Below, in pieces: positions 1-64,000 of a DNA stretch of 64,000 nucleotides. Source of the stretch: Nemertoderma westbladi (lineage: Eukaryota; Animalia; Xenacoelomorpha). The notes under the pieces were generated by a model, which worked only from the letters and a program-made list of their open reading frames with translations, was not told the DNA's origin and made no database searches. The position numbers and the translations under genes are program-made. Numbering within the stretch: position 1 is the first letter of the stretch; each line of letters opens with the position of its first letter. The stretch covers positions 1 to 64,000 of the forward strand of contig JAUCBJ010007955.1 in the NCBI GenBank assembly GCA_032718475.1. Reading direction: 5' to 3'.

Positions 1-149
1 AGCGTAATACGTTTTTTAACAAGCCTTCAAGGCTTCGAGCAGCACGATATTTTACAATTGAATAAACATGGGAATTAGAATGGACGGTGAAAAGTTGGAG
101 GTATATTTGAGCCCATTTTAAAAGATTATAGAAGAAGTGTCTACAAAGG

Positions 150-570
150 AAGACAGACAACATTTGGCTGTAATATTTCGATATTTTTTCAAAGCCTTCA
201 TCAATTCTTAGTAATGTTCGCATGTTCCAAATTCTCCAGGCATATAGGACTCCCAATAAGTTTGTGTCGGTTCGACCACCTTTATAATCACTAATGGAGA
301 CACCGGCCCATCCGAGGTGCTCCAAGGAGAAATATTAGCACCTTTCCTTTTCATTATGGTAGTGAATTATATGCTGCGAACGGGGGGGGGGGGGGGGGTT
401 ATCTACACCTTCATGTAGCTCATGGGTCCCCAGCAGAATATCTAACTGATCTCAACTTTGTTGACGATATTTGTTTACTGACAGTCTAGATTAGATGAGG
501 TTGTAACAATAGTTGGCCTCTTTGTGAATAGCATAAATACCAAAATTATAACAGTAAACATGGACTCAGA
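150..570 (+). pseudogene. Degenerate RTE-like LINE reverse transcriptase fragment
   Basis: Broken frames read VLQGEILAPFLFIMVVNYML (~317-377) and YLTDLNFVDDICLL (~439-480), matching the RT motifs GVLQGDTLAP and ADD of the intact RTE at 14115; contains stops and frameshifts. Confidence 0.65.
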
Positions 571-639
571 CCATTGAAACATTGATCGCCATTCACTCGC
601 TGGAGGGACTGGTAAGTCATTCGAATGACTACTGCTATA

Positions 640-966
640 CAACACATTCAACAGGAGGGATCCGTGAATATTCTATACCGATATCACTTGCCTAGTTGCT
701 TAGAGATGTCCTGAATCATTCACTGCGTCCGGTAGGTTGTTCTGATAAGTGCAAATTGTCTTGTAAAGTAAGCATTGATGAACAACATCATATCAATATT
801 CGAGATAATTTCTGGAAACTAGAGGCTCAAGCTCGGAAACAACTTCTTATGAGTTTAATTGAGAAAAGCGGTACATTAACTAATTCGTGAAGAAAATACC
901 TTCCTGATAAAACAGATCAACAGCATCGGGTGTGCCAACTCTTGTATACAAGCCGATGAATAATCA
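640..966 (+). repeat. ~325-bp dispersed repeat, probably a DNA-transposon (Sola-like) transposase fragment; inverted copy at 5900-6219
   Basis: ORFs 696..890(+) and 5975..6169(-) are near-identical. The peptide CSDKCKLSC...INIRDNFWKL...KQLLM resembles the Cys-rich N-terminal region of Sola-type transposases (from memory, unverified). Confidence 0.6.
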
Positions 967-1164
967 ACCCTTTATGTCAGCATATGCAAATCCTAGATTG
1001 GAATATTTTATATTTCCAAATGACGTCGAGCATGGTGTATTCAAGATGGTTGGAAGGCTCCTTAATCGGAGGGAAGGGACTTAGGGAGGGTAGGGAAGGA
1101 GTTATGGGTGGATGCCAAAGTCTCTATCGTCTCGTTGTGTCTGTGAGGAGTGATTTTCTCCTAC

Positions 1165-1725
1165 CCACATTCTGTCGTGCCCCACTGGAGGATTTCCTTC
1201 CATCATGTACAACGAGATCCGGGACTTTGTCGCTGATGCTCTGACGGTGGTGTCACATAATGTGGCTGTGGAGCCAGCCCTCCAACCGCTAATGGGCGAG
1301 CAGTTTGAACACCGCAGCACTTCAACGGACCAGCTGGCGAGATTGGACGTCTCAGTGACGGCTTCTGGGGCAATCGGTTCCAGAAGACGTTCCTGGACGT
1401 CTCAGTCTTCAATCCACTGGCAGAAACTAATGCTGCCATGTCCCTACCATCAGCCCACCTTTACCATGAAGCGCGGAAGAACCTAAAGTATCAGGAACGA
1501 GAGAGGGAGGTAGAACACGCCACCTTCACGCCTCTGATTTTCTCCACGTTTGGTGGTATGGCGCCTTCGGCCGTACATCTGGTGAAGTGGTTGGCGCACC
1601 GCCTGGTGGAGAAGCGAGAAATGCGGTATGCGGAGTGCATCACATGGGTTCGACGAAAGTTGAACTTTGCGTTGTTGCGGTCGGCCCTCATGTGTCTCCG
1701 TGGACACCGGTTGGCTGCTAGACGA
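1165..1725 (+). pseudogene. 3' fragment of a CRE-like non-LTR retrotransposon (Zn knuckle plus restriction-like endonuclease)
   Basis: HILSCPTGGFP..YNEIRD, VEPALQPL, ARLDVS, GFWG..TFLDV, HEARKNLKY, FTPLIFSTFGGM, LLRSALMCLRG; frameshifted across ORFs 1205 and 1438. Confidence 0.75.
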
Positions 1726-2145
1726 CCCATTTGCTGCACAAATTCAATTGCAGACATAGTCATTGTACATGTGAATGCGGATGTTGCCCCACCACCGTTG
1801 ACCCCAACGAGTTGACAAGATCGCAAGCAAAGGGATTGCACTGGTACAGCAGAACTGCAGTTAGGGTATGGTAATTTGTTGGATGGGGGGGGGGGGGTTG
1901 TCTATCAGGCTGTAATTTATAGTATGTAGGCGGGCGGTTGCTGGTTGTGCCTTGGGCAGGTGTTGGGATGAGGTACAGCAGTTTAGCAGTTTCAGTGGGG
2001 GGGGGGGGGGGTTGGTAGTGCAGGACGACGGCCATGGAAGAGAGTACATGCAGAAATGTTGTACCGAAGGGCAATAGGTCAGGTTGGTTGGGAGTTTGCT
2101 CAACCTAGTAGTAGTAGTTACATAATTCTAAGTACGTGTGGCGGA

Positions 2146-3110
2146 CTATGTTAAAATGTCGGTGGTCACCTTGAGTTGATGATATCGGAGGATTTCCACT
2201 TTGACAACGGCTAGTAGGGACGGCTTATGGTGGTAACTGGAAAAAAAGTATGGTGAGTTTGTTGGAGGTAGGTTTCTTATAGAGTTTGGTGTAGAGGTTC
2301 TTGTTGTGGGGGCGGAATAAGGTAGGTCTAGGTAGTATAAGGATAAGGTAACATCTAGGTAGTTCATTTCTAAGTACGAATGGTCTGTGGTAAATTGTAT
2401 GGTGTTGTGTAAGGACTGGCATGCAGAATTTAGGTTTTTGGTGAAGATATCAACTAGTTCTGACATTAATTATTGGTCAAAGATCAGTAGGCTATCTTCA
2501 ACCAAGGTGCGGAAGAAGATATCGGAGTACAACATGACACTGAGGGTTTTACGTATAAGTGTCACCTACGTGATTACCGCATATTCGTCACTGTGGGAGC
2601 CACCCATGGGAGCTCCAGCGATTTGTAAGTAGAATTTCTGCTTGAATTTAAAGTAGTTATGAAAAAGGAGGAATCGGAGGATGTGTGAGAGCTGCTGCGG
2701 AGAGAATTTTCATATATACGGTAGAGTCGTGTCTTCAATCATGGACTGCATTGTGGCTTGGATGCCAATCTCATTGGGAATCGCTGTAAACATAACATCC
2801 ACAGCCACCAAGTCCCACAGTACCTTCCCTCCGATTAAGGAGCCTTCCAACCATTATGCAAATCCTCATGGTGATATAGCACATCCCTTCAAGGTACTAA
2901 AATCAATGAGTGTATCATTGGTGCACGTGGGTAACGAGCAGTGTATCCAATGTCGAAATTCCTCAGCAAAGAAGCCGAGGAAATCGCACAACACTTGGGT
3001 TTCCTGATGGTTGCATTGAACGAGTAATTAAACGTCTGGGAAAATTACCCCACATTCGAAGTTGGCCCTCTGGAGAGATCAAACTCAAATCGATCCCCAC
3101 CCTTTCCAGA
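2146..3110 (-). pseudogene. Degenerate Penelope-like (PLE) reverse transcriptase fragment
   Basis: Minus-strand peptides IQFTTDHS..MNYLDVTL, LYTKLYKKPT, GAPMGG and LVAVDVMFTAIP are typical of PLE-type RTs; frames are disrupted. Confidence 0.55.
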
Positions 3111-5899
3111 CTGAATGAAACTAAACCCTTATGAGGTGTGCATTATTTTTCGTTCTTTTTTTTAATTGCGTTGTCTTTAGAAATGGACGGATATTAAATT
3201 GGGTGTTTTCTACAAATATGTACAAAAAAATTTCATTGTTATTCTACAATTTTTCTAATTCAAATACTGAATACAACGTTGTCACTTTGTACGCAAATTA
3301 TTCTTTAAGGTAGCAAATTTTCTCCTTCTCAAAAATAGCCGATAGTGATACCCTATCTTCAAAAAACAATCACCTCGATTTTCCCCATTTCATATCAAAG
3401 TATATTTACTCAAAACACGGTTTTTTGAGATAAGCTGTTTTGGCATCCAAGGGCAGAATGTGCATGCAGATTAGTACATTCAGACATGTTAACATGACAG
3501 GGTATGACTGTGTTAGAATAAAACTTTCAAGGCAGGCTTAACACGTCAACTTTATTTAAAGTAACATTTATTAAAGAATAGCTGCTGGTCAACCGTAATC
3601 CAATCGTCTAAAGTACTACCTTTCCCTTAATTGACAATTAACATTGATAATTCGCCGATCGAGATATTGCTGTTTTATTAACCCTCTATGTCCCTGTGTG
3701 GATGAAATATATGTATTGCTATTATTATTATTACTGCCACATAAATATTATAGGCTGACCATGGTAAAATTCGAAAATGAAGCTCTTCAAAAGTATTCCC
3801 CGTTTAATGAAATGTCATGGCTGCAACAGATCACTTTGTCAGCCATAACATTCCAAGTTCGACCATCAAGGAAAAACAAACTGCTCAAGTTCATTAAAGG
3901 CAATGTAATTAACTATATCTGAACCTGTTATTTCTGTATGATGAATGATGCCTGGAGCACTGACTAGACAGGCAGTAGTTTACCGTTGTACGTTTGTACA
4001 CTTACAAGTGCTTACGGCTGTTTTGGCTGTCAGGACATGGTATTTAATAACCTGTGTTGCGAATTCAGTAGCTGACTGGAAAATAAACACTTGAACTTCA
4101 TACTACACACTACCATATGCTATAGATTTGGATGCAGAAAAAGTTAGGTTATACTGTGATATTTAGCAAATATAATAAGTATTTACAATTACATGTCATT
4201 TCTGTGATTTTCTTTTAAATAAAACCCTTTTTGTCAGCCAAAAGTAAGCATATTAAGACTTTAATTTGCGACAAAAACATAATTATCCAATCAACATTCC
4301 ATAAGTGTGGATAAAAAAGACCAATAAAAATCAATTATCTAGATGTTAACTTTGTTGAATTATTTGTTCTAGATCAATAATTACGTTGGAAATTATTAAT
4401 ATATTTAGTATTACTTATATACACCATGTCCCGTAATATAGTGTCATTTTCTTATGACACGGACCCCCTCCCCTAGATTCCATGAAGCCGGAATTTTCGA
4501 GTTAACCTTTAATATTTTTTTTTATAAGCGTTTTAAAAAAGTGTCTTTTGCTAAATCGCACCCTCCGTATCATTGCCATTCTCCACATTAGGCGTAATTT
4601 CATAGCATAGCAATGGTAAAATAACACCAATAACAGCTGGTGTCAATGTCATGATGAAAAATGGCTTATGTAATGGATTTCTACACAAGGCTTAGTATAA
4701 ATCGATGAGGTTGCCAAGATTATTGTACTTAGTACACCCATACTGTTTGTTTAGGCCCTAGCACTCTCTGTCAAAGCAAACATTAACTGGTTGGTTTAGT
4801 TTGAAATCTATTATCGCCTCAGCTGAATTACTCTTCACAATGCATTCTATGGGAATATCTCACTCTGCTAATGTAAGCCGAATGACTTAAGTACACAGTG
4901 TGTTGGCTACATTAATGCCAACATTATTGCAAAATGTTTTATTGTTGGATTACTCTCTGTCAGTCTCCCCTTCAGAACATTGTATAGGGAATTTACTTTA
5001 GTTTACTCTACTGTGCCATTCAGCTGAATGGATTTGAGCGATTGCCAAGTTACTGAGTTGTATCATTCTCTGACCATAGGCAAAGACATCAAATCTTTTT
5101 ATGCAAAATCTTAAATTACTGTAAATTTTTGGCGACTGGGGGGGGGGGGGGGGGGGTCAATTTTTTTCGATCCTCTATAACTCCGGTACGCTTTGTCCAA
5201 ATTCGATGGGGTTTTTATTTTTCAACTTAATTCGATTTCCTCTTTCAGCCTATCCATGTTTCGAAACCCCAAACAGCGCCGTTCAAAAATTAATTTTTTC
5301 TAGTTCTAGAATTTTACAAATTTCAAAAAAGTTGCAGTATTTTATTAACGCCTTTACGGAATTCGATAGCGTTTTCGATTTTTATATTAAACGCAATATC
5401 CTGAATCTCACTAGCCTAGTTTTGCGTCACCGATGCCAAGACTTCATACTTTTTGAGGAAAATTTTATTGAATAATTTTTATTTAATTACATTTATCGCG
5501 ATTTCTTATTACTGGTTGCACATGAATTGATGGAGTTTTCAATTTATTAAGTAAACAAGATATCGCGATCGCACCAGCGAGGTTTCGAAATTCCAAAACG
5601 AGGTCTTCACTAGTTGCAGGTCGATTTTGTTCTAGAATTGAGCAACTAATAATAATTTATTAATAATTATTGTATGAAATATGATTGTATTTTTACATAA
5701 TTATTAGTTCTATACCAATTCTCGATGTCTCTTTTATTTAAAATAAAAAGTCGGTTCCTTATCGGGCCGCTAGGCCCGTCACAAGTTAGGAACCGAGAGG
5801 TTCATTACTGTGGGAGAGGGGAGAGGGGAGAGGAGAGAGGGGGGGAGGGGGAGGGGAGAGAGGGGGGGGGAGAGGGGGGGGGGGGGGGGGGGGGGAGGA

Positions 5900-6219
5900 T
5901 GATTATTCGTCGGCTTGTATACAAGAGTTGCCACACCTGATGTTGTTGATCTGTTTTATCAGGAAGGTATTTTTTCACGAATTAGTTAATGTACCGCTTT
6001 TCTCAATTAAACTCATAAGAAGTTGTTTCCGAGTTTGAGCCTCTAGTTTCCAGAAAGTATCTCGAATATTGATATGATGTTGTTCATCAATGCTTACTTT
6101 ACAAGACAATTTGCACTTATCAGAACAACCTACCGGACGCAGTGAATAATTCAGGACATCTCTAAGCAACTAAGCAAGTGATATCTGTATAGAATATTCA
6201 CAGAATGTTGAATGTGTTG
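5900..6219 (-). repeat. Inverted copy of the 640-966 repeat
   Basis: Reverse complement aligns with 640-966 with only a few substitutions and one small indel region. Confidence 0.85.
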
Positions 6220-6429
6220 TTTAGCTGTTTGCGCCTCTGGCAATCCCAACAATTCTGGGGTTGGCTATCTGCTCTAATACATCTGAAGCATTTGGAGGCT
6301 GATTTGGTACTAAAACTTATAATTCTGGGAATAAATGTTGCAACAGCAAAGAAATTGAGACATCATTAATGTCATCTCTCCCAACCGCAGTATCCACCAT
6401 AACACAATCATCCTAAATACTTGTCAAAA

Positions 6430-6685
6430 TACCATAATCTACAGTTTCAATAGAACCAGCAGCCACCGCAACACGATCATCCTGAGAACTTGTCCCAATA
6501 CTGCCTCCAAGACGATGTACCGTTCCACTAGAACCAGTAGCTACCGCAACACGATCATCCTCAGAGCTTGTCCCAATACTGCCTCAAACACAATCTACAG
6601 TTTCAATAGAACCAGCAGCCACTGCAACATAATCATCATAGGCACTTGTCGTCCCAATACTGTCTCCACAGTTCTACTAGAACCA
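6430..6685. repeat. Short degenerate tandem repeat (~78-bp unit, ~3 copies)
   Basis: Recurring TAGAACCAG(C/T)AGC..CCGCAACACGATCATCCT.AGA.CTTGTCCCAATACTG. Confidence 0.7.
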
Positions 6686-7681
6686 ACACCCTATCTGGGA
6701 GTTCTATTGCAGAACATCCTATCTCTCTCAGATAGGGTGTGCTGCCTGATTATGAATTTCAAATACCATTAAAATGATCACATAGGGAGGGTACAATTTT
6801 ATAAATGAAGTTTGTTAAGCATTGTAGTAGGTATGGTAAAATGTACTGCACCGCTGGAAAGAGCGCACTGCAAGATTAGTCATCATCGATCTACCTGAAT
6901 ATCGAAAATTTTGTGGCTGTTTAGCCACCCAGAGGCAGCAATGTTGTAGGTACTGGTAAAAGCAGTGCAGCTGCAGCAGTATTATGATAAGGGAAGAAAG
7001 TAATCTTAACTTAGTGACACACTAAATGCAACTAATTAAATAAAAGGTTATAAGAAACCAATAATGAAATTCATATATATTTTTACCTGGGTGTATGAAT
7101 GGTTGTTTTTTATGTTTCATTTGGCAGTCCAATTCGCAACGTTTTCGTTTTTGATCCAGTACATTTCAGTTCCGTCTATATTTGTGTATAGTAGTACTAT
7201 CAAAATAAGGGAAAGGGACAAGTAACATCACCACATAATATTTACATTTTATTTTACCCTAGAGAAGGTTCAATTGTATTATGTCGAGAATAACCCACAC
7301 CCAAATCTTGCTGCTGTTTATTTGAAAAAATTTAAATAGGAGAAAAGAAACGGTAAATCTTTTTGGAGAAAACTGTAGGCCAGTAATTTATTAAAGACAA
7401 TTAGCGAGGAGGCTGCTGCTGAGTGAATGCTGCTGAGAATGTAGTAGTTAAAAGTAGTTTTACCGCATTAGTTATAGTCTTTTAATTTCTTAGGTTGTGA
7501 TAAAACAGTATTCCAGGGCTTAAGCGAAGGTGAACTAACTGAGTGTGGATCAAGGTCGTCCTACTTTGAATGCTTAAGGAGTTTGTCAAATTATATGTGC
7601 ACGAATAAATAGTTGTTAAAAATAATATATTTTCTACTTTGGTATGTCAGTCACGTCTACATTACTCCATATTGTTTACAG

Positions 7682-7899
7682 ATGGCCAATGCCTCATGCA
7701 TTGTGTATATTCTGGTTGACCATTGATTACACAATGTGCACCAGTTCGGTTTTAAGCATAATGCTTATCAGTTGCGATCGATTTCTCTCTGTGACACGTG
7801 CACTACAATATATGTTGAGCCAAACCAAACAGAAGGCCTTTATGAAGATGGGTCTTGTATGGGTGACTGCTTTCATGCTTTATGGACCAGCAACGATAT
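7682..7899 (+). CDS. Internal exon (TM3-TM4) of an aminergic GPCR, histamine H3/H4- or muscarinic-like
   Basis: WPMPHALCIFWLTIDYTMCTSSVLSIMLISCDRFLSV...VWVTAFMLYGPATI contains the TM3 amine-binding Asp and a DRF motif. Acceptor is tttacag|, donor is T|gttagt. The phase-1 end joins the next exon as T+TG=Leu (GPATI-L-WEH). Confidence 0.9.
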
Positions 7900-9279
7900 G
7901 TTAGTATGCAGTAATCAATATATTAAATAGGTTACAAATTATCGTTTTTTGAGATCAATTGGGTGAGTATTTATGCTATTATTATTATTAACCTGCGAAT
8001 GATAAACGCCGAGGTTTACGGTACAATGCACCCGTATCAACCTCTCGAAATGAACACAGACTACAATTCAGGAAGGCACTATGCTGGAGAAGGATATACG
8101 AGATCATACCAGATCTGTTAATAAAACCCCAGTAGGAGGCGTTCGTGTTGAAAACCGGATATGACATAGTTGTCAAGGCTAACATGAGAGGGAAATGGAT
8201 ATTAGACTTGGGATAAACCTTGACAACTTGGTTGAAACCAGAGATAAGAGTTGTTTATCATCTACATTGAGGGTGTGTCAAGACATGGTAGGATAGGGAT
8301 TGGCCAACTACCATCATACAATATGTGGTATATACGATTACATGGTCACTGCTTAGGGTCACACATAATATTAATAGGGTGAGAGTACAGATTAGTTATT
8401 AGTTAAAATATCAATAAAACTCTTCATATTCGTAGTATGCCTGCTACGTACAGTGTGCTGACAGTAAGTTGTGATTGTTTGAGGTTGTTTTTTGATAAAA
8501 AATAAAGTTCTCAGATATATGGAAAACTATATATCATTTGAAAGTTAGAAACGTGAAAAGAAAAAATTATGGTTAAAAGAGCGTCCTTCATGTAACAATA
8601 ATATCTGGTAATTAATGTGCAATTTTTGAGTGTTTAACAAAATGTCCTTCATGTAACGAAAACATACACTCATGTAATACTTTAATTATATGTACTATGG
8701 TATATTGTATCCACCTAAACCCCCTCACTTTTTTTTTACAACAGCGTTATGATTATGACGTTAATTTGAAAAGTAACAGAGTAACAGGCTGTTGAAAACC
8801 TGCCCCCCATCCATATTATTTGCAAAGCGCAAAGTACATTTAAGTTACAGTATTCTTCACTATTTTTCTGATATTTTATAGCAAATATTAAGAACACCAT
8901 ATTTAAAATAGATGCTGCAGTTCGTTATGGGGTTGGGCTAGTTGCAATACAATTTCCTGTTTAATGAGAATCCATTCCGAAATTAGTAAAATTTAGATTT
9001 AGCTGATGTGGTGTATGTATCAAAGATTATTGAATTGAAGCAATGATTAACATTGTAACATTATATGAACATGGAACATTATTATTAATTATTATTATTA
9101 CAGAATTATGTAAACGATTGGACTGTGTATTTTACCATAGATTCTTAGATTAGAAGCATATTGTAAACTAGAAAAACTAAATTTCCCTTTCTTAAACTCG
9201 TCGAAATGTCTCCCTTTTTGATCGGAACTTGATTAAGTAGAAACTCGCATCAATATTATCCTAAATCCTCTGAAACAGC

Positions 9280-10490
9280 GAAGAGTTACCTGAGAAAAGA
9301 AGGAAACTAAGGTTTCTTTTAAGACAAGTGGAGTTGGTTAATGCACCAAAGAACACAAAGGTTTACGATGTGGATGATATAATATTAGCCTTCCGCTGGT
9401 ATGCGATGTCAAGGTCGTTGTATAAAGAATTACGAATTGTCCTGCAAGTACCTAATGTTCAAACTCTGCAAAGACTTACCAGCCAGGTTGACAAGATGAG
9501 TAAAGTGGCCCTTATTAAACTACTTCTTAGCAATCAGGACGATCGCTGTAAGACTATAACTCTCCATATAGACGAGGTTTATGTTAAAGCGTCGATTGTT
9601 TACCATGGTGGCTATATATTCGGTAACGCTGTAGATGATAGCAATAGTCTTGCTAGTACTATTTTGGCCTTCTAGCATGATGTCTCTTTAGTGGTAAACA
9701 CATTGTTCTGCGCTTGCTTCCCATTTCAGCATTAGATGCAGAATTCCTTTACAATGAAGTGATAGAAATGTGCGAGGAAGTCGTAGCTACTGGAGGCTTC
9801 CCATTGGCCAGTATTGGTGGATGGAAATCGAGTCAACCAGAAATTTATGAAACTTTTTGAAACTGAACCAAACAAACCATGGATGACTATTGAAATTCCC
9901 GGAGTTGATTTTGAAACTGAACCAAACAAACCATGGATGACTACTGAAATTCCCTAACTACTGATATATTTTTTTTGTTGTATGGGAATTCTCATCTTTT
10001 AAAGTGTATTCAAAATAATTGGGTGACGGAGAGAACTGGAACAATTGAGTGGTATGATAATGATATTGAAGATATCTCTAATAGGTCTATCCATTCAGCT
10101 AAATGGGATGATATTGTTGCGCTATATAACAGTGATAAAGATTCGATAATTCGCTTAACTACACTTAGCGAACCGGCTATTAAACCATCAGACATAGAGA
10201 AACAAAAGGTTGGTCTCGTTACTAAGATATTCTCTGAACAAACTTCAGCCACACTTCAGACATATAGCGGTTCATCCTTCAGTTCGAAAGAAACGGCCAA
10301 ATTCATAGATATCTTCCGTCGATTCTTTAGAATAACTAATGTGAGAGAGAAGGCTATATGAACATATTAAAACTCGAGATCCGGATCGCAAACCCATTCG
10401 ACTTTATGATGTCACCTTCTATTCAATTTCTAAAGGAACTCGGAATTTTAGCTCAACAATTAAGAACCACAAAAATACGTAATCGAACTC
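9280..10490 (+). pseudogene. P-element/THAP9-like transposase relic
   Basis: Motifs SLYKELR..LQVPN..TLQR, LHIDEVYVK..IVYHGG.IFG, HLLKCIQNNW and EKQKVGL..KIFS in broken frames (ORFs 9328, 9975). Confidence 0.8.
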
Positions 10491-10837
10491 ATAATCTTCT
10501 TCCCAAAATCGTAAAATAAAAAAATTATCCTCCGTTTAAATATTGTTTACATTTCGTTACAGTATTAGTTTACTTAATAATAAAGTAGGTATTTTGAATA
10601 TATTGTAATTTATTGTATAATATATTTTATATCAATTATATATTTGTAAATTCTAATTTAACTTCTCTAATTTAAATATCAATAAATAATAAATTATAAT
10701 AAATAAAATTAATAATAAATAATATCAAAAAATGAATAATAATGCTGAATTTAAAATGTTTTGTGACATTCAAAAGTCGGACTCCGCTAGCAGAGGCCAG
10801 AATTCCGGTGTCACTGCCTGTACTAGGTATCGCCTTG

Positions 10838-11120
10838 TTACTAGGCCATCATGAGCACCAGCAGCTGGTGTTTCTATCATTGAGTCTATGGCAATTTTCA
10901 TGTTTTGGGGCTATTTTTTCAAAATAAAAAAGACACTTAATAATTTTTTTCGAAGCAATTTTTTCCACATCCTGGGGTTGAGCTGCGTCGATTGATTTAA
11001 CTTTCATTGACGGACGAGCTATAGCTTCGCAGGAGTTCACCTGATACACATACAGTACATACATAGATAGATAGCTAGATAGTGAATACTTTTCAGTATG
11101 AAGTCCTAACGATCTTCAAA
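10838..11120 (+). repeat. Dispersed ~280-bp repeat, second copy at ~48565-48830
   Basis: TACTAGGCC.TCATGAG..CCAGCAGCTGGTGTTTCTATCATTGAGTCTAT... is shared in the same orientation. Confidence 0.75.
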
Positions 11121-11244
11121 TCAATTGCTAATAGTGTAAGAAAAGTTGTTGTTTCCATAATCCCCAGTTTCTAATATATCTAATAGCACGAAAGTACTAC
11201 TACGACGACAACGACAACTAAACTCCAAGTTGCTAATTTGGCAA

Positions 11245-11375
11245 TTCATTCACTGGTACACTCACACTGGTACACTGGTACACTCACAAACTAAAAAATC
11301 ATTCAGCTGGTACACTCACAAACTAAAAAATCATTCACTGGTACACTCACAAACTAATAAATCATTCAGCTGACC
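11245..11375. repeat. Short tandem repeat CTGGTACACTCACAAACTAAAAAATCATTCA
   Basis: About three full and several partial copies are visible. Confidence 0.75.
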
Positions 11376-12639
11376 TGCCATTCGCAGTAAACCAATTGCG
11401 AAAATGTAGTATTGGCTGGAAATCAGTAAGTCAGTTAGTCAGCCACGAGTCGGTTCCTAATAACGGATATACTGGTAACTAAAATTATAATTATTTAGTC
11501 AAGCTGGAAACCAAACTATTGCTAAGTAGAATTGTTTGGTATAAGTTGTGTGGTTTAACGGATCACATTGCTAATCAAAGGTCAACATTATTGAATTGGA
11601 AACCGATTGCTTATTAGAGTTGAAACAAAAAAAATTTATAGGTAGTGTAATATATAATGACTAAATACATAATTAACCATATAGTGTAAAATTCAATAGA
11701 ACAAGTTGCAGCTTCATTTTTGGGAGTAATTAGTTGTTATTTGCTTTGATTTTCCCAGGAAGAGGGATGAATTTTGATTAAGTCCGTCCTACTTTTATTT
11801 TTGTAATATCCTGTGTCATACAGTATTAACTAATTGAATACTGTGTTGACCTTCTAGTAGCACCACTAATACATTGTAAAAATGTTTAAAATGATATCAA
11901 AATATTAATTATTACTTTGCTTTCCAATTTGCTCTTGATTTTAATTATCTGTCACTCTTCATAAATTCCCCACTCCCTCAACGGTTGGAAGGACCACTCT
12001 GAGAATCGCGTAAAGAATGACAGTAAATAACTTTGTGATACATCGTGTGTCTGAGTCAGTACTCACAGATATCCCCATAGGTGACTTCATTGCAAGGCTA
12101 ATGCAAAGAGCATCACGAACAATCGTATCAGTGAATTAGATGGCGTCCCCACCCCCCCCCTTGTGGTATTTAAAATTCATGAATGTTTTGAGCTCATTCA
12201 CCCCATTATTGTGGATAATTCTAAATTAGGAAAGCACTAGTAAAACAGTAGGAAAAACAAAGAGAAAATAGAAAAACAATAGGAAAACATATTGAAAACA
12301 CTGTAAAACACCCGGAAAAAAATATTGATTAGAAAAAAATTTTACACATGTACTACTCTGAATCGGCAATCCTAAATGTACTCCTCGCACAGCACACCTT
12401 AAGTTATCACAGTAAACATAGGGAAAACCCTTTCTTCACACTCCACAAAAAAAGTGAAAAAAATGATCAGCATTAAATTTTACCTATATGCTGCTAAAAA
12501 TAAATTGAAAGAGTATAATACTACGTAGAAAGCATTGTCGCTGGGCAACCATGGAACAATAACCAATCCGCACGCAGTTCAGCTCTATCCTTGTTTTGCT
12601 GTTCAGCTGGTAGAGGCACATTTATCAGTATTGCTGTAT

Positions 12640-13350
12640 TCTGGTAGATCACTGAACGATGGTTCTACAACATTTGTGTCCACTGCTGATGGTGACTGAG
12701 ATCAATTCCAAGTCCTTTGGAGCGTCATTCAGGGTGACACACGTTCTACCATTCGTGTTCATTACCGTGGTTGAATATGTTCTACACATTTCCTTAGACC
12801 ATCTTAATAAAGATGAAGTGATGGTACGCCCCTACTAGCTCAAGAAGTAGGCCTAGTCTTCTTCCTTCTTCATACTTATTAAGAAGAGGATTTGAAGTAG
12901 AGGAAATCCAGCCAAGTACCTTACAAATCTAGACTTGTATTCAGGAGTACTGCCAGAATCACTAGACGGCGCCCTAATACTCCTCTCCGCGTTGGAACAG
13001 GCTGCTTCTAGTGTTGGTCTCTTTGAAAAGAACACCTTGAAGATAACATTTTTGAAAGTTAAATTTTACAGTCCCCAGGAAATGTTTGATCGTGTGAGCA
13101 TATGCTCCAGGGTTGGCTTGCTTGAGCTTGTGGATGACTTCTGCTACTTGGGATCATTGATCCGGTAAACATTCGGATGGACATCATTGAATAGTCTGTC
13201 CAGGATTTGGAAGTCCCATATGAAGTCTAAAGGTGAAATTATTTAGCGCATCAGTAAATCCAGTACTCTCATATGGAGGTCCATGCTGGGCTCTAACTGC
13301 TGAGGACACCAAATCTCTGGATGGCACATTCACAAGAATCCTATATCAGG
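12640..13350 (+). pseudogene. Old degenerate RTE-like RT fragment
   Basis: VIQGDT..PFVFITVVEYVL, LELVDDFCYLGSLI and LSYGGPCWALT...LDGTFTRIL correspond to the intact RTE ORF. Confidence 0.65.
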
Positions 13351-13634
13351 TTCACTGTGTCAAGTACAATCTCAGACACTATACAACCTTGGACGTATTT
13401 CTTTAGCCCCCCCCCCCCCCCACCCCCTTTCTTGGGGGGCGGGGGGGGGGGGGGGAAGCTTTTATTTTAGTGTAGTAGAATCACTAGCTAGATTAGTCAA
13501 TAATGCAAAATAAAGTAAATAGTGCAAGGGCTGCAGAAATTTTATAATTTATTTTAATTTCAAATTGATAGAATCAGTTTTTGAGAGAAAGGAACGCTGA
13601 GAATGGATAAATTAGCAAATATAAAGCTATTGGT

Positions 13635-16600
13635 TAGGTCAGGTCAGGTCCCCAGATCCTGCTACCACTATGGCAGTAATGTGGTACTACCTGTAGCTGT
13701 CAGCCCAGTAGGGCTGTGCATAGCCTATTCATTATTTAGTTGATCAAGAGTGGGTTGGTTCAGCCCCGTCAACTAAATAAGTCACTGAGGGCTATAGCGC
13801 CTAGGGCACCATTGAAGGTAAAGGCTTGATACGCATCTGCATTAGAGATGATACACGCCCCGCCCTGTCTATACTGGATGCTCCTCTACCAGTGTTAGGT
13901 AACCTAACCCAGGAGGCACACTTGGTTCAGGGTGTAACAAATGGACCCCTACAGTCGGCAGCAGGGCTGTAGGCCATGGATAGGCGGAAGGTAATCAACC
14001 AACGGCTAGACATGCTGACAAGGTCGGCGGAAGGTAATCAACCAACGGCGACCTACTGCGAAGACGCTTGTAGGAGTTGCGACCACAAGCGGTTTACCCC
14101 CGCAACTGAAAGATATGAGTATGAGAACCCTCCAGGAGAAATACCGGCTCGGTCGTCGCCCGGGTCAACAAGGACCGCGTCCCTCAGTGGTACACCAGGC
14201 TGGGGTCGATAAATTGGCTACTGGAATAGAAGACAGAGAAGAAAGGAGAACCAACCTGTTGAAATGTAAAAAGACACTAAAGATTGCTACAATGAACGCA
14301 CGCACGCTGAAAGCACAGAGCAAACAGGGTGACATGGTCGCTCTGGCAATGGAATATAACATCGACATCATCTGCATCCAAGAACATCGGATTTGTCATG
14401 AAGACACTGCCATGAAGTACAATGACATTGGAAATGGATGGACGTTAGTAACAAGCTCAGCAGTAAGAAACTCGGCCAATGCATCAATTGGTGGAGTAGG
14501 AATTCTGCTAAGCCCATTTGCACTTAAGACCCTAAACAACATCGAATCTATAAATTCCAGGGTTATGATCGCAACATTTGATGGGAATCCCAAGACAACA
14601 GTTATATGTTGCTACAGTCCAACCAATGCATCAGAGCCAGAACAAGCAGTCAAGTTTTATGAAGAACTGACTGGACTTATTAAGGACATCCCGAAACACA
14701 ATGTTAAAGTCATTGCTGGTGACCTGAATGCGCAAATTGGCCCAGAAGACATCAAGGGTTACACCTATAACACCAGTTCTAACAGAAATGGGTACTTACT
14801 CTTAGACCTAATGGAAGAATGTGAATTGATACCAACAAACAACACATTCGAAAAGAGTAAGGGGAAGCTATGGACCTTTCAATACCCTAATGGAACCAAA
14901 GCACAACTGGATTACATCCTTATAAACAAAAAGTGGAGAAATAGCATGATCAACTGCGAGGCATACAGCTCGTTCAACCTAATTGGTTCGGACCACAGAA
15001 TTGTGACTGCAGAGATCAGACTCAGTTTGAGAGCCAGCAAACCCAGGACAAGCAAGCAAATCAACTATGACTGGGAGAAACTCAGAACTGACAATGCTGT
15101 AAAGGATGCTTATACAGTAGAAGTTCAAAACCGCTTTGAAGCACTTCAGTCAATGGATGAAGACCAATCCACCGATTCAATATACCAGAATATAATAACA
15201 GCCCACAAGGAATCAGCTAAGAGGCATATCCCCCAGAAACCTAAACGAAAACAGTATGTGCCATGGCAAAACTCTGAGGTTACTTGTAAGAGAGAAGATC
15301 TTAAGATAGCCTACAAAGTTAAAACCGAACAACCAACAACCGAAAACATTAACAAGGTTGAGAAAGCTAAGGACGATCTTAAATTGGCCTACAACATCAG
15401 CCAGGAAAAGTACATACAGGATAAAACTGAAGCAATTACAACTGCTCACATACAGCAACAATCAAGACTTACCTGGCAAACTGTAAATGAGGTATCTGGT
15501 CGGAAAAGTTGTGCAAAGGGGCGCCTCAAAGCCGATAGTCCTGAAGAACGTGTTGGGAAGTGGAAAAATCACTTCAGCAACTTGCTTGGGCAGCCACCAA
15601 ACATCGAGGTCAGCCCTACAAGGAAAATATATGACAAGACACTACCTATAGAAACAGGGGACTTCACACCTGCCGAACTCCAAAGAAGCATTAAAAGCAT
15701 GTCCAATAATAAAGCGAGTGGATTAGATGAAATCCCAGCGGAGGTATGGAAAACCGGAGTGCTAAATAGACCATTATTGAATGTTTGCAACCGGATGTTA
15801 AAAGGGGAAAAGCCACCACCAATTTGGACTAAAGGTCAACTAAAGCCTCTCCCCAAGAAAGGAGACCTCGGCATACCAACAAACTATCGTGGGATCTGTC
15901 TGCTTGTGGTAGCTGCCAAAATATACAATAAAATGATTCTATATAGGATTAGGCCTCACATAGAGAAACTACTGCGTAAGAGCCAAAACGGATTTCGACC
16001 AAGTAGATCAACAATAGCTCAGATACTTGCACTGCGGAGACTGATTGAACGAATTAAGTCAAAGAATCTCCCCGCAGTCATGACTTTTGTGGACTTCAAG
16101 AAGGCATTCGACTCCATCCATAGAGGTAAAATGCTTGAAATCCTAAGAGCTTATGGAATACCAGAAGTAATTGTTGCTGGCATTGGATTGCTATATTGTG
16201 ACACAGAAGCGCAGGTACTCTCACCAGATGGTGAAACTGAGTTTTTCTCAATCCTGGCTGGCGTACTGCAAGGTGACACATTAGCACCATTACTATTTGT
16301 AATTGTGCTGGATTACGCAATGAGGACGGCCACAAAGGGTGAAGATCTGGGATTCACACTTCAAGAAAGCAGAAGTAGTAGATATCCGGCAACTACAGTC
16401 ACAGACACCGACTTTGCGGATGACATCGCCCTGCTCTCTAATACGCTAGCAGATGCACAGCTTCTACTAAATAAAGTGGAGAGGGCTGCTAAGGAGGTTG
16501 GATTGCATATAAATGCTACCAAGACCGAATTCATGACCTTTAATGTTGATGGAAACTTGACAACCATTGATAATAATCAACTAAGGCAGGTCGATGACTT

Positions 16601-17162
16601 CCAGTACCTTGGATCATGGATAGAGAGTAGCAAAAAGGACATAGAAGTTAGGAAAGCAAAGGCTTGGGTAGCTCTATCAAAAATGGATACCATCTGGAAA
16701 TCAGATCTCTCCAGGCACCTGAAGACCAAGTTCTTTCGAGCCACAGTGGAAAGTGTATTTTTATACGGGGGTGAGACCTGGACACTGACTAAATCACTTG
16801 AACAACGAATTGATGGTTGCTACACAAGACTACTAAGGGCAGCCCTAAACATCAGCTGGAGACAACACATGACAAACGCCGAGCTTTATGGTACAATACC
16901 ACCTGTATCAACCACCCTCCGTGAACGCAGATTAAGATTCAGTGGGCACTGCTGGCGAAGTAAAGACGAGGTCATACCAGATCTACTTCTCTGGCAACCA
17001 ACTCATGGAAAGCGTAGTCGTGGACGACCTGCCATAACATATATAGATCAACTTGAAAGGGATACTGAACTTGGGAGAAACGAAATTGCGACAACTATGG
17101 AGAATCGGGAAGCCTGGAAGGATCTCATTTCCACTGTCCGAGTTCGCTCGACCAAGTAGTAG
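13635..17162 (+). mobile_element. Full-length RTE-clade LINE
   Basis: TSD TAAAGCTATTGGT at 13622-13634 and 17163-17175; ~480-nt 5' UTR; single ORF; very short 3' end with an (AGT)n tail overlapping the stop codon. Confidence 0.93.
14115..17159 (+). CDS. RTE LINE polyprotein (APE endonuclease plus reverse transcriptase), 1014 aa, intact
   Basis: APE motifs ATMNARTL, CIQEHR, GDLNA, DYIL, SDH; RT motifs VDFKKAFDS, GVLQGDTLAP, FADD, FQYLGS; C-terminal RGRP. Confidence 0.95.
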   Translation: MSMRTLQEKYRLGRRPGQQGPRPSVVHQAGVDKLATGIEDREERRTNLLKCKKTLKIATMNARTLKAQSKQGDMVALAMEYNIDIICIQEHRICHEDTAMKYNDIGNGWTLVTSSAVRNSANASIGGVGILLSPFALKTLNNIESINSRVMIATFDGNPKTTVICCYSPTNASEPEQAVKFYEELTGLIKDIPKHNVKVIAGDLNAQIGPEDIKGYTYNTSSNRNGYLLLDLMEECELIPTNNTFEKSKGKLWTFQYPNGTKAQLDYILINKKWRNSMINCEAYSSFNLIGSDHRIVTAEIRLSLRASKPRTSKQINYDWEKLRTDNAVKDAYTVEVQNRFEALQSMDEDQSTDSIYQNIITAHKESAKRHIPQKPKRKQYVPWQNSEVTCKREDLKIAYKVKTEQPTTENINKVEKAKDDLKLAYNISQEKYIQDKTEAITTAHIQQQSRLTWQTVNEVSGRKSCAKGRLKADSPEERVGKWKNHFSNLLGQPPNIEVSPTRKIYDKTLPIETGDFTPAELQRSIKSMSNNKASGLDEIPAEVWKTGVLNRPLLNVCNRMLKGEKPPPIWTKGQLKPLPKKGDLGIPTNYRGICLLVVAAKIYNKMILYRIRPHIEKLLRKSQNGFRPSRSTIAQILALRRLIERIKSKNLPAVMTFVDFKKAFDSIHRGKMLEILRAYGIPEVIVAGIGLLYCDTEAQVLSPDGETEFFSILAGVLQGDTLAPLLFVIVLDYAMRTATKGEDLGFTLQESRSSRYPATTVTDTDFADDIALLSNTLADAQLLLNKVERAAKEVGLHINATKTEFMTFNVDGNLTTIDNNQLRQVDDFQYLGSWIESSKKDIEVRKAKAWVALSKMDTIWKSDLSRHLKTKFFRATVESVFLYGGETWTLTKSLEQRIDGCYTRLLRAALNISWRQHMTNAELYGTIPPVSTTLRERRLRFSGHCWRSKDEVIPDLLLWQPTHGKRSRGRPAITYIDQLERDTELGRNEIATTMENREAWKDLISTVRVRSTK

Positions 17163-17490
17163 TAAAGCTATTGGTAATTCAAAATAATGTTGGTTTCATT
17201 CAATTACTTTACTATTTTCGGGAAATTATCTGGGGAGACGATCAATATAGAAACCTAGCTTCCAATAGATAGAAGATCATTTAATTTAATCTCCAATAAA
17301 AATAAGAATAAAAATAACAGAATATAATTATATGTGGATAAGTTCATATAATAAGTTCAACTTTAAATAAGTTGATTATTTCAAACAAATATACCAAAAC
17401 ACCAAAAATATATGTGGGGGTGGAAAGTCCTGGACGAAAAGTCCGAACGTAAAGTCCGGGGCAAATATTACAAAAGTCCGTACCTATCCC

Positions 17491-18100
17491 ATACCTTTCA
17501 TATTAACTTATACATTTCAGATTAACTTGATACATTTCAGATTAACTTGATACATTTCAGATTAACTTGATACATTTCAGATTAAGTTGATACATTTCTG
17601 ATTAACTTGATACATTTCAGATTAACTTGATACCTTTCAGATTAACTTGATACATTTCAGATTAACTTGATAAATTTCAGATTAACTTGATATATTTCAG
17701 ATTAAGTTGATACATTTCAGATTAACTTGATACATTTCAGATTAACTTGATACATTTCAGATTAACTTGATAAATTTCAGATTAACTTGATACAATTCAG
17801 ATTAACTTGATACTTAGCAGATTAACTTGATACTTGGCAGATTAACTTGATACTTGGCAGATTAACTTGATACTTGGCAGATTAACTTGATACATTTCAG
17901 ATTAACTTGATACATTTCAGATTAACTTGATACATTTCAGATTAACTTGATACATTTCAGATTAACTTGATACATTTCAGATTAACTTGATACACTTCAG
18001 ATTAACTTGATACTTGGCAGATTAACTTGATACCTTTCAGATTAACTTGATACATTTCAGATTAACTTGATAAATTTCTGATTAACTTGATATATTTCAG
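17491..18100. repeat. 20-bp minisatellite ATTAACTTGATACATTTCAG, left part (~30 units)
   Basis: Direct tandem array that resumes at 36718 after the LTR element. Confidence 0.97.
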
Positions 18101-18227
18101 TATAGAATTATATTCTCTAAATGCCGTGGATTTTCAAAATTTTATTTTATTCGAATTAACTTTGTAAAAGATTGCTTTGAATCCTCATTTGTATTTGTTA
18201 TATCTATTGTACGCCTATCGGTCAAGT

Positions 18228-18314
18228 GGTTCAGTAGCTCAGTCGGTAGAGCGTTGGAAATTATATGTGTAGTAGGTATTGAGTTCGAATCCTAGTAAGT
18301 GCGAATTATTTTTT
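18228..18314 (+). ncRNA. tRNA-derived Pol III cassette in the LTR (A box, B box, T-run); not a functional tRNA
   Basis: GGTTCAG-TAGCTCAGTCGGTAGAGC (D-arm/A box), GAGTTCGAATCC (B box, 18281-18292), then TTTTTT. Acceptor and anticodon stems do not pair. Confidence 0.7.
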
Positions 18315-18371
18315 GTACAGAATTTCAACTCATTTAAATTAACCGCTACAAATTAATTGCATTTGTCTGTA

Positions 18372-18643
18372 CCAATGAGACTGTAGTTATTTGATTGTAA
18401 CCAATGTCGTGCAAGTTATATATTAGCTGGACCAATAGCTATCTTTAAAACCCTGTTAGAACCTATAGAACAATCGAGAATTTTCTCGATTGATTGCGGC
18501 ACAAATTTAGTATATAAAGGTGCGATTTGTTCATTAGTTATTCACAATCTTATACTTCTCAGATTATCTTATCTTAGCAATATTCTGTCGTGCTTAGTTT
18601 ATTTCAGATTACATTGTATTATAATTATATCTTCTGTAATAAA
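18372..18643 (+). promoter_or_regulatory. Putative LTR Pol II promoter and polyadenylation signal
   Basis: CCAAT at 18372, 18401 and 18432 (~30-bp spacing), TATATAAA at 18511, AATAAA at 18638. Confidence 0.55.
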
Positions 18644-20001
18644 GTCAGAATTATCGCTAATCTGCTTTTTTCTATCTGTTTTACCATGATTCACTACGGT
18701 GAACAAAGTTAAGGACAGGATGGCCGGCTAGAAGATCGGGCCGCAGCAATGAACAGGAACATCACAGGAATGTAGACGAGAGACAACCCGCAATACCATC
18801 TTGAGTTGTTCGCCCATTGCCTGAAAGGTTAGACAGCGTTCGACATCTCGCTACCTAAGCGTAAGACCAAAAGATCAAAGGTAGAAGTAGTGGCACGCTG
18901 TGAGCCTAAAATTACATCTTAGGGACTGTACTGTCTTGATTCAGGAAAACCCACAGTAGACCTTCATATTCCTACAGGTAGAGGGAAAGAGCAGGCAGAT
19001 ACTAGTACGCAGATAGGACGTAGGCACACCGGTACGAAGCATACAAATTGGTAGGGTGCAGCAAACTGTACGCCTAACTCTTGCTAAGTGCAGGTGTGTG
19101 TGCGACTATTTGTAGTACGACAGTGTCCATTGCATTAGGACTTGTAGGCTAGGGGGGTTGCTGTGTTTTCACCTGAATTGGGATTGTACCGTTCAGGCGG
19201 TAGGGCAGTTTACAGCTAGGCGCAAATAAATTGAGGCTATTAGGGATACTAACATCTACCGTGTCCCCGCCAACGCCCTAATAGGAAGTTACCCGGACTA
19301 CCTGGGTGACTAAAATTCTAGATAGGAGCCAGGATAACTATTAGTAACTGTACGCCTACAGTAGTAAACTAACACATCTCTTCTCAGTATTAGGGACCTG
19401 GTACCTAAAAATTGCCGAATTCTGGGCGTAGCATTAACCTTATGCCTGAATTTGAGTCCTGGAAATACGCAAGAGGGGAAGGAACCTTGCTATTCGTGAG
19501 TATTGGACCTACAAGTTACAAAATTATAATATTCGTAAAATGCACACCGTACCCAGTAATTATATATGTGAAGGAGCAAAACTGTTTTTGACCGTTCAGA
19601 ATTAACACACGCGCGTTAGAAATTATTTACACCTCAAAATATATAAAATTAACTTTTGTCCGTACTGTGCTTTGCCCGCTAGTTAGACATCTCCAAATCT
19701 CTGCCTGTACCTAGCTAGCGTCTCTTCGCCCAAACCATATAAATCACACCGCGGCAAAGTGTACGAGCCCCTTAGTCCGTCAGTGAGTCAGCCTGATTTT
19801 AGGATTCGCTGCGCGGGATTTTGTTTTATCGAAGTTTGTCTGCTCGTAGACTGTTTTCTGCCTCACCGGTTATAAGAGATCAATACTGCAATATATTCGC
19901 TTACTTAGAGTTTACTGTTTTGGTGAGAAGGTCGGATTTATGATTTGATTCACAAACTTTACAGTAGGATATTGCAGGTATTGTTACCGTCTCTTCATAT
20001 A

Positions 20002-20012
20002 GTAGGAATATG
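20002..20012 (+). promoter_or_regulatory. Atypical primer-binding site GTAGGAATATG, complementary to LTR 18965-18975
   Basis: Directly abuts the 5' LTR end; lacks the TGG that would pair with a tRNA CCA; exact reverse complement of CATATTCCTAC. Confidence 0.55.
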
Positions 20013-20810
20013 TTTTACTGAACTACGGTACGGTAGGACTAAAGTTATTTGAAAATTTTGTATTTTGAGGTAAAAATTTATATTTGATTAGCTAAGTGCT
20101 AATTTTTTGAAATAAAATTTGATTTGAACCGCGTGTAATATATTTTTGGAATTGAATACCGGTGTTTAAAAGGGTTTAAATACCATATTGTACCGGTACA
20201 AAATTTTTCGTAAAGTAAAACCTAACTCTTTTGTTTTTCAGGATTCAGAACTCATTTCTAGACTGTAACGGGAGCAAGACCGTGTTTAGCAAGTTTGGGA
20301 GATAGATAACTCAACAACTTTGGTTGGGAAAATCGCGCTTCGTCCGCAACGCTGGAAACGGAAAGGTTCACGTTCGGTTTGTATCTGGGAATCTGTTTTT
20401 CTGGAGAATTATTGGAGTGGGTGAGTTCGAAAAGTTGCATAAATAAGTTAGGCATTACCGTATTAGTTAAAATTATTGTGGGTTCCACTGTCTCAAGTAT
20501 TTATGCATTCCGTATGATTTCTTTGTTCATTGCTGAATTAGTCCGTATTATTGTATTTAATTTACCTTTTGATAACGCATATCGTTATCCGATTTATTTG
20601 TTATAAAATTGGCCGCTAGGCTAATTTTATTATATACTTATTCCGTGACATTTATTTGCTGTAAAATTGGCCGTTTAGGCTAATTTTATCCATCTGCTAT
20701 AAAATCGGCCGGTAGGCTAATTTTATATGACTGTAATTAGTACCGTTTAGATATAAATTCGGTAAACTCGATACTTTGACACTCACTCTACTTGACTTAC
20801 AACTACCGAA

Positions 20811-23800
20811 ATGAGTGACAAACCAGACTATACGAAAAATACACCTACCGACTATGACTCATGCGACGGAGATAAGTCAGCAGCGGAAGAACAACAGGGG
20901 AAGACTCGCGAGCCTACCGAACCTACACCGTGTGCGTCACCAGTACATCCAACGGGAGTACCGGATGCCGTAGTACGAGGCGACGGCAGGACCGAGGACT
21001 TTCTAACTGTTCCGCAACCTAGGTATAGGGAAACGGACATGGTAAGTTCAGCAGGAAGTCAGGAAAGCGTTGTTAGGAGCGTCGGTGGATACATGGCGCA
21101 TATTACCAGGAGTATTGGAGAAGGCCAACGCATATTAGACGGGTTGACTGCTCCGATGTCTCGATTCGAGTTCTACACCCTCCAGGTTAGAGTACAGAGT
21201 AAAGTATATAAGTCCGTAGATAATCTAGTTGGCCTACAAGATCTAGCTAGACAGAGACAGGACATGGATACTCAACTTAGAATCCTCGAGAAACTAATGA
21301 TCGCTAGAGAGAAACTGATTCAGTTTAAGTCGACGATTAGACAGATACAACAGGAACAAGCGGACCAGTTGTTAGGTGAGTCAGTTTCGGACGAATTATT
21401 ACAGCCCGAGGAAGAACAGGAACTGTACCGACTGGATGGACAATTGAAACATCTGACGGACCACTTACGTATGTGCGGCGAGGATGTCGGAGATTGGGAA
21501 ACCGTGCCGGAATATACGAGGGAAACTTCACCCGTACGAATCGAATCGGCACCGGGAATACTGAATCAATCACTGGTGAGTATTCGCAGCGAGATTAACG
21601 AGGTAAGCATGGTCACGTCAGAAGTTGCTCGACAACAGCAACAGTTCTACAGACAGCAACACGAGATGGAAGAACAAACTCAACTGCTAATGATACAAAC
21701 AGCGGTAGAGGAAGAGAAAATACGTGTTGCGAATGTAGCGAGAATCTCTCATCTGCAGGAACAAGCCGAACTCGAAGCGGCCGAAATGGAAAGGTTAGAG
21801 TTGGACATTGCCCAACAAGCGGCAGCGGCCGAGTTAGCGCAACGAACGGCAACAGCCGAGTTAGAGCGACAAACGGCAGCGGCAGCGGCAGCGGCCGAGT
21901 TAGAGCGACAAACGGAAACGGCAGAGTTAGAAAGAAAAAGGTTAGTTTCAGAAGCCAGAGTCGAGATGAAGACACGGCAAATAAAAGCCCAACAAGCGAT
22001 ACGACAAGCAGAGTTCGAGGCGCAACAACAACAAACGGAACAACGAGAAAAGGAAGTTAAACTTCGTTTCGAACTTGAGAAAAGGGCGAGAGAATTAGCC
22101 GAAACCAAGGAAAATCTGGATCTTCTAGCCCGTGATCGATCGATGAGATCTCGTGACGGACATGATTTGGACCAGATAGAGGTAAGGCACCGCCAAATCC
22201 AGGAACGACTAAAGGAAGGTTCGATAGGAGCACCTGGACGGGAACGACAATTAGTAAAGGACTTATGTCAAAGATTCCCTCAAGTAACCCCTATGTTCGC
22301 ACCAGTTACAACTAAGGAATCTGTTTCGATTGCGGGTAGTAGTGATATTTCTCCTATCCATGGTGCGACGGAACACAGGTTTGTTATTCCGGACAAGTTT
22401 ACACCGCCAAGAGCAACGTCGTCGCCTATTCCGAAAGTCAAGGTAAGTAACCCACCGATTACAGATCGTAGTAGTTTGTTGACTGGACCTGCACTACTGA
22501 CGACTAAACAGGTGAGTCCACCTTTGACGCCAAAACCTGTTATACACTACGCTTACCCAATGACTTTTAGGCCAACAAGGCCTTTGGATTCAAATGCTGT
22601 CATTCGACCACGACTTCAGTTTACATCGCAATCTACGACTTCGAGGAAGACTTGTGAGCCTACCGAACAACGGAGAACAGTGGATACGCGACCGTTCAAC
22701 CAGTGTACATCGCAATCTACGACTTCGAGGAAGACTTGTGAGCCTACCGAACAACGGAGACTAGTGGATACGCGACTGTTCAACCAGTGTACATCGCAAT
22801 CTACGACTTCGAGGAAGACTTGTGAGCCTACCGAACAACGGAGATCAGTGGACGATGTTCCGAAACGGAATGTTAGAATTCGTACGACACAACGGACGCG
22901 AGCACGTCGACCACCATATCCAGATGATAGTAGTACTTCGAGCGAATCGGATTACCCGAAACGCGAGGTATTTAGAACAGGGGCGGCCGATGAATATAAA
23001 CGTGAGCGTTCAGACAACTCCTTTGCAGACAATCCTCCACAGAATACACCAACACAGAAGGCGTTACAACCAACGGACGCAATCAGTACACAACAGTTCG
23101 CCGACATCCTGCGACCAGTTGTTAACAAGTTGGCTCAGATTGAGGAGCGTCTGGAGGAAGTTCAAACCGACAGTTCGAGGAACACTGAGTTCGAACACAA
23201 TAGACACCCGAAGGAACCACAAAGACCGGTACCTTCAAAAAACACATCGTATCAGGGAAAAGCGCCAAGAAGGGATATCAACCAGTGTACCAACCAAGGA
23301 CGCGAAACTCTGAACGTTGCCGAGGAGATAGCGAAATTCGCAGCGAGACAAGGATTGCCGGTACAACAACCACCGAAGTTTTCTGGTAGTTCAAAACACT
23401 GGCACACATTCGTAGACTATATTGAATCTCAGATCGCCGTGTGCGCCTTTACATCACGGGAGAAGTTTAATTACCTGCTTCAAACGTTGTCAGGAGAACC
23501 TAAACGTTTGGCAGAGACCTTCGTTGGTGTACCGGACGCCTTCGAACTAGCGTACGATCGTTTAACTTCGATATACGGAGGTACAGTCAGTATGGCCAGG
23601 TCAGTAATAGAGGAACTCTGTAAGGGAGGGGCTATCACTAAACCCGTCGACTTATTAAAACTGGCCGACGAGATAAAGAACGCTATCACTACTTTAAGAT
23701 CCATTGGACAACTTGACTACGGGAATACCCCTACAGTCCTATTAAAGATCATAGGACGACTCCACCATCGACTTCGTCGGGAGTGGAGAAAGATCGAATA

Positions 23801-26800
23801 CCAGCGAGAAGAGCGGGGTGGATTCTTAAAACTGGAGGATGTGTACCTTTTGATATCCAGGGAAGCAGTTGTAGAGACTCGATCTAACTACACTGACCAG
23901 CACATCGTGGCAGAAGGAATCACATTGCCATCCTCCAACCGACAAAAACCCCAGACAACATCCACTAAGACGGCCACTTACACCACACCGACGGAATCAC
24001 GACAATTCTCGGACGGTAGTAGGGTATCTGCGCCCATTGGAACAAAACAGACGAGACAACAACTCAGTACCGACTTCAGCGGCTGCCAATACTGCGAGCA
24101 TTTAGGCAAGCGGTATATCGGTCACAAGTTACGAGGTTGTCGACAATTTCGCGAGTTGAACTCAGAAGAACGACGGCTGCAAATACGGCCATTGGACTCT
24201 TGTTGGCGGTGTACGCAACACGGACACGTCCGTAAAGATTGCCCAAATACCGACACTTGTCCATCCTGTGGACGCAACCACGACGGTCTGCTCCACACAG
24301 ACAGCCACACACCGACAAAACGCTTCGCCAGGGAACACCCGGAAGCAGCAGCGAGATGTGATGCAGCCTACAGAAAACGAGAATCGAAAACGACTCCGAC
24401 CTTCGTGACCCATATTGAGGATTGCTTCTCTGAACAACCCGGATCGTCGGACGAAGAGTCAGAAGACGACGACGTATATTCGGATGGAGATGAACAGCCA
24501 TCGATCGCGCTTCTGACTACTGACCAACTGAAGGGATTCAGTGTAATTCCGATTAAGATTACTGGCACAAAGTGGAGTAAGAGAATCTACGCTATTCTAG
24601 ATTCAGCCTCATCTCACAGTTACGTGGATGAAAAGATAGCTGACGTCGTGACGGATCTCAGACAAGGTAAGCGTGTCAGTTATACCGTAAGTAGTATGCA
24701 CGGACAGCGTGCAATACCAGTGACACGAGTCAAGTTAAACTTAGACTCTCTTCTTCCGAAATCGCAACACAGCGAGAGGGAGAGGTCTTTGTTACCCTTC
24801 AAGGATTTGACCTTTGCGGCCACAAAAGACTTTAGTAACCTACTAGGTCCGGTCCCAGAACAATCCTTGGAGGACCGTAAGTATTTCAGACACCTTGGTG
24901 TACCTGAATGTCCTGTCAATTATAGATCGGTAGCCATGCTGATCGGGACGGACCAATTCAACCTACATCAAGTGTGGGAAACCAGACCATCGGCAGTCGT
25001 AGCGGGAAACGCATACGCCTGTAGAATGCCGATAGGGTGGTATACTCGAGCGCCTGTGCGCACACTAGACGTAAGTGACGAGGAAGACGATGTACGAAGT
25101 ACATGTAGTTTATTAACTACAAATTCAATCCATTCCTTTTCACGCGACGTGGACCATACTACCTTACAGACAAAACATAACAGACATGTAACTAGTATGA
25201 TAAGTCACAAGGAGCAGCTAACCCACCAGGTGAGTTTAGAACTTGGGGAGAAGACGAGTCAGCTAGAGATTCCATCGACGACAGATGATAACGCCGGAAG
25301 GCTTGCGAGTCTACCTACCCCAACAACCTCAACAATGCCCGTCGAGATCGATGATGACGCGTTGAGAAATCACCAATTGGAACAAGCTGTATTGGACAAA
25401 GAATTAACGGAGAAGACTATCAGGTGGTTAGAACAAGATACAGCTGAACCTGGTAGCTACGAACCTTGTATGTCGGAACAAGAGAAACAATCTTTGAGGA
25501 TCATGGAAGATACTATCCGCCAGACGAAAGACGGACATTATGAGGTAGGGATGTTATGGCGTAGCCAAAGTCCTAAACTCATAAATAACTATCCACTGGC
25601 TCTAAGACGTCTACACTCAATACGGCAACGTCTATTAAAGGACGAGAAAGCCCATCTGCAGTACAACACTCAGATGGAGACGTATTTGACTAAGGGATAC
25701 GCTATCCGAATGACTAACCCGGAGATAGTGACTGACCAAACATATTACTTGCCACATCACTTTGTGAGACACCCCGACAAACCAGACAAAGTACATGTAG
25801 TCAATGACTGTGCGGCTCTGTTTGAGGGAATGTCCCTCAATAGCGAGTTGATGGATGGACCAAACATGAATAATTATCTTATGGGGGTGATTATGCGCTT
25901 CCGTCAGCGTCAAGTAGCTTTTACTTGTGACGTTGAAGCGATGTTTCACCAAGTGAGAGCGTTAGAGCGAGACAGAGACAGTTTGCGGTTCCTCTGGTAC
26001 CCAGAAGGAGACTTAAGTCTACCACCGGCGACTTACCAAATGCAAGTTCGCGTTTTCGGTGCCAGGGACAGCCCAAACTGCACGATGTACGCCCTAAAAC
26101 AAGCCGCTAGGGATCAGAAACACCTGTATGACCCAGAGATAATTAGGATTGTGGAACGTGACTTTTACGTCGACGACGGATTACAGAGTTGCGACACAGT
26201 AGAACGTGCTACAACAGTAGCACATCAATTACGGGACTGCTTAGCGGGCGGAGGTTTTAACCTCACCAAATTCGCCTCAAACAGTGCCGAATTAGTAGAC
26301 TCATTCGGAACGACTGAGCGTGGAGGTGGTGACATAGACCTAGAGTTCGAACCACTACCGACGACCAAGGTGTTGGGGCTCTTTTGGGACCCAAACACGG
26401 ACAACTTTCGAGTGAAAGTGAGACTGGACAGTCAAGAAAACACACTGACAAAGAGATCATGCTTGTCAAAATTGAGCCGATTGTTCGATCCATTAGGATT
26501 CATCAGTCCAATAATACTGCAAGCCCGCATTTATATGCGCAGTATTTGGAAGGATGGACTGACATGGGACGAGCCGATCTCATCAGACCAAGTGGACTTA
26601 TGGAAGACCTGGGAGGCGGAATTATCTTCGCTAGAGGATTATTCCATACCCAGAGTCTACTTTCCATTACAAACAACATTTCCTGACAACTTGGAATTAC
26701 ATTGTTTTTCTGACGCCAGTGACAACGGTTTTGGTGTGGCAGCGTACTTGCGCAGACAAGTAGACTCAGCAGAATTCGATGTTTCGCTCATTACTTCTAA

Positions 26801-29570
26801 GGCAAAAACAATGCCTACTAAGTATATGACGACACCACGAGCTGAGCTACAAGCCGCAACCCTGTCAACCACCATCGTGAACCTCATACAGACAGAACTA
26901 CAGTCAAGTTTACAGATATTTTATTGGACTGACGCGACGTTGGTTTTATTTTACATAAACAACGACACACTTGAATTCAAGACATTCGTAGCTAACCGTC
27001 GCGCAGAAATTCTAGACCGTTCAATAAAAGAGGATTGGCGACATTGTCCCGGACCACAAAACCCAGCTGATATTGCGTCGCGAGGAATGATGCCTGAGGA
27101 ATTCTGTAAACCGGAAAACAAAGAATTTTGGCAACACGGGCCCCAATTCTTGCAGAAATCGACACAAGATTGGCCTCCGTTATACGACAACAAGTCTAAC
27201 ACTATCCCTAAGGACGCCGAAATCAAGAAACCAAAAAAGGGGAAGGCAAAGAAAAGGACGACGGCGGCAAAACTCAAGAAAAAACCGAAGGCGAAATGGA
27301 AAGATATAACTTCAAAGGTCAAGAGAGGAAGACTTGCGAGCCTTTCTACACCAGACATATCGCCAGACGGTCAACCAGACACGTTACTAGACGGTCAACC
27401 AGACGTTTTGCCAGACATATCACAAAATGTTCTACCAGACACTAGTAACATATTGACAAACAGTAAAGCCGCAGTTTCCCTATTGGAGCAGCCTTCTATT
27501 GACAAACAACCAGATACGTTACCAGACGTATCGCCAGACACATTACTAGACAGTCGACTAGACATTTTGTCAGAAACATCACAAAATGTTCTACCGGACA
27601 TTAGTAATGTATCGACTAACAGTAAAGCCGCAGTTTCCCTATTGGAGCGGCCTTGTATTGACAAACTACCAATTTTGACACACTTGAGCAACCATAAGCA
27701 CGGTGAAACCTCATGTATTACAGATGTGGGTAGTACCTACGCTAATGTAAATACAGGTGTTACTCTGCGCTCAAGAGACATACCAAACTTGCAACCTATG
27801 GTGAGACCTGGGATTAATGTCGGCAGAAAATTAAGTTTACCGAAACCCAGTGACCCCATAGAGTTCAAACCACCATTAACGATCGACTTACAAAGTACTG
27901 ACAATCAAGGTAAGAAGACGAAGAAGGACAAATTACTTGTAGACCCGGACGGATCAACAGTCAACAAGGGAATACCTACCGGCGGACCCGTGGGCCCTTC
28001 TAGTAATTCAAAACCTTCCAAAATCTCCATTGACTTACCTGATGACGTCACAAATACTCACGTCGACCGGATTATAAACTTAACAGACTCTTGGTCAAAC
28101 GCTTGCCGAAAGTTAGCGTGGATTGTACGTTTTGTACAATACGTTAAAGGCAAACGCGACTTTACACGTCGACTTACATTGGCTGAGATTGACAGGTGTG
28201 AGATTAAATTAATTCGCCATTACCCACTGCGATATTTCGCGCGCGAATTCACATCCATAAATCAAGGTCAACCAATCAAGTCGTCACCAATACTGAGTTG
28301 GAGTCCGATTATTTATAATGGCTTAATTTGTCATAAATCTCGGCTTCAAAACATTGACTTTAACACAAACTTTAGGTACCCAATAATAATACCGCAACAT
28401 CACGAACTACAACGTGCAATGATACTGGACGCACATTTACATCTGAAACACGCTGGAAGACATCACTGTCTTTCCTACTTACGTACAAGATTTGTATTAA
28501 TTAGACCCAGTAAAGCGTTAAGTTCAGTGACACGTACGTGTATTATTTGTAAAAAGGTACATTCTAGAATAGGTACCCAAGAAATGAGTGAACTTCCACA
28601 AGCACGACTTCAAGCATTCAGACCACCTTTTACAGAGACTGGAATTGATTGCTTTGGTCCCATACATACGAAACGTGGACGTATACTAGTAAAACGCTGG
28701 GGACTGATTTTCATATGTATGTCCAGTAGGGCAGTTCATATTGAACGTGTGATGGATCTTTCCACCAACGCGTTTATACTAGCACTGCGGCGATTTATCG
28801 CTAGACGCGGACTAGTGAAATGCTTGTACTCAGACCAAGGGACAAACTTTGTTGGTGCTCGGAATGAGATTGCTAGAGCCTTTAAGAAATTAGATCATGA
28901 TCAAATCTCGAACGAACTACAACCTCACAAGATTGTTTGGAAGTTTAATCCTCCGGATAGTCCTTGGAGGGGCGGAGTCTGGGAGAGATTGATTAGATCT
29001 ATCAAAACGGCAATGGCAAAGGTCATTCCAGTAAACCACATACTGACAGACGACCAACTGACAACACTGTTTGTTGAAATCGAGGCAATACTAAATACTA
29101 GACCAATAGTATTAGTACCCGATGACAAACAATCTCAGTTTGCTTTGACACCGGCGCACCTGCTTATGCAGGCACCGACCACATTGACACCTATTTCTAT
29201 TCCAATAGAAAGCGACAGCTACGGTAGAAAAGCGTGGAAAATCACGCAACTACTGGCTAACAAATTCTGGGAAATATGGCAAAACCATTATTTGCCCTCT
29301 ATTTCTGCCAGAACAACATGGTACAATAACACCCGCGCATTAAAGCCGGGAGATCACGTGCTGTTAGCGGAAGTGAATCTAAAAAGACGCTTCTGGATAA
29401 CAGGTGTAATTTTAGCCACACATCCATCTATGGATGGAGTGACAAGAACTGTGACGGTACGGACAATTGACGGTCGTACAGTAGACAGACCGACTCAACG
29501 TCTCGTACTTCTTGAAGAGACTCGTAATGAGTCTGGAGACTACAAATCTCCACCTAATACTAGTAAATAA
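20811..29570 (+). CDS. BEL/Pao gag-pol polyprotein, 2919 aa
   Basis: Coiled-coil N-terminus; PPKFSG..W..F gag motif (~23370); three Cys/His knuckles (~24083-24296); protease ILDSAS (~24595); RT YLPHH...FYVDD (~26166); Pao RNase H FSDAS...PRAELQAA...WTDA (~26709); integrase H..H/CxxC and IDCFGP...SDQGTNF...GGVWERLI. Confidence 0.95.
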   Translation: MSDKPDYTKNTPTDYDSCDGDKSAAEEQQGKTREPTEPTPCASPVHPTGVPDAVVRGDGRTEDFLTVPQPRYRETDMVSSAGSQESVVRSVGGYMAHITRSIGEGQRILDGLTAPMSRFEFYTLQVRVQSKVYKSVDNLVGLQDLARQRQDMDTQLRILEKLMIAREKLIQFKSTIRQIQQEQADQLLGESVSDELLQPEEEQELYRLDGQLKHLTDHLRMCGEDVGDWETVPEYTRETSPVRIESAPGILNQSLVSIRSEINEVSMVTSEVARQQQQFYRQQHEMEEQTQLLMIQTAVEEEKIRVANVARISHLQEQAELEAAEMERLELDIAQQAAAAELAQRTATAELERQTAAAAAAAELERQTETAELERKRLVSEARVEMKTRQIKAQQAIRQAEFEAQQQQTEQREKEVKLRFELEKRARELAETKENLDLLARDRSMRSRDGHDLDQIEVRHRQIQERLKEGSIGAPGRERQLVKDLCQRFPQVTPMFAPVTTKESVSIAGSSDISPIHGATEHRFVIPDKFTPPRATSSPIPKVKVSNPPITDRSSLLTGPALLTTKQVSPPLTPKPVIHYAYPMTFRPTRPLDSNAVIRPRLQFTSQSTTSRKTCEPTEQRRTVDTRPFNQCTSQSTTSRKTCEPTEQRRLVDTRLFNQCTSQSTTSRKTCEPTEQRRSVDDVPKRNVRIRTTQRTRARRPPYPDDSSTSSESDYPKREVFRTGAADEYKRERSDNSFADNPPQNTPTQKALQPTDAISTQQFADILRPVVNKLAQIEERLEEVQTDSSRNTEFEHNRHPKEPQRPVPSKNTSYQGKAPRRDINQCTNQGRETLNVAEEIAKFAARQGLPVQQPPKFSGSSKHWHTFVDYIESQIAVCAFTSREKFNYLLQTLSGEPKRLAETFVGVPDAFELAYDRLTSIYGGTVSMARSVIEELCKGGAITKPVDLLKLADEIKNAITTLRSIGQLDYGNTPTVLLKIIGRLHHRLRREWRKIEYQREERGGFLKLEDVYLLISREAVVETRSNYTDQHIVAEGITLPSSNRQKPQTTSTKTATYTTPTESRQFSDGSRVSAPIGTKQTRQQLSTDFSGCQYCEHLGKRYIGHKLRGCRQFRELNSEERRLQIRPLDSCWRCTQHGHVRKDCPNTDTCPSCGRNHDGLLHTDSHTPTKRFAREHPEAAARCDAAYRKRESKTTPTFVTHIEDCFSEQPGSSDEESEDDDVYSDGDEQPSIALLTTDQLKGFSVIPIKITGTKWSKRIYAILDSASSHSYVDEKIADVVTDLRQGKRVSYTVSSMHGQRAIPVTRVKLNLDSLLPKSQHSERERSLLPFKDLTFAATKDFSNLLGPVPEQSLEDRKYFRHLGVPECPVNYRSVAMLIGTDQFNLHQVWETRPSAVVAGNAYACRMPIGWYTRAPVRTLDVSDEEDDVRSTCSLLTTNSIHSFSRDVDHTTLQTKHNRHVTSMISHKEQLTHQVSLELGEKTSQLEIPSTTDDNAGRLASLPTPTTSTMPVEIDDDALRNHQLEQAVLDKELTEKTIRWLEQDTAEPGSYEPCMSEQEKQSLRIMEDTIRQTKDGHYEVGMLWRSQSPKLINNYPLALRRLHSIRQRLLKDEKAHLQYNTQMETYLTKGYAIRMTNPEIVTDQTYYLPHHFVRHPDKPDKVHVVNDCAALFEGMSLNSELMDGPNMNNYLMGVIMRFRQRQVAFTCDVEAMFHQVRALERDRDSLRFLWYPEGDLSLPPATYQMQVRVFGARDSPNCTMYALKQAARDQKHLYDPEIIRIVERDFYVDDGLQSCDTVERATTVAHQLRDCLAGGGFNLTKFASNSAELVDSFGTTERGGGDIDLEFEPLPTTKVLGLFWDPNTDNFRVKVRLDSQENTLTKRSCLSKLSRLFDPLGFISPIILQARIYMRSIWKDGLTWDEPISSDQVDLWKTWEAELSSLEDYSIPRVYFPLQTTFPDNLELHCFSDASDNGFGVAAYLRRQVDSAEFDVSLITSKAKTMPTKYMTTPRAELQAATLSTTIVNLIQTELQSSLQIFYWTDATLVLFYINNDTLEFKTFVANRRAEILDRSIKEDWRHCPGPQNPADIASRGMMPEEFCKPENKEFWQHGPQFLQKSTQDWPPLYDNKSNTIPKDAEIKKPKKGKAKKRTTAAKLKKKPKAKWKDITSKVKRGRLASLSTPDISPDGQPDTLLDGQPDVLPDISQNVLPDTSNILTNSKAAVSLLEQPSIDKQPDTLPDVSPDTLLDSRLDILSETSQNVLPDISNVSTNSKAAVSLLERPCIDKLPILTHLSNHKHGETSCITDVGSTYANVNTGVTLRSRDIPNLQPMVRPGINVGRKLSLPKPSDPIEFKPPLTIDLQSTDNQGKKTKKDKLLVDPDGSTVNKGIPTGGPVGPSSNSKPSKISIDLPDDVTNTHVDRIINLTDSWSNACRKLAWIVRFVQYVKGKRDFTRRLTLAEIDRCEIKLIRHYPLRYFAREFTSINQGQPIKSSPILSWSPIIYNGLICHKSRLQNIDFNTNFRYPIIIPQHHELQRAMILDAHLHLKHAGRHHCLSYLRTRFVLIRPSKALSSVTRTCIICKKVHSRIGTQEMSELPQARLQAFRPPFTETGIDCFGPIHTKRGRILVKRWGLIFICMSSRAVHIERVMDLSTNAFILALRRFIARRGLVKCLYSDQGTNFVGARNEIARAFKKLDHDQISNELQPHKIVWKFNPPDSPWRGGVWERLIRSIKTAMAKVIPVNHILTDDQLTTLFVEIEAILNTRPIVLVPDDKQSQFALTPAHLLMQAPTTLTPISIPIESDSYGRKAWKITQLLANKFWEIWQNHYLPSISARTTWYNNTRALKPGDHVLLAEVNLKRRFWITGVILATHPSMDGVTRTVTVRTIDGRTVDRPTQRLVLLEETRNESGDYKSPPNTSK
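22620..22855 (+). repeat. 84-bp in-frame tandem repeat (x3) inside gag
   Basis: TSQSTTSRKTCEPTEQRR repeated three times. Confidence 0.9.
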
Positions 29571-30234
29571 TTAGGAGTTTACAAATAGATTTCCACGTAC
29601 CTGTACACTGTAGTAAGGACAGCGGTAGAATTCCATTGTCTTTATATGTGAACATTGAGGGTAGTACCCTTATGTGTCACATAGGAGCAGGATTTGTAGG
29701 TATAAGAAATGGAATTCTACTTGGAACTCACAATATTGAGACATTTTCGAAAATTTAGACAATCCATTTGGATTTGAAAATTTTTTAAAAAATTTTCTCC
29801 AGTGAATAGATTTCAGGGTACAGTCGGGTGGAACTTAAAATTAGAGAAACAAGAGAGGAAGACTTGCGAGCCTTTCTTAAAATTTTAATTAAATTTTACA
29901 CAGTCTTGTTTCAATAAGTTACGTCAATAAATAGACTCCCCTATATTTATTTACTAATTCTTGACTGCTTATTTTCTGATAATAGTTTGGGATCAAAAAG
30001 TGAGTATTTTAGACTCACGGCCAGTTTAGCCCAAATTCGTTTTTATTTCGGCAAAAAATTTTAGATAAGAAGCAGCGTGTCATTAAAGAAACCCTAGATC
30101 TTAGGCTATGGGTAGGAGGTTAGAGCGTTGTCGAGCCCAAAGGGCAGACGAAACTCTCACGTCTCCTCACAACTAACTACAAACTCTGTTGTATTCCCTC
30201 TAGTAGTAATGATTATGTAACTACACCCCTAATT

Positions 30235-33200
30235 ATGGAGAAAGGGATACAAGGAGAGCCGAGATGGGGATATGATATCCAAGAGGAGGCAGCAGCGCCA
30301 TTCGAAAGATTTGGAGCCAAGGACTATACTATATTCGGTATAAAAGAATTATCGGAAAGTACAGCGAAACTCGCGAGAACTAAATATGACTCGAACGTAT
30401 TAAAGAGAAGACAAAATGCATTAAACGAAAGAATCGAAAGTTTGCGCAAAACCTTCAACGAACTTTACCCGTACGACGCTTTGTGTGATACGGGAGACAT
30501 TAGCGAAGACCCCGATACTGAAATTAGTCGTTTGTATCATACCATGCAATACCTAAAGGCGCACGAACCTATGCCCGCGGTAAGAGATGAATTTGATGGA
30601 ATGCATCTTTACAGACGAACTCGAGGGGACGATAGAGAAACCAAGGAAGCATTTTCAGTTTATAAACTTTATTATCAATGCGGTTCTTGTATGCGCGAAC
30701 AACGAAATGCGATTCCGATGCGTTTGAATAAGGAAAATCCCGAACCGATATTGGCGAGGTGTTCGAATCATCAACAACTACGCTACCAGGAAGGAGGGTA
30801 TCCTTTATCGAATCCATATCATTCATTTGCTATGACCGGACCAAAGGCGGGAGAAACTGTCATTTACCCATCTAAGGTTGTTGAACCCGATGTATTCGAA
30901 CTTACGCTGGACGAGGCAAATCAGTCAACCCGCGAAAAGAAAGAAGCTCTTAGCCTATACAGAGCCTACAAGGCTTTCGAGAAAGGTGAGATGGAAGAAT
31001 GGGGTGGAAGACTCGCGAGCCTACCTTGCCATTGGACGTCACACGATCAAACTTCAGCTAAGGAGATGACACCGGAAGTTTTCGAGAGCATAAACTTTGC
31101 TCAAAACGTTATTCAGAGACTACAGATTGCATCCCCGGAGAGGACAAGAGAAATGCAACCGTATAGTACTTCAACTACGAAACCATTGAGTACGACACTC
31201 AACTTTCCTATTAGTATACCAGTCCGACAGGATACAACGTACGAAATACCCATCGTGGATCATCCAGAAATCATTTCAAACTTGGAGTTTCTTCCTGCAG
31301 TTGTTTTTAGCGATATGAGTAAGATATATGATTTACGTAGACATATTACTCAAAAGGTCGTGTACAACGTTCCACCTCATATTCAAGACTTTAAGGAACT
31401 GGATAGAGCTGGTGCCGATATAGCTCCGAGTAATCTGAAAGGATATCTAACCAAGACGATTCGTTTATGGATTGGAACCGGAACCTTCGAGTCGGATACA
31501 GATATTGCCGCGGATTGGCGAGGTAAGGTTATTCGTTTCGAAGATGATAAGGATATAGAGAAGATTTGGCAACCTTCGGAAGAATTGTTGGATGAATGGA
31601 ATAGAACGTTTAGATCGTTTCAGGAAAACGGTTACATGTTTTACGACAACGAGGGCGGCAGTCATCAGCAGAGTTTGACTTCTAAGACTATACAGATTAG
31701 AGCGGCGGACGGAGTCCTGCACGTTTTCAGTAGACAGAGGAGCGACAAACGAATGCCGATACCTCCAGCGAATACAAGGCGACACCATCTTATCACCGAC
31801 ATAGTAAAGAAGATGGACCAAGCTTGTAATATCGACGCTAGAATGCTACCGAAGATGGTAAGAAACATGATTTTAGATAAAACTGTTGTAAAGATTGGAT
31901 CAGGAGTAAGGGAGGACTTAATTAGCGACTTCGCCGGCATGACGGACAGCGATGACCGACTACCGACACCTTACGTCGACACTCGACCTCTTATTTTGTG
32001 GTCTATAGAACAGGGATATTTTCGTGAGTACAATACTCAGAAGACTGGAACTGGATACATTTCCTACCTGTTATTCAATTGGGATTATAAGGAAAATAAG
32101 AGAAACAAGTATATTGAAACTTATGGAGAAGGTGATACTCCAGATATGAGTGAGTTTGAATCACAGCTTAAATGGAGAGGATGCGTGTATTGGGCTATTA
32201 CGTCACCTCCAAGAGCGGTCTTACAATATTATTTAGCAATAGAGTCGTCAGTAAATGTTTGCCTAATCGCCGACATTGTGTCTCGGACTCTCAAAAGACA
32301 TCCACTTTGTCTCGGAGAAGATCATACGTTCTACATGGAAGGGAGAATTCGTACCGACGTGTTTAGACGATTCCTTGAACCCTTCTACAACTCCGACGCT
32401 CAGTGTAATGCCTTTACTCGAGCAGGATTTAGTATATTTCGAGACGTGTATCTTCGCTGTGCGGGATCTCTTATCGAAAGACCATCTATGTTTACATTGT
32501 TACCCTATGAAGGAGAACGTATCGTGGAGATTACGGAAGAATCACGGCAGACGCGCGCGCCTATCGGTCACCTCGGTGATGATTTCGAAGTAACTACTAC
32601 GATCGCTGACGATCCTTTAGAGGAACTTCTTGAGATAGAAAGGAACCTCCCGAAGAAATCTCAGACGGAGATTCGACAACTTGAAGCAACAGATGCTATA
32701 GTTTGTATACAACCTTCAGAAACCTACCAACCCATAGACCCAGATGATTACGATTATAGTATGGGAGGAAGCGCTCGACCGATTGGAGATCTTATATACG
32801 AACGAGTGTGGTACCCTGCCAATACGATGTGTAGTAAATGTGGCGTCGCTGGACATCATATGACGAAGTGCAGTGGAAAGCACATTACTACGACTCAGCT
32901 AATCTGTGGATGGTGTGGGGATCAAGGGTCTCATACCTTTTATACTTGCTGGAGATTTATGGCTCAATGTACTTATTGCAATATAAAAGGACATCGAGCA
33001 TCTGAATGCCAACTAAGAGACATACCTTATGAACACGAATCTGTAAAACTCGTGAGGAAGTTATTTGATGAGTGGGAAGATTTAGCCGACGAACATGTAT
33101 CGGCACAAAGAAGACGGTTTCCGATGAGAGCGCATCTCGGATTTTGGGCGGTAAATCCTCAAACGATGATGTCGGAAGGATATATCTCCGCTATGCCCCA

Positions 33201-33960
33201 ATATGACGAACTTATCGAGGTTGTCGATATTTTGCCCCACGACAGTGGATTCCGAGTGGTGCGCGAGTATCTACTACAGATTCACCCGGATAACAAAAAC
33301 ACGTGGAATTTTCAGAAAGTCGTTAACCGCATTACGTATGGTGAATTCGATCGTTTCCGAACTGAAAAACGGAATAAAGGAGCTTGGTTAACCGTCGCAT
33401 GGGCGTACCGAGCCGCGTTTTACCACAAACGTATACGAGCGAGCGTATTCGAGGAAGAGGAGGTCCTAGAGGCGACGAATATACCAGCCACTCCGGTTGC
33501 GCCGTCTGCACGTCACCCTCGGGAGGACGGGCAGGGTAGGATCATACGGGTCCAGAAAGTGGGCCAACAATTAAAGAAAATTATTAATATAGAAGAACGC
33601 AAGGGAGTTGAGCCGACCATTCGAGTTACTCGGGATACGTCATCGCTTCCAAGAGAACCAGTAGGAGGATCGGGACATACACCAGCTGATCAACAGGGGG
33701 CGCAAGCTACTCTTGGGTCTGCGTCGTCCGCCTTTCGCGCGTTCCCAGACGTTCTACCAACTGTAGTGACAACTGATCGGTCACGAGGAATCGGTCGAGG
33801 TTTTGGGATGCCAAATAGACGAATTTGCGAGGAAATAGTCGCACTGTCTCTCAACGTCCCAAGTAAACCAGTGACTCGCCCCATTAGTCCCATATCGCGA
33901 GCAAAGTCACCTGTGCGCAGTTTTCGAGGACGCGGCAGGGCTCGATCCACTAAGCGATAA
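30235..33960 (+). CDS. Extra retrotransposon ORF, 1241 aa: DEDDy (WRN/EXD/RNase D-like) 3'-5' exonuclease-like domain plus zinc knuckles
   Basis: ExoI FYDNEG..TIQI; LPKMVRNMILDKTVVKIGSGVREDL (ExoII); YVDT; ExoIII-like W...VLQYYLAIE; knuckles CSKCGVAGHHMTKC, CGWCGDQGSHTFYTC, CTYCNIKGHRASEC. The uninterrupted ORF lies between pol and the 3' LTR. Confidence 0.8.
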   Translation: MEKGIQGEPRWGYDIQEEAAAPFERFGAKDYTIFGIKELSESTAKLARTKYDSNVLKRRQNALNERIESLRKTFNELYPYDALCDTGDISEDPDTEISRLYHTMQYLKAHEPMPAVRDEFDGMHLYRRTRGDDRETKEAFSVYKLYYQCGSCMREQRNAIPMRLNKENPEPILARCSNHQQLRYQEGGYPLSNPYHSFAMTGPKAGETVIYPSKVVEPDVFELTLDEANQSTREKKEALSLYRAYKAFEKGEMEEWGGRLASLPCHWTSHDQTSAKEMTPEVFESINFAQNVIQRLQIASPERTREMQPYSTSTTKPLSTTLNFPISIPVRQDTTYEIPIVDHPEIISNLEFLPAVVFSDMSKIYDLRRHITQKVVYNVPPHIQDFKELDRAGADIAPSNLKGYLTKTIRLWIGTGTFESDTDIAADWRGKVIRFEDDKDIEKIWQPSEELLDEWNRTFRSFQENGYMFYDNEGGSHQQSLTSKTIQIRAADGVLHVFSRQRSDKRMPIPPANTRRHHLITDIVKKMDQACNIDARMLPKMVRNMILDKTVVKIGSGVREDLISDFAGMTDSDDRLPTPYVDTRPLILWSIEQGYFREYNTQKTGTGYISYLLFNWDYKENKRNKYIETYGEGDTPDMSEFESQLKWRGCVYWAITSPPRAVLQYYLAIESSVNVCLIADIVSRTLKRHPLCLGEDHTFYMEGRIRTDVFRRFLEPFYNSDAQCNAFTRAGFSIFRDVYLRCAGSLIERPSMFTLLPYEGERIVEITEESRQTRAPIGHLGDDFEVTTTIADDPLEELLEIERNLPKKSQTEIRQLEATDAIVCIQPSETYQPIDPDDYDYSMGGSARPIGDLIYERVWYPANTMCSKCGVAGHHMTKCSGKHITTTQLICGWCGDQGSHTFYTCWRFMAQCTYCNIKGHRASECQLRDIPYEHESVKLVRKLFDEWEDLADEHVSAQRRRFPMRAHLGFWAVNPQTMMSEGYISAMPQYDELIEVVDILPHDSGFRVVREYLLQIHPDNKNTWNFQKVVNRITYGEFDRFRTEKRNKGAWLTVAWAYRAAFYHKRIRASVFEEEEVLEATNIPATPVAPSARHPREDGQGRIIRVQKVGQQLKKIINIEERKGVEPTIRVTRDTSSLPREPVGGSGHTPADQQGAQATLGSASSAFRAFPDVLPTVVTTDRSRGIGRGFGMPNRRICEEIVALSLNVPSKPVTRPISPISRAKSPVRSFRGRGRARSTKR

Positions 33961-34019
33961 AAGGGAGGGCAAGGGTGGACGGAAGACTCGTGAGCCTTTC
34001 TTATGATTTTGTGATTTAT

Positions 34020-34600
34020 TTGAATTTATATTTATATTTGTGTTTATTCCGAACTTAAGCAATTTGTATTGTTCCGAATTTATGAAATTTAGAAATAAGA
34101 ACTCATATTTAGTAAGATTTATAGTTAGTAAGAATTTATATTTGCAAGATTTATATTTTGTAAGAATTTATATTTTATATTTGTGATTATTCCGAACTTA
34201 TGCAATTTATATTATTCCGAACTTATGTAATTTATATTGTTCCGAATATTATGCAATTTACATTTTATAGGCAGTATTACAGTGAAACAGAAAGTAAGAG
34301 TAGATGGAAGACTCGTGGGCCTTTCTTATAGTTTTATTTGTAAAATGTTATATTTTGTATTTAGAAAGTTTTATAGTCAGAAAGTTTGTGCTTAGAAAGA
34401 CTCATTTTTGTAATTATTCCAAACTTATGCAATCTACATTTAGGTACGAAAGTATTTGTAATTACTTGAATTTATGCAATATTTGAGATGCAATAGTAGA
34501 TGGAAGACTCGTGAGCCTTTCTTATTGTTTTCATTTATTTGTATTTGTAATTGTTTGAATTTATGCAATATTGAGATGCAATAGATTTATATTGGTGAAT
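34020..34600 (+). repeat. AT-rich 3' UTR repeats (TTATTCCGAACTTATGCAATTTATATT-like)
   Basis: Six or more degenerate copies between the ORF2 stop and the 3' LTR. Confidence 0.7.
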
Positions 34601-34816
34601 TTAATTTAGATTTATATTGTACTTACTTAGTAAAGCCTTAAATACGTAAAGTTTGAATTTGTAATTATTTTGTATCGAATCATTACGTAGAAAGGAAGTA
34701 TTATTTGAAATTTAATTGTAAATATGTAAGTACGCCCTAAGTATCCTATAGTTTGATTGATTATTGGTGAAAACCGTATATTTTATGCACGATAATATCC
34801 TGTTTTCATGGAGCGG

Positions 34817-36717
34817 TATAGAATTATATTCTCTAAATGCCGTGGATTTTCAAAATTTTATTTTATTCGAATTAACTTTGTAAAAGATTGCTTTGAATCC
34901 TCATTTGTATTTGTTATATCTATTGTACGCCTATCGGTCAAGTGGTTCAGTAGCTCAGTCGGTAGAGCGTTGGAAATTATATGTGTAGTAGGTATTGAGT
35001 TCGAATCCTAGTAAGTGCGAATTATTTTTTGTACAGAATTTCAACTCATTTAAATTAACCGCTACAAATTAATTGCATTTGTCTGTACCAATGAGACTGT
35101 AGTTATTTGATTGTAACCAATGTCGTGCAAGTTATATATTAGCTGGACCAATAGCTATCTTTAAAACCCTGTTAGAACCTATAGAACAATCGAGAATTTT
35201 CTCGATTGATTGCGGCACAAATTTAGTATATAAAGGTGCGATTTGTTCATTAGTTATTCACAATCTTATACTTCTCAGATTATCTTATCTTAGCAATATT
35301 CTGTCGTGCTTAGTTTATTTCAGATTACATTGTATTATAATTATATCTTCTGTAATAAAGTCAGAATTATCGCTAATCTGCTTTTTTCTATCTGTTTTAC
35401 CATGATTCACTACGGTGAACAAAGTTAAGGACAGGATGGCCGGCTAGAAGATCGGGCCGCAGCAATGAACGGGAACATCACAGGAATGTAGACGAGAGAC
35501 AACCCGCAATACCATCTTGAGTTGTTCGCCCATCGCCTGAAAGGTTAGACAGCGTTCGACATCTCGCTACCTAAGCGTAAGACCAAAAGATCAAAGGTAG
35601 AAGTAGTGGCACGCTGTGAGCCTAAAATTACATCTTAGGGACTGTACTGTCTTGATTCAGGAAAACCCACAGTAGACCTTCATATTCCTACGGGTAGAGG
35701 GAAAGAGCAGGCAGATACTAGTACGCAGATAGGACGTAGGCACACCGGTACGAAGCATACAAATTGGTAGGGTGCAGCAAACTGTACGCCTAACTCTTGC
35801 TAAGTGCAGGTGTGTGTGCGACTATTTGTAGTACGACAGTGTCCATTGCATTAGGACTTGTAGGCTAGGGGGGTTGCTGTGTTTTCACCTGAATTGGGAT
35901 TGTACCGTTCAGGCGGTAGGGCAGTTTACAGCTAGGCGCAAATAAATTGAGGCTATTAGGGATACTAACATCTACCGTGTCCCCGCCAACGCCCTAATAG
36001 GAAGTTACCCGGACTACCTGGGTGACTAAAATTCTAGATAGGAGCCAAGATAGCTATTAGTAACTGTACGCCTACAGTAGTAAACTAACACATCTCTTCT
36101 CAGTATTAGGGACCTGGTACCTAAAAATTGCCGAATTCTGGGCGTAGCATTAACCTTATGCCTGAATTTGAGTCCTGGAAATACGCAAGAGGGGAAGGAA
36201 CCTTGCTATTCGTGAGTATTGGACCTACAAGTTACAAAATTATAATATTCGTAAAATGCACACCGTACCCAGTAATTATATATGTGAAGGAGCAAAACTG
36301 TTTTTGACCGTTCAGAATTAACACACGCGCGTTAGAAATTATTTACACCTCAAAATATATAAAATTAACTTTTGTCCGTACTGTGCTTTGCCCGCTAGTT
36401 AGACATCTCCAAATCTCTGCCTGTACCTAGCTAGCGTCTCTTCGCCCAAACCATATAAATCACACCGCGGCAAAGTGTACGAGCCCCTTAGTCCGTCAGT
36501 GAGTCAGCCTGATTTTAGGATTCGCTGCGCGGGATTTTGTTTTATCGAAGTTTGTCTGCTCGTAGACTGTTTTCTGCCTCACCGGTTATAAGAGATCAAT
36601 ACTGCAATATATTCGCTTACTTAAAGTTTACTGTTTTGGTGAGAAGGTCGGATTTATGATTTGATTCACAAACTTTACAGTAGGATATTGCAGGTATTGT
36701 TACCGTCTCTTCATATA
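34817..36717 (+). repeat. 3' LTR (1901 bp)
   Basis: Copy of 18101-20001, preceded by a short purine-rich GGAGCGG (possible PPT) and followed by TSD TTCAG. Includes a tRNA-like cassette at 34944-35030. Confidence 0.95.
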
Positions 36718-37230
36718 TTCAGATTAAGTTGATACATTTCAGATTAACTTGATACATTTCAGATTAACTTGATACATTTCAGATTAACTTGATAAATTTC
36801 AGATTAACTTGATACAATTCAGATTAACTTGATACTTGGCAGATTAACTTGATACTTGACAGATTAACTTGATACATTTCAGATTAACTTGATACATTTC
36901 AGATTAAGTTGATACATTTATGATTAACTTGATACATTTCAGATTAACTTGATACATTTATGATTAACTTGATACATTTCAGATTAACTTGATACATTTC
37001 AGATTAACTTGATACATTTCAGATTAACTTGATACATTTCAGATTAAGTTGATACATTTATGATTAACTTGATACATTTCAGATTAACTTGATACATTTC
37101 TGATTAACTTGATACATTTCAGATTAACTTGATACATTTCAGATTAACTTGATACATTTCAGATTAACTTGATACACTTCAGATTAACGTGATACATTTC
37201 AGATTAACTTGATATTTTTCAGATTAACTT
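36718..37230. repeat. 20-bp minisatellite, right part (~25 units), running into the exon's splice acceptor
   Basis: Same unit as 17491-18100. Confidence 0.97.
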
Positions 37231-37244
37231 CATTTTTCTTGCAG

Positions 37245-37756
37245 TGTGGGAACATATTCGTGGAGAAAGCATTGTACCAGTAGACCAATGTTGGGTTGAG
37301 TTCTATAAAACCTTCTGGTTTACGTTTACTGCAGCGTGCATCGAGTTCCTTACGCCTCTCGTAACTGTCAGCTACTTCAACCTGCAGATCGCGCTCAACA
37401 TACGCCGTCGCACAACGAAAGCACTAAGAAGGAAAGCTGGAAGTACCAAGGCGAAACAAGATTGCAAGAATGCAGGAACTTCTCGTTCTACCCTAGAAAT
37501 GATATCACAGAATACCTCTCTGCCGTCTGAAGAAGCTAATATAGACAGTAAGGAGTCCATAGATGAACCCGGTCCCGTTATACGTCTGGATCCTGTACCG
37601 GAACGTTTAATAGATGCAAGAAGGAGCACCACCAACGATCTCGAGAACGTCCGTCACCTTAGCAACCTGAAGCGCGACCAGCGTGCTGCACGCTCATTGG
37701 CTATCATTGTGGGTGTGTTTGCCATATGCTGGGCGCCATACACAACACTGACTTTA
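37245..37756 (+). CDS. Internal exon (ECL2-TM5-ICL3-TM6) of the same aminergic GPCR
   Basis: WEH...QCWVEF..FWFTFTAACIEFLTPLVTVSYFNLQI..NIRRR...RDQRAARSLAIIVGVFAICWAPYT (CWxP). Acceptor tttttcttgcag|, donor |gtaagt. TM1-2 and TM7 exons were not found in the window. Confidence 0.92.
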
Positions 37757-39274
37757 GTAAGTTTGGCACTAATTTTTATTTTAGTCTACAATAATTATTG
37801 TAAAAAGTTGTAAATATATATAGGTAAATATATATAGGGTTCTATTTAATTGACGATAATTTCATAGCAGTTTTAGGATAATTTGTTTTAAGGGTCTGTC
37901 ATTCTGGCAGGGGGTAAATCAGATTAGTAAACGTTTTAGTCTTACTTACCACACTACGTTATAGACTATAATATGAGAAATAAGACAATTTACAAACCAA
38001 AGACTGCACTCAGCATCATTTCCAATTTAGCTCCCACATTTAGTAGTGTTATAATGAGTGGAACCAGGCCCAAAAGTTCAGTAAATTACAGATCGGAAAA
38101 TATAGTGGATAGTTAGTTACGGATTAGAGGACACCAAATTCAATTATTATTATTATCATACATTATCAGAAGATAAGTACAGTCAAGGACAAATTATAGT
38201 ATAGAATAAGCACAAGTAATAAAGGTAAGGTAAAGTAATTAGCTGCAAACATTGCGAAAGTTTGACATACTTAACGTTCGTTCAGATACCAAAACGTTGC
38301 CAAAACCAAAACCAAAACCAAAACGCATTGCCGTGCTAATATCGAGAAATTGGGATATTGTCGAAGGTCTGGCCGTCCTTCGCATTTTTGGGGTAATATT
38401 TGTAGCATTTGGCACGTTCAAACAGCCATTGTATGGATTTACCTTTGTAGAAAATGTCGTTAATGATATTGTCACATCAGACACTATAAAGGATCCGGTG
38501 CGACTTACAACAATATGTAAAGGCAACTTCTTTGTTATGAGTAAAATTGAGGGCGAATACCAAATGTTTGCTCCTGTATATTATATATAATATTAAAATC
38601 AATAATATAATATTTATATTAAAATTAATAAGGGAGTTGTGGCGGCTGGCGGCACAATTTTGTCGGCACAGTATTCTTAATTTATATGTAATCTTATTTA
38701 TGATATCATAATATAATACAGCTGCAATGCAGCGCAATGCAGCGCAATGCAGCATCCCTAATGTAGTATTAGTTATACTGAACGAAGATAAAACATTCCA
38801 TTCGCTTGGCTCGCGTTTGCTTTGCTTTCATTTTGGAGAATAATAATGAATTTGACTGGAATTTGATTTGAATTCTGAAATTTGACTGGCTTTTGGACAG
38901 ATAATTCAAATTTCTTTCTTATATTTGCTAGAATCATTAGTAACTAATAGTCAAATTGAACGGGTTAGCAAAATTAATTTTGTATTTTGTTTTTAGAATT
39001 GCAATTTGATTATTCGTAGATGTACCATATTCGTATGGTAGGAAATTGGAATCTATTATGTCAGTTAGTTTTATATCTTGGCTTTTACTAACAAAGAAAC
39101 TAGTGGACCTATAGAACTAAAAACATCAAAAAATTGAAATCCGTACAAAATTTTCGGTATACCTTCGTGACTGCCCATCTTGGCCAACTATATTTTGCAT
39201 TATGGTATTATTGGAATTACCCAATTTTCTTTACAAATTTTTTTTAATTTATACATAAATACGTATGAATTTAA

Positions 39275-40807
39275 ATTACAGTAACTCTATACTTCAGTAG
39301 GTAGTATGTCGTTGGGTTTGTGTACTTATTAAATTAACACTATACTTACACCGTAGTATATCGTTGTATTTGGGTACTTATTAAATAAACACTATGCTTA
39401 CACAGTATATCGTTGTGTTTGGGTACTTATTAAATTAACACTATACTACTGTACAGTAAGTATATCGTTGGGTTTGTGTACTTATTAAATTAACACTATA
39501 CTTACACCGTAGTATATCGTTGTATTTGGGTACTTATTAAATAAACACTATGCTTACACAGTATATCGTTGTGTTTGGGTACTTATTAAATGAACTCTAT
39601 ACTTCAGTAGTAGTATATCGTTGTGTTAGGGTACTTATTAAATGAAAACTATATTACTGTACAGTAAGTATATCGTTGGATTTGGGTACTTATTAAATTA
39701 ACACTATACTTACACCGTAGTATATCGTTGTATTTGGGTACTTATTAAATAAACACTATGCTTACACAGTATATCGTTGTGTTAGGGTACTTATTAAATG
39801 AACTCTATACTTCAGTAGTAGTATATCGTTGTGTTAGGGTACTTATTAAATGAAAACTATATTACTGTACAGTAAGTATATCGTTGGATTTGGGTACTTA
39901 TTAAATAAACACTATGCTTACACCGTAGTATATCGTTGTATTTGGGTACTTATTAAATAAACACTATGCTTACACAGTATATCGTTGTGTTAGGGTACTT
40001 ATTAAATGAACTCTATACTTCAGTAGTAGTATATCGTTGTGTTAGGGTACTTATTAAATGAAAACTATATTACTGTACAGTAAGTATATCGTTGGATTTG
40101 GGTACTTATTAAATAAACACTATGCTTACACAGTATATCGTTGGGTTTGCGTACTTATTAAATTAACACTATACTTACACCGTAGTATATCGTTGTATTT
40201 GGGTACTTATTAAATTACTGTAACACTATACTACTGTACAGTAAGTATATCGTTGGGTTTGGGTACTTATTAAATTAACACTATACTACTGTACAGTAAG
40301 TATATCGTTGTATTTGGGTACTTATTAAATTAACACTATGCTTACACAGTATATCGTTGTATATTTGGGTACTTATTAAATTAACACTATACTTACACCG
40401 TAGTATATCGTTGTATTTGGGTACTTATTAAATTAACACTATACTACTGTACAGTAAGTATATCGTTGGGTTTGGGTACTTATTAAATGAACTCTATACT
40501 TCAGTAGTAGTATATCGTTGTGTTAGGGTACTTATTAAATGAACTCTATATTACTGTACAGTAAGTATATCGTTGTGTTAGGGTACTTATTAAATTAACA
40601 CTATATTACTGTACAGTAAGTATATCGTTGGGTTTGGGTACTTATTAAATTAACACTATACTTACACCGTAGTACTGTATATCGTTGTATTTGGGTACTT
40701 ATTAAATTAACACTATACTTACACAGTATATCGTTGTGTTAGGGTACTTATTAAATGAACTCTATACTTCAGTAGTAGTATATCGTTGTGTTAGGGTACT
40801 TATTAAA
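39275..40807. repeat. ~50-bp minisatellite (TATATCGTTG..T.GGGTACTTATTAAAT.AACACTAT...), left part
   Basis: Tandem array with variable unit length. Confidence 0.95.
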
Positions 40808-42427
40808 CGCAATAATTTTTATTGTCCGTTTAAATCCTTTTTTTGTCCTTTTTTTTTATTTTTTATGTCCTCCAAAAGTCTAACGTTAGGTTCCATGCTA
40901 CCGGTTTCTCTACTGCTGTTCTCTCAGGCTATCAGTACCGGTATTAGTATATATAGCACTATTTTGCTGTATTGTATGTACAGATGTAGGTATAAAGCAG
41001 GTATTTCTGTATTTTAGTACCGGTACCGGCACCGGTACTGCTATAGGCCTACTGTGTAGCCTACCATTTAAATACGGTAATGGTAGGCCTACCGGTTGTG
41101 CTAATAAATTTTAAATAATTGATAGGCCAAACTGGATTGCAGGATTGTGGAAAATGTGGATATACCTTTCACATAATTTAGGCCTATTACTGTATTAGTT
41201 TTATAATCAATAATGGATCATGACTACTGTCTGAGTAGTGTTACGGATAACCTGCTCCTTTCCCTGATTTGGTAAAGTGACTGTTTATTGTTTTGGTTAG
41301 AAAATCCGGCCTTAACCTGCTCCTTTCCCTCAATTAGTTAAGTGATCGTTTATTGTTTTGGTTATAAAATCCCGCCTCTGTAACCTGCTCCTTTCCCTAA
41401 ATTGGTAATGTTATCGTTTATTGTTTTGGTTAGAAAATCCTGCCTCTGTAACCTGCTCCTTTCTCTCAATTGGTAATGTTATCGTTTATTGTTTTGGTTA
41501 GAAAATCCCGCCTCTGTAACCTGCCCCTTTCCCTCAATTAGTTAAATGATCGTTTACTGTTTTGGTTAGAAAATCCCGCCTCTGTAACCTGCTCCTTTCC
41601 CTGAATTGGTAAAGTGACCGTTTATTGTTTTGGTTAGAAAGGCCCGCCTCTGTAACCTGCCCCTTTCCCTCAATTAGTTAAATGATCGTTTATTGTTTTG
41701 GTTAGAAAATCCCGCCTCTGTAACCTGCTCCTTTCCCTCAATTAGTTAAGTGATCGTTTATTGTTTTGGTTAGAAAATTCCGCCTCTGTAACCTGTCCCT
41801 TTCCCTCAATTAGTTAAATGATCGTTTATTGTTTTGGTTAGAAAATCCCGCCTCTGTAACCTGCTCCTTTCCCTCAATAAGTTAAGTGATCGTTTGTTGT
41901 TTTGGTTAGAAAATCCCGCCTCTGTAACCTGCTCCTTTCCCTCAATTAGTTAAGTGATCGTTTATTGTTTTGGTTAGAAAATCCCGTCTCTGTAACCTGC
42001 TCCTTTCCCTGATTTGGTAAAGTGACTGTTTATTGTTTTGGTTAGAAAACTCGGCCTTAACCTGCTCCTTTCCATCAATTGGTAATTGTTTTTGGCTATA
42101 AAATGAGTGTTTTGCTACGTCATGTGGTAATCGATTATCGACAACAACCACAAACTATTAAATATAGAGTCTTTTTACCACAGGCGCATATGGAAATCTA
42201 TCTCATAGTCTATAAATCATGGAATCATGGAATGTTTTGGCACAGGCATAGTGAAATCAACTGTCTGACAGTCCAGAAATCAGCAGTCTGACAGTTTGAA
42301 GAAATACACATAAAAAGTCATTAAAAGGACAATAAAAGTCATTAAAAGGACAACAAAAGTCATTATGCATAATTCGTAAAAAAAAAGGACAAAAAAGTCA
42401 AATAAAAGGACATAAAAAATCACTGCC
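40808..42427. mobile_element. Non-autonomous TIR DNA transposon (MULE-like), inserted in the satellite
   Basis: 9-bp TSD CTTATTAAA (40799-40807, 42428-42436); imperfect TIRs CGCAATAATTTTTATTGTCC / GGCAGTGATTTTTTATGTCC (rc); no ORF. Confidence 0.75.
41248..42095. repeat. 68-bp tandem repeat inside the TIR element (~12 units)
   Basis: TAACCTGCTCCTTTCCCTCAATTAGTTAAGTGATCGTTTATTGTTTTGGTTAGAAAATCCCGCCTCTG. Confidence 0.92.
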
Positions 42428-42830
42428 CTTATTAAATGAAAACTATATTACTGTACAGTAAGTATATCGTTGGATTTGGGTACTTATTAAATTAACACTA
42501 TACATACTTACACCGTAGTACAGTATATCGTTGTATTTGGGTACTTATTAAATTAACACTATGCTTTCACAGTATATCGTTGTGTTAGGGTACTTATTAA
42601 ATGAACTCTATACTTCAGTAGTAGTATATCGTTGTGTTAGGGTACTTATTAAATGAACTCTATACTTCAGTAGTAGTATATCGTTGTGTTAGGGTACTTA
42701 TTAAATGAACACTATATTACTGTACGTACAGTAAGTATATCGTTGGATTTGGGTACTTATTAAATTAACACTATACTTACACAGTATATCGTTGGGTTTG
42801 CGTACTTATTAAATGAACACTATGTTTATA
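42428..42830. repeat. ~50-bp minisatellite, right part
   Basis: Same unit as 39275-40807. Confidence 0.92.
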
Positions 42831-43449
42831 CCAGCAAAAAAGTATATTGTTGGGTTATATTGTAAGCCCAATAACAAATACACCAAACAATGTACCGGTA
42901 TAAAGGTATTGTCGAGCATAACATATAGGATTACCCCTAAAGCTTTGCAGCTTATTTCCAAGGGGGCCCTTTATGTTACTTGTTGACAAATACAATATTA
43001 CACAAAAATATATTATGCGAACCTGAAACAAATATAAAACTTAATTTTAATACTTAAAATACACTCTGTACAACTTTACAGAGAGAGTGACAATGCCCGA
43101 CTCAACGATAGATAAATCACAAAATTCATAAATCCGCATTATTACAACAAATTCGTCACGCATCTCCACTCTAGTCCCAGCAGCAGGAAACTTAATATAT
43201 ATTTATGGATTTTTCTGACCACCTGAAGCGAATTAATTACTTAGGTAACTGATTAGCATTTCGAAGGGACAAACTATTTGTGACTTTAGCGAAACTCTCC
43301 CGCTGCTAACTGCCCCACTTTTGGTTATTCGCTATGATTAGGTACCCATGTATCATATTCTGTCGTGGCATTATCAATCGATGGATTTTCCGCTTAGATT
43401 TGGTATTAATTTGAGAAATTCTGCAGTGGCAAATTATAGAACTACGCCA

Positions 43450-45679
43450 CGTACCGTATATACAGTACACGAAGGTCACTCTTCCACATGTACCGTATAT
43501 ACAGTACACGAATGTCACTCTTCCAGATGTACCGTATTACAGTACACGAATGTCGCTCTTCCAGATGTACCGTATACAGTACACGAAGGTCACTCATCCA
43601 GATGTACCGTATGTACAGTACACGAAGATCACTCTTCCAGATGTACCGTATATACAGTATACGAAGGTCACTCTTCCAGATGTACCGTATATACAGTGCA
43701 CAAAGGTCTCTCTTCCAGATGTACCGTATGTACAGTACACGAAGGTCACTCATCCAGATGTACCGTATGTACAGTACACGAAGATCACTCTTCCAGTATT
43801 GTACCGTATATACAGTACACGAAGATCACTCTTCCAGATGTACCGTATATACAGTATACGAAGGTCACTCTTCCAGATGTACCGTATATACAGTATACGA
43901 AGGTCACTCTTCCAGATGTACCATATATACAGTACACAAAGGTCACCGTATGTACAGTACACGAAGGTCACTCATCCAGATGTACCGTATGTACAGTACA
44001 CGAAGATCACTCTTCCAGTATTGTACCGTATATACAGTATACGAAGGTCACTCTTCCAGATGTACCGTATATACAGTACACGAAGATCACTCTTCCAGAT
44101 GTACCGTATATACAGTATACGAAGGTCACTCTTCCAGATGTACCATATATACAGTACACAAAGGTCACCGTATGTACAGTACACGAAGGTCACTCATCCA
44201 GATGTACCGTATGTACAGTACACGAAGATCACTCTTCCAGTATTGTACCGTATATACAGTATACGAAGGTCACTCTTCCAGATGTACCGTATATACAGTA
44301 CACGAAAGTCACTCTTCCAGATGTACCATATATACAGTACACAAAGGTCACTCTTCCAGATGTACCGTATATACAGTACACGAATGTCACTCTTCCAGAT
44401 GTACCGTATATACAGTACACAAATGTCACTCTTCCAGATGTACCGTATGTACAGTACACGAAGATCACTCTTCCAGATGTACCGTATACAGTACACGAAG
44501 GTCACTCTTCCAGTTGTAACGTATATACAGTACACGAAGGTCACTCTTCTAGTTGTAACGTATATATACAGTACACGAATGTCACTCTTCCAGATGTACC
44601 GTATATAAAGTATACGAAGGTCACTCTTCCAGATGTACCGTATATACGGTACACAAAGGTCACTCTTCCAGATGTACCGTATGTACAGTACACGAAGGTC
44701 ACTCTTCCACATGTACCGTATATACAGTACACGAAGATCACTCTTCCAGATGTACCGTATATACAGTATACGAAGGTCACTCTTCCAGATGTACCGTATA
44801 TACAGTACACAAAGGTCTCTCTTCCAGATGTACCGTATGTACAGTACACGAAGGTCACTCATCCAGATGTACCGTATGTACAGTACACGAAGATCACTCT
44901 TCCAGTATTGTACCGTATATACAGTACACGAAGATCACTCATCCAGATGTACCGTATGTACAGTACACGAAGATCACTCTTCCAGTATTGTACCGTATAT
45001 ACAGTACACAAAGATCACTCTTCCAGATGTACCGTATATACAGTATACGAAGGTCACTCTTCCAGGTGTACCATATATACAGTACACAAAGGTCACCGTA
45101 TGTACAGTACACGAAGGTCACTCATCCAGATGTACCGTATGTACAGTACACGAAGATCACTCTTCCAGTAAATACCGTATATACAGTACACGAAAGTCAC
45201 TCTTCCAGATGTACCGTATATACAGTACACAAAGGTCACTCTTCCAGATGTACCGTATATACAGTACACGAATGTCACTCTTCCAGATGTACCGTATATA
45301 CAGTACACAAAGGTCACTCTTCCAGATGTACCGTATATACAGTACACAAATGTCACTCTTCCAGATGTACCGTATACAGTACACGAAGGTCACTCTTCCA
45401 GTTGTAACGTATATACAGTACACGAAGGTCACTCTTCTAGTTGTAACGTATATATACAGTACACGAAGGTCACTCTTCCAGATGTACCATATGTACAGTA
45501 CACGAATGTCGCTCTTCCAGATGTACCGTATATACAGTACACAAATGTCACTCTTCCAGATGTACCGTATGTACAGTACATGAAGGTCACTCTTCCAGAT
45601 GTACCGTATATACAGTACACAAAGGTCACTCTTCCAGATGTACCGTATATACAGTACACGAAGGTCACTCTTCCAGATG
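43450..45679. repeat. 39-bp minisatellite TGTACCGTATATACAGTACACGAAGGTCACTCTTCCAGA
   Basis: Tandem array; it generates the spurious repetitive ORFs. Confidence 0.97.
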
Positions 45680-46290
45680 TGTGACGGGATCCTTGAGTTG
45701 GCAGTCTGGATCCCAACCGGTGTGTTGTTTGGATTATACACGTCGCCGCGCCCGTGGGCTGCTGAAAGGCTGGGAATATCTGGGTTCTAAGGCCGAAGGC
45801 CGTTTGAATAACTGAGTTTTAGTGGCAGTTGTTCGTAATGTCAGAATATAATAATAGCACAATCAGAACATAATAACACGGTAATGACGACGGTTAAAAA
45901 CCGTTCCGGTCCCACAACTCTACACATACCAACAGAATCACAAGCAATAAATACAACGGTTATATTACTAACACATATTGGTTATTCCTACTGCTTTACG
46001 TGGCCGGCCAATGGATGCGCTTTAATCACACGGTTTCCCGTCCCATCATTGGCTAACCTATTTATCTCTACTTCGTCACTCCCTGTTGCCACTATCCCTT
46101 GTCGCTAGCCCCTTTGTCCCCTTGAGATGGTTTATGACCTCTCAACTCTGCTTGTGGCTGGCAATGTGTATCGCCTAAGTTGGTTATTAGGTGACATTAT
46201 ATTAGTAATGTCACCTTCTCAACTATAATTGGTAAAAAGCCACTTTCCCCATTTTCCATTGGGTAGTGCAGGGAATTGAATCCGCTTACA
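45680..46290. mobile_element. Solo LTR (611 bp) inserted in the satellite
   Basis: TG...CA termini with inverted ends TGTGACGGGATCC / TGTAAGCGGATTC (rc); 5-bp TSD AGATG (45675-45679, 46291-46295). Confidence 0.85.
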
Positions 46291-46490
46291 AGATGTACCG
46301 TATAAACAGTACTCGAATGTCACTCTTCCAGATGTACCGTATATACAGTACACGAAGGTCACTCTTCCAGATGTACCGTATGTACAGTACACGAAGATCA
46401 CTCTTCCACATGTACCGTATATACAGTACACGAAGGTCACTCTTCCAGTTGTAACGTATATACAGTACACGAAGATGTACCGTATATATA
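46291..46490. repeat. 39-bp minisatellite, continuation
   Basis: Same unit as 43450-45679. Confidence 0.9.
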
Positions 46491-47944
46491 TATATACAAA
46501 TATAATATACAGTGCACGATTATGTGAGCTATGAAATGAAAATAAATTTGAATTTCCCTCTTAAGTTTAATTTCGCGCTTACTGGTAATTAAATAACTCG
46601 GACCGAGAACTCGGTCCGAGAATTTTGAATGACTTTTGGAACAAACGGCGCCCCATACAAATGGGAGTATACGATGTATGTGACAATGGAGTCGAAATTT
46701 GAACACAAGTCAATATAAGTAATTATACACGGAGTGAGTAAGACTAATAATTAACATTCCGATAAGGCAACCTTGCACAGGTACTACGGCTAAAGGGAGT
46801 TGCTATTTGCAGGTAGTCATTGTCGTACTTGTAGTACTTGGGGCTATTTATCTGTTGTTTCCTCAACGAATCACGCTATGGTAATACCTCAATTTATTAT
46901 TAGCACCATTCATTCTCCTGGATTATTCAGTATATTATTGAGATTTATATTGATATGTATGATATTGGTGCTCTATATATACCAGCTTTTGCTCCGTTCA
47001 TTAGGTTTATATTTATATAGCATGGAGGCATCATCAGTGACCAGATGTCATGACCTGACCTGACAGTCCGGTCCTCACTACTATATTTCGATACTTCAAC
47101 ACGGAAGTATTGGAAATACATTTCAAAAAATTACTTTATTTCCTTATTGGCATTGTATTTTTGCAGATGGAATCTGATAACATTAAAACTAGAAAACCAT
47201 CAAGCTGGCTATAACAAGACCTCTATAAGACAACAAAACCGAAAAAAATAAATCTTATTCCGTTTCTGAAGCGAAAATATGAACAAATATTTTACCATAT
47301 CCAATCCCGGCATCACTTGATGAAGCAACCAATTTAATATAAGCTAAGCATATAATATGCATGTATCCTAATAATAATATTCTACGAAACCAGAGGGCGC
47401 TTTCTCCCAATAATGGTATAATATAAGTCTGCCCGACAGCTACTATGATTATAGCTGACTGATTGTTCAGTATCTTTTTTTGTTGGGCACAGCTTTTGCA
47501 AAGTCGGCAATGACGTCCAGGTGGGATCGAACTGGTGACTTCCGGATTGTTTAGTGGAATATTGGATTGAACGAAGACAGAGTTAAAGCTGCACACTTGA
47601 CATTATGTAGAAAACGTTCTCTTCCAAGCCAATATCAATGTGCATGCGCACACACACAGACAATCAAACAAACATATGTTTTTGACAGCAAGAATCCCTA
47701 ACGGTCTCTAATTAAAATAAATTAAACATTAAATTATTGTTTTAGATCTACAATTATAAATTAATTGATTAAATGTTGTTATTTTATAGGGAAATGTAAG
47801 GTCCAGAGAGCTTAAATTCTTACACTTGTATGGGTATGGCTGTAATATAACTAAAAGCCAGCAAGCTGGCGGCTATAAGACAAACGTAGTGTAGTTGGGT
47901 CCCTCTCCATTGAAGGTCCCTCTCCATTCAACATATTTGCTTAC

Positions 47945-48280
47945 AGTCTGAGAGAGAGAGAAATTCCAGCCCCCAAAGTCTGAGAGAGAGAAATTCCAGC
48001 CCCCAAAGTCTGAGAGAGAGAGAAATTCCAGCCCCCAAAGTCTGAGAGAGAGAAATTCCAGCCCCCAAAGTCTTAGAGAGAGAAATTCCAGCCCCCAAAG
48101 TCTGAGAGAGAGAAATTCCAGCCCCCAAAATCTGAGAGAGAAATTCCAGCCCCCAAAGTCTGAGAGAGAGAGAGAAATTCCAGCTCCCAAAGTCTGAGAG
48201 AGAGAAATTCCAGCCCCCAAAGTCTGAGAGAGAGAAATTCCAGCCCCCAAAGTCTGAGAGGGAGAGAAATTCCAGCCCCT
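47945..48280. repeat. ~30-bp minisatellite AAAGTCT(GA)nAATTCCAGCCCCC
   Basis: About 11 tandem units with variable GA number. Confidence 0.92.
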
Positions 48281-48564
48281 AAATGCCATTATTATTATTA
48301 AACTATAAAACATTTGAACGGCCCAGTGCTTATAATTCAATCAGCTGGCCTGCCACCTAACATAACACATTGAATAATCTTGTAGATATTCCCATAGGAT
48401 TCACTGGGAATAGCTATTCAGCTGGCGGGGAAATACATAAAAAACTAACATTGATTTTTGCTTTTGTCTGGGATGGAGTGAGTGAGTAAACACAACCTTA
48501 CTAAACTTGGCACAACCTTACTTCTCTGCAGTTTGGGCCTATCAATTTAATGAATATTAGTAGC

Positions 48565-48830
48565 TTACTAGGCCCTCATGAGAGCCAGCAGCTGGTGTTT
48601 CTATCATTGAGTCTATAGCAATTTTCATGTTATAGGGCTATTTTTCAAAATAAAAAAAGACACTTTAATAATTATTTTCGAAACTTTGTTTCCATTCCAC
48701 ATCCTGGGATCCTGGGAGCTGCGCCGATTGATATAACTTTCATTGACAGACGAGCTATAGTTTCGGAGGAGTTAACCCGATATACATACATAGTGAACAA
48801 TTTTACAGTAAGAAGTCCTAACGGTCTTCA
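48565..48830 (+). repeat. Second copy of the 10838-11120 dispersed repeat
   Basis: Direct sequence similarity. Confidence 0.75.
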
Positions 48831-50493
48831 AAAAGGTAAAATAGTATAATAAATGGATTATTAATTAACCTTTCTGTTATGGTAGATGTCGATATCGGGA
48901 AGTTTGCATCCAAGTCACTTCAATTTCATCAGTTGCCATGGTAATTTTTTCAATGACTGTTGTCTGAAATGCCAATTATCTCTTACTTACTTATTTTATC
49001 TTAAAGTGAAAGTAGTCACAGCATTTAATGTTTTTATATTAATCTAAGTAGTTGTTTAACACTTATATTTTGAACCAGGGTTGAAATAGATTAAAATATT
49101 GAAAAAAAAAATATTTCGCAATATTTTCGCATATAATTCTTTGATACCATTTTTTCCCGTTTAATAATACAAGTTGCGCTCTCAGCATTCCTTAATTGCC
49201 CAAAAGTATTATTCTACAAAATTTGGTATTTCGATTTTGGAATAATGACAGCATTATAGAATTCTAGCTATTAGAAACACAAATTTTCCTTTTGCAGAGC
49301 TGCCATAGCAATAACACATTTAGCCATAGCACAATTTATAATTGAAAGGCCAGTAGCTATATTTTGCAAATGACTAAATGGATTTTTATTGAGTTCTTCG
49401 AATACTACAACCTATTTGATATGTTACCATGACAACTGGTGATAACAGAAAGTCAGCTACCGATTATTCAGATTTGTTATCATAACAAAATGAAACGCCA
49501 TAACATAGGTATTCCCCATAAAATAAGTTCTAGGTGGTTACAGTACCAAAATGTATCCCATATGCCGGCTGGCCCATCCATGTATCCATCAATATCCAAA
49601 TTCGTCCATGGACGAATTTCACACTACCCTCATTTGATTAATTGACCTTTAGATAAGAAATCGTCACTTGAATAATAATACGAACTCCCTTAGCTCACAT
49701 AATTTAATTTTCCCAGTATTCCATCTGTCTATTTACTCTAATTTTGTTGCTTATTAATAATTCACTTCATGTCATCAATTTTGGTGGCATCATTATTAAT
49801 AATCGAGATCATGAGGCACCATTCCAATTATTTTCAATACAATTTAATCTTTTGGAAATCAAATATTTCCACGACTATCAGGATTCTCGGGTACTTCAGT
49901 CTTCGCATTATTCCGGGACTGAGGTGTAATCCTAGATATTGACAGATTCACTGTATCCCAGCCATCCCAGCCATCCCAGCCACGTTCTGGCTGCATTTTA
50001 TTTCCCACAGATTTGACAAGTACTGATGATAATATTGTGTTAGAAATTTGTATCGATCCATTTACTGCGTGCAACGTGGTGAGTTCATGGGGCTCAATTT
50101 ACACGTGCCACTGAAGTATAATAATGTTGCTACTAGTTAACTACTATACACATACAGGGGTTTAAAACTACTTTCATATACAATATGTATAAAATCTGTT
50201 TCGTTCGGGTTCATATGTTTATTCCTACCTGAAAAAAGTAAAGTTGAAATAAATTGAAATAAACCAGAGGAGAGTGGCTCAACTAATTAATAATTTCCAT
50301 CGATATTACCATCACCTCTTAGGTTGACACAATTGAAATTACTTATAATAGTAATATTAGTTAGTATAGCTATATAAATTTAAACAAAAGTAAAATATTA
50401 TTTTATGCTTTTTAGCTGTGTTACCCTTTAATGATTATTGGACTCGTAGTGGCGCTAACTCAATATCAATTATTGCTAATAAGTGCAAAATAT

Positions 50494-53400
50494 ATGATCT
50501 ATGTACCCTCACAACAAACATGTAAATGATCTATGTACCCTCACAACAAACATGTAAATGATCTGTGTACTCTCACAACAAACATGTAAATAATCTATGA
50601 TCTGTGTACTCTCACAACAAACATGTAAATGATCTATGATCTGTGTACTCTCACAACAAATATGTAAATGATCTATGATATGTGTACTCTCACAACAAAT
50701 ATGTAAATGATCTATGATCTGTGTACTCTCACAACAAACATGTAAATAATCTATGATCTGTGTACTCTCACAACAAACATGTAAATGATCTATGATCTGT
50801 GTACTCTCACAACAAATATGTAAATGATCTATGATATGTGTACTCTCACAACAAATATGTAAATGATCTATGATCTGTGTACTCTCACAACAAATATGTA
50901 AATGATCTATGATATGTGTACTCTCACAACAAATATGTAAATGATCTATGATATGTGTACTCTCACAACAAATATGTAAATAATCTATGATCTGTGTACT
51001 CTCACAACAAACATGTAAATGATCTATGATCTGTGTACTCTCACAACAAACATGTAAATAATCTATGATCTGTGTACTCTCACAACAAACATGTAAATGA
51101 TCTGTGTACTCTCACAACTAATATGTAAATGATCTATGATATGTGTACTCTCACAACAAATATGTAAATGATCTATGATATGTGTACTCTCACAACAAAT
51201 ATGTAAATAATCTATGATCTGTGTACTCTCACAACAAACATGTAAATGATCTATGATCTGTGTACTCTCACAACAAATATGTAAATGATCTATGATATGT
51301 GTACTCTCACAACAAATATGTAAATGATCTATGATCTGTGTACTCTCACAACAAACATGTAAATAATCTATGATCTGTGTACTCTCACAACAAACATGTA
51401 AATGATCTATGATCTGTGTACTCTCACAACAAATATGTAAATGATCTATGATATGTGTACTCTCACAACAAATATGTAAATGATCTATGATCTGTGTACT
51501 CTCACAACAAATATGTAAATGATCTATGATATGTGTACTCTCACAACAAATATGTAAATGATCTATGATATGTGTACTCTCACAACAAATATGTAAATAA
51601 TCTATGATCTGTGTACTCTCACAACAAACATGTAAATGATCTATGATCTGTGTACTCTCACAACAAATATGTAAATGATCTATGATATGTGTACTCTCAC
51701 AACAAATATGTAAATGATCTATGATCTGTGTACTCTCACAACAAACATGTAAATAATCTATGATCTGTGTACTCTCACAACAAACATGTAAATGATCTAT
51801 GATCTGTGTACTCTCACAACAAATATGTAAATGATCTATGATATGTGTACTCTCACAACAAATATGTAAATGATCTATGATCTGTGTACTCTCACAACAA
51901 ACATGTAAATGATCTATGATCTGTGTACTCTCACAACAAATATGTAAATGATCTATGATATGTGTACTCTCACAACAAATATGTAAATGATCTATGATCT
52001 GTGTACTCTCACAACAAACATGTAAATAATCTATGATCTGTGTACGCTCACAACAAACATGTAAATGATCTATGATCTGTGTACTCTCACAACAAATATG
52101 TAAATGATCTATGATATGTGTACTCTCACAACAAATATGTAAATGATCTATGATCTGTGTACTCTCACAACAAATATGTAAATGATCTATGATATGTGTA
52201 CTCTCACAACAAATATGTAAATGATCTATGATATGTGTACTCTCACAACAAATATGTAAATAATCTATGATCTGTGTACTCTCACAACAAACATGTAAAT
52301 GATCTATGATCTGTGTACTCTCACAACAAATATGTAAATGATCTATGATATGTGTACTCTCACAACAAATATGTAAATGATCTATGATCTGTGTACTCTC
52401 ACAACAAACATGTAAATAATCTATGATCTGTGTACTCTCACAACAAACATGTAAATGATCTATGATCTGTGTACTCTCACAACAAATATGTAAATGATCT
52501 ATGATATGTGTACTCTCACAACAAACATGTAAATGATCTATGATCTATGTACCCTCACAACAAACATGTAAAAATGATCTATGATCTGTGTACTCTCACA
52601 ACAAACATGTAAATAATCTATGATCTGTGTACTCTCACAACAAATATGTAAATAATCTATGATCTGTGTACTCTCACAACAAACATGTAAATGATCTATG
52701 ATCTGTGTACTCTCACAACAAACATGTAAATGATCTATGTACCCTCACAACAAACATGTAAATAATCTATGATCTGTGTACTCTCACAACAAACATGTAA
52801 ATGATCTATGATCTATGTACCCTCACAACAAACATGTAAATAATCTATGATCTATGTACCCTCACAACAAACATGTAAATAATCTATGATCTATGTACCC
52901 TCACAACAAACATGTAAAAATGATCTATGATCTGTGTACTCTCACAACAAACATGTAAATGATCTATGATCTATGTACCCTCACAACAAACATGTAAATA
53001 ATCTATGATCTGTGTACTCTCACAACAAACATGTAAATGATCTATGATCTGTGTACTCTCACAACAAACATGTAAATGATCTATGTACCCTCACAACAAA
53101 CATGTAAATAATCTATGATCTGTGTACTCTCACAACAAACATGTAAATGATCTATGATCTATGTACCCTCACAACAAACATGTAAATAATCTATGATCTA
53201 TGTACCCTCACAACAAACATGTAAATAATCTATGATCTTTGTACTCTCACAACGAACATGTAAATGATCTATGATCTGTGTACTCTCACAACAAACATGT
53301 AAATGATCTATGATCTATGTACCCTCACAACAAACATGTAAATAATCTATGATCTGTGTACTCTCACAACAAACATGTAAATGATCTATGATCTATGTAC

Positions 53401-56400
53401 CCTCACAACAAACATGTAAATAATCTATGATCTATGTACCCTCACAACAAACATGTAAATAATCTATGATCTGTGTACTCTCACAACAAACATGTAAATG
53501 ATCTATGATCTATGTACCCTCACAACAAACATGTAAATAATCGATGATCTATGTACCCTCACAACAAACATGTAAATAATCTATGATCTGTGTACTCTCA
53601 CAACAAACATGTAAATAATCTATGATCTGTGTACTCTCACAACGAACATGTAAATGATCTATGATCTATGTACCCTCACAACAAACATGTAAATAATCTA
53701 TGATCTGTGTACTCTCACAACAAATATGTAAATGATCTATGATCTGTGTACCCTCACAACAAACATGTAAATAATCTATGATCTGTGTACTCTCACAACA
53801 AACATGTAAATAATCTATGATCTGTGTACTCTCACAACGAACATGTAAATGATCTATGATCTGTGTACTCTCACAACAAACATGTAAATGATCTATGATC
53901 TATGTACCCTCACAACAAACATGTAAATGATCTATGATCTGTGTACTCTCACAACAAATATGTAAATGATCTATGATCTGTGTACTCTCACAACAAATAT
54001 GTAAATGATCTATGATATGTGTACTCTCACAACAAATATGTAAATGATCTATGATCTGTGTACTCTCACAACAAACATGTAAATGATCTATGATCTGTGT
54101 ACTCTCACAACAAATATGTAAATGATCTATGATATGTGTACTCTCACAACAAATATGTAAATGATCTATGATCTGTGTACTCTCACAACAAACATGTAAA
54201 TAATCTATGATCTGTGTACTCTCACAACAAACATGTAAATGATCTATGATCTGTGTACTCTCACAACAAATATGTAAATGATCTATGATATGTGTACTCT
54301 CACAACAAATATGTAAATGATCTATGATCTGTGTACTCTCACAACAAATATGTAAATGATCTATGATATGTGTACTCTCACAACAAATATGTAAATGATC
54401 TATGATATGTGTACTCTCACAACAAATATGTAAATAATCTATGATCTGTGTACTCTCACAACAAACATGTAAATGATCTATGATCTGTGTACTCTCACAA
54501 CAAATATGTAAATGATCTATGATATGTGTACTCTCACAACAAATATGTAAATGATCTATGATCTGTGTACTCTCACAACAAACATGTAAATAATCTATGA
54601 TCTGTGTACTCTCACAACAAACATGTAAATGATCTATGATCTGTGTACTCTCACAACAAATATGTAAATGATCTATGATATGTGTACTCTCACAACAAAC
54701 ATGTAAATGATCTATGATCTATGTACCCTCACAACAAACATGTAAAAATGATCTATGATCTGTGTACTCTCACAACAAACATGTAAATAATCTATGATCT
54801 GTGTACTCTCACAACAAATATGTAAATAATCTATGATCTGTGTACTCTCACAACAAACATGTAAATGATCTATGATCTGTGTACTCTCACAACAAACATG
54901 TAAATGATCTATGATCTATGTACCCTCACAACAAACATGTAAATAATCTATGATCTATGTACCCTCACAACAAACATGTAAATAATCTATGATCTGTGTA
55001 CTCTCACAACAAACATGTAAATGATCTATGATCTATGTACCCTCACAACAAACATGTAAATAATCGATGATCTATGTACCCTCACAACAAACATGTAAAT
55101 AATCGATGATCTATGTACCCTCACAACAAACATGTAAATAATCTATGATCTGTGTACTCTCACAACAAACATGTAAATAATCTATGATCTGTGTACTCTC
55201 ACAACGAACATGTAAATGATCTATGATCTATGTACCCTCACAACAAACATGTAAATAATCTATGATCTGTGTACTCTCACAACAAATATGTAAATGATCT
55301 ATGATCTGTGTACCCTCACAACAAACATGTAAATAATCTATGATCTGTGTACTCTCACAACAAACATGTAAATAATCTATGATCTGTGTACTCTCACAAC
55401 GAACATGTAAATGATCTATGATCTGTGTACTCTCACAACAAACATGTAAATGATCTATGATCTATGTACCCTCACAACAAACATGTAAATGATCTATGAT
55501 CTGTGTACTCTCACAACAAATATGTAAATGATCTATGATCTGTGTACTCTCACAACAAACATGTAAATAATCTATGATCTGTGTACTCTCACAACAAACA
55601 TGTAAATGATCTATGATCTGTGTACCCTCACAACAAACATGTAAATGATCTATGATCTGTGTACTCTCACATCAAACATGTAAATGATCTATGATCTGTG
55701 TACTCTCACAACAAACATGTAAATGATCTATGATCTGTGTACTCTCACAAGAAATATGTAAATGATCTATGATATGTGTACTCTCACAACAAATATGTAA
55801 ATGATCTATGATCTGTGTACTCTCACAACAAACATGTAAATAATCTATGATCTGTGTACTCTCACAACAAACATGTAAATGATCTATGATCTGTGTACTC
55901 TCACAACGAACATGTAAATGATCTATGATATGTGTACTCTCACAACAAATATGTAAATGATCTATGATCTGTGTACTCTCACAACAAACATGTAAATAAT
56001 CTATGATCTGTGTACTCTCACATCAAACATGTAAATGATCTATGATCTGTGTACTCTCACAACAAACATGTAAATGATCTATGATCTGTGTACTCTCACA
56101 AGAAATATGTAAATGATCTATGATATGTGTACTCTCACAACAAATATGTAAATGATCTATGATCTGTGTACTCTCACAACAAACATGTAAATAATCTATG
56201 ATCTGTGTACTCTCACAACAAACATGTAAATGATCTATGATCTGTGTACTCTCACAACGAACATGTAAATGATCTATGATATGTGTACTCTCACAACAAA
56301 TATGTAAATGATCTATGATCTGTGTACTCTCACAACAAACATGTAAATAATCTATGATCTGTGTACTCTCACATCAAACATGTAAATGATCTATGATCTG

Positions 56401-56605
56401 TGTACTCTCACAACAAACATGTAAATGATCTATGATCTGTGTACTCTCACAAGAAATATGTAAATGATCTATGATATGTGTACTCTCACAACAAATATGT
56501 AAATGATCTATGATCTGTGTACTCTCACAACAAACATGTAAATAATCTATGATCTGTGTACTCTCACAACAAACATGTAAAATAATCTATGATCTACGTA
56601 CCCTC
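50494..56605. repeat. 6.1-kb satellite, 39-bp unit ATGATCTATGATCTGTGTACTCTCACAACAAACATGTAA
   Basis: About 155 highly similar tandem units. Confidence 0.98.
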
Positions 56606-57644
56606 AAAGCGAAACAAATATATTATTATATAATAACAAATATTTCATAATAGAAATGTAAAATTGAACAGCTACCATCAATGGAAGATAGCACCTTCAA
56701 GGTAGCACCTGGATGTACTTTCAAGGTACATTATTGATTGTAGTTTAAATGTACGTGAAATTGATTTCTTTGATGAAAAAGGAATTGAATATGCTTTATC
56801 CAAAATAGTACCTATTTCCTGTCTCTTCCATTTTATCTAATCCGTTGTACCCCTTGTTTAAATCCCACACTTTGGTATTTTTACTTAAAGCATTATAATT
56901 TTTAATATAAATAATATTTATCAAATTTTTCCCATTTTGATTTCATCGAGTGTCCAGTGCGTGGGAGGTGGAGAGAAGTAATAATTTTGAATAGGAATAT
57001 TATGAGTAGTAGCGGTAGGTTATGTTGATAAATAATAGGATGAATGGAGTGATATATGCAAATGGGCATTAAGCCTTTTTGCCAATTTCCTTATCAATAT
57101 TCCGCATTTTCTGAGCAGGATCAATCGGATTTATTATATATTTTATTTTGATAAAACCCCTTCAAAAACCCTCTCAGAAAATAATGAACTGAATTAATTA
57201 ACTTTTCTGTGAAATATCCACTATACTTGCCCTCTTGTATGTGTGCTCCCTTCCATTTGAAAGATATGAGCCTCTAATGCTTCCTAATAATTATTAATTT
57301 AATCAATAAACCATTGATCCTATGTATGCATGCGTTAAAGGGTGGTGTGTTGTGTTGTGCGTAGAGGTATTTGGGTGGTGTATGTAAGTAGATTATTTAT
57401 ATTTTGTTGGTTAAGTGATGCAACCCAAGATCCTAGAGCGAACTTAAATTATAGTGGATGCAATTTTATTTTATTGTTATTGATACTACCACTACTAAGT
57501 CGTCGAGCGAGATCGGACATTATTATTGATATTGATATATTAATATGTATTTATTATTGTATGCCGACAGTCTATCTGCTAAAGAATTATGAGGCGATGT
57601 GAACTTTAACTCGCTGATGAGTTAATTTCTAAGTAGTTAAGTTT

Positions 57645-57800
57645 GTGTCTAGGATCTAAGTACATGTCTAGGATCTAAGTTCGCGTCTAGGATCTAAGGT
57701 CGCATCTCTACATCGCGCCCAGGAAATAAGTTCGCAACTAGGTTCTACTGTCGCATAAACTTAGACCCAGGATGTAATTTCCTGTCTAGGATCTACGGCC
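57645..57800. repeat. Degenerate ~19-bp tandem repeat CTAGGATCTAAGTTCGCGT
   Basis: Several diverged copies are visible. Confidence 0.6.
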
Positions 57801-58439
57801 GCACCCCTATTGTTCCAAACCGAGATCAAAGCACAGCGCCTTTTGCATCCTTGACACCCACGCCCACGACTATAATGTCGCCATGAATGGCGTAATAGCC
57901 TTCTCCGTAAGTGGGGAGGCTCTGGTTATATTTCGGATAGAGACCTTGACAGATCGAGTAATACAGGATTTTCTACTCTCGTTTCGGAAACAAAACGTTT
58001 TTGCCCACAGAGCCTTGCTGGCTGCGTAGTTAGTTAGTTAGGTGAGATCGTGAGATCTCCTTAATTTATTCCATATGTAGTAAATATCGTTAGTTTACAG
58101 ACCAGACCAACATCACACCATCAACCTAGAATGTAATTCAAGTACCTAAAATTGGTATGTATACAGTATTCAAATAAATATATATTACATCTTATCGTCT
58201 CTATAATATTGTTATCGGCGTCAAAAAATATTTGTCTACTATATAATAAATTTGTCTATATCAAAGTTGTCAAATTAATTAAATGAGTTTAGCATCACTG
58301 TTATATGGGACACACCCATTTCATGTACCAATAACTTAGAAACAACAAGAAGAGCTCATGACTCCGCCTGCAAAGTTTCAGATTCCTGAAATATATTAAT
58401 TCCCTATGGGTGTAACTGTCCTGCAATAAATTAGAATTA

Positions 58440-58670
58440 ATCATAGTGGCCGTAATGGTTCATGGTCCTGCGTTCACTTTATAAGATCCGATGCTACCTT
58501 CCCCGCAGTAGAGCCTTGGAAACTCTAGTTCATTCATTCATTGCGAGCCATATCGATTACGGTAATACTGTGTTCTCATCATGTGCGGGCTCAGGTGTCA
58601 GTATTACAGCCTATGTAGACTGTCAAAAACAGCGCCGCGTGTTTAATTCTTGGAATTCCCTTGTTTAGTG
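58440..58670 (+). pseudogene. L2/CR1-group LINE C-terminal fragment
   Basis: LRSLYKIRCYL...LETLVHSFIASHIDYGN and TVKNSAACLI match the LR.I..IR..L...LVHAF..SRLDYCN...QN.AARL pattern. Confidence 0.65.
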
Positions 58671-58724
58671 TAGTGAATGGTGTTCCGGCAAAAACATTAT
58701 CATTTGTCAAAGATTTGACCTTAG

Positions 58725-60656
58725 CATATCCCCCAGAAACCCAAAATACAACAGTATGTGCCATGGCAAAATTTTGTAAGAGAGAAGATCTTAAGATAGC
58801 CTACAAAGTAAAAACCAAACAACCAAAAACCGAAAACATTAACAAGGTTGAGAAAGCCAAGGACGATCTTAAATTGGCCTACAACAGCAGCCAGGAAAAG
58901 TACATACAGGATAAAATTGAAGCAATTACAACTGCTCACATACAGCAACAATCAAGACTTACCTGGCAAACTGTAAATGCTGGTTGGAAAAGTTGTACAA
59001 AGGGGCGTCTCAAAGCCGATAGTCCTGAAGAACGTGTTGGGAAGTGGAAAAATCACTTCAGCAACTTGCTTGGGCAGCCACCTAACATCGAGGTCAACCC
59101 TATGAGGAAAATATATGACAAGACACTACCTATAGAAACAGGGGACGTCACACCTGCCGAACTCCAAAAAAAGCATTAAAGGCATGTCCAATAATAAAGC
59201 GAGTGGATTAGATGAAATCCCAGCGGAGGTATGGAAAAAAGGAGTGCTAAACAGACTATTATTGAATGTTTGCAACCGAATGTTAAAAGGGGAAAAGCCA
59301 CCACCAATTTGGACTAAAGGTCAACTAAAGCCTCTCCCCAAGAAAGGAGACCTCGGTATACCAACAAACTGTTGTGGGATCTGTCTGCTTGTGGTAGCTG
59401 CCAAAATATACAATAAAATGATTCTATATAGGATTGGGCCTCACATCTACTGCATAAGAGCCCAAACGGATTTCGACCAAGTAGATCAACAATAGCTCAG
59501 ATACTTGCACTACGGAGACTGATTGAAGGAATTAAGTCAAATAATCTCCCCGCAGTCATGACTTTTGTGGACTTCAAGAAGGCATTCGACTCCATCCATA
59601 GAGGTAAAATGCTTGAAATCCTAAGAGCTTATGGAATACCAGAAGTAATTGTTGCTGGCATTGGATTGTTATATTGTGACACAGAAGCGCAGGTACTCTC
59701 ACCAGATGGTGAAACTGAGTTTTTCTCAATCCTGGCTGGCGTACTGCAAGGTGACACATTAGCACCATTACTATTTGTAATTGTGCTGGATTACGTAATG
59801 AGGATGGCCACAAAGGGTGAAGATCTGGGATTCACACTTCAAGAATGCAGAAGTAGTAGATATCCAGCAACTACAGTCACAGTCACCGACTTGGAGTATG
59901 ACATCACCCTGCTCTCTAATACGCTAGCAGATGCACAGCTTCTAGTAAATAAAGTGGAGAGGGCTGCTAAGGAGGTTGGATTGCATATAAATGCTACCAA
60001 GACCGAATTCATGACTTTTAATGTTGATGGAAACTTGACAACTATTGATAATAATCAACTAAGGAAGGTCGATGACTTCCAGTACCTAGGATCATGGATA
60101 GAGAGTAGCAAAAAGGACATAGAAGTTAGGAAAGCAAAGGCTTGGGTAGCTCTATCAAAAATGGATACCATTTGGAAATCAGCTCTCCAGGCACCTGAAG
60201 ACTACGTTCTTTAGCACCACAGTGGAAAGTGTATTTTTTACGGGGGTGAGACCTGGACACTGACTAAATCACTTGAACAACGAATTGATGGTTGCTACAC
60301 AAGACTACTAAGGGCAGCCCTAAACATCAGCTGGAGACAACACATGACAAATGCCGACCTTTATGGTACAATACCACCTGTATCAACCACCCTCCGTAAA
60401 TGCAGATTCAGATTCACTGGGTACTGCTGGCGAAGTAAAGTCGAGGTCATACCAGATCTACTTTTCTGGCAACCAACTCATAGAAAGCATAGTCGTGGAC
60501 AACCGGCCATAACATATATAGAACTTATATATATCAACTTGAAAGGGATACTGAACTTGGGAGAAAAGAAATTGCGACAGCTACGGAGAATCGGAAAGCC
60601 TGGTAGGATCTCATTTCCAATGAACGAGTTCGCTCGACCTAGTAGTATTAGTAGTA
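58725..60656 (+). mobile_element. 5'-truncated, frameshifted copy of the RTE LINE at 13635
   Basis: Collinear with ~15225-17162 with many substitutions and indels; TAG-repeat tail; TSD TTGACCTTAG at 58715-58724 and 60657-60666. Confidence 0.92.
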
Positions 60657-60686
60657 TTGACCTTAGTGAAATATGAATATGTAAAA

Positions 60687-61212
60687 GAAATTCGTCAATT
60701 TCATAAATTTTTTGTTCCAGATCGAAGTTATGTTTCTCAAAATATTGTAACAAATCGTCAGCCCCTTCTTTAGAATGTTCCAACAAACTAATATCGGTTT
60801 CGTTAAAGATTTCATGAATCTGTTCTTGTGATGAGATACACAAACTGTATAATCTCTTTATATTAATCTCATCATAATCCTTCAAAGAATCCCTTTTGAA
60901 TTTATGTCCCCTTATAGAATTCTTAACATCAGATAACTTCGGTATCAATGTTTGAGTAGTTTTTTCTTTAGTTTGCTGCCGCGTTTTTTGATGCACGGTT
61001 CTCTCAGACTGCTGAAATACGCCGTTAGAAGTACCTATATTTTGGGTACCAGCAGTTGATGATGTAACAAACGAGGCGTCATGTATCTGTGTAGAAGAAG
61101 ATAAAGGATTTAATAATATATTTGAAGATACTGATTCACCATCATCGTCACTGTCCATATAAGGACCCTCATCTTCCTCATCGTCATGTGATGGCACCAA
61201 TGTTTCATCCAT
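60687..61212 (-). other. Orphan acidic ORF segment of unknown origin (possibly a truncated TE gag or viral gene)
   Basis: ~175 open codons from an ATG in AT-rich DNA (MDETLVPSHDDEEDEG...), flanked by a duplicated ~65-bp sequence. Confidence 0.35.
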
Positions 61213-62599
61213 TGTTATAACAATATTATTACAACTACGTACTGTAAATTTACTTCTTGAATTTATTCAATTACAGTAAACTAATTATCTATTAATTTAT
61301 TATTAGTTAATTTAATTTGTATATTTGATTTGTTGTTATTAAATATTCCGGCTAAAACATTATCATTTGTCAATAGATATTGACCTTAGTGAAATATGAA
61401 TATGTAAAACATATAATATATTATCTAAGTAAATCCCATGCCGAAAGGAATATATTTGTGGGTAATTCTTCGTGCCCTTTATTGTGGATCGGAATATAGA
61501 GTTATGTCTAGTAAAATATTGGAATATTAAAGTATTATTTGTTTTAATAACGCTCATTGATATGATACAATATATTTGCCTAAATTATACTTAAATCAAT
61601 ATTCACTGAATAATCTACAAACACATAATAATCTATAAACCCATAACAACAAATCACTGGCACTACCAACTAATGAATGTTGTGTGCTGCCTTATATACT
61701 CATATCACTGGCACTACCAACTAATGTTGTGTACTGCCTTGTATACTCATACGTGTGGAAGGGATGAGATGAGATGATAATTAGTTACAATGTAGGAAAG
61801 CTGATTTCATGAGCCTTGATATTATCACTGTGTCACTGTGTTGACATTATATTGTGTTTCAGTCAACGTATGTCGTAACGAGTGACTAGATGCGGGATGA
61901 TATTGAGTTATTGGATTATAGAGATATGAAATGATAGAAAGGGATAATGTAACTTTATTTTTTTATTTACTTTAAATAACTTTATTCATTTATTACATTA
62001 TCATGTTATTTGATTTATTTGTTTTCTGAAATAGAGCGCACTATAAATATTTTAATGCTAATCGGGATTAATTTCTGCCACTAGGGCCGTCATCACAATT
62101 AGTTTTTAAAGTTACTTTGTAGATAATGTTACATGCTTATATAAAAATGCCTACCTACAGCTACAACCAGCAAGCAGTACACCCCAACACCAAAAAGTAT
62201 ACTGTGGTATACTGATACAGTACTGCAGTACATTGCACATCTTGACTGCTAGAGACGATTCCCTAACTATTAAATGGCAGTTATTTTTCGGTACCCATTT
62301 TTTTTTCCCCAATTTTTTAAAATCATTTTACCCATATTTTTTCAAATTATTTTTTTACCAATTTTATTGTTCTTTTTTTACCCATAAATATTGTGACATC
62401 CAGATTGTCAGAATGTCAACTGGCAGACTGGTGGAGAAAACCCGAGTTTAACATAACCGAGATAAAAAAAAAACTAATAGTTGACATCTTCAGTACATTT
62501 TACTGCAAATTAATATATAAATTAAATCAACAGACATTATAATTATAATGCCTTGAATCGTTTCCCAGATTGAATGGGTTGGATTTTAATTTGGCAGTC

Positions 62600-62940
62600 A
62601 CGTTAATGGAAAGGAACACCGGGTTACAGAGGCGAGTTTTTCCTAACCAAAACAATAAACAATCACCTTATAGTAATTGATGGAAAGGAGCAGGTTTATA
62701 GTAGTAATTGAGGGAAAGGAGCAGGTTATATCGATAGGCCTAGGCCTATCTAAGCAAAACAATTAACGATCACGTCACCAATTGAGGGAAAGGAGCAGGT
62801 TACAGAGGTAGTTTTTCTAACCAAAACAATAAGCGATAAATTTAAAAATTGAGGGATAGGAGCAGGTTACAGAGGCGAGTTTTCTAACCAAAACAATAAA
62901 CGACCAGTTTACCAATTGACGGAAAGGAGCACGTTAAATG
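62600..62940 (-). repeat. Diverged reverse copy of the 68-bp repeat from the 40808 element
   Basis: GAGGGAAAGGAGCAGGTTACAGAGGCG..TTTTCTAACCAAAACAATAAACGA is the reverse complement of the 41248 unit. Confidence 0.85.
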
Positions 62941-63330
62941 CACATGTAAAACATCTAACATCAAGTATTTATATTTTATTGGCCTGAAATACTGTTTGAG
63001 GCTAGATCCAAAGTGTTGTGCCGGTACTACCAATAAGTATTAAGTACAGTATTTATAGGCAACTGGGCAGAGTGAAAAACGGTAATATTTTAGGTTTAAA
63101 TTACTGTTTTATTACTATATTTCCCAATATATATTACTTATTTACTAACTTCTAATAAACCGGGACGAATTATAATACGATAAACTCTCCCTACCTCATA
63201 ATATTTATTAATATCTTCAAAACCCAACGTGATTAAGTAATCGCTCGTCTTCTTTATCCACAGTATCATTCCGCATTCATTGTAAGCACCGCCACGTAAT
63301 TAAGGATACTCATCAATGCATCGAATTATT

Positions 63331-63835
63331 CACTAGAGACGGGCCTAGCGGCCCATGAAGCAAGTCGTAGGAGACAGTACGAGTCAAGTAAAAGCTTTTT
63401 GTTCGGTCAGATAAATTAGCGTGAGCGCAGTCCCGTTGTACTAACAATTTTTATGTAAAATCTTTAAAAATCTTAAGTATATTCGGTGCAGACTGTCAAT
63501 AAGTCAACTAAATGTGATCAAAACGAGCAAAAGCACAGAATTCTAGTTTTGAGCTATATATTTCATCCATTATATTTTCACATCCGTTTTAAGGCTTTAA
63601 AGAAATTGCTTCAATCGTATCTATCAAGTTTATTCAATTTCATTAGATATAATCATAATTCAAAAATCTAAAATCTTTATGTACAAAATATTATTTTATT
63701 ACCTTTTTAGTGAAAAAAGTTAGATTAACTCGAGACGGGCCAAGCGGCCCGTGAAGCAAGTCGTAGGAGACAGTACGAGTCAAGTCAAAGCTTTTTGTTC
63801 TGTCTGATAATAAATTAGTGTGAGGGTAGTCCCGG
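63331..63835 (+). repeat. Two ~105-bp direct copies (63331-63440, 63728-63835) starting with the GACGGGCC.AGCGGCCC hairpin; related inverted end at ~5763-5787
   Basis: Shared GAGACGGGCC.AGCGGCCC.TGAAGCAAGTCGTAGGAGACAGTACGAGTCAAGT; likely the terminus of a non-autonomous element. Confidence 0.65.
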
Positions 63836-64000
63836 TGGTGTACGAGAAATTTTCTAGACAACTTCAAACTATAATTATTATGTTGTAATCATCTAATGAG
63901 TTATAAAAGCTATTGTGATTATAGAATATAGAGAGCAGTTAGCGAAATGATTATTTTATTCTATCGGATAGAGTAGTCCCCTACTCCCCGCCGATAGAAT

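Follow-up and report, generated by a model that had tools for sequence, protein, structure and literature searches.

The closest described systems for priming are the Tf1/sushi-group (Ty3/Gypsy) elements Tf1, Tf2 and Tj1, together with the predicted self-primers of the plant Tcn1 and TAR lineages, and a published criterion for a self-primer is an LTR complement of at least 10 nt beginning 0-5 nt past the 5' LTR (PMC6317226). The ICTV profile of Belpaoviridae gives an 18-nt tRNA-Arg/Gly primer-binding site (PBS), LTRs of 0.2-1.2 kb and genomes of 4.2-10 kb, and describes belpaovirid replication as poorly understood, with host-tRNA priming assumed; published BEL/Pao LTR lengths have a median of 383 bp and a maximum of 2,427 bp. 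Neither self-priming nor spliced primers for BEL/Pao turned up in the searchable papers. For nematode Cer elements, either an exonuclease ORF or a tRNA primer encoded by the element itself is reported, and the literature searched contained no supporting text for either. In bdelloid rotifers, the Juno/Vesta LTR elements and Athena/Terminon carry a DEDDy-type ORF3 of predicted activity (PMC5408684).

We analyzed a 64,000-nt stretch of DNA (the window; all coordinates are positions within it, on the + strand) and found one BEL/Pao element bounded as follows:

18096..18100, + strand, left target site duplication (TSD) TTCAG, within a 20-bp satellite
18101..36717, + strand, intact BEL/Pao element, 18.6 kb
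18101..20001, + strand, 5' LTR, 1,901 bp, TA..TA ends
34810..34816, + strand, short tract rich in purines where the PPT would lie, read from the sequence
34817..36717, + strand, 3' LTR, 1,901 bp, 99.7% identical to the 5' LTR
36718..36722, + strand, right TSD TTCAG, 5 bp, matching the left copy

The two LTRs differ by 6 substitutions and 0 indels over 1,901 bp, and TTCAG on both flanks marks an integrase-type insertion with a 5-bp TSD into the 20-bp satellite. The element is intact and likely young, and contigs from sequencing runs contain many variant copies of it. The sequence confirmed the preliminary description of an intact 18.6-kb element with 1.9-kb LTRs, TA..TA ends and no TGG-type PBS. 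That description had also treated the giant LTRs and their ends as oddities: the LTR length does exceed the 0.2-1.2 kb of the ICTV profile but falls within the published BEL/Pao maximum, and the TA..TA ends are real but already listed among non-canonical LTR end motifs.

The enzymes assign the element to BEL/Pao through the first of two long ORFs:

20811..29570, + strand, ORF1, BEL/Pao-type gag-pol, 2,919 aa, open, with BEL/Pao Pfam domains
24594-24614, + strand, ORF1 protease (PR) motif
26166-26177, + strand, ORF1 reverse transcriptase (RT) YVDD
26703-26720, + strand, ORF1 RNase H (RH) motif
28641-28991, + strand, ORF1 integrase (IN) motifs

ORF1 contains PF05380, PF03564 and PF18701 in a protein of PR-RT-RH-IN order and is 38-44% identical to BEL/Pao proteins, of which the named ones are almost all from marine invertebrates. 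The LTR-flanked gag-pol with this order and these domains that characterizes Belpaoviridae is thus present, while the 18-nt tRNA-Arg/Gly PBS of the ICTV profile is absent both here and in 18/18 relatives. The Ty3/Gypsy-type RT of the Tf1/sushi clade was not found, as the domains and the relatives are BEL/Pao. Belpaoviridae membership rests on the enzymes, and this group departs from the ICTV description. In trees built without a tRNA-primed outgroup and without named reference sequences (the IQ-TREE run comprised 25 sequences), the element forms a long branch with weak support (FastTree 0.85-0.88; UFBoot 54 and 47).

No TGG-type PBS follows the 5' LTR, and the position is occupied by a site that matches the element's own LTR:

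18954..18975, + strand, candidate self-primer, a perfect 11-mer (18965-18975) plus a 7-bp extension
20002..20012, + strand, non-tRNA PBS, beginning at the first base past the 5' LTR

As claimed in the preliminary description, the 11-mer at the PBS position is complementary to the LTR: the reverse complement of 20002-20012 matches 18965-18975 (LTR nt 865-875) exactly, and likewise the 3' LTR copy at 35681-35691. At 11 nt and offset 0, the match lies within the published self-primer definition. When paired, the 3' end of the LTR complement meets the LTR border; the extension adds 7 bp, including one G-U, past a 4x1 loop, and an initiator-like CA (18965-18966) lies at the 5' end of the perfect 11-mer. 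With a fixed start, an 11-nt match arises by chance at 12/14,785 internal positions (0.08%), or at 6/2,302 non-coding ones (0.26%). A looser search allowing offsets 0-5 and an intron reached such a match from 4/150 random starts, and when foreign PBSs were compared to this 1.9-kb LTR, 2/15 reached at least 10 nt and 1/15 reached 11 nt. Predicted folds gave the 11-bp helix a probability of ~1 for 9/11 pairs in an RNA beginning at 18960, compared to 0 from 18540 and 0.03 from 18900, and the PBS was also able to form a local hairpin. A longer, intron-built primer was sought in this element, with no split match of at least 8 nt, and a conserved splice site directly after the 11-mer was rejected because the following base differs between the two LTRs. 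None of the variants listed (40 of 191) falls in the 11-mer, an observation that carries no evidential weight.

A survey yielded 88 related loci, 18 with readable LTR ends, and from these 15 non-duplicate elements were compared. Identity to our element in RT-RNase H is only ~40%, and RT scans of viral contigs returned no relatives. No TGG occurs within 8 nt of the LTR in any of the 18 relatives with readable ends. An own-LTR complement of the element's own PBS, 10-15 nt long, was found in 14/15 relatives in addition to this element; in relative L081 the complement reaches 8 nt only. In 12 relatives it is split by a GT-AG intron whose donor is of GTRAG type and whose acceptor is pyrimidine-YAG; in two it is contiguous, as it is here. 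When each PBS was instead paired with another element's LTR, 15/240 pairs matched, 8 of these 15 within two groups with near-identical PBSs. This comparison of own with cross pairs supports the self-priming proposed earlier, more strongly than a single element could, and the PBS sequence varies among families, which argues against a host tRNA primer, since such a primer would not permit variation. In 13/15 relatives the primer is followed at a distance of 0-124 nt by a poly(A) hexamer (+249 in this element), and in 10/14, compared to 2.8 expected, the primer 5' end has a CA no more than 2 nt away, in a window picked after viewing the data. From this pattern of sequences, Tf1-like self-priming is quite likely a trait of a wide BEL/Pao group.

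The LTR, the leader and the coding region hold further signals:

18228..18314, + strand, degenerate tRNA-like cassette (A box 18235-18246, B-box-like motif 18283-18292, T6 run)
18372..18518, + strand, candidate upstream Pol II promoter, three CCAAT boxes and a TATA box (18511; LTR nt 411)
18638..18643, + strand, AATAAA upstream of the self-primer (LTR nt 538)
19225..19230, + strand, AATAAA downstream of the self-primer, 249 nt away (LTR nt 1125)
19874..19995, + strand, long hairpin at the LTR 3' end adjoining the PBS (z -3.7 to -4.6)
20223..20241, + strand, leader CTAAC resembling a branch point, with a strong site resembling a splice acceptor, read from the sequence
20899..34521, + strand, 20-nt imperfect-dyad motif in 11 copies

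Our main reading, to which we give a probability of about 0.6, is that the element would prime its minus strand with the 11-nt RNA of its own LTR, released by RNase H as in Tf1, and that the second ORF would be an unrelated accessory. The transcript would begin at or near the 11-mer, at the initiator-like CA, and its 5' end would fold onto the PBS. RNase H of the element's RT would then cut behind the 11-mer to leave a 3'-OH, strong-stop DNA would copy the LTR back to the cut, and this DNA would transfer to a 3' end polyadenylated downstream of the AATAAA at 19225, which of the AATAAA signals is the one that fits a Tf1-like geometry. The strong predicted promoter formed by the three CCAAT boxes and the TATA box, together with the AATAAA at LTR nt 538, argues instead for transcription that starts ~425 nt before the 11-mer and for polyadenylation that also lies upstream of it, an arrangement that would break the geometry of cleavage in cis.

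In the tRNA-like cassette noted earlier, a D-arm accompanies the A- and B-box-like motifs, but neither ARAGORN nor Rfam called a tRNA, and its fold is at the level of shuffled sequence (z 0.0). It was rejected as a primer, as 11-nt complements of the PBS occur nowhere in the element but at 18965 and 35681. What had been noted as a recurring hairpin proved to be a real 20-nt motif, with 11 + strand sites inside the element compared to 0 expected (starts at 20899, 22645, 22729, 22813, 25296, 27327, 29857, 31006, 33981, 34306 and 34502), but its consensus folds at only -0.6 kcal/mol; no exact match occurs in the viral contigs searched or in the 88 related loci. Neither the cassette nor the 20-mer has a visible connection to the PBS. 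The U5 hairpin was rejected as a group trait, being absent from 15 relatives (z -0.9 to +1.4).

Downstream of gag-pol, the element encodes a second long protein:

30235..33960, + strand, ORF2, predicted RNase D/WRN-type 3'-5' exonuclease, 1,241 aa, open
31639-32244, + strand, ORF2 exonuclease motifs
32830-33009, + strand, three CCHC-type knuckles in ORF2

The DEDDy motifs and knuckles reported for ORF2 were recovered as an ExoI DxE, an ExoII D and three knuckles, with the difference that ExoIII reads YxxxE, for a catalytic set of D471/E473/D561/E670. A full HMMER scan with ORF2 gave four matches, two real (P0122 and P0124) and two knuckle-only. All four catalytic positions are acidic in the 3/3 aligned proteins (ORF2, P0122 and P0124), with ExoI DxE and ExoII D in each and ExoIII as YxxxE in ORF2 and P0124 and YxxxD in P0122. 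Weak profile matches were to EXD2 (E 0.044), WRN (E 0.15) and, for the knuckle part, PDB 7C45 (E 0.03), which we take to be a trypanosome RNase D; Atlas matches were to PF01612 at 0.92 and to a Euglenozoa PF01612+zf-CCHC cluster at 0.87. Nothing in Pfam reached threshold, PF01612 included, word-index searches gave no matches, structure predictions (pLDDT 30 and 37) gave no confident fold and the fold search no usable match, and none of the viral or metagenome contigs scanned held an ORF2 locus. ORF2 is probably an accessory gene separate from priming; most likely it would bind RNA via its knuckles and trim RNA 3' ends at a non-priming step; it may, for instance, counteract host small-RNA silencing or process RNA of the element.

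The preliminary description had tentatively joined these features into one mechanism, in which RNA derived from the LTR, or the 3' LTR region of the genomic RNA, pairs with the PBS and has its tail cut back to the priming 3'-OH by the ORF2 exonuclease. Such trimming would suit the conservation of the four acidic positions in 3/3 proteins, the exonuclease-plus-knuckle layout of an RNA trimmer and the location of the 11-mer deep inside both LTR copies, and a new primer-finishing route could have been adopted in this lineage. However, 14/15 relatives carry the signature without ORF2, and therefore the lineage would prime without it and ORF2 is probably a passenger, not the primer-maker. Signature-bearing relatives have LTRs of 326-863 bp, TG starts and no space for ORF2, their last ORF ending 58-469 nt before the 3' LTR (15 relatives), and 0/88 loci matched an exonuclease profile that picks up homologues withheld from it at E 4.8e-14 and 0.008. 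The anticipated co-occurrence of long LTR, LTR-PBS complementarity and exonuclease thus came apart in one direction, and the single mechanism is left unsupported; it is best to read ORF2, LTR length and TA ends as separate features. Similar exonuclease ORFs, carried by Dada DNA transposons and in rotifers by Gypsy-type and Athena elements, indicate shared accessory genes, the papers on them draw no link to priming, and an 11-bp helix would presumably be a weak stop when at least 250 nt are trimmed. We consider trimming by ORF2 improbable, and equally so the combined version in which a wide animal BEL/Pao group self-primes mostly via a spliced LTR and this intron-less member trims its primer with a captured knuckle exonuclease.

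Self-priming in trans is unlikely, though the least so of the alternatives. Here the 11-mer would come from another genomic RNA molecule or from a short transcript of the LTR driven by the TATA promoter, RNase H or a host nuclease would make the 3' end, and ORF2 would be dispensable. The TATA box and the AATAAA at nt 538 would place the 11-mer in a long U5, where cleavage in cis would remove R; the 7-bp extension 5' of the 11-mer requires an RNA beginning further upstream; and a spliced donor with an unspliced template would account for the survival of the intron through reverse transcription in the intron-split relatives. Against this, the poly(A) signals just 3' of the primer (13/15) and the CA at its 5' end (10/14) match cis geometry, and the cis folds, the only ones made, do not predict the helix for long RNAs with an upstream start. 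Somewhat less likely again is a match that is due to chance or to a structural helix, with a tRNA fragment or other small host RNA as the true primer. A loose search does find matches in a long LTR (4/150 to 1/15), the ICTV gives tRNA-Arg/Gly priming for belpaovirids, and half-tRNA primers without TGG are known in Copia lineages, but the match has its first base right at the LTR border (0.08-0.26% per fixed start), and relatives as a rule have own-LTR complements of differing sequence.

If the main reading is true, a self-priming signature across many BEL/Pao families, mostly splice-dependent, would correct the ICTV picture and represent an independent origin of self-priming beyond Gypsy and Copia. 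Self-priming would also eliminate a target through which tRNA fragments silence LTR elements (PMC7472051). LTR finders that demand a tRNA PBS or TG..CA ends would overlook such elements, and this intact, likely young copy is a testable case of a predicted accessory exonuclease in BEL/Pao.

Compared to known systems, ORF2 resembles RNase D, WRN, EXD2 and euglenozoan exonuclease-plus-CCHC proteins through weak profile and Atlas matches, and departs from RNase D/WRN/EXD2 in having no thresholded Pfam match, no confident fold and E rather than D in ExoIII. Like rotifer ORF3, it is RNase D-like, located 3' of pol, variant in its catalytic set and of predicted activity. The comparison with Juno/Vesta is one of features; those elements are Gypsy-type with 159-551-bp TG..CA LTRs and DEED (PMC5408684), whereas ORF2 belongs to a BEL/Pao element and has D-E-D-E, three knuckles and 1,241 aa. 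The element is like Belpaoviridae in its single PR-RT-RH-IN gag-pol, in PF05380/PF03564/PF18701 and in its 5-bp TSD, and differs from the ICTV profile in its non-tRNA PBS, 1.9-kb LTR, 18.6-kb length and enzymatic second ORF at the env position. Its likeness to Tf1 is one of candidate self-priming and not of membership, as its enzymes are BEL/Pao and not Ty3/Gypsy. In further contrast to Tf1, the primer is here a candidate RNA 5' end with a second promoter and poly(A) signal upstream, and in most BEL/Pao relatives it is split by an intron.

Re-measurement confirmed the BEL/Pao element at 18101-36717 as an intact copy with 1.9-kb LTRs, TA..TA ends, no primer-binding site (PBS) of TGG type, plus an 11-mer complementary to its own LTR. 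The element is inserted into a 20-bp satellite array with a 5-bp target duplication on both sides, and its 1,901-bp LTRs, which have TA at start and end, carry 6 substitutions between the pair. ORF1 (2,919 aa) contains PF03564, PF05380, PF18701 and an integrase zinc finger, and ORF2 is 1,241 aa long. In a search with RT-RNase H, the best 120 of 907 matches were BEL/Pao polyproteins with 38-44% identity, nearly all of the named ones among them belonging to marine invertebrates. Many variant copies were present in public sequencing runs (one organism, three studies). Two features singled out by the preliminary description proved less exceptional: the LTRs are unusual in length (published median 383 bp) yet no record, because lengths of up to 2,427 bp are documented for BEL/Pao LTRs (PMC3118150, supplement 9), and TA..TA is already a listed non-canonical LTR end (excerpts of PMC8220671).

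Features in the window, forward-strand coordinates
661-969 and 5897-6204: inverted repeat pair, ~310 bp, 94-97% alike
14115-17159: ORF of a non-LTR retrotransposon, intact (1,014 aa), encoding endonuclease and RT domains
17491-18100, 36718-37230, 39301-46474 and 50558-56606: satellite-rich surroundings, with arrays of 20, 52, 68 and 39 bp
18101-20001 and 34817-36717: 5' and 3' LTRs
18228-18314 and 34944-35030: in U3, A and B boxes of tRNA-like type with a T run downstream
18965-18975: 11-mer complementary to the PBS
20002-20012: PBS
20223-20241: in the leader 3' of the PBS, a branch point and an acceptor, both strong
22617-22852: in-frame tandem repeat in ORF1 (gag), 84 bp x 2.8, each unit with the 20-nt motif
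27375-27671: in-frame tandem repeat in ORF1 between RNase H and integrase, 159 bp x 1.9
30000 and 30203-30206: donor/acceptor-like sites 5' of ORF2
30672-30780: CxxC...CxxH cluster within ORF2's N-terminal region, which is unannotated

The splice-like sites in the leader and before ORF2 make spliced mRNAs lacking the PBS possible. Over 18101-18690, summed contig depth in run X4 was 11,000-39,000 across LTR nt 1-390 and at most 4,200 beyond nt 486, and some contigs have another sequence in place of the stretch around the upstream AATAAA. Together these suggest a composite LTR with a variable middle, although contig depth is not copy number.

The first 11 nt past the 5' LTR complement LTR nt 865-875 without a mismatch, a quality of match found at 12 of 14,785 internal start positions. 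Pairing continues for 7 bp beyond a small loop, and the total of -21.6 kcal/mol was reached by 6/300 non-coding windows, 25/300 internal windows and 1/300 shuffles.

To test whether the traits are linked, 88 BEL/Pao loci were gathered with an RT alignment, 79 from a metagenome scan (35 of 64 parts, best 80 of 538 matches) and nine from bacterial MAG contigs (L080-L088); the latter, some with both LTRs, are likely animal-host contamination. Twenty-one candidates with a possible LTR end were inspected and 18 retained; L035, L036 and L067 dropped out for lack of a clean end, and the remaining 67 loci stayed outside this test. In all 18, TGG is absent from the first 8 nt past the LTR. A first pass over 3' LTRs found a 10-15-nt PBS complement in 14 of 17 relatives (13 split, one contiguous), and two of the three failures, L031 and L047, had it in their 5' LTRs. 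After near-duplicates L024, L047 and L063 were removed and L026 added, 14 of 15 relatives carried an own-LTR complement of at least 10 nt, 12 split by a GT-AG intron and two contiguous; that of L081 was 8 nt only. Pairing each PBS with foreign LTRs reached at least 10 nt in 15/240 cases, eight of them inside two groups with near-identical PBSs and two involving the element's long LTR. LTR introns of 67-511 nt, whose joined flanks complement the PBS over 10-15 nt, were found in 15 split-primer loci (L004, L010, L017, L019, L024, L026, L027, L045, L047, L057, L059, L063, L084, L085 and L086), and L026 has a TATA box ~30 nt upstream of its primer start.

The relatives' LTRs, 326-863 bp long, open with TG and close with CA or TA, and their last ORF stops 58-469 nt before the 3' LTR. 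An exonuclease profile that does recover held-out ORF2 homologues matched 0/88 loci. Thus, as read from sequence, neither ORF2 nor a long LTR nor TA..TA ends is needed for the self-priming signature, which these relatives carry without a long LTR or exonuclease ORF. On the RT tree, which has no tRNA-primed outgroup, the element forms a weakly placed long branch adjoining the L029/L031 family (FastTree 0.85; UFBoot 54 and 47 at the next nodes), whose primer is likewise contiguous; 10 loci whose best match was short are absent from the first tree, L059, L081 and L085 included. The element likely self-primes and likely shares this with a wide BEL/Pao group.

In Tf1/Tf2, a self-primer that lies in R and is paired to the PBS is cleaved off by RT (excerpts of PMC5341516 and PMC4600332), through RNase H according to the title of a work cited there, so the primer must lie near the RNA start with a poly(A) site downstream. 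By analogy, the 11-mer in the element's own RNA would pair with the PBS in cis and RNase H would free it as primer, a reading to which we give a probability of about 0.6. A poly(A) hexamer lies 0-124 nt downstream of the primer in 13/15 relatives, and AATAAA at +249 in the element. CA falls within 2 nt of the primer 5' end in 10 of 14 cases including the element (L084 and L086 left out) against 2.8 expected, in a window picked post hoc and with some families related. Folding an RNA that starts at 18960 gave 9 of 11 helix pairs a predicted probability near 1. Against Tf1-like cis priming count a CCAAT/TATA promoter and second AATAAA upstream of the 11-mer, and the failure of the helix to form when an RNA is folded starting at 18900 or 18540. 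Split-primer relatives add a puzzle, as the intron would have to be removed from the primer yet retained in the copied LTR.

Among rival routes, self-priming in trans is unlikely, and a host primer is considered improbable. The preliminary description had an LTR-derived RNA anneal to the PBS and the ORF2 exonuclease trim its tail into a priming 3'-OH. Its self-priming part stands as likely; trimming, for which ORF2 would supply a nuclease, is the most doubtful of these routes, and a single exonuclease-primer system is not supported, the signature being found in relatives without the exonuclease.

A full HMMER scan gave four ORF2 matches, including P0122 and P0124, which have the complete layout of exonuclease motifs, three knuckles and C-terminal motif. 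ExoI DxE and ExoII D are conserved in all three proteins, and ExoIII reads YxxxE in ORF2 and P0124 and YxxxD in P0122. Atlas features pointed to PF01612 (0.92) and a Euglenozoa exonuclease-plus-knuckle cluster (0.87), and PDB profile searches gave weak matches (EXD2, E 0.044; WRN, E 0.15; 7C45, E 0.03), whereas Pfam found no exonuclease domain in ORF2 and two structure predictions gave no usable fold. ORF2 is therefore graded a probable RNase D/WRN-type nuclease; of the proposed DEDDy exonuclease with CCHC knuckles, DxE, D and the knuckles are present, and the ExoIII motif departs from YxxxD. The CxxC...CxxH cluster is possibly a further zinc site.

The supposed tRNA-like cassette has promoter-box-like motifs, but neither ARAGORN nor Rfam called it and it folds like its shuffles; possible identities are a Pol III unit, a TFIIIC site and the head of an old SINE. 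Likewise, the recurring hairpin is a real repeated 20-mer that hardly folds: this imperfect dyad, its predicted fold barely stable, occurs at 11 places on the + strand across 20899-34521 (0 expected; three within one 84-bp repeat), in both ORFs in different frames and in non-coding parts of the element, with none in its LTRs or the 88 related loci. It is likely a candidate protein-binding or packaging motif.

A search of titles and abstract openings, with most subscription journals outside its scope, found neither a self-primed or splice-primed BEL/Pao element nor a BEL/Pao exonuclease. Nematode Cer elements are said to include an exonuclease ORF or a self-encoded tRNA primer. Excerpts of PMC3601003, PMC6431247, PMC554778, PMC7472051 and PMC11662393 held nothing decisive, and those of a plant survey place self-priming in Tf1/sushi, Tcn1 and TAR (PMC6317226). 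The ICTV profile for Belpaoviridae gives an 18-nt tRNA PBS (PMC8742986), from which the element differs in having no TGG. In its ORF2 the element resembles rotifer Gypsy-type and Athena elements, for which exonuclease ORFs of the RNase D/WRN kind are reported (PMC5408684, in part), and Dada DNA transposons, which have similar ORFs (PMC3706591, in part).

What the first reader, a model, noticed from the sequence alone, without database searches (positions are those of the whole stretch)
18965..20012. PBS position is an exact 11-nt complement of a site inside the element's own LTR
The bases right after the 5' LTR (20002-20012, GTAGGAATATG) are the reverse complement of CATATTCCTAC at 18965-18975 (35681-35691 in the 3' LTR). 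The duplex ends exactly at the LTR boundary, so a primer 3' end at C18975 would copy the last LTR base first. A given 11-mer is expected about 0.0005 times in 1.9 kb at uniform composition, somewhat more in AT-rich DNA. Tf1 self-priming also uses 11 nt, but there the primer is the transcript's 5' end. Here the site is ~860 nt into the LTR, although TCATATT fits a YYANWYY initiator. One of the few LTR-LTR differences is the base just 3' of the 11-mer.
Basis: partly seen in the sequence, partly recalled or inferred. Interest (0 to 1): 0.85.

Follow-up and report, generated by a model that had tools for sequence, protein, structure and literature searches.

The report
Self-primer site in BEL/Pao retrotransposon
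A young, intact BEL/Pao jumping gene has no tRNA landing site; the 11 letters at that spot pair exactly with a stretch of its own terminal repeat, as in most relatives examined, so it likely starts DNA copying with a piece of its own RNA, which is not how this family is described in the literature searched.

Summary
Confirmed. The element is an intact BEL/Pao LTR retrotransposon (18101-36717; 1901-nt LTRs, 6 differences; 5-bp target duplication). The 11 bases after the 5' LTR lack TGG and exactly complement 18965-18975. Taken alone this is modest (12 of 5000 shuffles).

Relatives make the case. In 22 BEL/Pao loci with repeat-defined LTR ends, the bases after the LTR pair with the element's own LTR over 11 or more nt in 14, against 1 of 486 swapped pairs. 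Sister families show compensatory changes. In most relatives the partner exists only across a predicted GT-AG intron junction; two carry it contiguous, as here. The window shares the group's GT start and mid-LTR position. It differs in a 1-kb loop, predicted to be closed by a helix starting right after the primer, beside a U5 hairpin.

Self-priming in some form is about 0.8. The transcript start, the cut and the priming are untested, no host tRNAs were available, and covariation within this element's own family could not be checked. The LTR-LTR difference next to the site is a CpG-type transition, not support. This scan noted self-complementary and splice-built BEL/Pao primer sites before on other genomes; the papers searched did not.

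The parts
18101..20001 (+). 5' LTR, 1901 nt, ends TATA..TATA instead of TG..CA
34817..36717 (+). 3' LTR, 6 differences from the 5' LTR
18096..18100 (+). left copy of 5-bp target site duplication TTCAG, inside a 20-nt satellite (17491-18100)
36718..36722 (+). right copy of the target site duplication (satellite resumes 36718-37230)
20002..20012 (+). primer-binding position, no TGG (first TGG after the LTR is at 20147), starts with GT
18965..18975 (+). candidate self-primer, contiguous 11-mer complementary to 20002-20012
35681..35691 (+). same 11-mer in the 3' LTR; the transcript would have to end beyond it for strand transfer in cis (inference)
18976..18997 (+). 5' arm of a predicted long-range helix (19 bp) starting at the first base after the primer
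19837..19863 (+). 3' arm of that predicted helix; it would close a loop of about 840 nt
19871..19999 (+). predicted long U5 terminal hairpin ending 2 nt before the PBS (z -3.26; 0 of 200 shuffles)
18511..18519 (+). TATA-box-like TATATAAAG, 454 nt upstream of the primer; predicted start near 18540
18638..18643 (+). AATAAA upstream of the primer; if used in the 3' LTR it would end the RNA before the primer site (counts against cis priming)
19225..19230 (+). AATAAA 250 nt downstream of the primer; the poly(A) signal that the model needs
34810..34816 (+). short purine-rich tract directly before the 3' LTR (PPT position)
20796..29570 (+). single open gag-pol frame, 2924 aa stop to stop; BEL/Pao markers Peptidase_A17, DUF1759, DUF5641; RT YVDD, RNase H and integrase acidic motifs present
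30124..33960 (+). extra ORF, 1278 aa, with a likely DEDDy-type 3'-5' exonuclease domain (about 31591-32313) and zinc knuckles
   Evidence: no HMMER homologue
18228..18313 (+). tRNA-like relic in U3 with A box and B box followed by a T run; role unknown, probably unrelated to priming
   Evidence: not called by ARAGORN or Rfam

Best explanation
This BEL/Pao retrotransposon has an 11-nt site after its 5' LTR that pairs exactly with an internal stretch of its own LTR, and it likely primes reverse transcription with that stretch of its own RNA, which a predicted three-helix fold would bring into place and a cut, probably by its RNase H, would release. Steps: (1, shown) no tRNA-type PBS; exact 11-bp complement at the LTR edge. 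(2, inferred from a TATA box) Pol II starts near 18540, so the primer lies about 425 nt inside the RNA. (3, predicted) 18965-18975 pairs with 20002-20012, stacked on the helix 18976-18997:19837-19863 and the U5 hairpin 19871-19999, which shut the 1-kb loop away. (4, by analogy with Tf1) RNase H cuts the RNA after C18975 and RT extends that 3' end from the last LTR base. (5, inferred) minus-strand strong-stop DNA covers 20001-18976 and jumps to the 3' LTR, whose RNA must run past 35692 (poly(A) signal at the 19225 equivalent); everything upstream of the cut is then copied from the 3' LTR. It is the intron-less form of a system in which most relatives appear to assemble the primer by splicing. 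Self-priming in any form (this plus the first two rivals) is about 0.8.
For: Self-pairing of 10 or more nt in 17 of 22 and 11 or more in 14 of 22 relatives with repeat-defined LTR ends, against 7 and 1 of 486 swapped LTR/PBS pairs (first set; held-out set 5 of 7 at 11 or more). L034, with a TGG-type PBS, scores 4. Compensatory changes: L081/L082 change two junction bases and both facing PBS bases; the same pattern in L001 vs L029/L039 and among L054/L055/L076. 9 of 12 first-set duplexes start with GT on the PBS side, as in the window (background 0.086; 4 of the 9 are one clade). Contiguous, intron-less partners also occur in L028 (10 nt) and L084 (11 nt). The 23-mer right after the primer gives the best duplex of 73 LTR 23-mers with the last 200 nt (-24.4 vs next -20.6 kcal/mol; 5 of 300 shuffles there). 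Forcing the primer duplex in RNAs with long leaders costs only 4.8-5.9 kcal/mol and brings the 19-bp helix with it. In the 4 of 16 relatives with a TATA-like box, one such box lies 115-135 nt before the primer start, which suggests an internal primer there too. Tf1 mechanism: PMC7175516 passages.
Against: No RNA end, splice or cut was observed; the only run found is contigs of uncertain kind and showed no joint in the LTR. The element sits on a long, unstable branch (at most 44% identity), so its relatives are distant and covariation within its own family is untested. The primer-to-LTR-end distance is 1026 nt against 62-216 nt in the first-set relatives with a duplex of 10 or more. With leaders starting at or before 18932 the free fold sequesters the 11-mer (pair probability 0-0.03). 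An AATAAA lies 327 nt upstream of the primer. The long-range helix is matched by 17 of 300 shuffles when the whole LTR is allowed. A third helix downstream of the PBS is not significant (9 of 150 shuffles). 12 of 16 relatives show no TATA-like box by my pattern, and L001 also has one 31 nt before the primer.
Confidence: 0.5

Rival explanations
1. Self-priming exactly as in Tf1: the genomic RNA starts at or just before 18965, so its first 11 nt are the primer and RNase H cuts between nt 11 and 12.
For: The duplex is 11 nt, as in Tf1. The free fold gives the duplex probability 0.9-1.0 only when the RNA starts at 18948 or later. YYANWYY match at 18964. L001 has a TATA box 31 nt before its primer start.
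Against: No TATA-like box about 30 nt upstream; the clear one is 454 nt upstream. The initiator pattern occurs 20 times in the LTR. L076, L081 and L082 have TATA-like boxes 118-135 nt before the primer.
Confidence: 0.25
2. The primer's 3' end is made by splicing chemistry rather than RNase H: a lariat or free exon ending two bases past the 11-mer (the 5' LTR reads AG|GT there) is trimmed by the extra ORF's likely 3'-5' exonuclease.
For: 18977 ranks 11 of 164 AG sites on an acceptor matrix trained on 12 relatives' introns. Residues 490-730 of the extra ORF resemble DEDDy exonucleases (30 of 30 named Atlas hits PF01612, score 0.93, 178 features). Relatives tie the primer to splice sites.
Against: The 3' LTR has G instead of the A of that AG, and CG-to-CA decay is the simpler direction. 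The donor at 18978 ranks 121 of 182. The exonuclease call has no HMMER or structure support. DEDDy ORFs occur in other retroelements with no link to priming reported in the passages seen.
Confidence: 0.06
3. A host RNA (tRNA half or other small RNA) primes at 20002, and the LTR complement is chance or only part of the leader's fold.
For: By itself the match has p of about 0.002-0.006, and the scan reads very many elements. 4 other duplexes of 11 or more nt occur in 794 leader positions. ICTV describes Belpaoviridae as host-tRNA-primed. Half-tRNA primers are known in copia lineages. Host tRNAs were not available.
Against: No TGG within 145 nt of the LTR. The same position pairs with the element's own LTR in 14-17 of 22 relatives with different letters each time, which one conserved host RNA cannot explain. 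The window shares their GT start and relative position.
Confidence: 0.16
4. A Pol III transcript from the tRNA-like relic in U3 (18228-18313) anneals beside the PBS and acts as primer or helper.
For: Exact A-box 18-mer (0 of 100 shuffles give two matches); A/B box pair found only in the window LTRs and in none of the 79 loci then held. Its 5' part can pair with the leader just past the PBS (-17.4 kcal/mol).
Against: A 12-bp helix with G-U pairs between the LTR and 20013-20045 is chance level (34 of 200 shuffles). Its 3' end is not complementary to 20002-20012. It does not fold as a cloverleaf (z -0.57).
Confidence: 0.03

Closest known systems
Tf1/Tf2/Tj1 and the Tf1/sushi group of Ty3/gypsy chromoviruses (self-primed reverse transcription)
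   Same: PBS next to the 5' LTR complementary to 11 nt of the element's own LTR RNA, with flanking duplexes formed by LTR sequence downstream of the primer (passages of PMC7175516, PMC4600332, 10.1101/2022.12.06.519325).
   Different: Different superfamily (BEL/Pao markers). The primer is probably internal, not the first 11 nt. The loop is 1 kb. In most relatives the primer spans a predicted intron junction. Only one of the two PBS-adjacent 'pretzel' duplexes is supported here.
Belpaoviridae / BEL-Pao LTR retrotransposons (ICTV profile PMC8742986, whole text read)
   Same: LTR-gag-pol-LTR with PR-RT-RH-IN order, Pao peptidase A17, DUF1759, DUF5641, target duplication.
   Different: ICTV gives an 18-nt PBS for host tRNA-Arg or tRNA-Gly, LTRs of 0.2-1.2 kb and genomes of 4.2-10 kb. 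Here there is no tRNA PBS, LTRs are 1.9 kb, the element is 18.6 kb, the ends are TA..TA, and the extra ORF looks like a nuclease rather than env.
TAR (Houba/Osr-1) Ty1/copia and Tcn1 elements of plants, predicted self-priming (PMC6317226 passages)
   Same: Self-priming inferred from sequence complementarity outside fission yeast.
   Different: Other superfamilies; no splice-built or deep internal primer in the passages seen.
DEDDy-exonuclease ORF3 of bdelloid Juno/Vesta LTR retrotransposons (PMC5408684 passages)
   Same: Extra ORF after pol with a likely DEDDy 3'-5' exonuclease domain.
   Different: Those are rotifer clades other than BEL/Pao; no sequence homology was detected here, and the ORF here is 1278 aa with zinc knuckles.

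Membership tests
BEL/Pao (Belpaoviridae) | Gag-Pol with Pao-type domains and PR-RT-RH-IN order between LTRs | tested here: met
   Peptidase_A17 4e-42, DUF5641 4e-20, DUF1759 8e-11; motif order; 460 BEL-type hits at 1e-30 or better
BEL/Pao (Belpaoviridae) | Direct LTRs with target site duplication | tested here: met
   ends are TA..TA rather than TG..CA
BEL/Pao (Belpaoviridae) | PBS complementary to the 3' end of a host tRNA (ICTV description) | tested here: not met
   No TGG before 20147. This is a described trait rather than the phylogenetic criterion; it also fails in 20 of 22 relatives.
BEL/Pao (Belpaoviridae) | Placement in a named BEL/Pao clade | tested here: inconclusive
   Long branch; neighbours differ between the RT-RH tree and the integrase tree; no named reference elements in the trees
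Tf1/sushi self-priming group | Ty3/gypsy chromovirus Pol | tested here: not met
   BEL/Pao domains, no chromodomain hit
Tf1-type self-priming mechanism | PBS adjacent to the LTR complementary to about 11 nt of the element's own LTR | tested here: met
Tf1-type self-priming mechanism | Primer is the 5' end of the transcript | not testable with these tools
   No raw RNA reads; promoter motifs point 454 nt upstream
Tf1-type self-priming mechanism | Three-duplex 'pretzel' structure | tested here: inconclusive
   U5-side hairpin z -3.26 and an extra helix after the primer; PBS-downstream duplex 9 of 150 shuffles; prediction only
Tf1-type self-priming mechanism | RNase H cuts the RNA duplex to free the primer | not testable with these tools
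   RNase H acidic motifs present; activity untested
Splice-junction primer form seen in relatives | GT-AG intron splitting the primer inside the LTR | tested here: not met
   The 11-mer is contiguous; best junction match in the window LTR is 8-9 nt
DEDDy 3'-5' exonuclease (extra ORF) | ExoI-III acidic motifs in a DnaQ-like fold | tested here: inconclusive
   Atlas 0.93 to PF01612 clusters; candidate motifs at residues 506, 592, 702 picked by eye; no Pfam, PDB or phmmer hit; folds at pLDDT 32-33

The most novel reading that the evidence does not exclude
A broad branch of animal BEL/Pao elements primes reverse transcription with its own RNA, in most families with a primer that the host spliceosome assembles; this 18.6-kb element has replaced the intron with a folded 1-kb loop that can switch between a primer-hidden and a primer-paired state, and carries its own 3'-5' exonuclease to finish or regulate the primer end.
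Probability: 0.12. Interest if true: 0.88.

Novelty: new variant of a known kind. Interest (0 to 1): 0.7.

Why it matters
BEL/Pao is one of the main LTR-retrotransposon groups of animals; ICTV calls its replication poorly understood and assumes host-tRNA priming. If these elements prime with their own RNA, self-priming exists in a third superfamily and uses an internal primer, often built by splicing, which would tie RNA processing directly to the start of reverse transcription. It would explain why PBS searches can fail on BEL/Pao elements and give annotators a new rule. It would also mean such elements lack the site that tRNA fragments target (recalled, not checked here). The window's element is intact and shows that the intron is dispensable, so it offers a simple RNA for structure probing.

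Tried and rejected
No genome is held for the window, so other copies and host tRNAs could not be examined.

Sequencing runs: no RNA holder listed; one run of contigs, share 0.15. Laid on 18101-34815 it gave 65 pieces, mostly 95-99% alike, no joint inside the LTR, and G at 18755 as in the 3' LTR. 18976 was not among the 40 differences shown of 286. This says nothing on starts, ends or splicing, and variation at the two 11-mers in other copies remains unseen.

Viral contigs gave no relatives. Rfam and ARAGORN gave nothing relevant. The 11-mer and its complement were not found in the supplements of PMC13524379; those list 3'-end tRNA primers, so this is a weak test.

Extension of the duplex by a second segment (18940-18949 with 20013-20022, 9 of 10): 54 of 20000 shuffles by count but 231 of 2000 by energy; not relied on. 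A splice junction in the window LTR that beats the contiguous match: none. The tRNA-like relic as primer: chance level. The LTR-LTR difference as a priming mark: rejected.

Extra ORF: no homologues; both single-sequence folds were unusable, so no fold search was run. Trees do not fix the element's place (L061 left out of the first; L001, L029, L046, L082, L083, L092 left out of the second for short matches).

The blind junction scan found further candidates but has no control and two evident off-site hits (for example L025), so it is not in the counts.

Literature: 10 searches listed no paper whose title or abstract start describes self-priming in BEL/Pao. Subscription journals and Repbase Reports are not held. 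I recall a report that C. elegans Cer7 encodes its own primer, but could not check it.

Full report
What the element is. The finding lies in an LTR retrotransposon spanning 18101-36717. The LTRs are 1901 nt with 6 differences and end TATA..TATA. They are flanked by a 5-bp duplication TTCAG inside a 20-nt satellite. One 2924-aa frame (20796-29570) carries the BEL/Pao markers Peptidase_A17, DUF1759 and DUF5641, with protease, RT, RNase H and integrase motifs in that order. Its best relatives are BEL-type proteins at 37-43% identity, the named ones from marine invertebrates and fish. A second frame of 1278 aa (30124-33960) has no HMMER-detectable homologue. Its residues 490-730 resemble DEDDy 3'-5' exonucleases by language-model features (30 of 30 named hits PF01612, score 0.93). 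Both structure predictions failed (pLDDT 32-33). No host genome is held.

The observation. The 11 bases after the 5' LTR are the exact complement of 18965-18975, and the duplex begins at the first base past the LTR. There is no TGG until 20147, so a mature tRNA 3' end cannot bind here. Alone the match is modest: 12 of 5000 LTR shuffles reach 11 nt at offsets 0-3, and four other duplexes of 11 or more nt start elsewhere among 794 leader positions. 12 of 2000 shuffled PBS regions reach 11 when junctions and offsets 0-6 are allowed. The LTR-LTR difference at 18976 is real but is a CG/CA transition, as are 18755 and 18818 (3 of 6 at CpG; the element as a whole is not CpG-depleted, o/e 1.13). Both LTRs descend from one minus strand, so priming would not make them differ there. 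The initiator-like motif is one of 20 in the LTR.

Relatives. Earlier notes of this scan suggested that BEL/Pao elements in other genomes pair the PBS with their own LTR, often across a splice junction. I treated this as a lead and tested it on loci I fetched: 79 from metagenome contigs and 18 from genome contigs (animal elements inside bacterial bins). Of these 97, I used 22 whose LTR end is fixed by a repeat boundary: 15 families from the first set and 7 loci held out. The rest had no such boundary or repeated a family. Scoring allowed a contiguous match or a GT-AG junction, starting 0-6 nt after the LTR. Self-pairing reached 10 or more nt in 17 of 22 and 11 or more in 14 of 22. Swapped LTR/PBS pairs, excluding pairs inside three sets of close kin, reached these in 7 and 1 of 486. 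The held-out set gave 5 of 7 at 11 or more. The misses were L027 and L092 (9; boundaries unclear), L064 (9), L083 (8) and L034 (4), which has a TGG-type PBS; L010 has both a TGG and a 10-nt junction match. In 15 of the 17 the partner spans an intron with ordinary-looking donor and pyrimidine-rich acceptor; in L028 and L084 it is contiguous, as in the window. The letters differ between families. L081 and L082 differ at two junction bases and at both facing PBS bases; L001 versus L029/L039 and L054/L055/L076 show the same pattern. Nine of 12 first-set duplexes start with GT on the PBS side, as does the window's (background 0.086; four of the nine are one clade). The primer lies at 0.46 of the window's LTR and at 0.36-0.60 in the first set. 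Splicing itself was not observed in any of them.

Limits of that comparison. The window's element is on a long branch whose neighbours change between the RT-RNase H tree and the integrase tree. It is therefore a distant member, and its own family's covariation is untested. It also differs: the distance from primer to LTR end is 1026 nt against 62-216 nt in first-set relatives with a duplex of 10 or more, and no intron splits the primer (best junction 8-9 nt).

Predicted RNA structure. In an RNA starting at 18965 the primer duplex has probability near 1. It is joined by a 19-bp helix 18976-18997:19837-19863 that begins at the first base after the primer, and by a hairpin 19871-19999 ending 2 nt before the PBS. 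The hairpin has z -3.26 (0 of 200 shuffles). The helix is the best of 73 LTR 23-mers against the last 200 nt; 5 of 300 shuffles match it there and 17 of 300 anywhere downstream. A or G at 18976 both pair with U19863. With leaders starting at or before 18932 the free fold hides the 11-mer in a local hairpin, but forcing the duplex costs only 4.8-5.9 kcal/mol and restores the long helix. Folding over 1-1.5 kb is unreliable, so this is supporting, not decisive. Tf1-group RNAs form a three-duplex 'pretzel' (passages of 10.1101/2022.12.06.519325); here the U5-side duplex is supported and the downstream one is not (9 of 150 shuffles).

Mechanism. Most likely the RNA folds back, the 11-mer pairs with the PBS, a cut after 18975 frees a 3' end (RNase H in Tf1; passages of PMC7175516), and RT starts at the last LTR base. 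Strong-stop DNA then needs the 3' LTR RNA to extend past 35692, which fits the AATAAA at 19225 but not the one at 18638. If the earlier signal is used, priming would need the second packaged RNA. Where the RNA starts is open: the clear TATA box is 454 nt upstream, and in 4 of 16 relatives with such a box one lies 115-135 nt before the primer, though L001 also has one at 31 nt. I give 0.5 to an internal primer, 0.25 to a Tf1-like start at the primer, 0.06 to a splice-and-trim route using the extra ORF, 0.16 to a host RNA primer or chance, and 0.03 to the tRNA-like relic.

Comparison with what is known. ICTV describes Belpaoviridae as primed by host tRNA-Arg or tRNA-Gly at an 18-nt PBS and calls replication poorly understood (PMC8742986, whole text). 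Self-priming is described for the Tf1/sushi group and predicted for Tcn1 and TAR elements (passages of PMC4600332 and PMC6317226). The main BEL/Pao survey does not contain the words primer, PBS, tRNA or intron (PMC3118150, term counts); the Sinbad paper has no PBS or tRNA mention (PMC554778, passages and counts). Passages of PMC3601003, PMC13524379, PMC8220671 and PMC3286476 added nothing on this point. DEDDy extra ORFs are known from rotifer LTR elements (PMC5408684, passages). Ten searches listed no report of self-priming in BEL/Pao, but subscription journals and Repbase Reports are not held, and I did not read the bioRxiv paper's supplements.

Verdict. It works like Tf1 but is not a member of that group. 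It is a new variant of a known kind: an internal, here intron-less, self-primer in BEL/Pao. Interest 0.7.

Noticed in passing
window 18228-18313 and 34944-35029: tRNA-like relic inside U3: exact A box, B box at tRNA-like spacing, then a T run; absent from the 79 loci checked. It could be a captured SINE head or Pol III promoter.
   Followed up: partly
window 30124-33960: Extra 1278-aa ORF with a likely DEDDy exonuclease domain and zinc knuckles and no detectable homologue.
   Followed up: partly
window 18101 and 20001; L096:6020-6724; L057, L021: Non-canonical LTR ends: TA..TA here, TA..AA in L096 (which also has a short PPT and pairs weakly with the window in the integrase tree), TG..TA in L057 and L021.
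   Followed up: partly
window 20222-20248: Acceptor-like site in the leader after the PBS, with a branch-point-like motif and pyrimidine tract; the AG at 20248 ranks 2 of 164. A spliced mRNA lacking part of the leader or the PBS is possible.
   Followed up: no
window 14019-17159: Intact 1046-aa endonuclease plus RT frame of a non-LTR retrotransposon just upstream of the satellite.
   Followed up: no
window 661-969 and 5897-6204: Long inverted repeats (235 nt at 97%, 77 nt at 94%) about 5 kb apart, possibly a DNA transposon's ends.
   Followed up: no
window 22617-22852 and 27375-27671: In-frame tandem repeats (84 nt x 2.8; 159 nt x 1.9) lengthen gag-pol; one run contig lacks one 159-nt unit.
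   Followed up: no
window 39301-42823, 43451-46474, 50558-56606: Several satellite arrays with 52-, 68- and 39-nt units; the BEL element itself sits in a 20-nt satellite.
   Followed up: no
L009, L026, L054, L055, L076: One clade's junction primer contains the palindrome TTCGAA, so primer and PBS are each self-complementary and could also pair between two RNAs.
   Followed up: no
L080-L096: Animal BEL/Pao elements inside contigs of bacterial genome bins, most likely host DNA contamination.
   Followed up: no
L086:1572-6291: A second LTR element on the minus strand nested in a BEL element, with a post-LTR motif that I recall as the copia half-tRNA primer site.
   Followed up: no

Follow-up and report, generated by a model that had tools for sequence, protein, structure and literature searches.

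An 18.6-kb BEL/Pao retrotransposon lies within the window, a stretch of 64,000 nucleotides from Nemertoderma westbladi, and its second gene, ORF2, encodes a protein in which a DEDDy-like exonuclease domain is followed by three CCHC zinc knuckles. We propose that ORF2 is a 3′-end-trimming DEDDy ribonuclease equipped with knuckles, which acts as a counter-defence factor against host silencing, and we give this reading a probability of roughly 0.35. ORF2 occupies the position of env, after gag-pol. The features of the element are as follows.

18101–20001, + strand: 5′ LTR, 1901 bp, with termini TATA...TATA, not TG...CA
18965–18975, + strand: candidate self-primer, an 11-nt segment of the 5′ LTR complementary to the sequence that directly follows this LTR
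20002–20012, + strand: primer-binding position, directly after the 5′ LTR
20420–20426, + strand: splice donor G/GTGAGT, from a contig joint
20811–29570, + strand: gag-pol in one BEL/Pao-type ORF of 2919 aa, with YVDD as RT motif
20899–34518, + strand: 17-nt motif, 11 copies, in gag, pol, ORF2 and both untranslated regions
30172–30203, + strand: branch-point-like ACTAAC, pyrimidine tract and acceptor AG, from the contig joint and the sequence
30235–33960, + strand: ORF2, 1241 aa, without internal stop
30235–31524, + strand: ORF2 N-terminal part, aa 1–430, of no recognised family, with CxxC and CxxH
31597–32304, + strand: ORF2 DEDDy-like exonuclease domain, aa 455–690, with D471, E473, D561, Y666 and E670
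32830–33009, + strand: three CCHC zinc knuckles of ORF2, aa 866–925, following an acidic linker
33832–33957, + strand: ORF2 tail, basic and rich in Arg, Ser and Pro
34817–36717, + strand: 3′ LTR

The element is young, intact and multi-copy. Its two LTRs are identical except for 6 of 1901 positions and are flanked by a 5-bp target-site duplication, TTCAG (18096–18100 and 36718–36722), which sits within a 20-bp minisatellite. The LTRs and the duplication, together with a single gag-PR-RT-RH-IN ORF carrying BEL-specific domains, place it in BEL/Pao (Belpaoviridae); the Pfam matches of gag-pol are Peptidase_A17 (4e-42), DUF5641 (4e-20) and DUF1759 (8e-11). The TG...CA termini and tRNA primer site that are usual for BEL/Pao, and not defining, are absent here, the element having TATA...TATA termini and a self-complement instead. 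A tRNA gene search found none. Searches for related loci with the integrase and with the ORF2 profile confirmed none among metagenome, viral and genome contigs.

An earlier note on this DNA had described ORF2 as an intact frame with an N-terminal CxxC...CxxH, three knuckles and an Arg-rich tail, and as something other than env because it lacks a TM segment. All of this is borne out. The frame is free of stops, CGSC lies at 30679 and CSNH at 30760, the three knuckles begin at 32830, 32905 and 32968 (CX2CX5HX4C in the second), and the tail (aa 1201–1241) holds 11 K/R and no D/E. The highest 19-residue Kyte–Doolittle mean is 1.38, on the ExoIII helix, so that by hydropathy ORF2 has no membrane segment and thus no transmembrane anchor of the kind that marks an envelope glycoprotein. 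The linker is strongly acidic (17 D/E in the 60 residues of aa 781–840). Pfam searches with ORF2 and its parts identified the knuckles only, with no exonuclease match, and NCBIfam gave nothing relevant for ORF2. The HRDC domain of the RNase D/Rrp6 group had no Pfam match in ORF2 or its homologues, and residues 690–780, behind the nuclease domain, have no assigned domain.

The homologue search gave five matches, of which three distant ones (P0003, P0005 and P0006) were retained; they share the layout of exonuclease-like domain, linker and three CCHC knuckles. P0002 and P0004 match the knuckles only and were dropped. Residues 1–430 of ORF2 are missing from all three homologues, and a PDB sequence search with them returned no match. 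The stretch behind the knuckles looks alike by eye; with a three-homologue profile of it, ORF2 did not come out ahead of 1000 shuffles, and we make no claim for it. A word-indexed search yielded no homologue among 5869 candidates; in two others, of 7996 and 6480 candidates, the sole match was P0005 itself. The family profile (ORF2 plus the three homologues) matched 0 of 301 bacterial genomes in a search run with no positive control, and one plasmid match was judged to be chance.

Within the domain, ExoI reads D471-x-E473 (31645 and 31651, not about 31642 as first described). The other motifs of the earlier note are present as given: ExoII KIGSGVREDL at 31891, with D561 at 31915; YVDT at 31972, whose Asp we take as part of a conserved motif after ExoII and do not count among the catalytic acids, of which there are four; and ExoIII Y666-x3-E670 (32230 and 32242). 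D471, E473, D561, D582 and Y666 are invariant in the four aligned family members, at about 22% identity. Of the acidic residues on whose conservation the earlier note made its reading depend, D471, E473 and D561 are kept in 4/4, and the ExoIII acid is Glu in ORF2 and P0006 and Asp in P0003 and P0005. Among 69 bacterial PF01612 domains this acid is Asp in 66 and never Glu, and a literature search on the replacement of Asp by Glu at ExoIII yielded no data.

The family profile was compared with a profile of these 69 bacterial PF01612 (DEDDy) domains. Hhalign gave 95% and a score of 56.5, as against 19.5 for the best of 100 column shuffles and 10.0 for the reversed profile. The match spans aa 462–615 (ExoI to ExoII) and places the ExoI D-x-E and the ExoII Asp in register with the DEDDy family. 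The ExoIII segment alone aligns in register with a score of 10.2, not above its shuffles (16.6), and ExoIII was located by motif only. Because of this, and because ExoIII reads Y-x3-E, we describe ORF2 as DEDDy-like and not as canonical DEDDy. Against the bacterial profile each of the three homologues outscores all 804 decoys; ORF2 on its own scores 0.8 bits, equalled by 3 of the 804. In the ESM Atlas, 24 of 30 matches to aa 420–760 are PF01612 clusters (0.92), the row shown carrying PF01612 on 50% of cluster members. A DEDDy-like domain with knuckles in the env position, as first described, is thus supported by profile comparison.

The proposed WRN/EXD/mut-7 affinity within the DEDDy group fares less well. 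EXD2 comes first in a PDB sequence-profile search (E 0.057, not significant), with Egalitarian at rank 4 (E 0.46), and four bacterial PF01612 subgroups score alike against the family profile (30–34). The two AlphaFold models have pLDDT values of 31 and 40, too low to use; the top eight Foldseek rows are EXD2 (E 0.078–0.65, TM at most 0.21, not significant), and a VIA-align fold search gave no Z of 5 or more. Judged from its sequence, the domain very probably has an RNase H-like DnaQ fold, and we lean slightly towards catalytic activity in spite of the Glu at ExoIII.

Alternatively, ORF2 could be a captured passenger of no benefit to the element, or its domain might be something other than a DEDDy nuclease, a reading for which the low-confidence folds leave room. 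Six of the 12 listed ORF2 differences are synonymous (P 0.03–0.16 by mutation model), and there are copies with deletions of about 2 kb across the exonuclease domain (joints 30374 to 32407 and 30394 to 32519). Against this, 3.7 kb have stayed free of stops with splice signals of their own, the motifs are invariant at 22% identity within a domain that matches the PF01612 profile, and relatives of about 81% identity in the host runs keep the exonuclease and knuckle DNA with 0–3 gaps. We consider a passenger or a non-DEDDy domain unlikely.

ORF2 is likely to be translated from its own spliced RNA. One contig of host run X4 (labelled ‘DNA?’) joins 20419 to 30203, with canonical GT..AG borders when the cut is shifted by +1 (donor 20420, acceptor 30204); the acceptor AG lies 31 nt upstream of the ORF2 ATG, and a 3-codon upstream ORF starts at 30209. 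The depth of X4 has a saw-tooth form resembling oligo-dT RNA data and drops near the first AATAAA (35354), although contig depth cannot place an RNA end. The earlier note contained neither the splice joint nor the two sequence elements described next, a repeated 17-nt motif and a primer site complementary to the element's own LTR.

The 17-nt motif starts at 20899, 22645, 22729, 22813, 25296, 27327, 29857, 31006, 33981, 34306 and 34502. These 11 exact sites compare with an expected 0.00, the pattern itself having been drawn from the sites. All are on one strand in the interior of the element, in two reading frames within coding DNA, and none occurs in the LTRs or flanks. The central four bases vary between C and T only, with both G kept. 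A small hairpin of the same form is possible at every site and is the minimum-energy fold in 5 of 9 folded sites. The motif is absent from viral contigs and has no Rfam family.

Such a distribution raises the possibility that ORF2 is an RNA-binding adaptor for the 11 motifs, similar to Egalitarian or Rev, serving export, transport, stability or packaging, with cutting weak or irrelevant. The C/T-only variation and the shared hairpin are consistent with this, as are spliced expression, which resembles that of retroviral accessory genes, the Glu at ExoIII of ORF2, and the ranks of EXD2 and Egalitarian in the PDB search. Among the stem-loop signals bound by Egalitarian is that of the I factor retrotransposon. 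Egalitarian retains the five DEDDy residues but requires them neither for RNA binding nor for function (bioRxiv 2025.08.03.668247); conserved DEDDy residues are therefore no proof of a nuclease role. On the other hand, nothing ties ORF2 to the motif; its reader could be a host protein or the knuckles of Gag, and a near-palindrome of this kind could also serve as a site in DNA. In stability the hairpins do not exceed shuffled sequences (z −1.4 to +1.5), and two of the four family members keep Asp at ExoIII. We hold the adaptor only tentatively, as nearly as likely as the trimmer.

The second element concerns priming. TGG is absent from the 40 nt after the LTR, which therefore has no primer site for a tRNA 3′ end. 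The first 11 bases after the LTR are instead complementary to 18965–18975 (copied in the 3′ LTR at 35681–35691). Of 3000 shuffled LTRs, 6 contain a match of this length, as do 12 of 14,779 interior positions. A published criterion for self-priming asks for at least 10 bp of LTR complementarity to a site 0–5 bp after the LTR (PMC6317226); here there are 11 bp at offset 0. Initiator-like letters lie at 18964–18970, and the LTR has competing promoter and end signals (TATA at 18511, AATAAA at 18638). Computed primer pair probabilities are near 1 if the RNA starts at 18965/6 and 0 if it starts at 18542. The depth drop near 35354, if an RNA end, would fit badly with self-priming from 18965, but we give it no weight as evidence.

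In the 5′ LTR an acceptor-like AG follows two bases after the end of the complementary stretch, so a 2-nt primer overhang is conceivable, and ORF2 might mature a self-made primer by removing, once the RNA has paired with the primer site, its unpaired 3′ nucleotides as far as the edge of the LTR. No splice joint at this AG occurs among the 13 joints of X4, however, ORF2 lies outside the packaged polyprotein, and the Tf1 primer is made by RNase H alone. We consider primer maturation rather unlikely. The same holds for a wider picture of a BEL/Pao element resembling a complex retrovirus, whose spliced nuclease-knuckle protein would bind eleven signals in its own sequence and trim a self-made primer in place of host tRNA. 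A literature search found no report of BEL/Pao self-priming. Like Tf1 and Tj1, the element has a primer site complementary to its own LTR and no tRNA site; unlike it, elements of that type are Gypsy chromoviruses or copia TAR, and the sections of PMC4600332 and PMC6317226 at hand mention no exonuclease gene.

The earlier note had suggested three roles: primer trimming, cDNA proofreading, and interference with piRNA 3′ trimming. Proofreading of cDNA, or trimming of DNA ends, could suit a genome as large as 18.6 kb, and DEDDy enzymes include single-strand DNA nucleases (PMC5408684). It is the least likely of the three, and very improbable: ORF2 is not fused to the RT, its CCHC knuckles point to RNA, and in the passages of PMC6431247 consulted neither Ogre (16–25 kb) nor Burro (over 30 kb) is credited with a gene of this type.

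A precedent among rotifers, to which the earlier note pointed, does exist in print: Gypsy-like and Penelope-like elements of rotifers have been described with DEDDy accessory genes (PMC5408684). The rotifer DEDDy ORF had no clear link to copy number, which counts against the trimmer. Because LTR and Penelope-like elements replicate differently, we infer a role independent of the copying mechanism. As described in PMC5408684 and PMC6431247, the LTR retrotransposons Juno and Vesta (in ORF3) and the Athena/Terminon elements of bdelloid rotifers have an accessory ORF of DEDDy-like type, which in the LTR elements takes the place of env; it has no membrane segment and one changed acid (DEED), whereas here the fourth acid is changed (D-E-D-E). 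By description only, ORF2 is set apart by its BEL/Pao carrier, 1241-aa length, three knuckles, 430-aa N-terminus without family and splice joint. A literature search found no report of a BEL/Pao exonuclease gene; supplementary material may list further elements. The C. elegans BEL elements Cer13 or Cer7 are reportedly equipped with an extra RNase D-like ORF, which would be a BEL/Pao precedent if right; unlike this element, Cer7 and Cer13 carry env, and the literature passages found on Cer13 mention no nuclease.

Among cellular proteins, EXD2, Egalitarian and EXD1 have ExoI and ExoII in register and give the best, although not significant, sequence-profile and Foldseek matches; unlike ORF2 they have neither knuckles nor a retroelement context. 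The Trypanosoma brucei RNase D, TbRND (PDB 7c42/7c45), has the same order of DEDD exonuclease, linker and several CCHC fingers, and trims small guide RNAs (PMC7797062). It differs in being a cellular mitochondrial enzyme with four fingers, a short linker and Asp at ExoIII, and its sequence matches the family profile at the knuckles only (E 0.003). The top ESM Atlas match of P0005, a lead only, is a Euglenozoan PF01612 + zf-CCHC cluster (0.89), likely the TbRND clade from its domains and taxon.

By analogy with TbRND, the substrate of ORF2 would be RNA. In the trimmer that we prefer, ORF2 would be an accessory protein of the BEL/Pao element, likely made from its own spliced RNA; the three knuckles would grip single-stranded RNA while the DEDDy-type active site would trim 3′ ends in the 3′-to-5′ direction. 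Free ORF2 would most likely act on host small RNAs or on RNA tails that mark decay, and may in this way shield the element's RNA from host defences. The choice of target is the weakest step, and against it stands that many trimmers are blocked by the 3′ methyl found on mature piRNAs.

With its splice signals and two candidate cis RNA targets, the motif and the self-primer, the element makes the questions of nuclease versus binder and of host versus own RNA testable on one protein. Since 2017 it has been asked what exonucleases captured by retroelements do, and this element adds a case in another LTR superfamily. If the counter-defence reading is true, an animal transposon would encode an enzyme directed at small-RNA silencing or at RNA tailing, a clear mechanism of counter-defence.

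ORF2, the 1241-residue open reading frame in the env position, lies within a retrotransposon whose main features are listed here.

18101–36717: LTR retrotransposon containing ORF2
20420: splice donor, G/GTGAGT in the window sequence at the joint
20811–29570: single gag-pol ORF of 2919 amino acids, with Peptidase_A17, DUF1759 and DUF5641
30235–33960: ORF2
31 nt upstream of the ORF2 ATG: splice acceptor, with ACTAAC, a pyrimidine tract and AG

Peptidase_A17, DUF1759 and DUF5641 are BEL/Pao domains, and all lie in the 2919-residue ORF together with reverse transcriptase and integrase motifs. A long repetitive Lys-rich insertion with a 159-bp tandem duplication is seen between RNase H and integrase (27000–27700). 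The LTRs are 1901 bp long, differ at six positions (all transitions) and have TATA...TATA ends, with a 5-bp duplication on both sides, within a 20-bp minisatellite. The window was found, whole or in part, in five of nine listed sequencing runs; runs X1 and X2 yielded thousands of related variant contigs, an abundance that fits a multi-copy family, contig depth not being equivalent to copy number.

Right after the minisatellite is a rhodopsin-family GPCR exon (7tm_1, 37208–37813), which marks the host as an animal. The window also holds two copies, 94% identical, of a LINE with endonuclease and reverse transcriptase, one with a 1046-residue open frame (14019–17159) and one interrupted by stops (58619–60676). 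Inverted repeats of about 310 bp, 94–97% complementary and 5 kb apart (661–969 and 5897–6204), are likely to represent a DNA transposon. A large tandem array of about 155 units of 39 bp occupies 50393–56700, with further arrays at 39271–40807, 41367–42053 and near 43342–45786.

As the earlier note described, ORF2 is free of stops throughout, has its named motifs within one codon of the positions assigned to them, and lacks a membrane segment by hydropathy, the 19-residue maximum being only 1.38. When residues 401–960 were searched against 1.84 billion representatives, five matches were obtained, of which three (P0003, P0005 and P0006; E 5e-6 to 1e-3) cover the putative nuclease; the other two (P0002 and P0004) were dropped, their similarity being limited to the knuckles. 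The three homologues are unnamed single-member ENA clusters of 558–648 residues, 21–23% identical to ORF2. They share with it the order of nuclease motifs, charged linker and three knuckles, and all lack its 430-residue N-terminus. A profile of the three scored 73 bits against residues 456–681 of ORF2 (best of 1000 shuffles 6.3), a figure that is partly circular because the homologues were originally found using ORF2.

Pfam gave no exonuclease match for ORF2 and a weak PF01612 match for P0006 (E 0.046), and we therefore built a bacterial PF01612 reference profile from 69 of 150 matches in 61 genomes. Against it the homologues scored 7.5, 8.0 and 14.2 bits (best of 804 decoys 4.4), and ORF2 alone 0.8 bits, equalled by 3 of the 804 decoys. 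The family profile matched the PF01612 profile with a probability of 95% and a score of 56.5 over 110 columns, a stretch that takes in ExoI and ExoII as well as the DT motif, whereas no score above 19.5 was reached in 100 column shuffles. The ExoIII segment is in register with YAA.D, at a score (10.2) below the best shuffles. The bacterial domains were also divided into four subgroups, whose labels reflect nothing but ORF length, and these tied against the family profile. In a PDB profile search EXD2 ranked first and Egalitarian fourth, neither significantly. Two predicted structures had pLDDT values of 31 and 40; in the better of these low-confidence models, helices and strands follow one another as they should in a DnaQ-like domain, and EXD2 fills all of the top eight rows of its Foldseek search (E 0.078–0.65, TM at most 0.21). 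VIA-align gave no match with Z of 5 or more among 48161 chains. ESM Atlas matches, taken as leads, agree with the assignment. On these sequence comparisons the domain very probably has a DEDDy (DnaQ-like) fold, and we lean slightly towards its being a catalytically active, if putative, nuclease.

The earlier note had made conservation of the acidic residues a test of this assignment. D471, E473 and D561 are invariant in all four aligned members, as are D582 and Y666; conservation does not extend to the ExoIII acid, which is Asp in two members and Glu in two, the latter including ORF2. Bacterial PF01612 domains have Asp here in 66 of 69 cases and Glu in none. In a high-depth X2 contig that covers the Glu codon, 1 of 255 letters departs from the window sequence, so the Glu is probably shared beyond this copy of the element.

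Of 1146 differences 40 were listed. ORF2 holds 12 of these 40, with six synonymous, one of them in the D471 codon, against an expected 22–33% (P 0.03–0.16); gag-pol has 8 synonymous of 16. This excess is a weak sign of selection on ORF2. Among 32 pieces listed, relatives of about 81% identity align over the nuclease, in one case for 981 nt with two gaps and in another for 337 nt without any. Two contigs of greater length align over the knuckles alone. Both results would be expected if the domains were constrained. Some copies have 2-kb deletions across the nuclease.

One contig of run X4, labelled 'DNA?', joins 20419 to 30203 at depth 211, with GT..AG at the cut shifted by +1; the shorter side of the joint is 29 letters, slightly below the tool's bar of 31, and the joint is absent from the listings for X1, X2 and X5. 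If X4 is DNA, the joint stems from a spliced RNA that was retro-copied; if it is RNA, the contig represents the message itself. Whichever holds, ORF2 is likely to be made from a spliced subgenomic RNA, separately from Gag-Pol. Env genes are expressed from spliced subgenomic RNA. A three-codon upstream ORF (30209–30220) lies between the acceptor and the ORF2 start. A possible extra leader intron (19978–20241) has a donor-like CAG/GTATTG in the LTR and, on its 3′ side, a branch point, a pyrimidine tract and CAG at 20241; none of the 13 joints of X4 corresponds to it.

A near-palindromic 17-nt motif occurs 11 times, always on the forward strand and only in the interior of the element (20899–34518), at sites in both untranslated regions and, in two frames, within gag, pol and ORF2. 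An 84-bp tandem repeat accounts for three of the gag sites, and three further sites lie in the repetitive 3′ UTR. The motif can form a small hairpin, of stability not above that of shuffles, and is a candidate packaging, export or protein-binding signal. ORF2 may tentatively be seen as an adaptor that binds this motif, which we rank a close second among the explanations: Egalitarian keeps its catalytic residues, yet acts as a stem-loop binder, with binding that extends to a retrotransposon RNA (bioRxiv 2025.08.03.668247).

After the 5′ LTR there is no tRNA-type primer site. The first 11 bases there (20002–20012) pair perfectly with 18965–18975, a match length that 6 of 3000 shuffled LTRs also reach. 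By a published definition (PMC6317226) this makes the segment a candidate self-primer; self-priming LTR elements are described in PMC6317226 and PMC4600332. A competing TATA/AATAAA pair lies upstream of the self-primer segment. In the 5′ LTR an acceptor-like AG comes after the match, and the A of this AG is one of the six LTR differences. Letters resembling tRNA A and B boxes occur, within the window, in the two LTRs only (18228–18290 and 34944–35006), and neither ARAGORN nor Rfam called these segments. That ORF2 trims the element's primer seems improbable to us. We give still less credence to proofreading, since the accounts of larger elements in PMC6431247 include no exonuclease gene.

The domain layout of ORF2 recalls that of TbRND (PMC7797062), which combines a DEDD nuclease with four CCHC fingers and acts on small guide RNAs by trimming them. 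Literature searches confined to main texts turned up neither an exonuclease gene nor self-priming in any BEL/Pao element. In nematodes, Cer7 or Cer13 may have an RNase D-like ORF. A 2026 survey of elements with env genes never uses the word 'exonuclease' in its main text (PMC13524379). The rotifer precedent mentioned in the earlier note is indeed published (PMC5408684): DEDDy genes of putative activity were acquired at least twice by rotifer LTR elements and also by Penelope-like elements (PMC5408684, PMC6431247). That such genes were taken up by elements with different modes of copying speaks for a function at the host interface, and for this reason we favour, at a probability of roughly 35%, an RNA 3′-end trimmer: the ORF2 nuclease would trim RNA 3′ ends, and this trimming may counter host silencing or RNA tailing.
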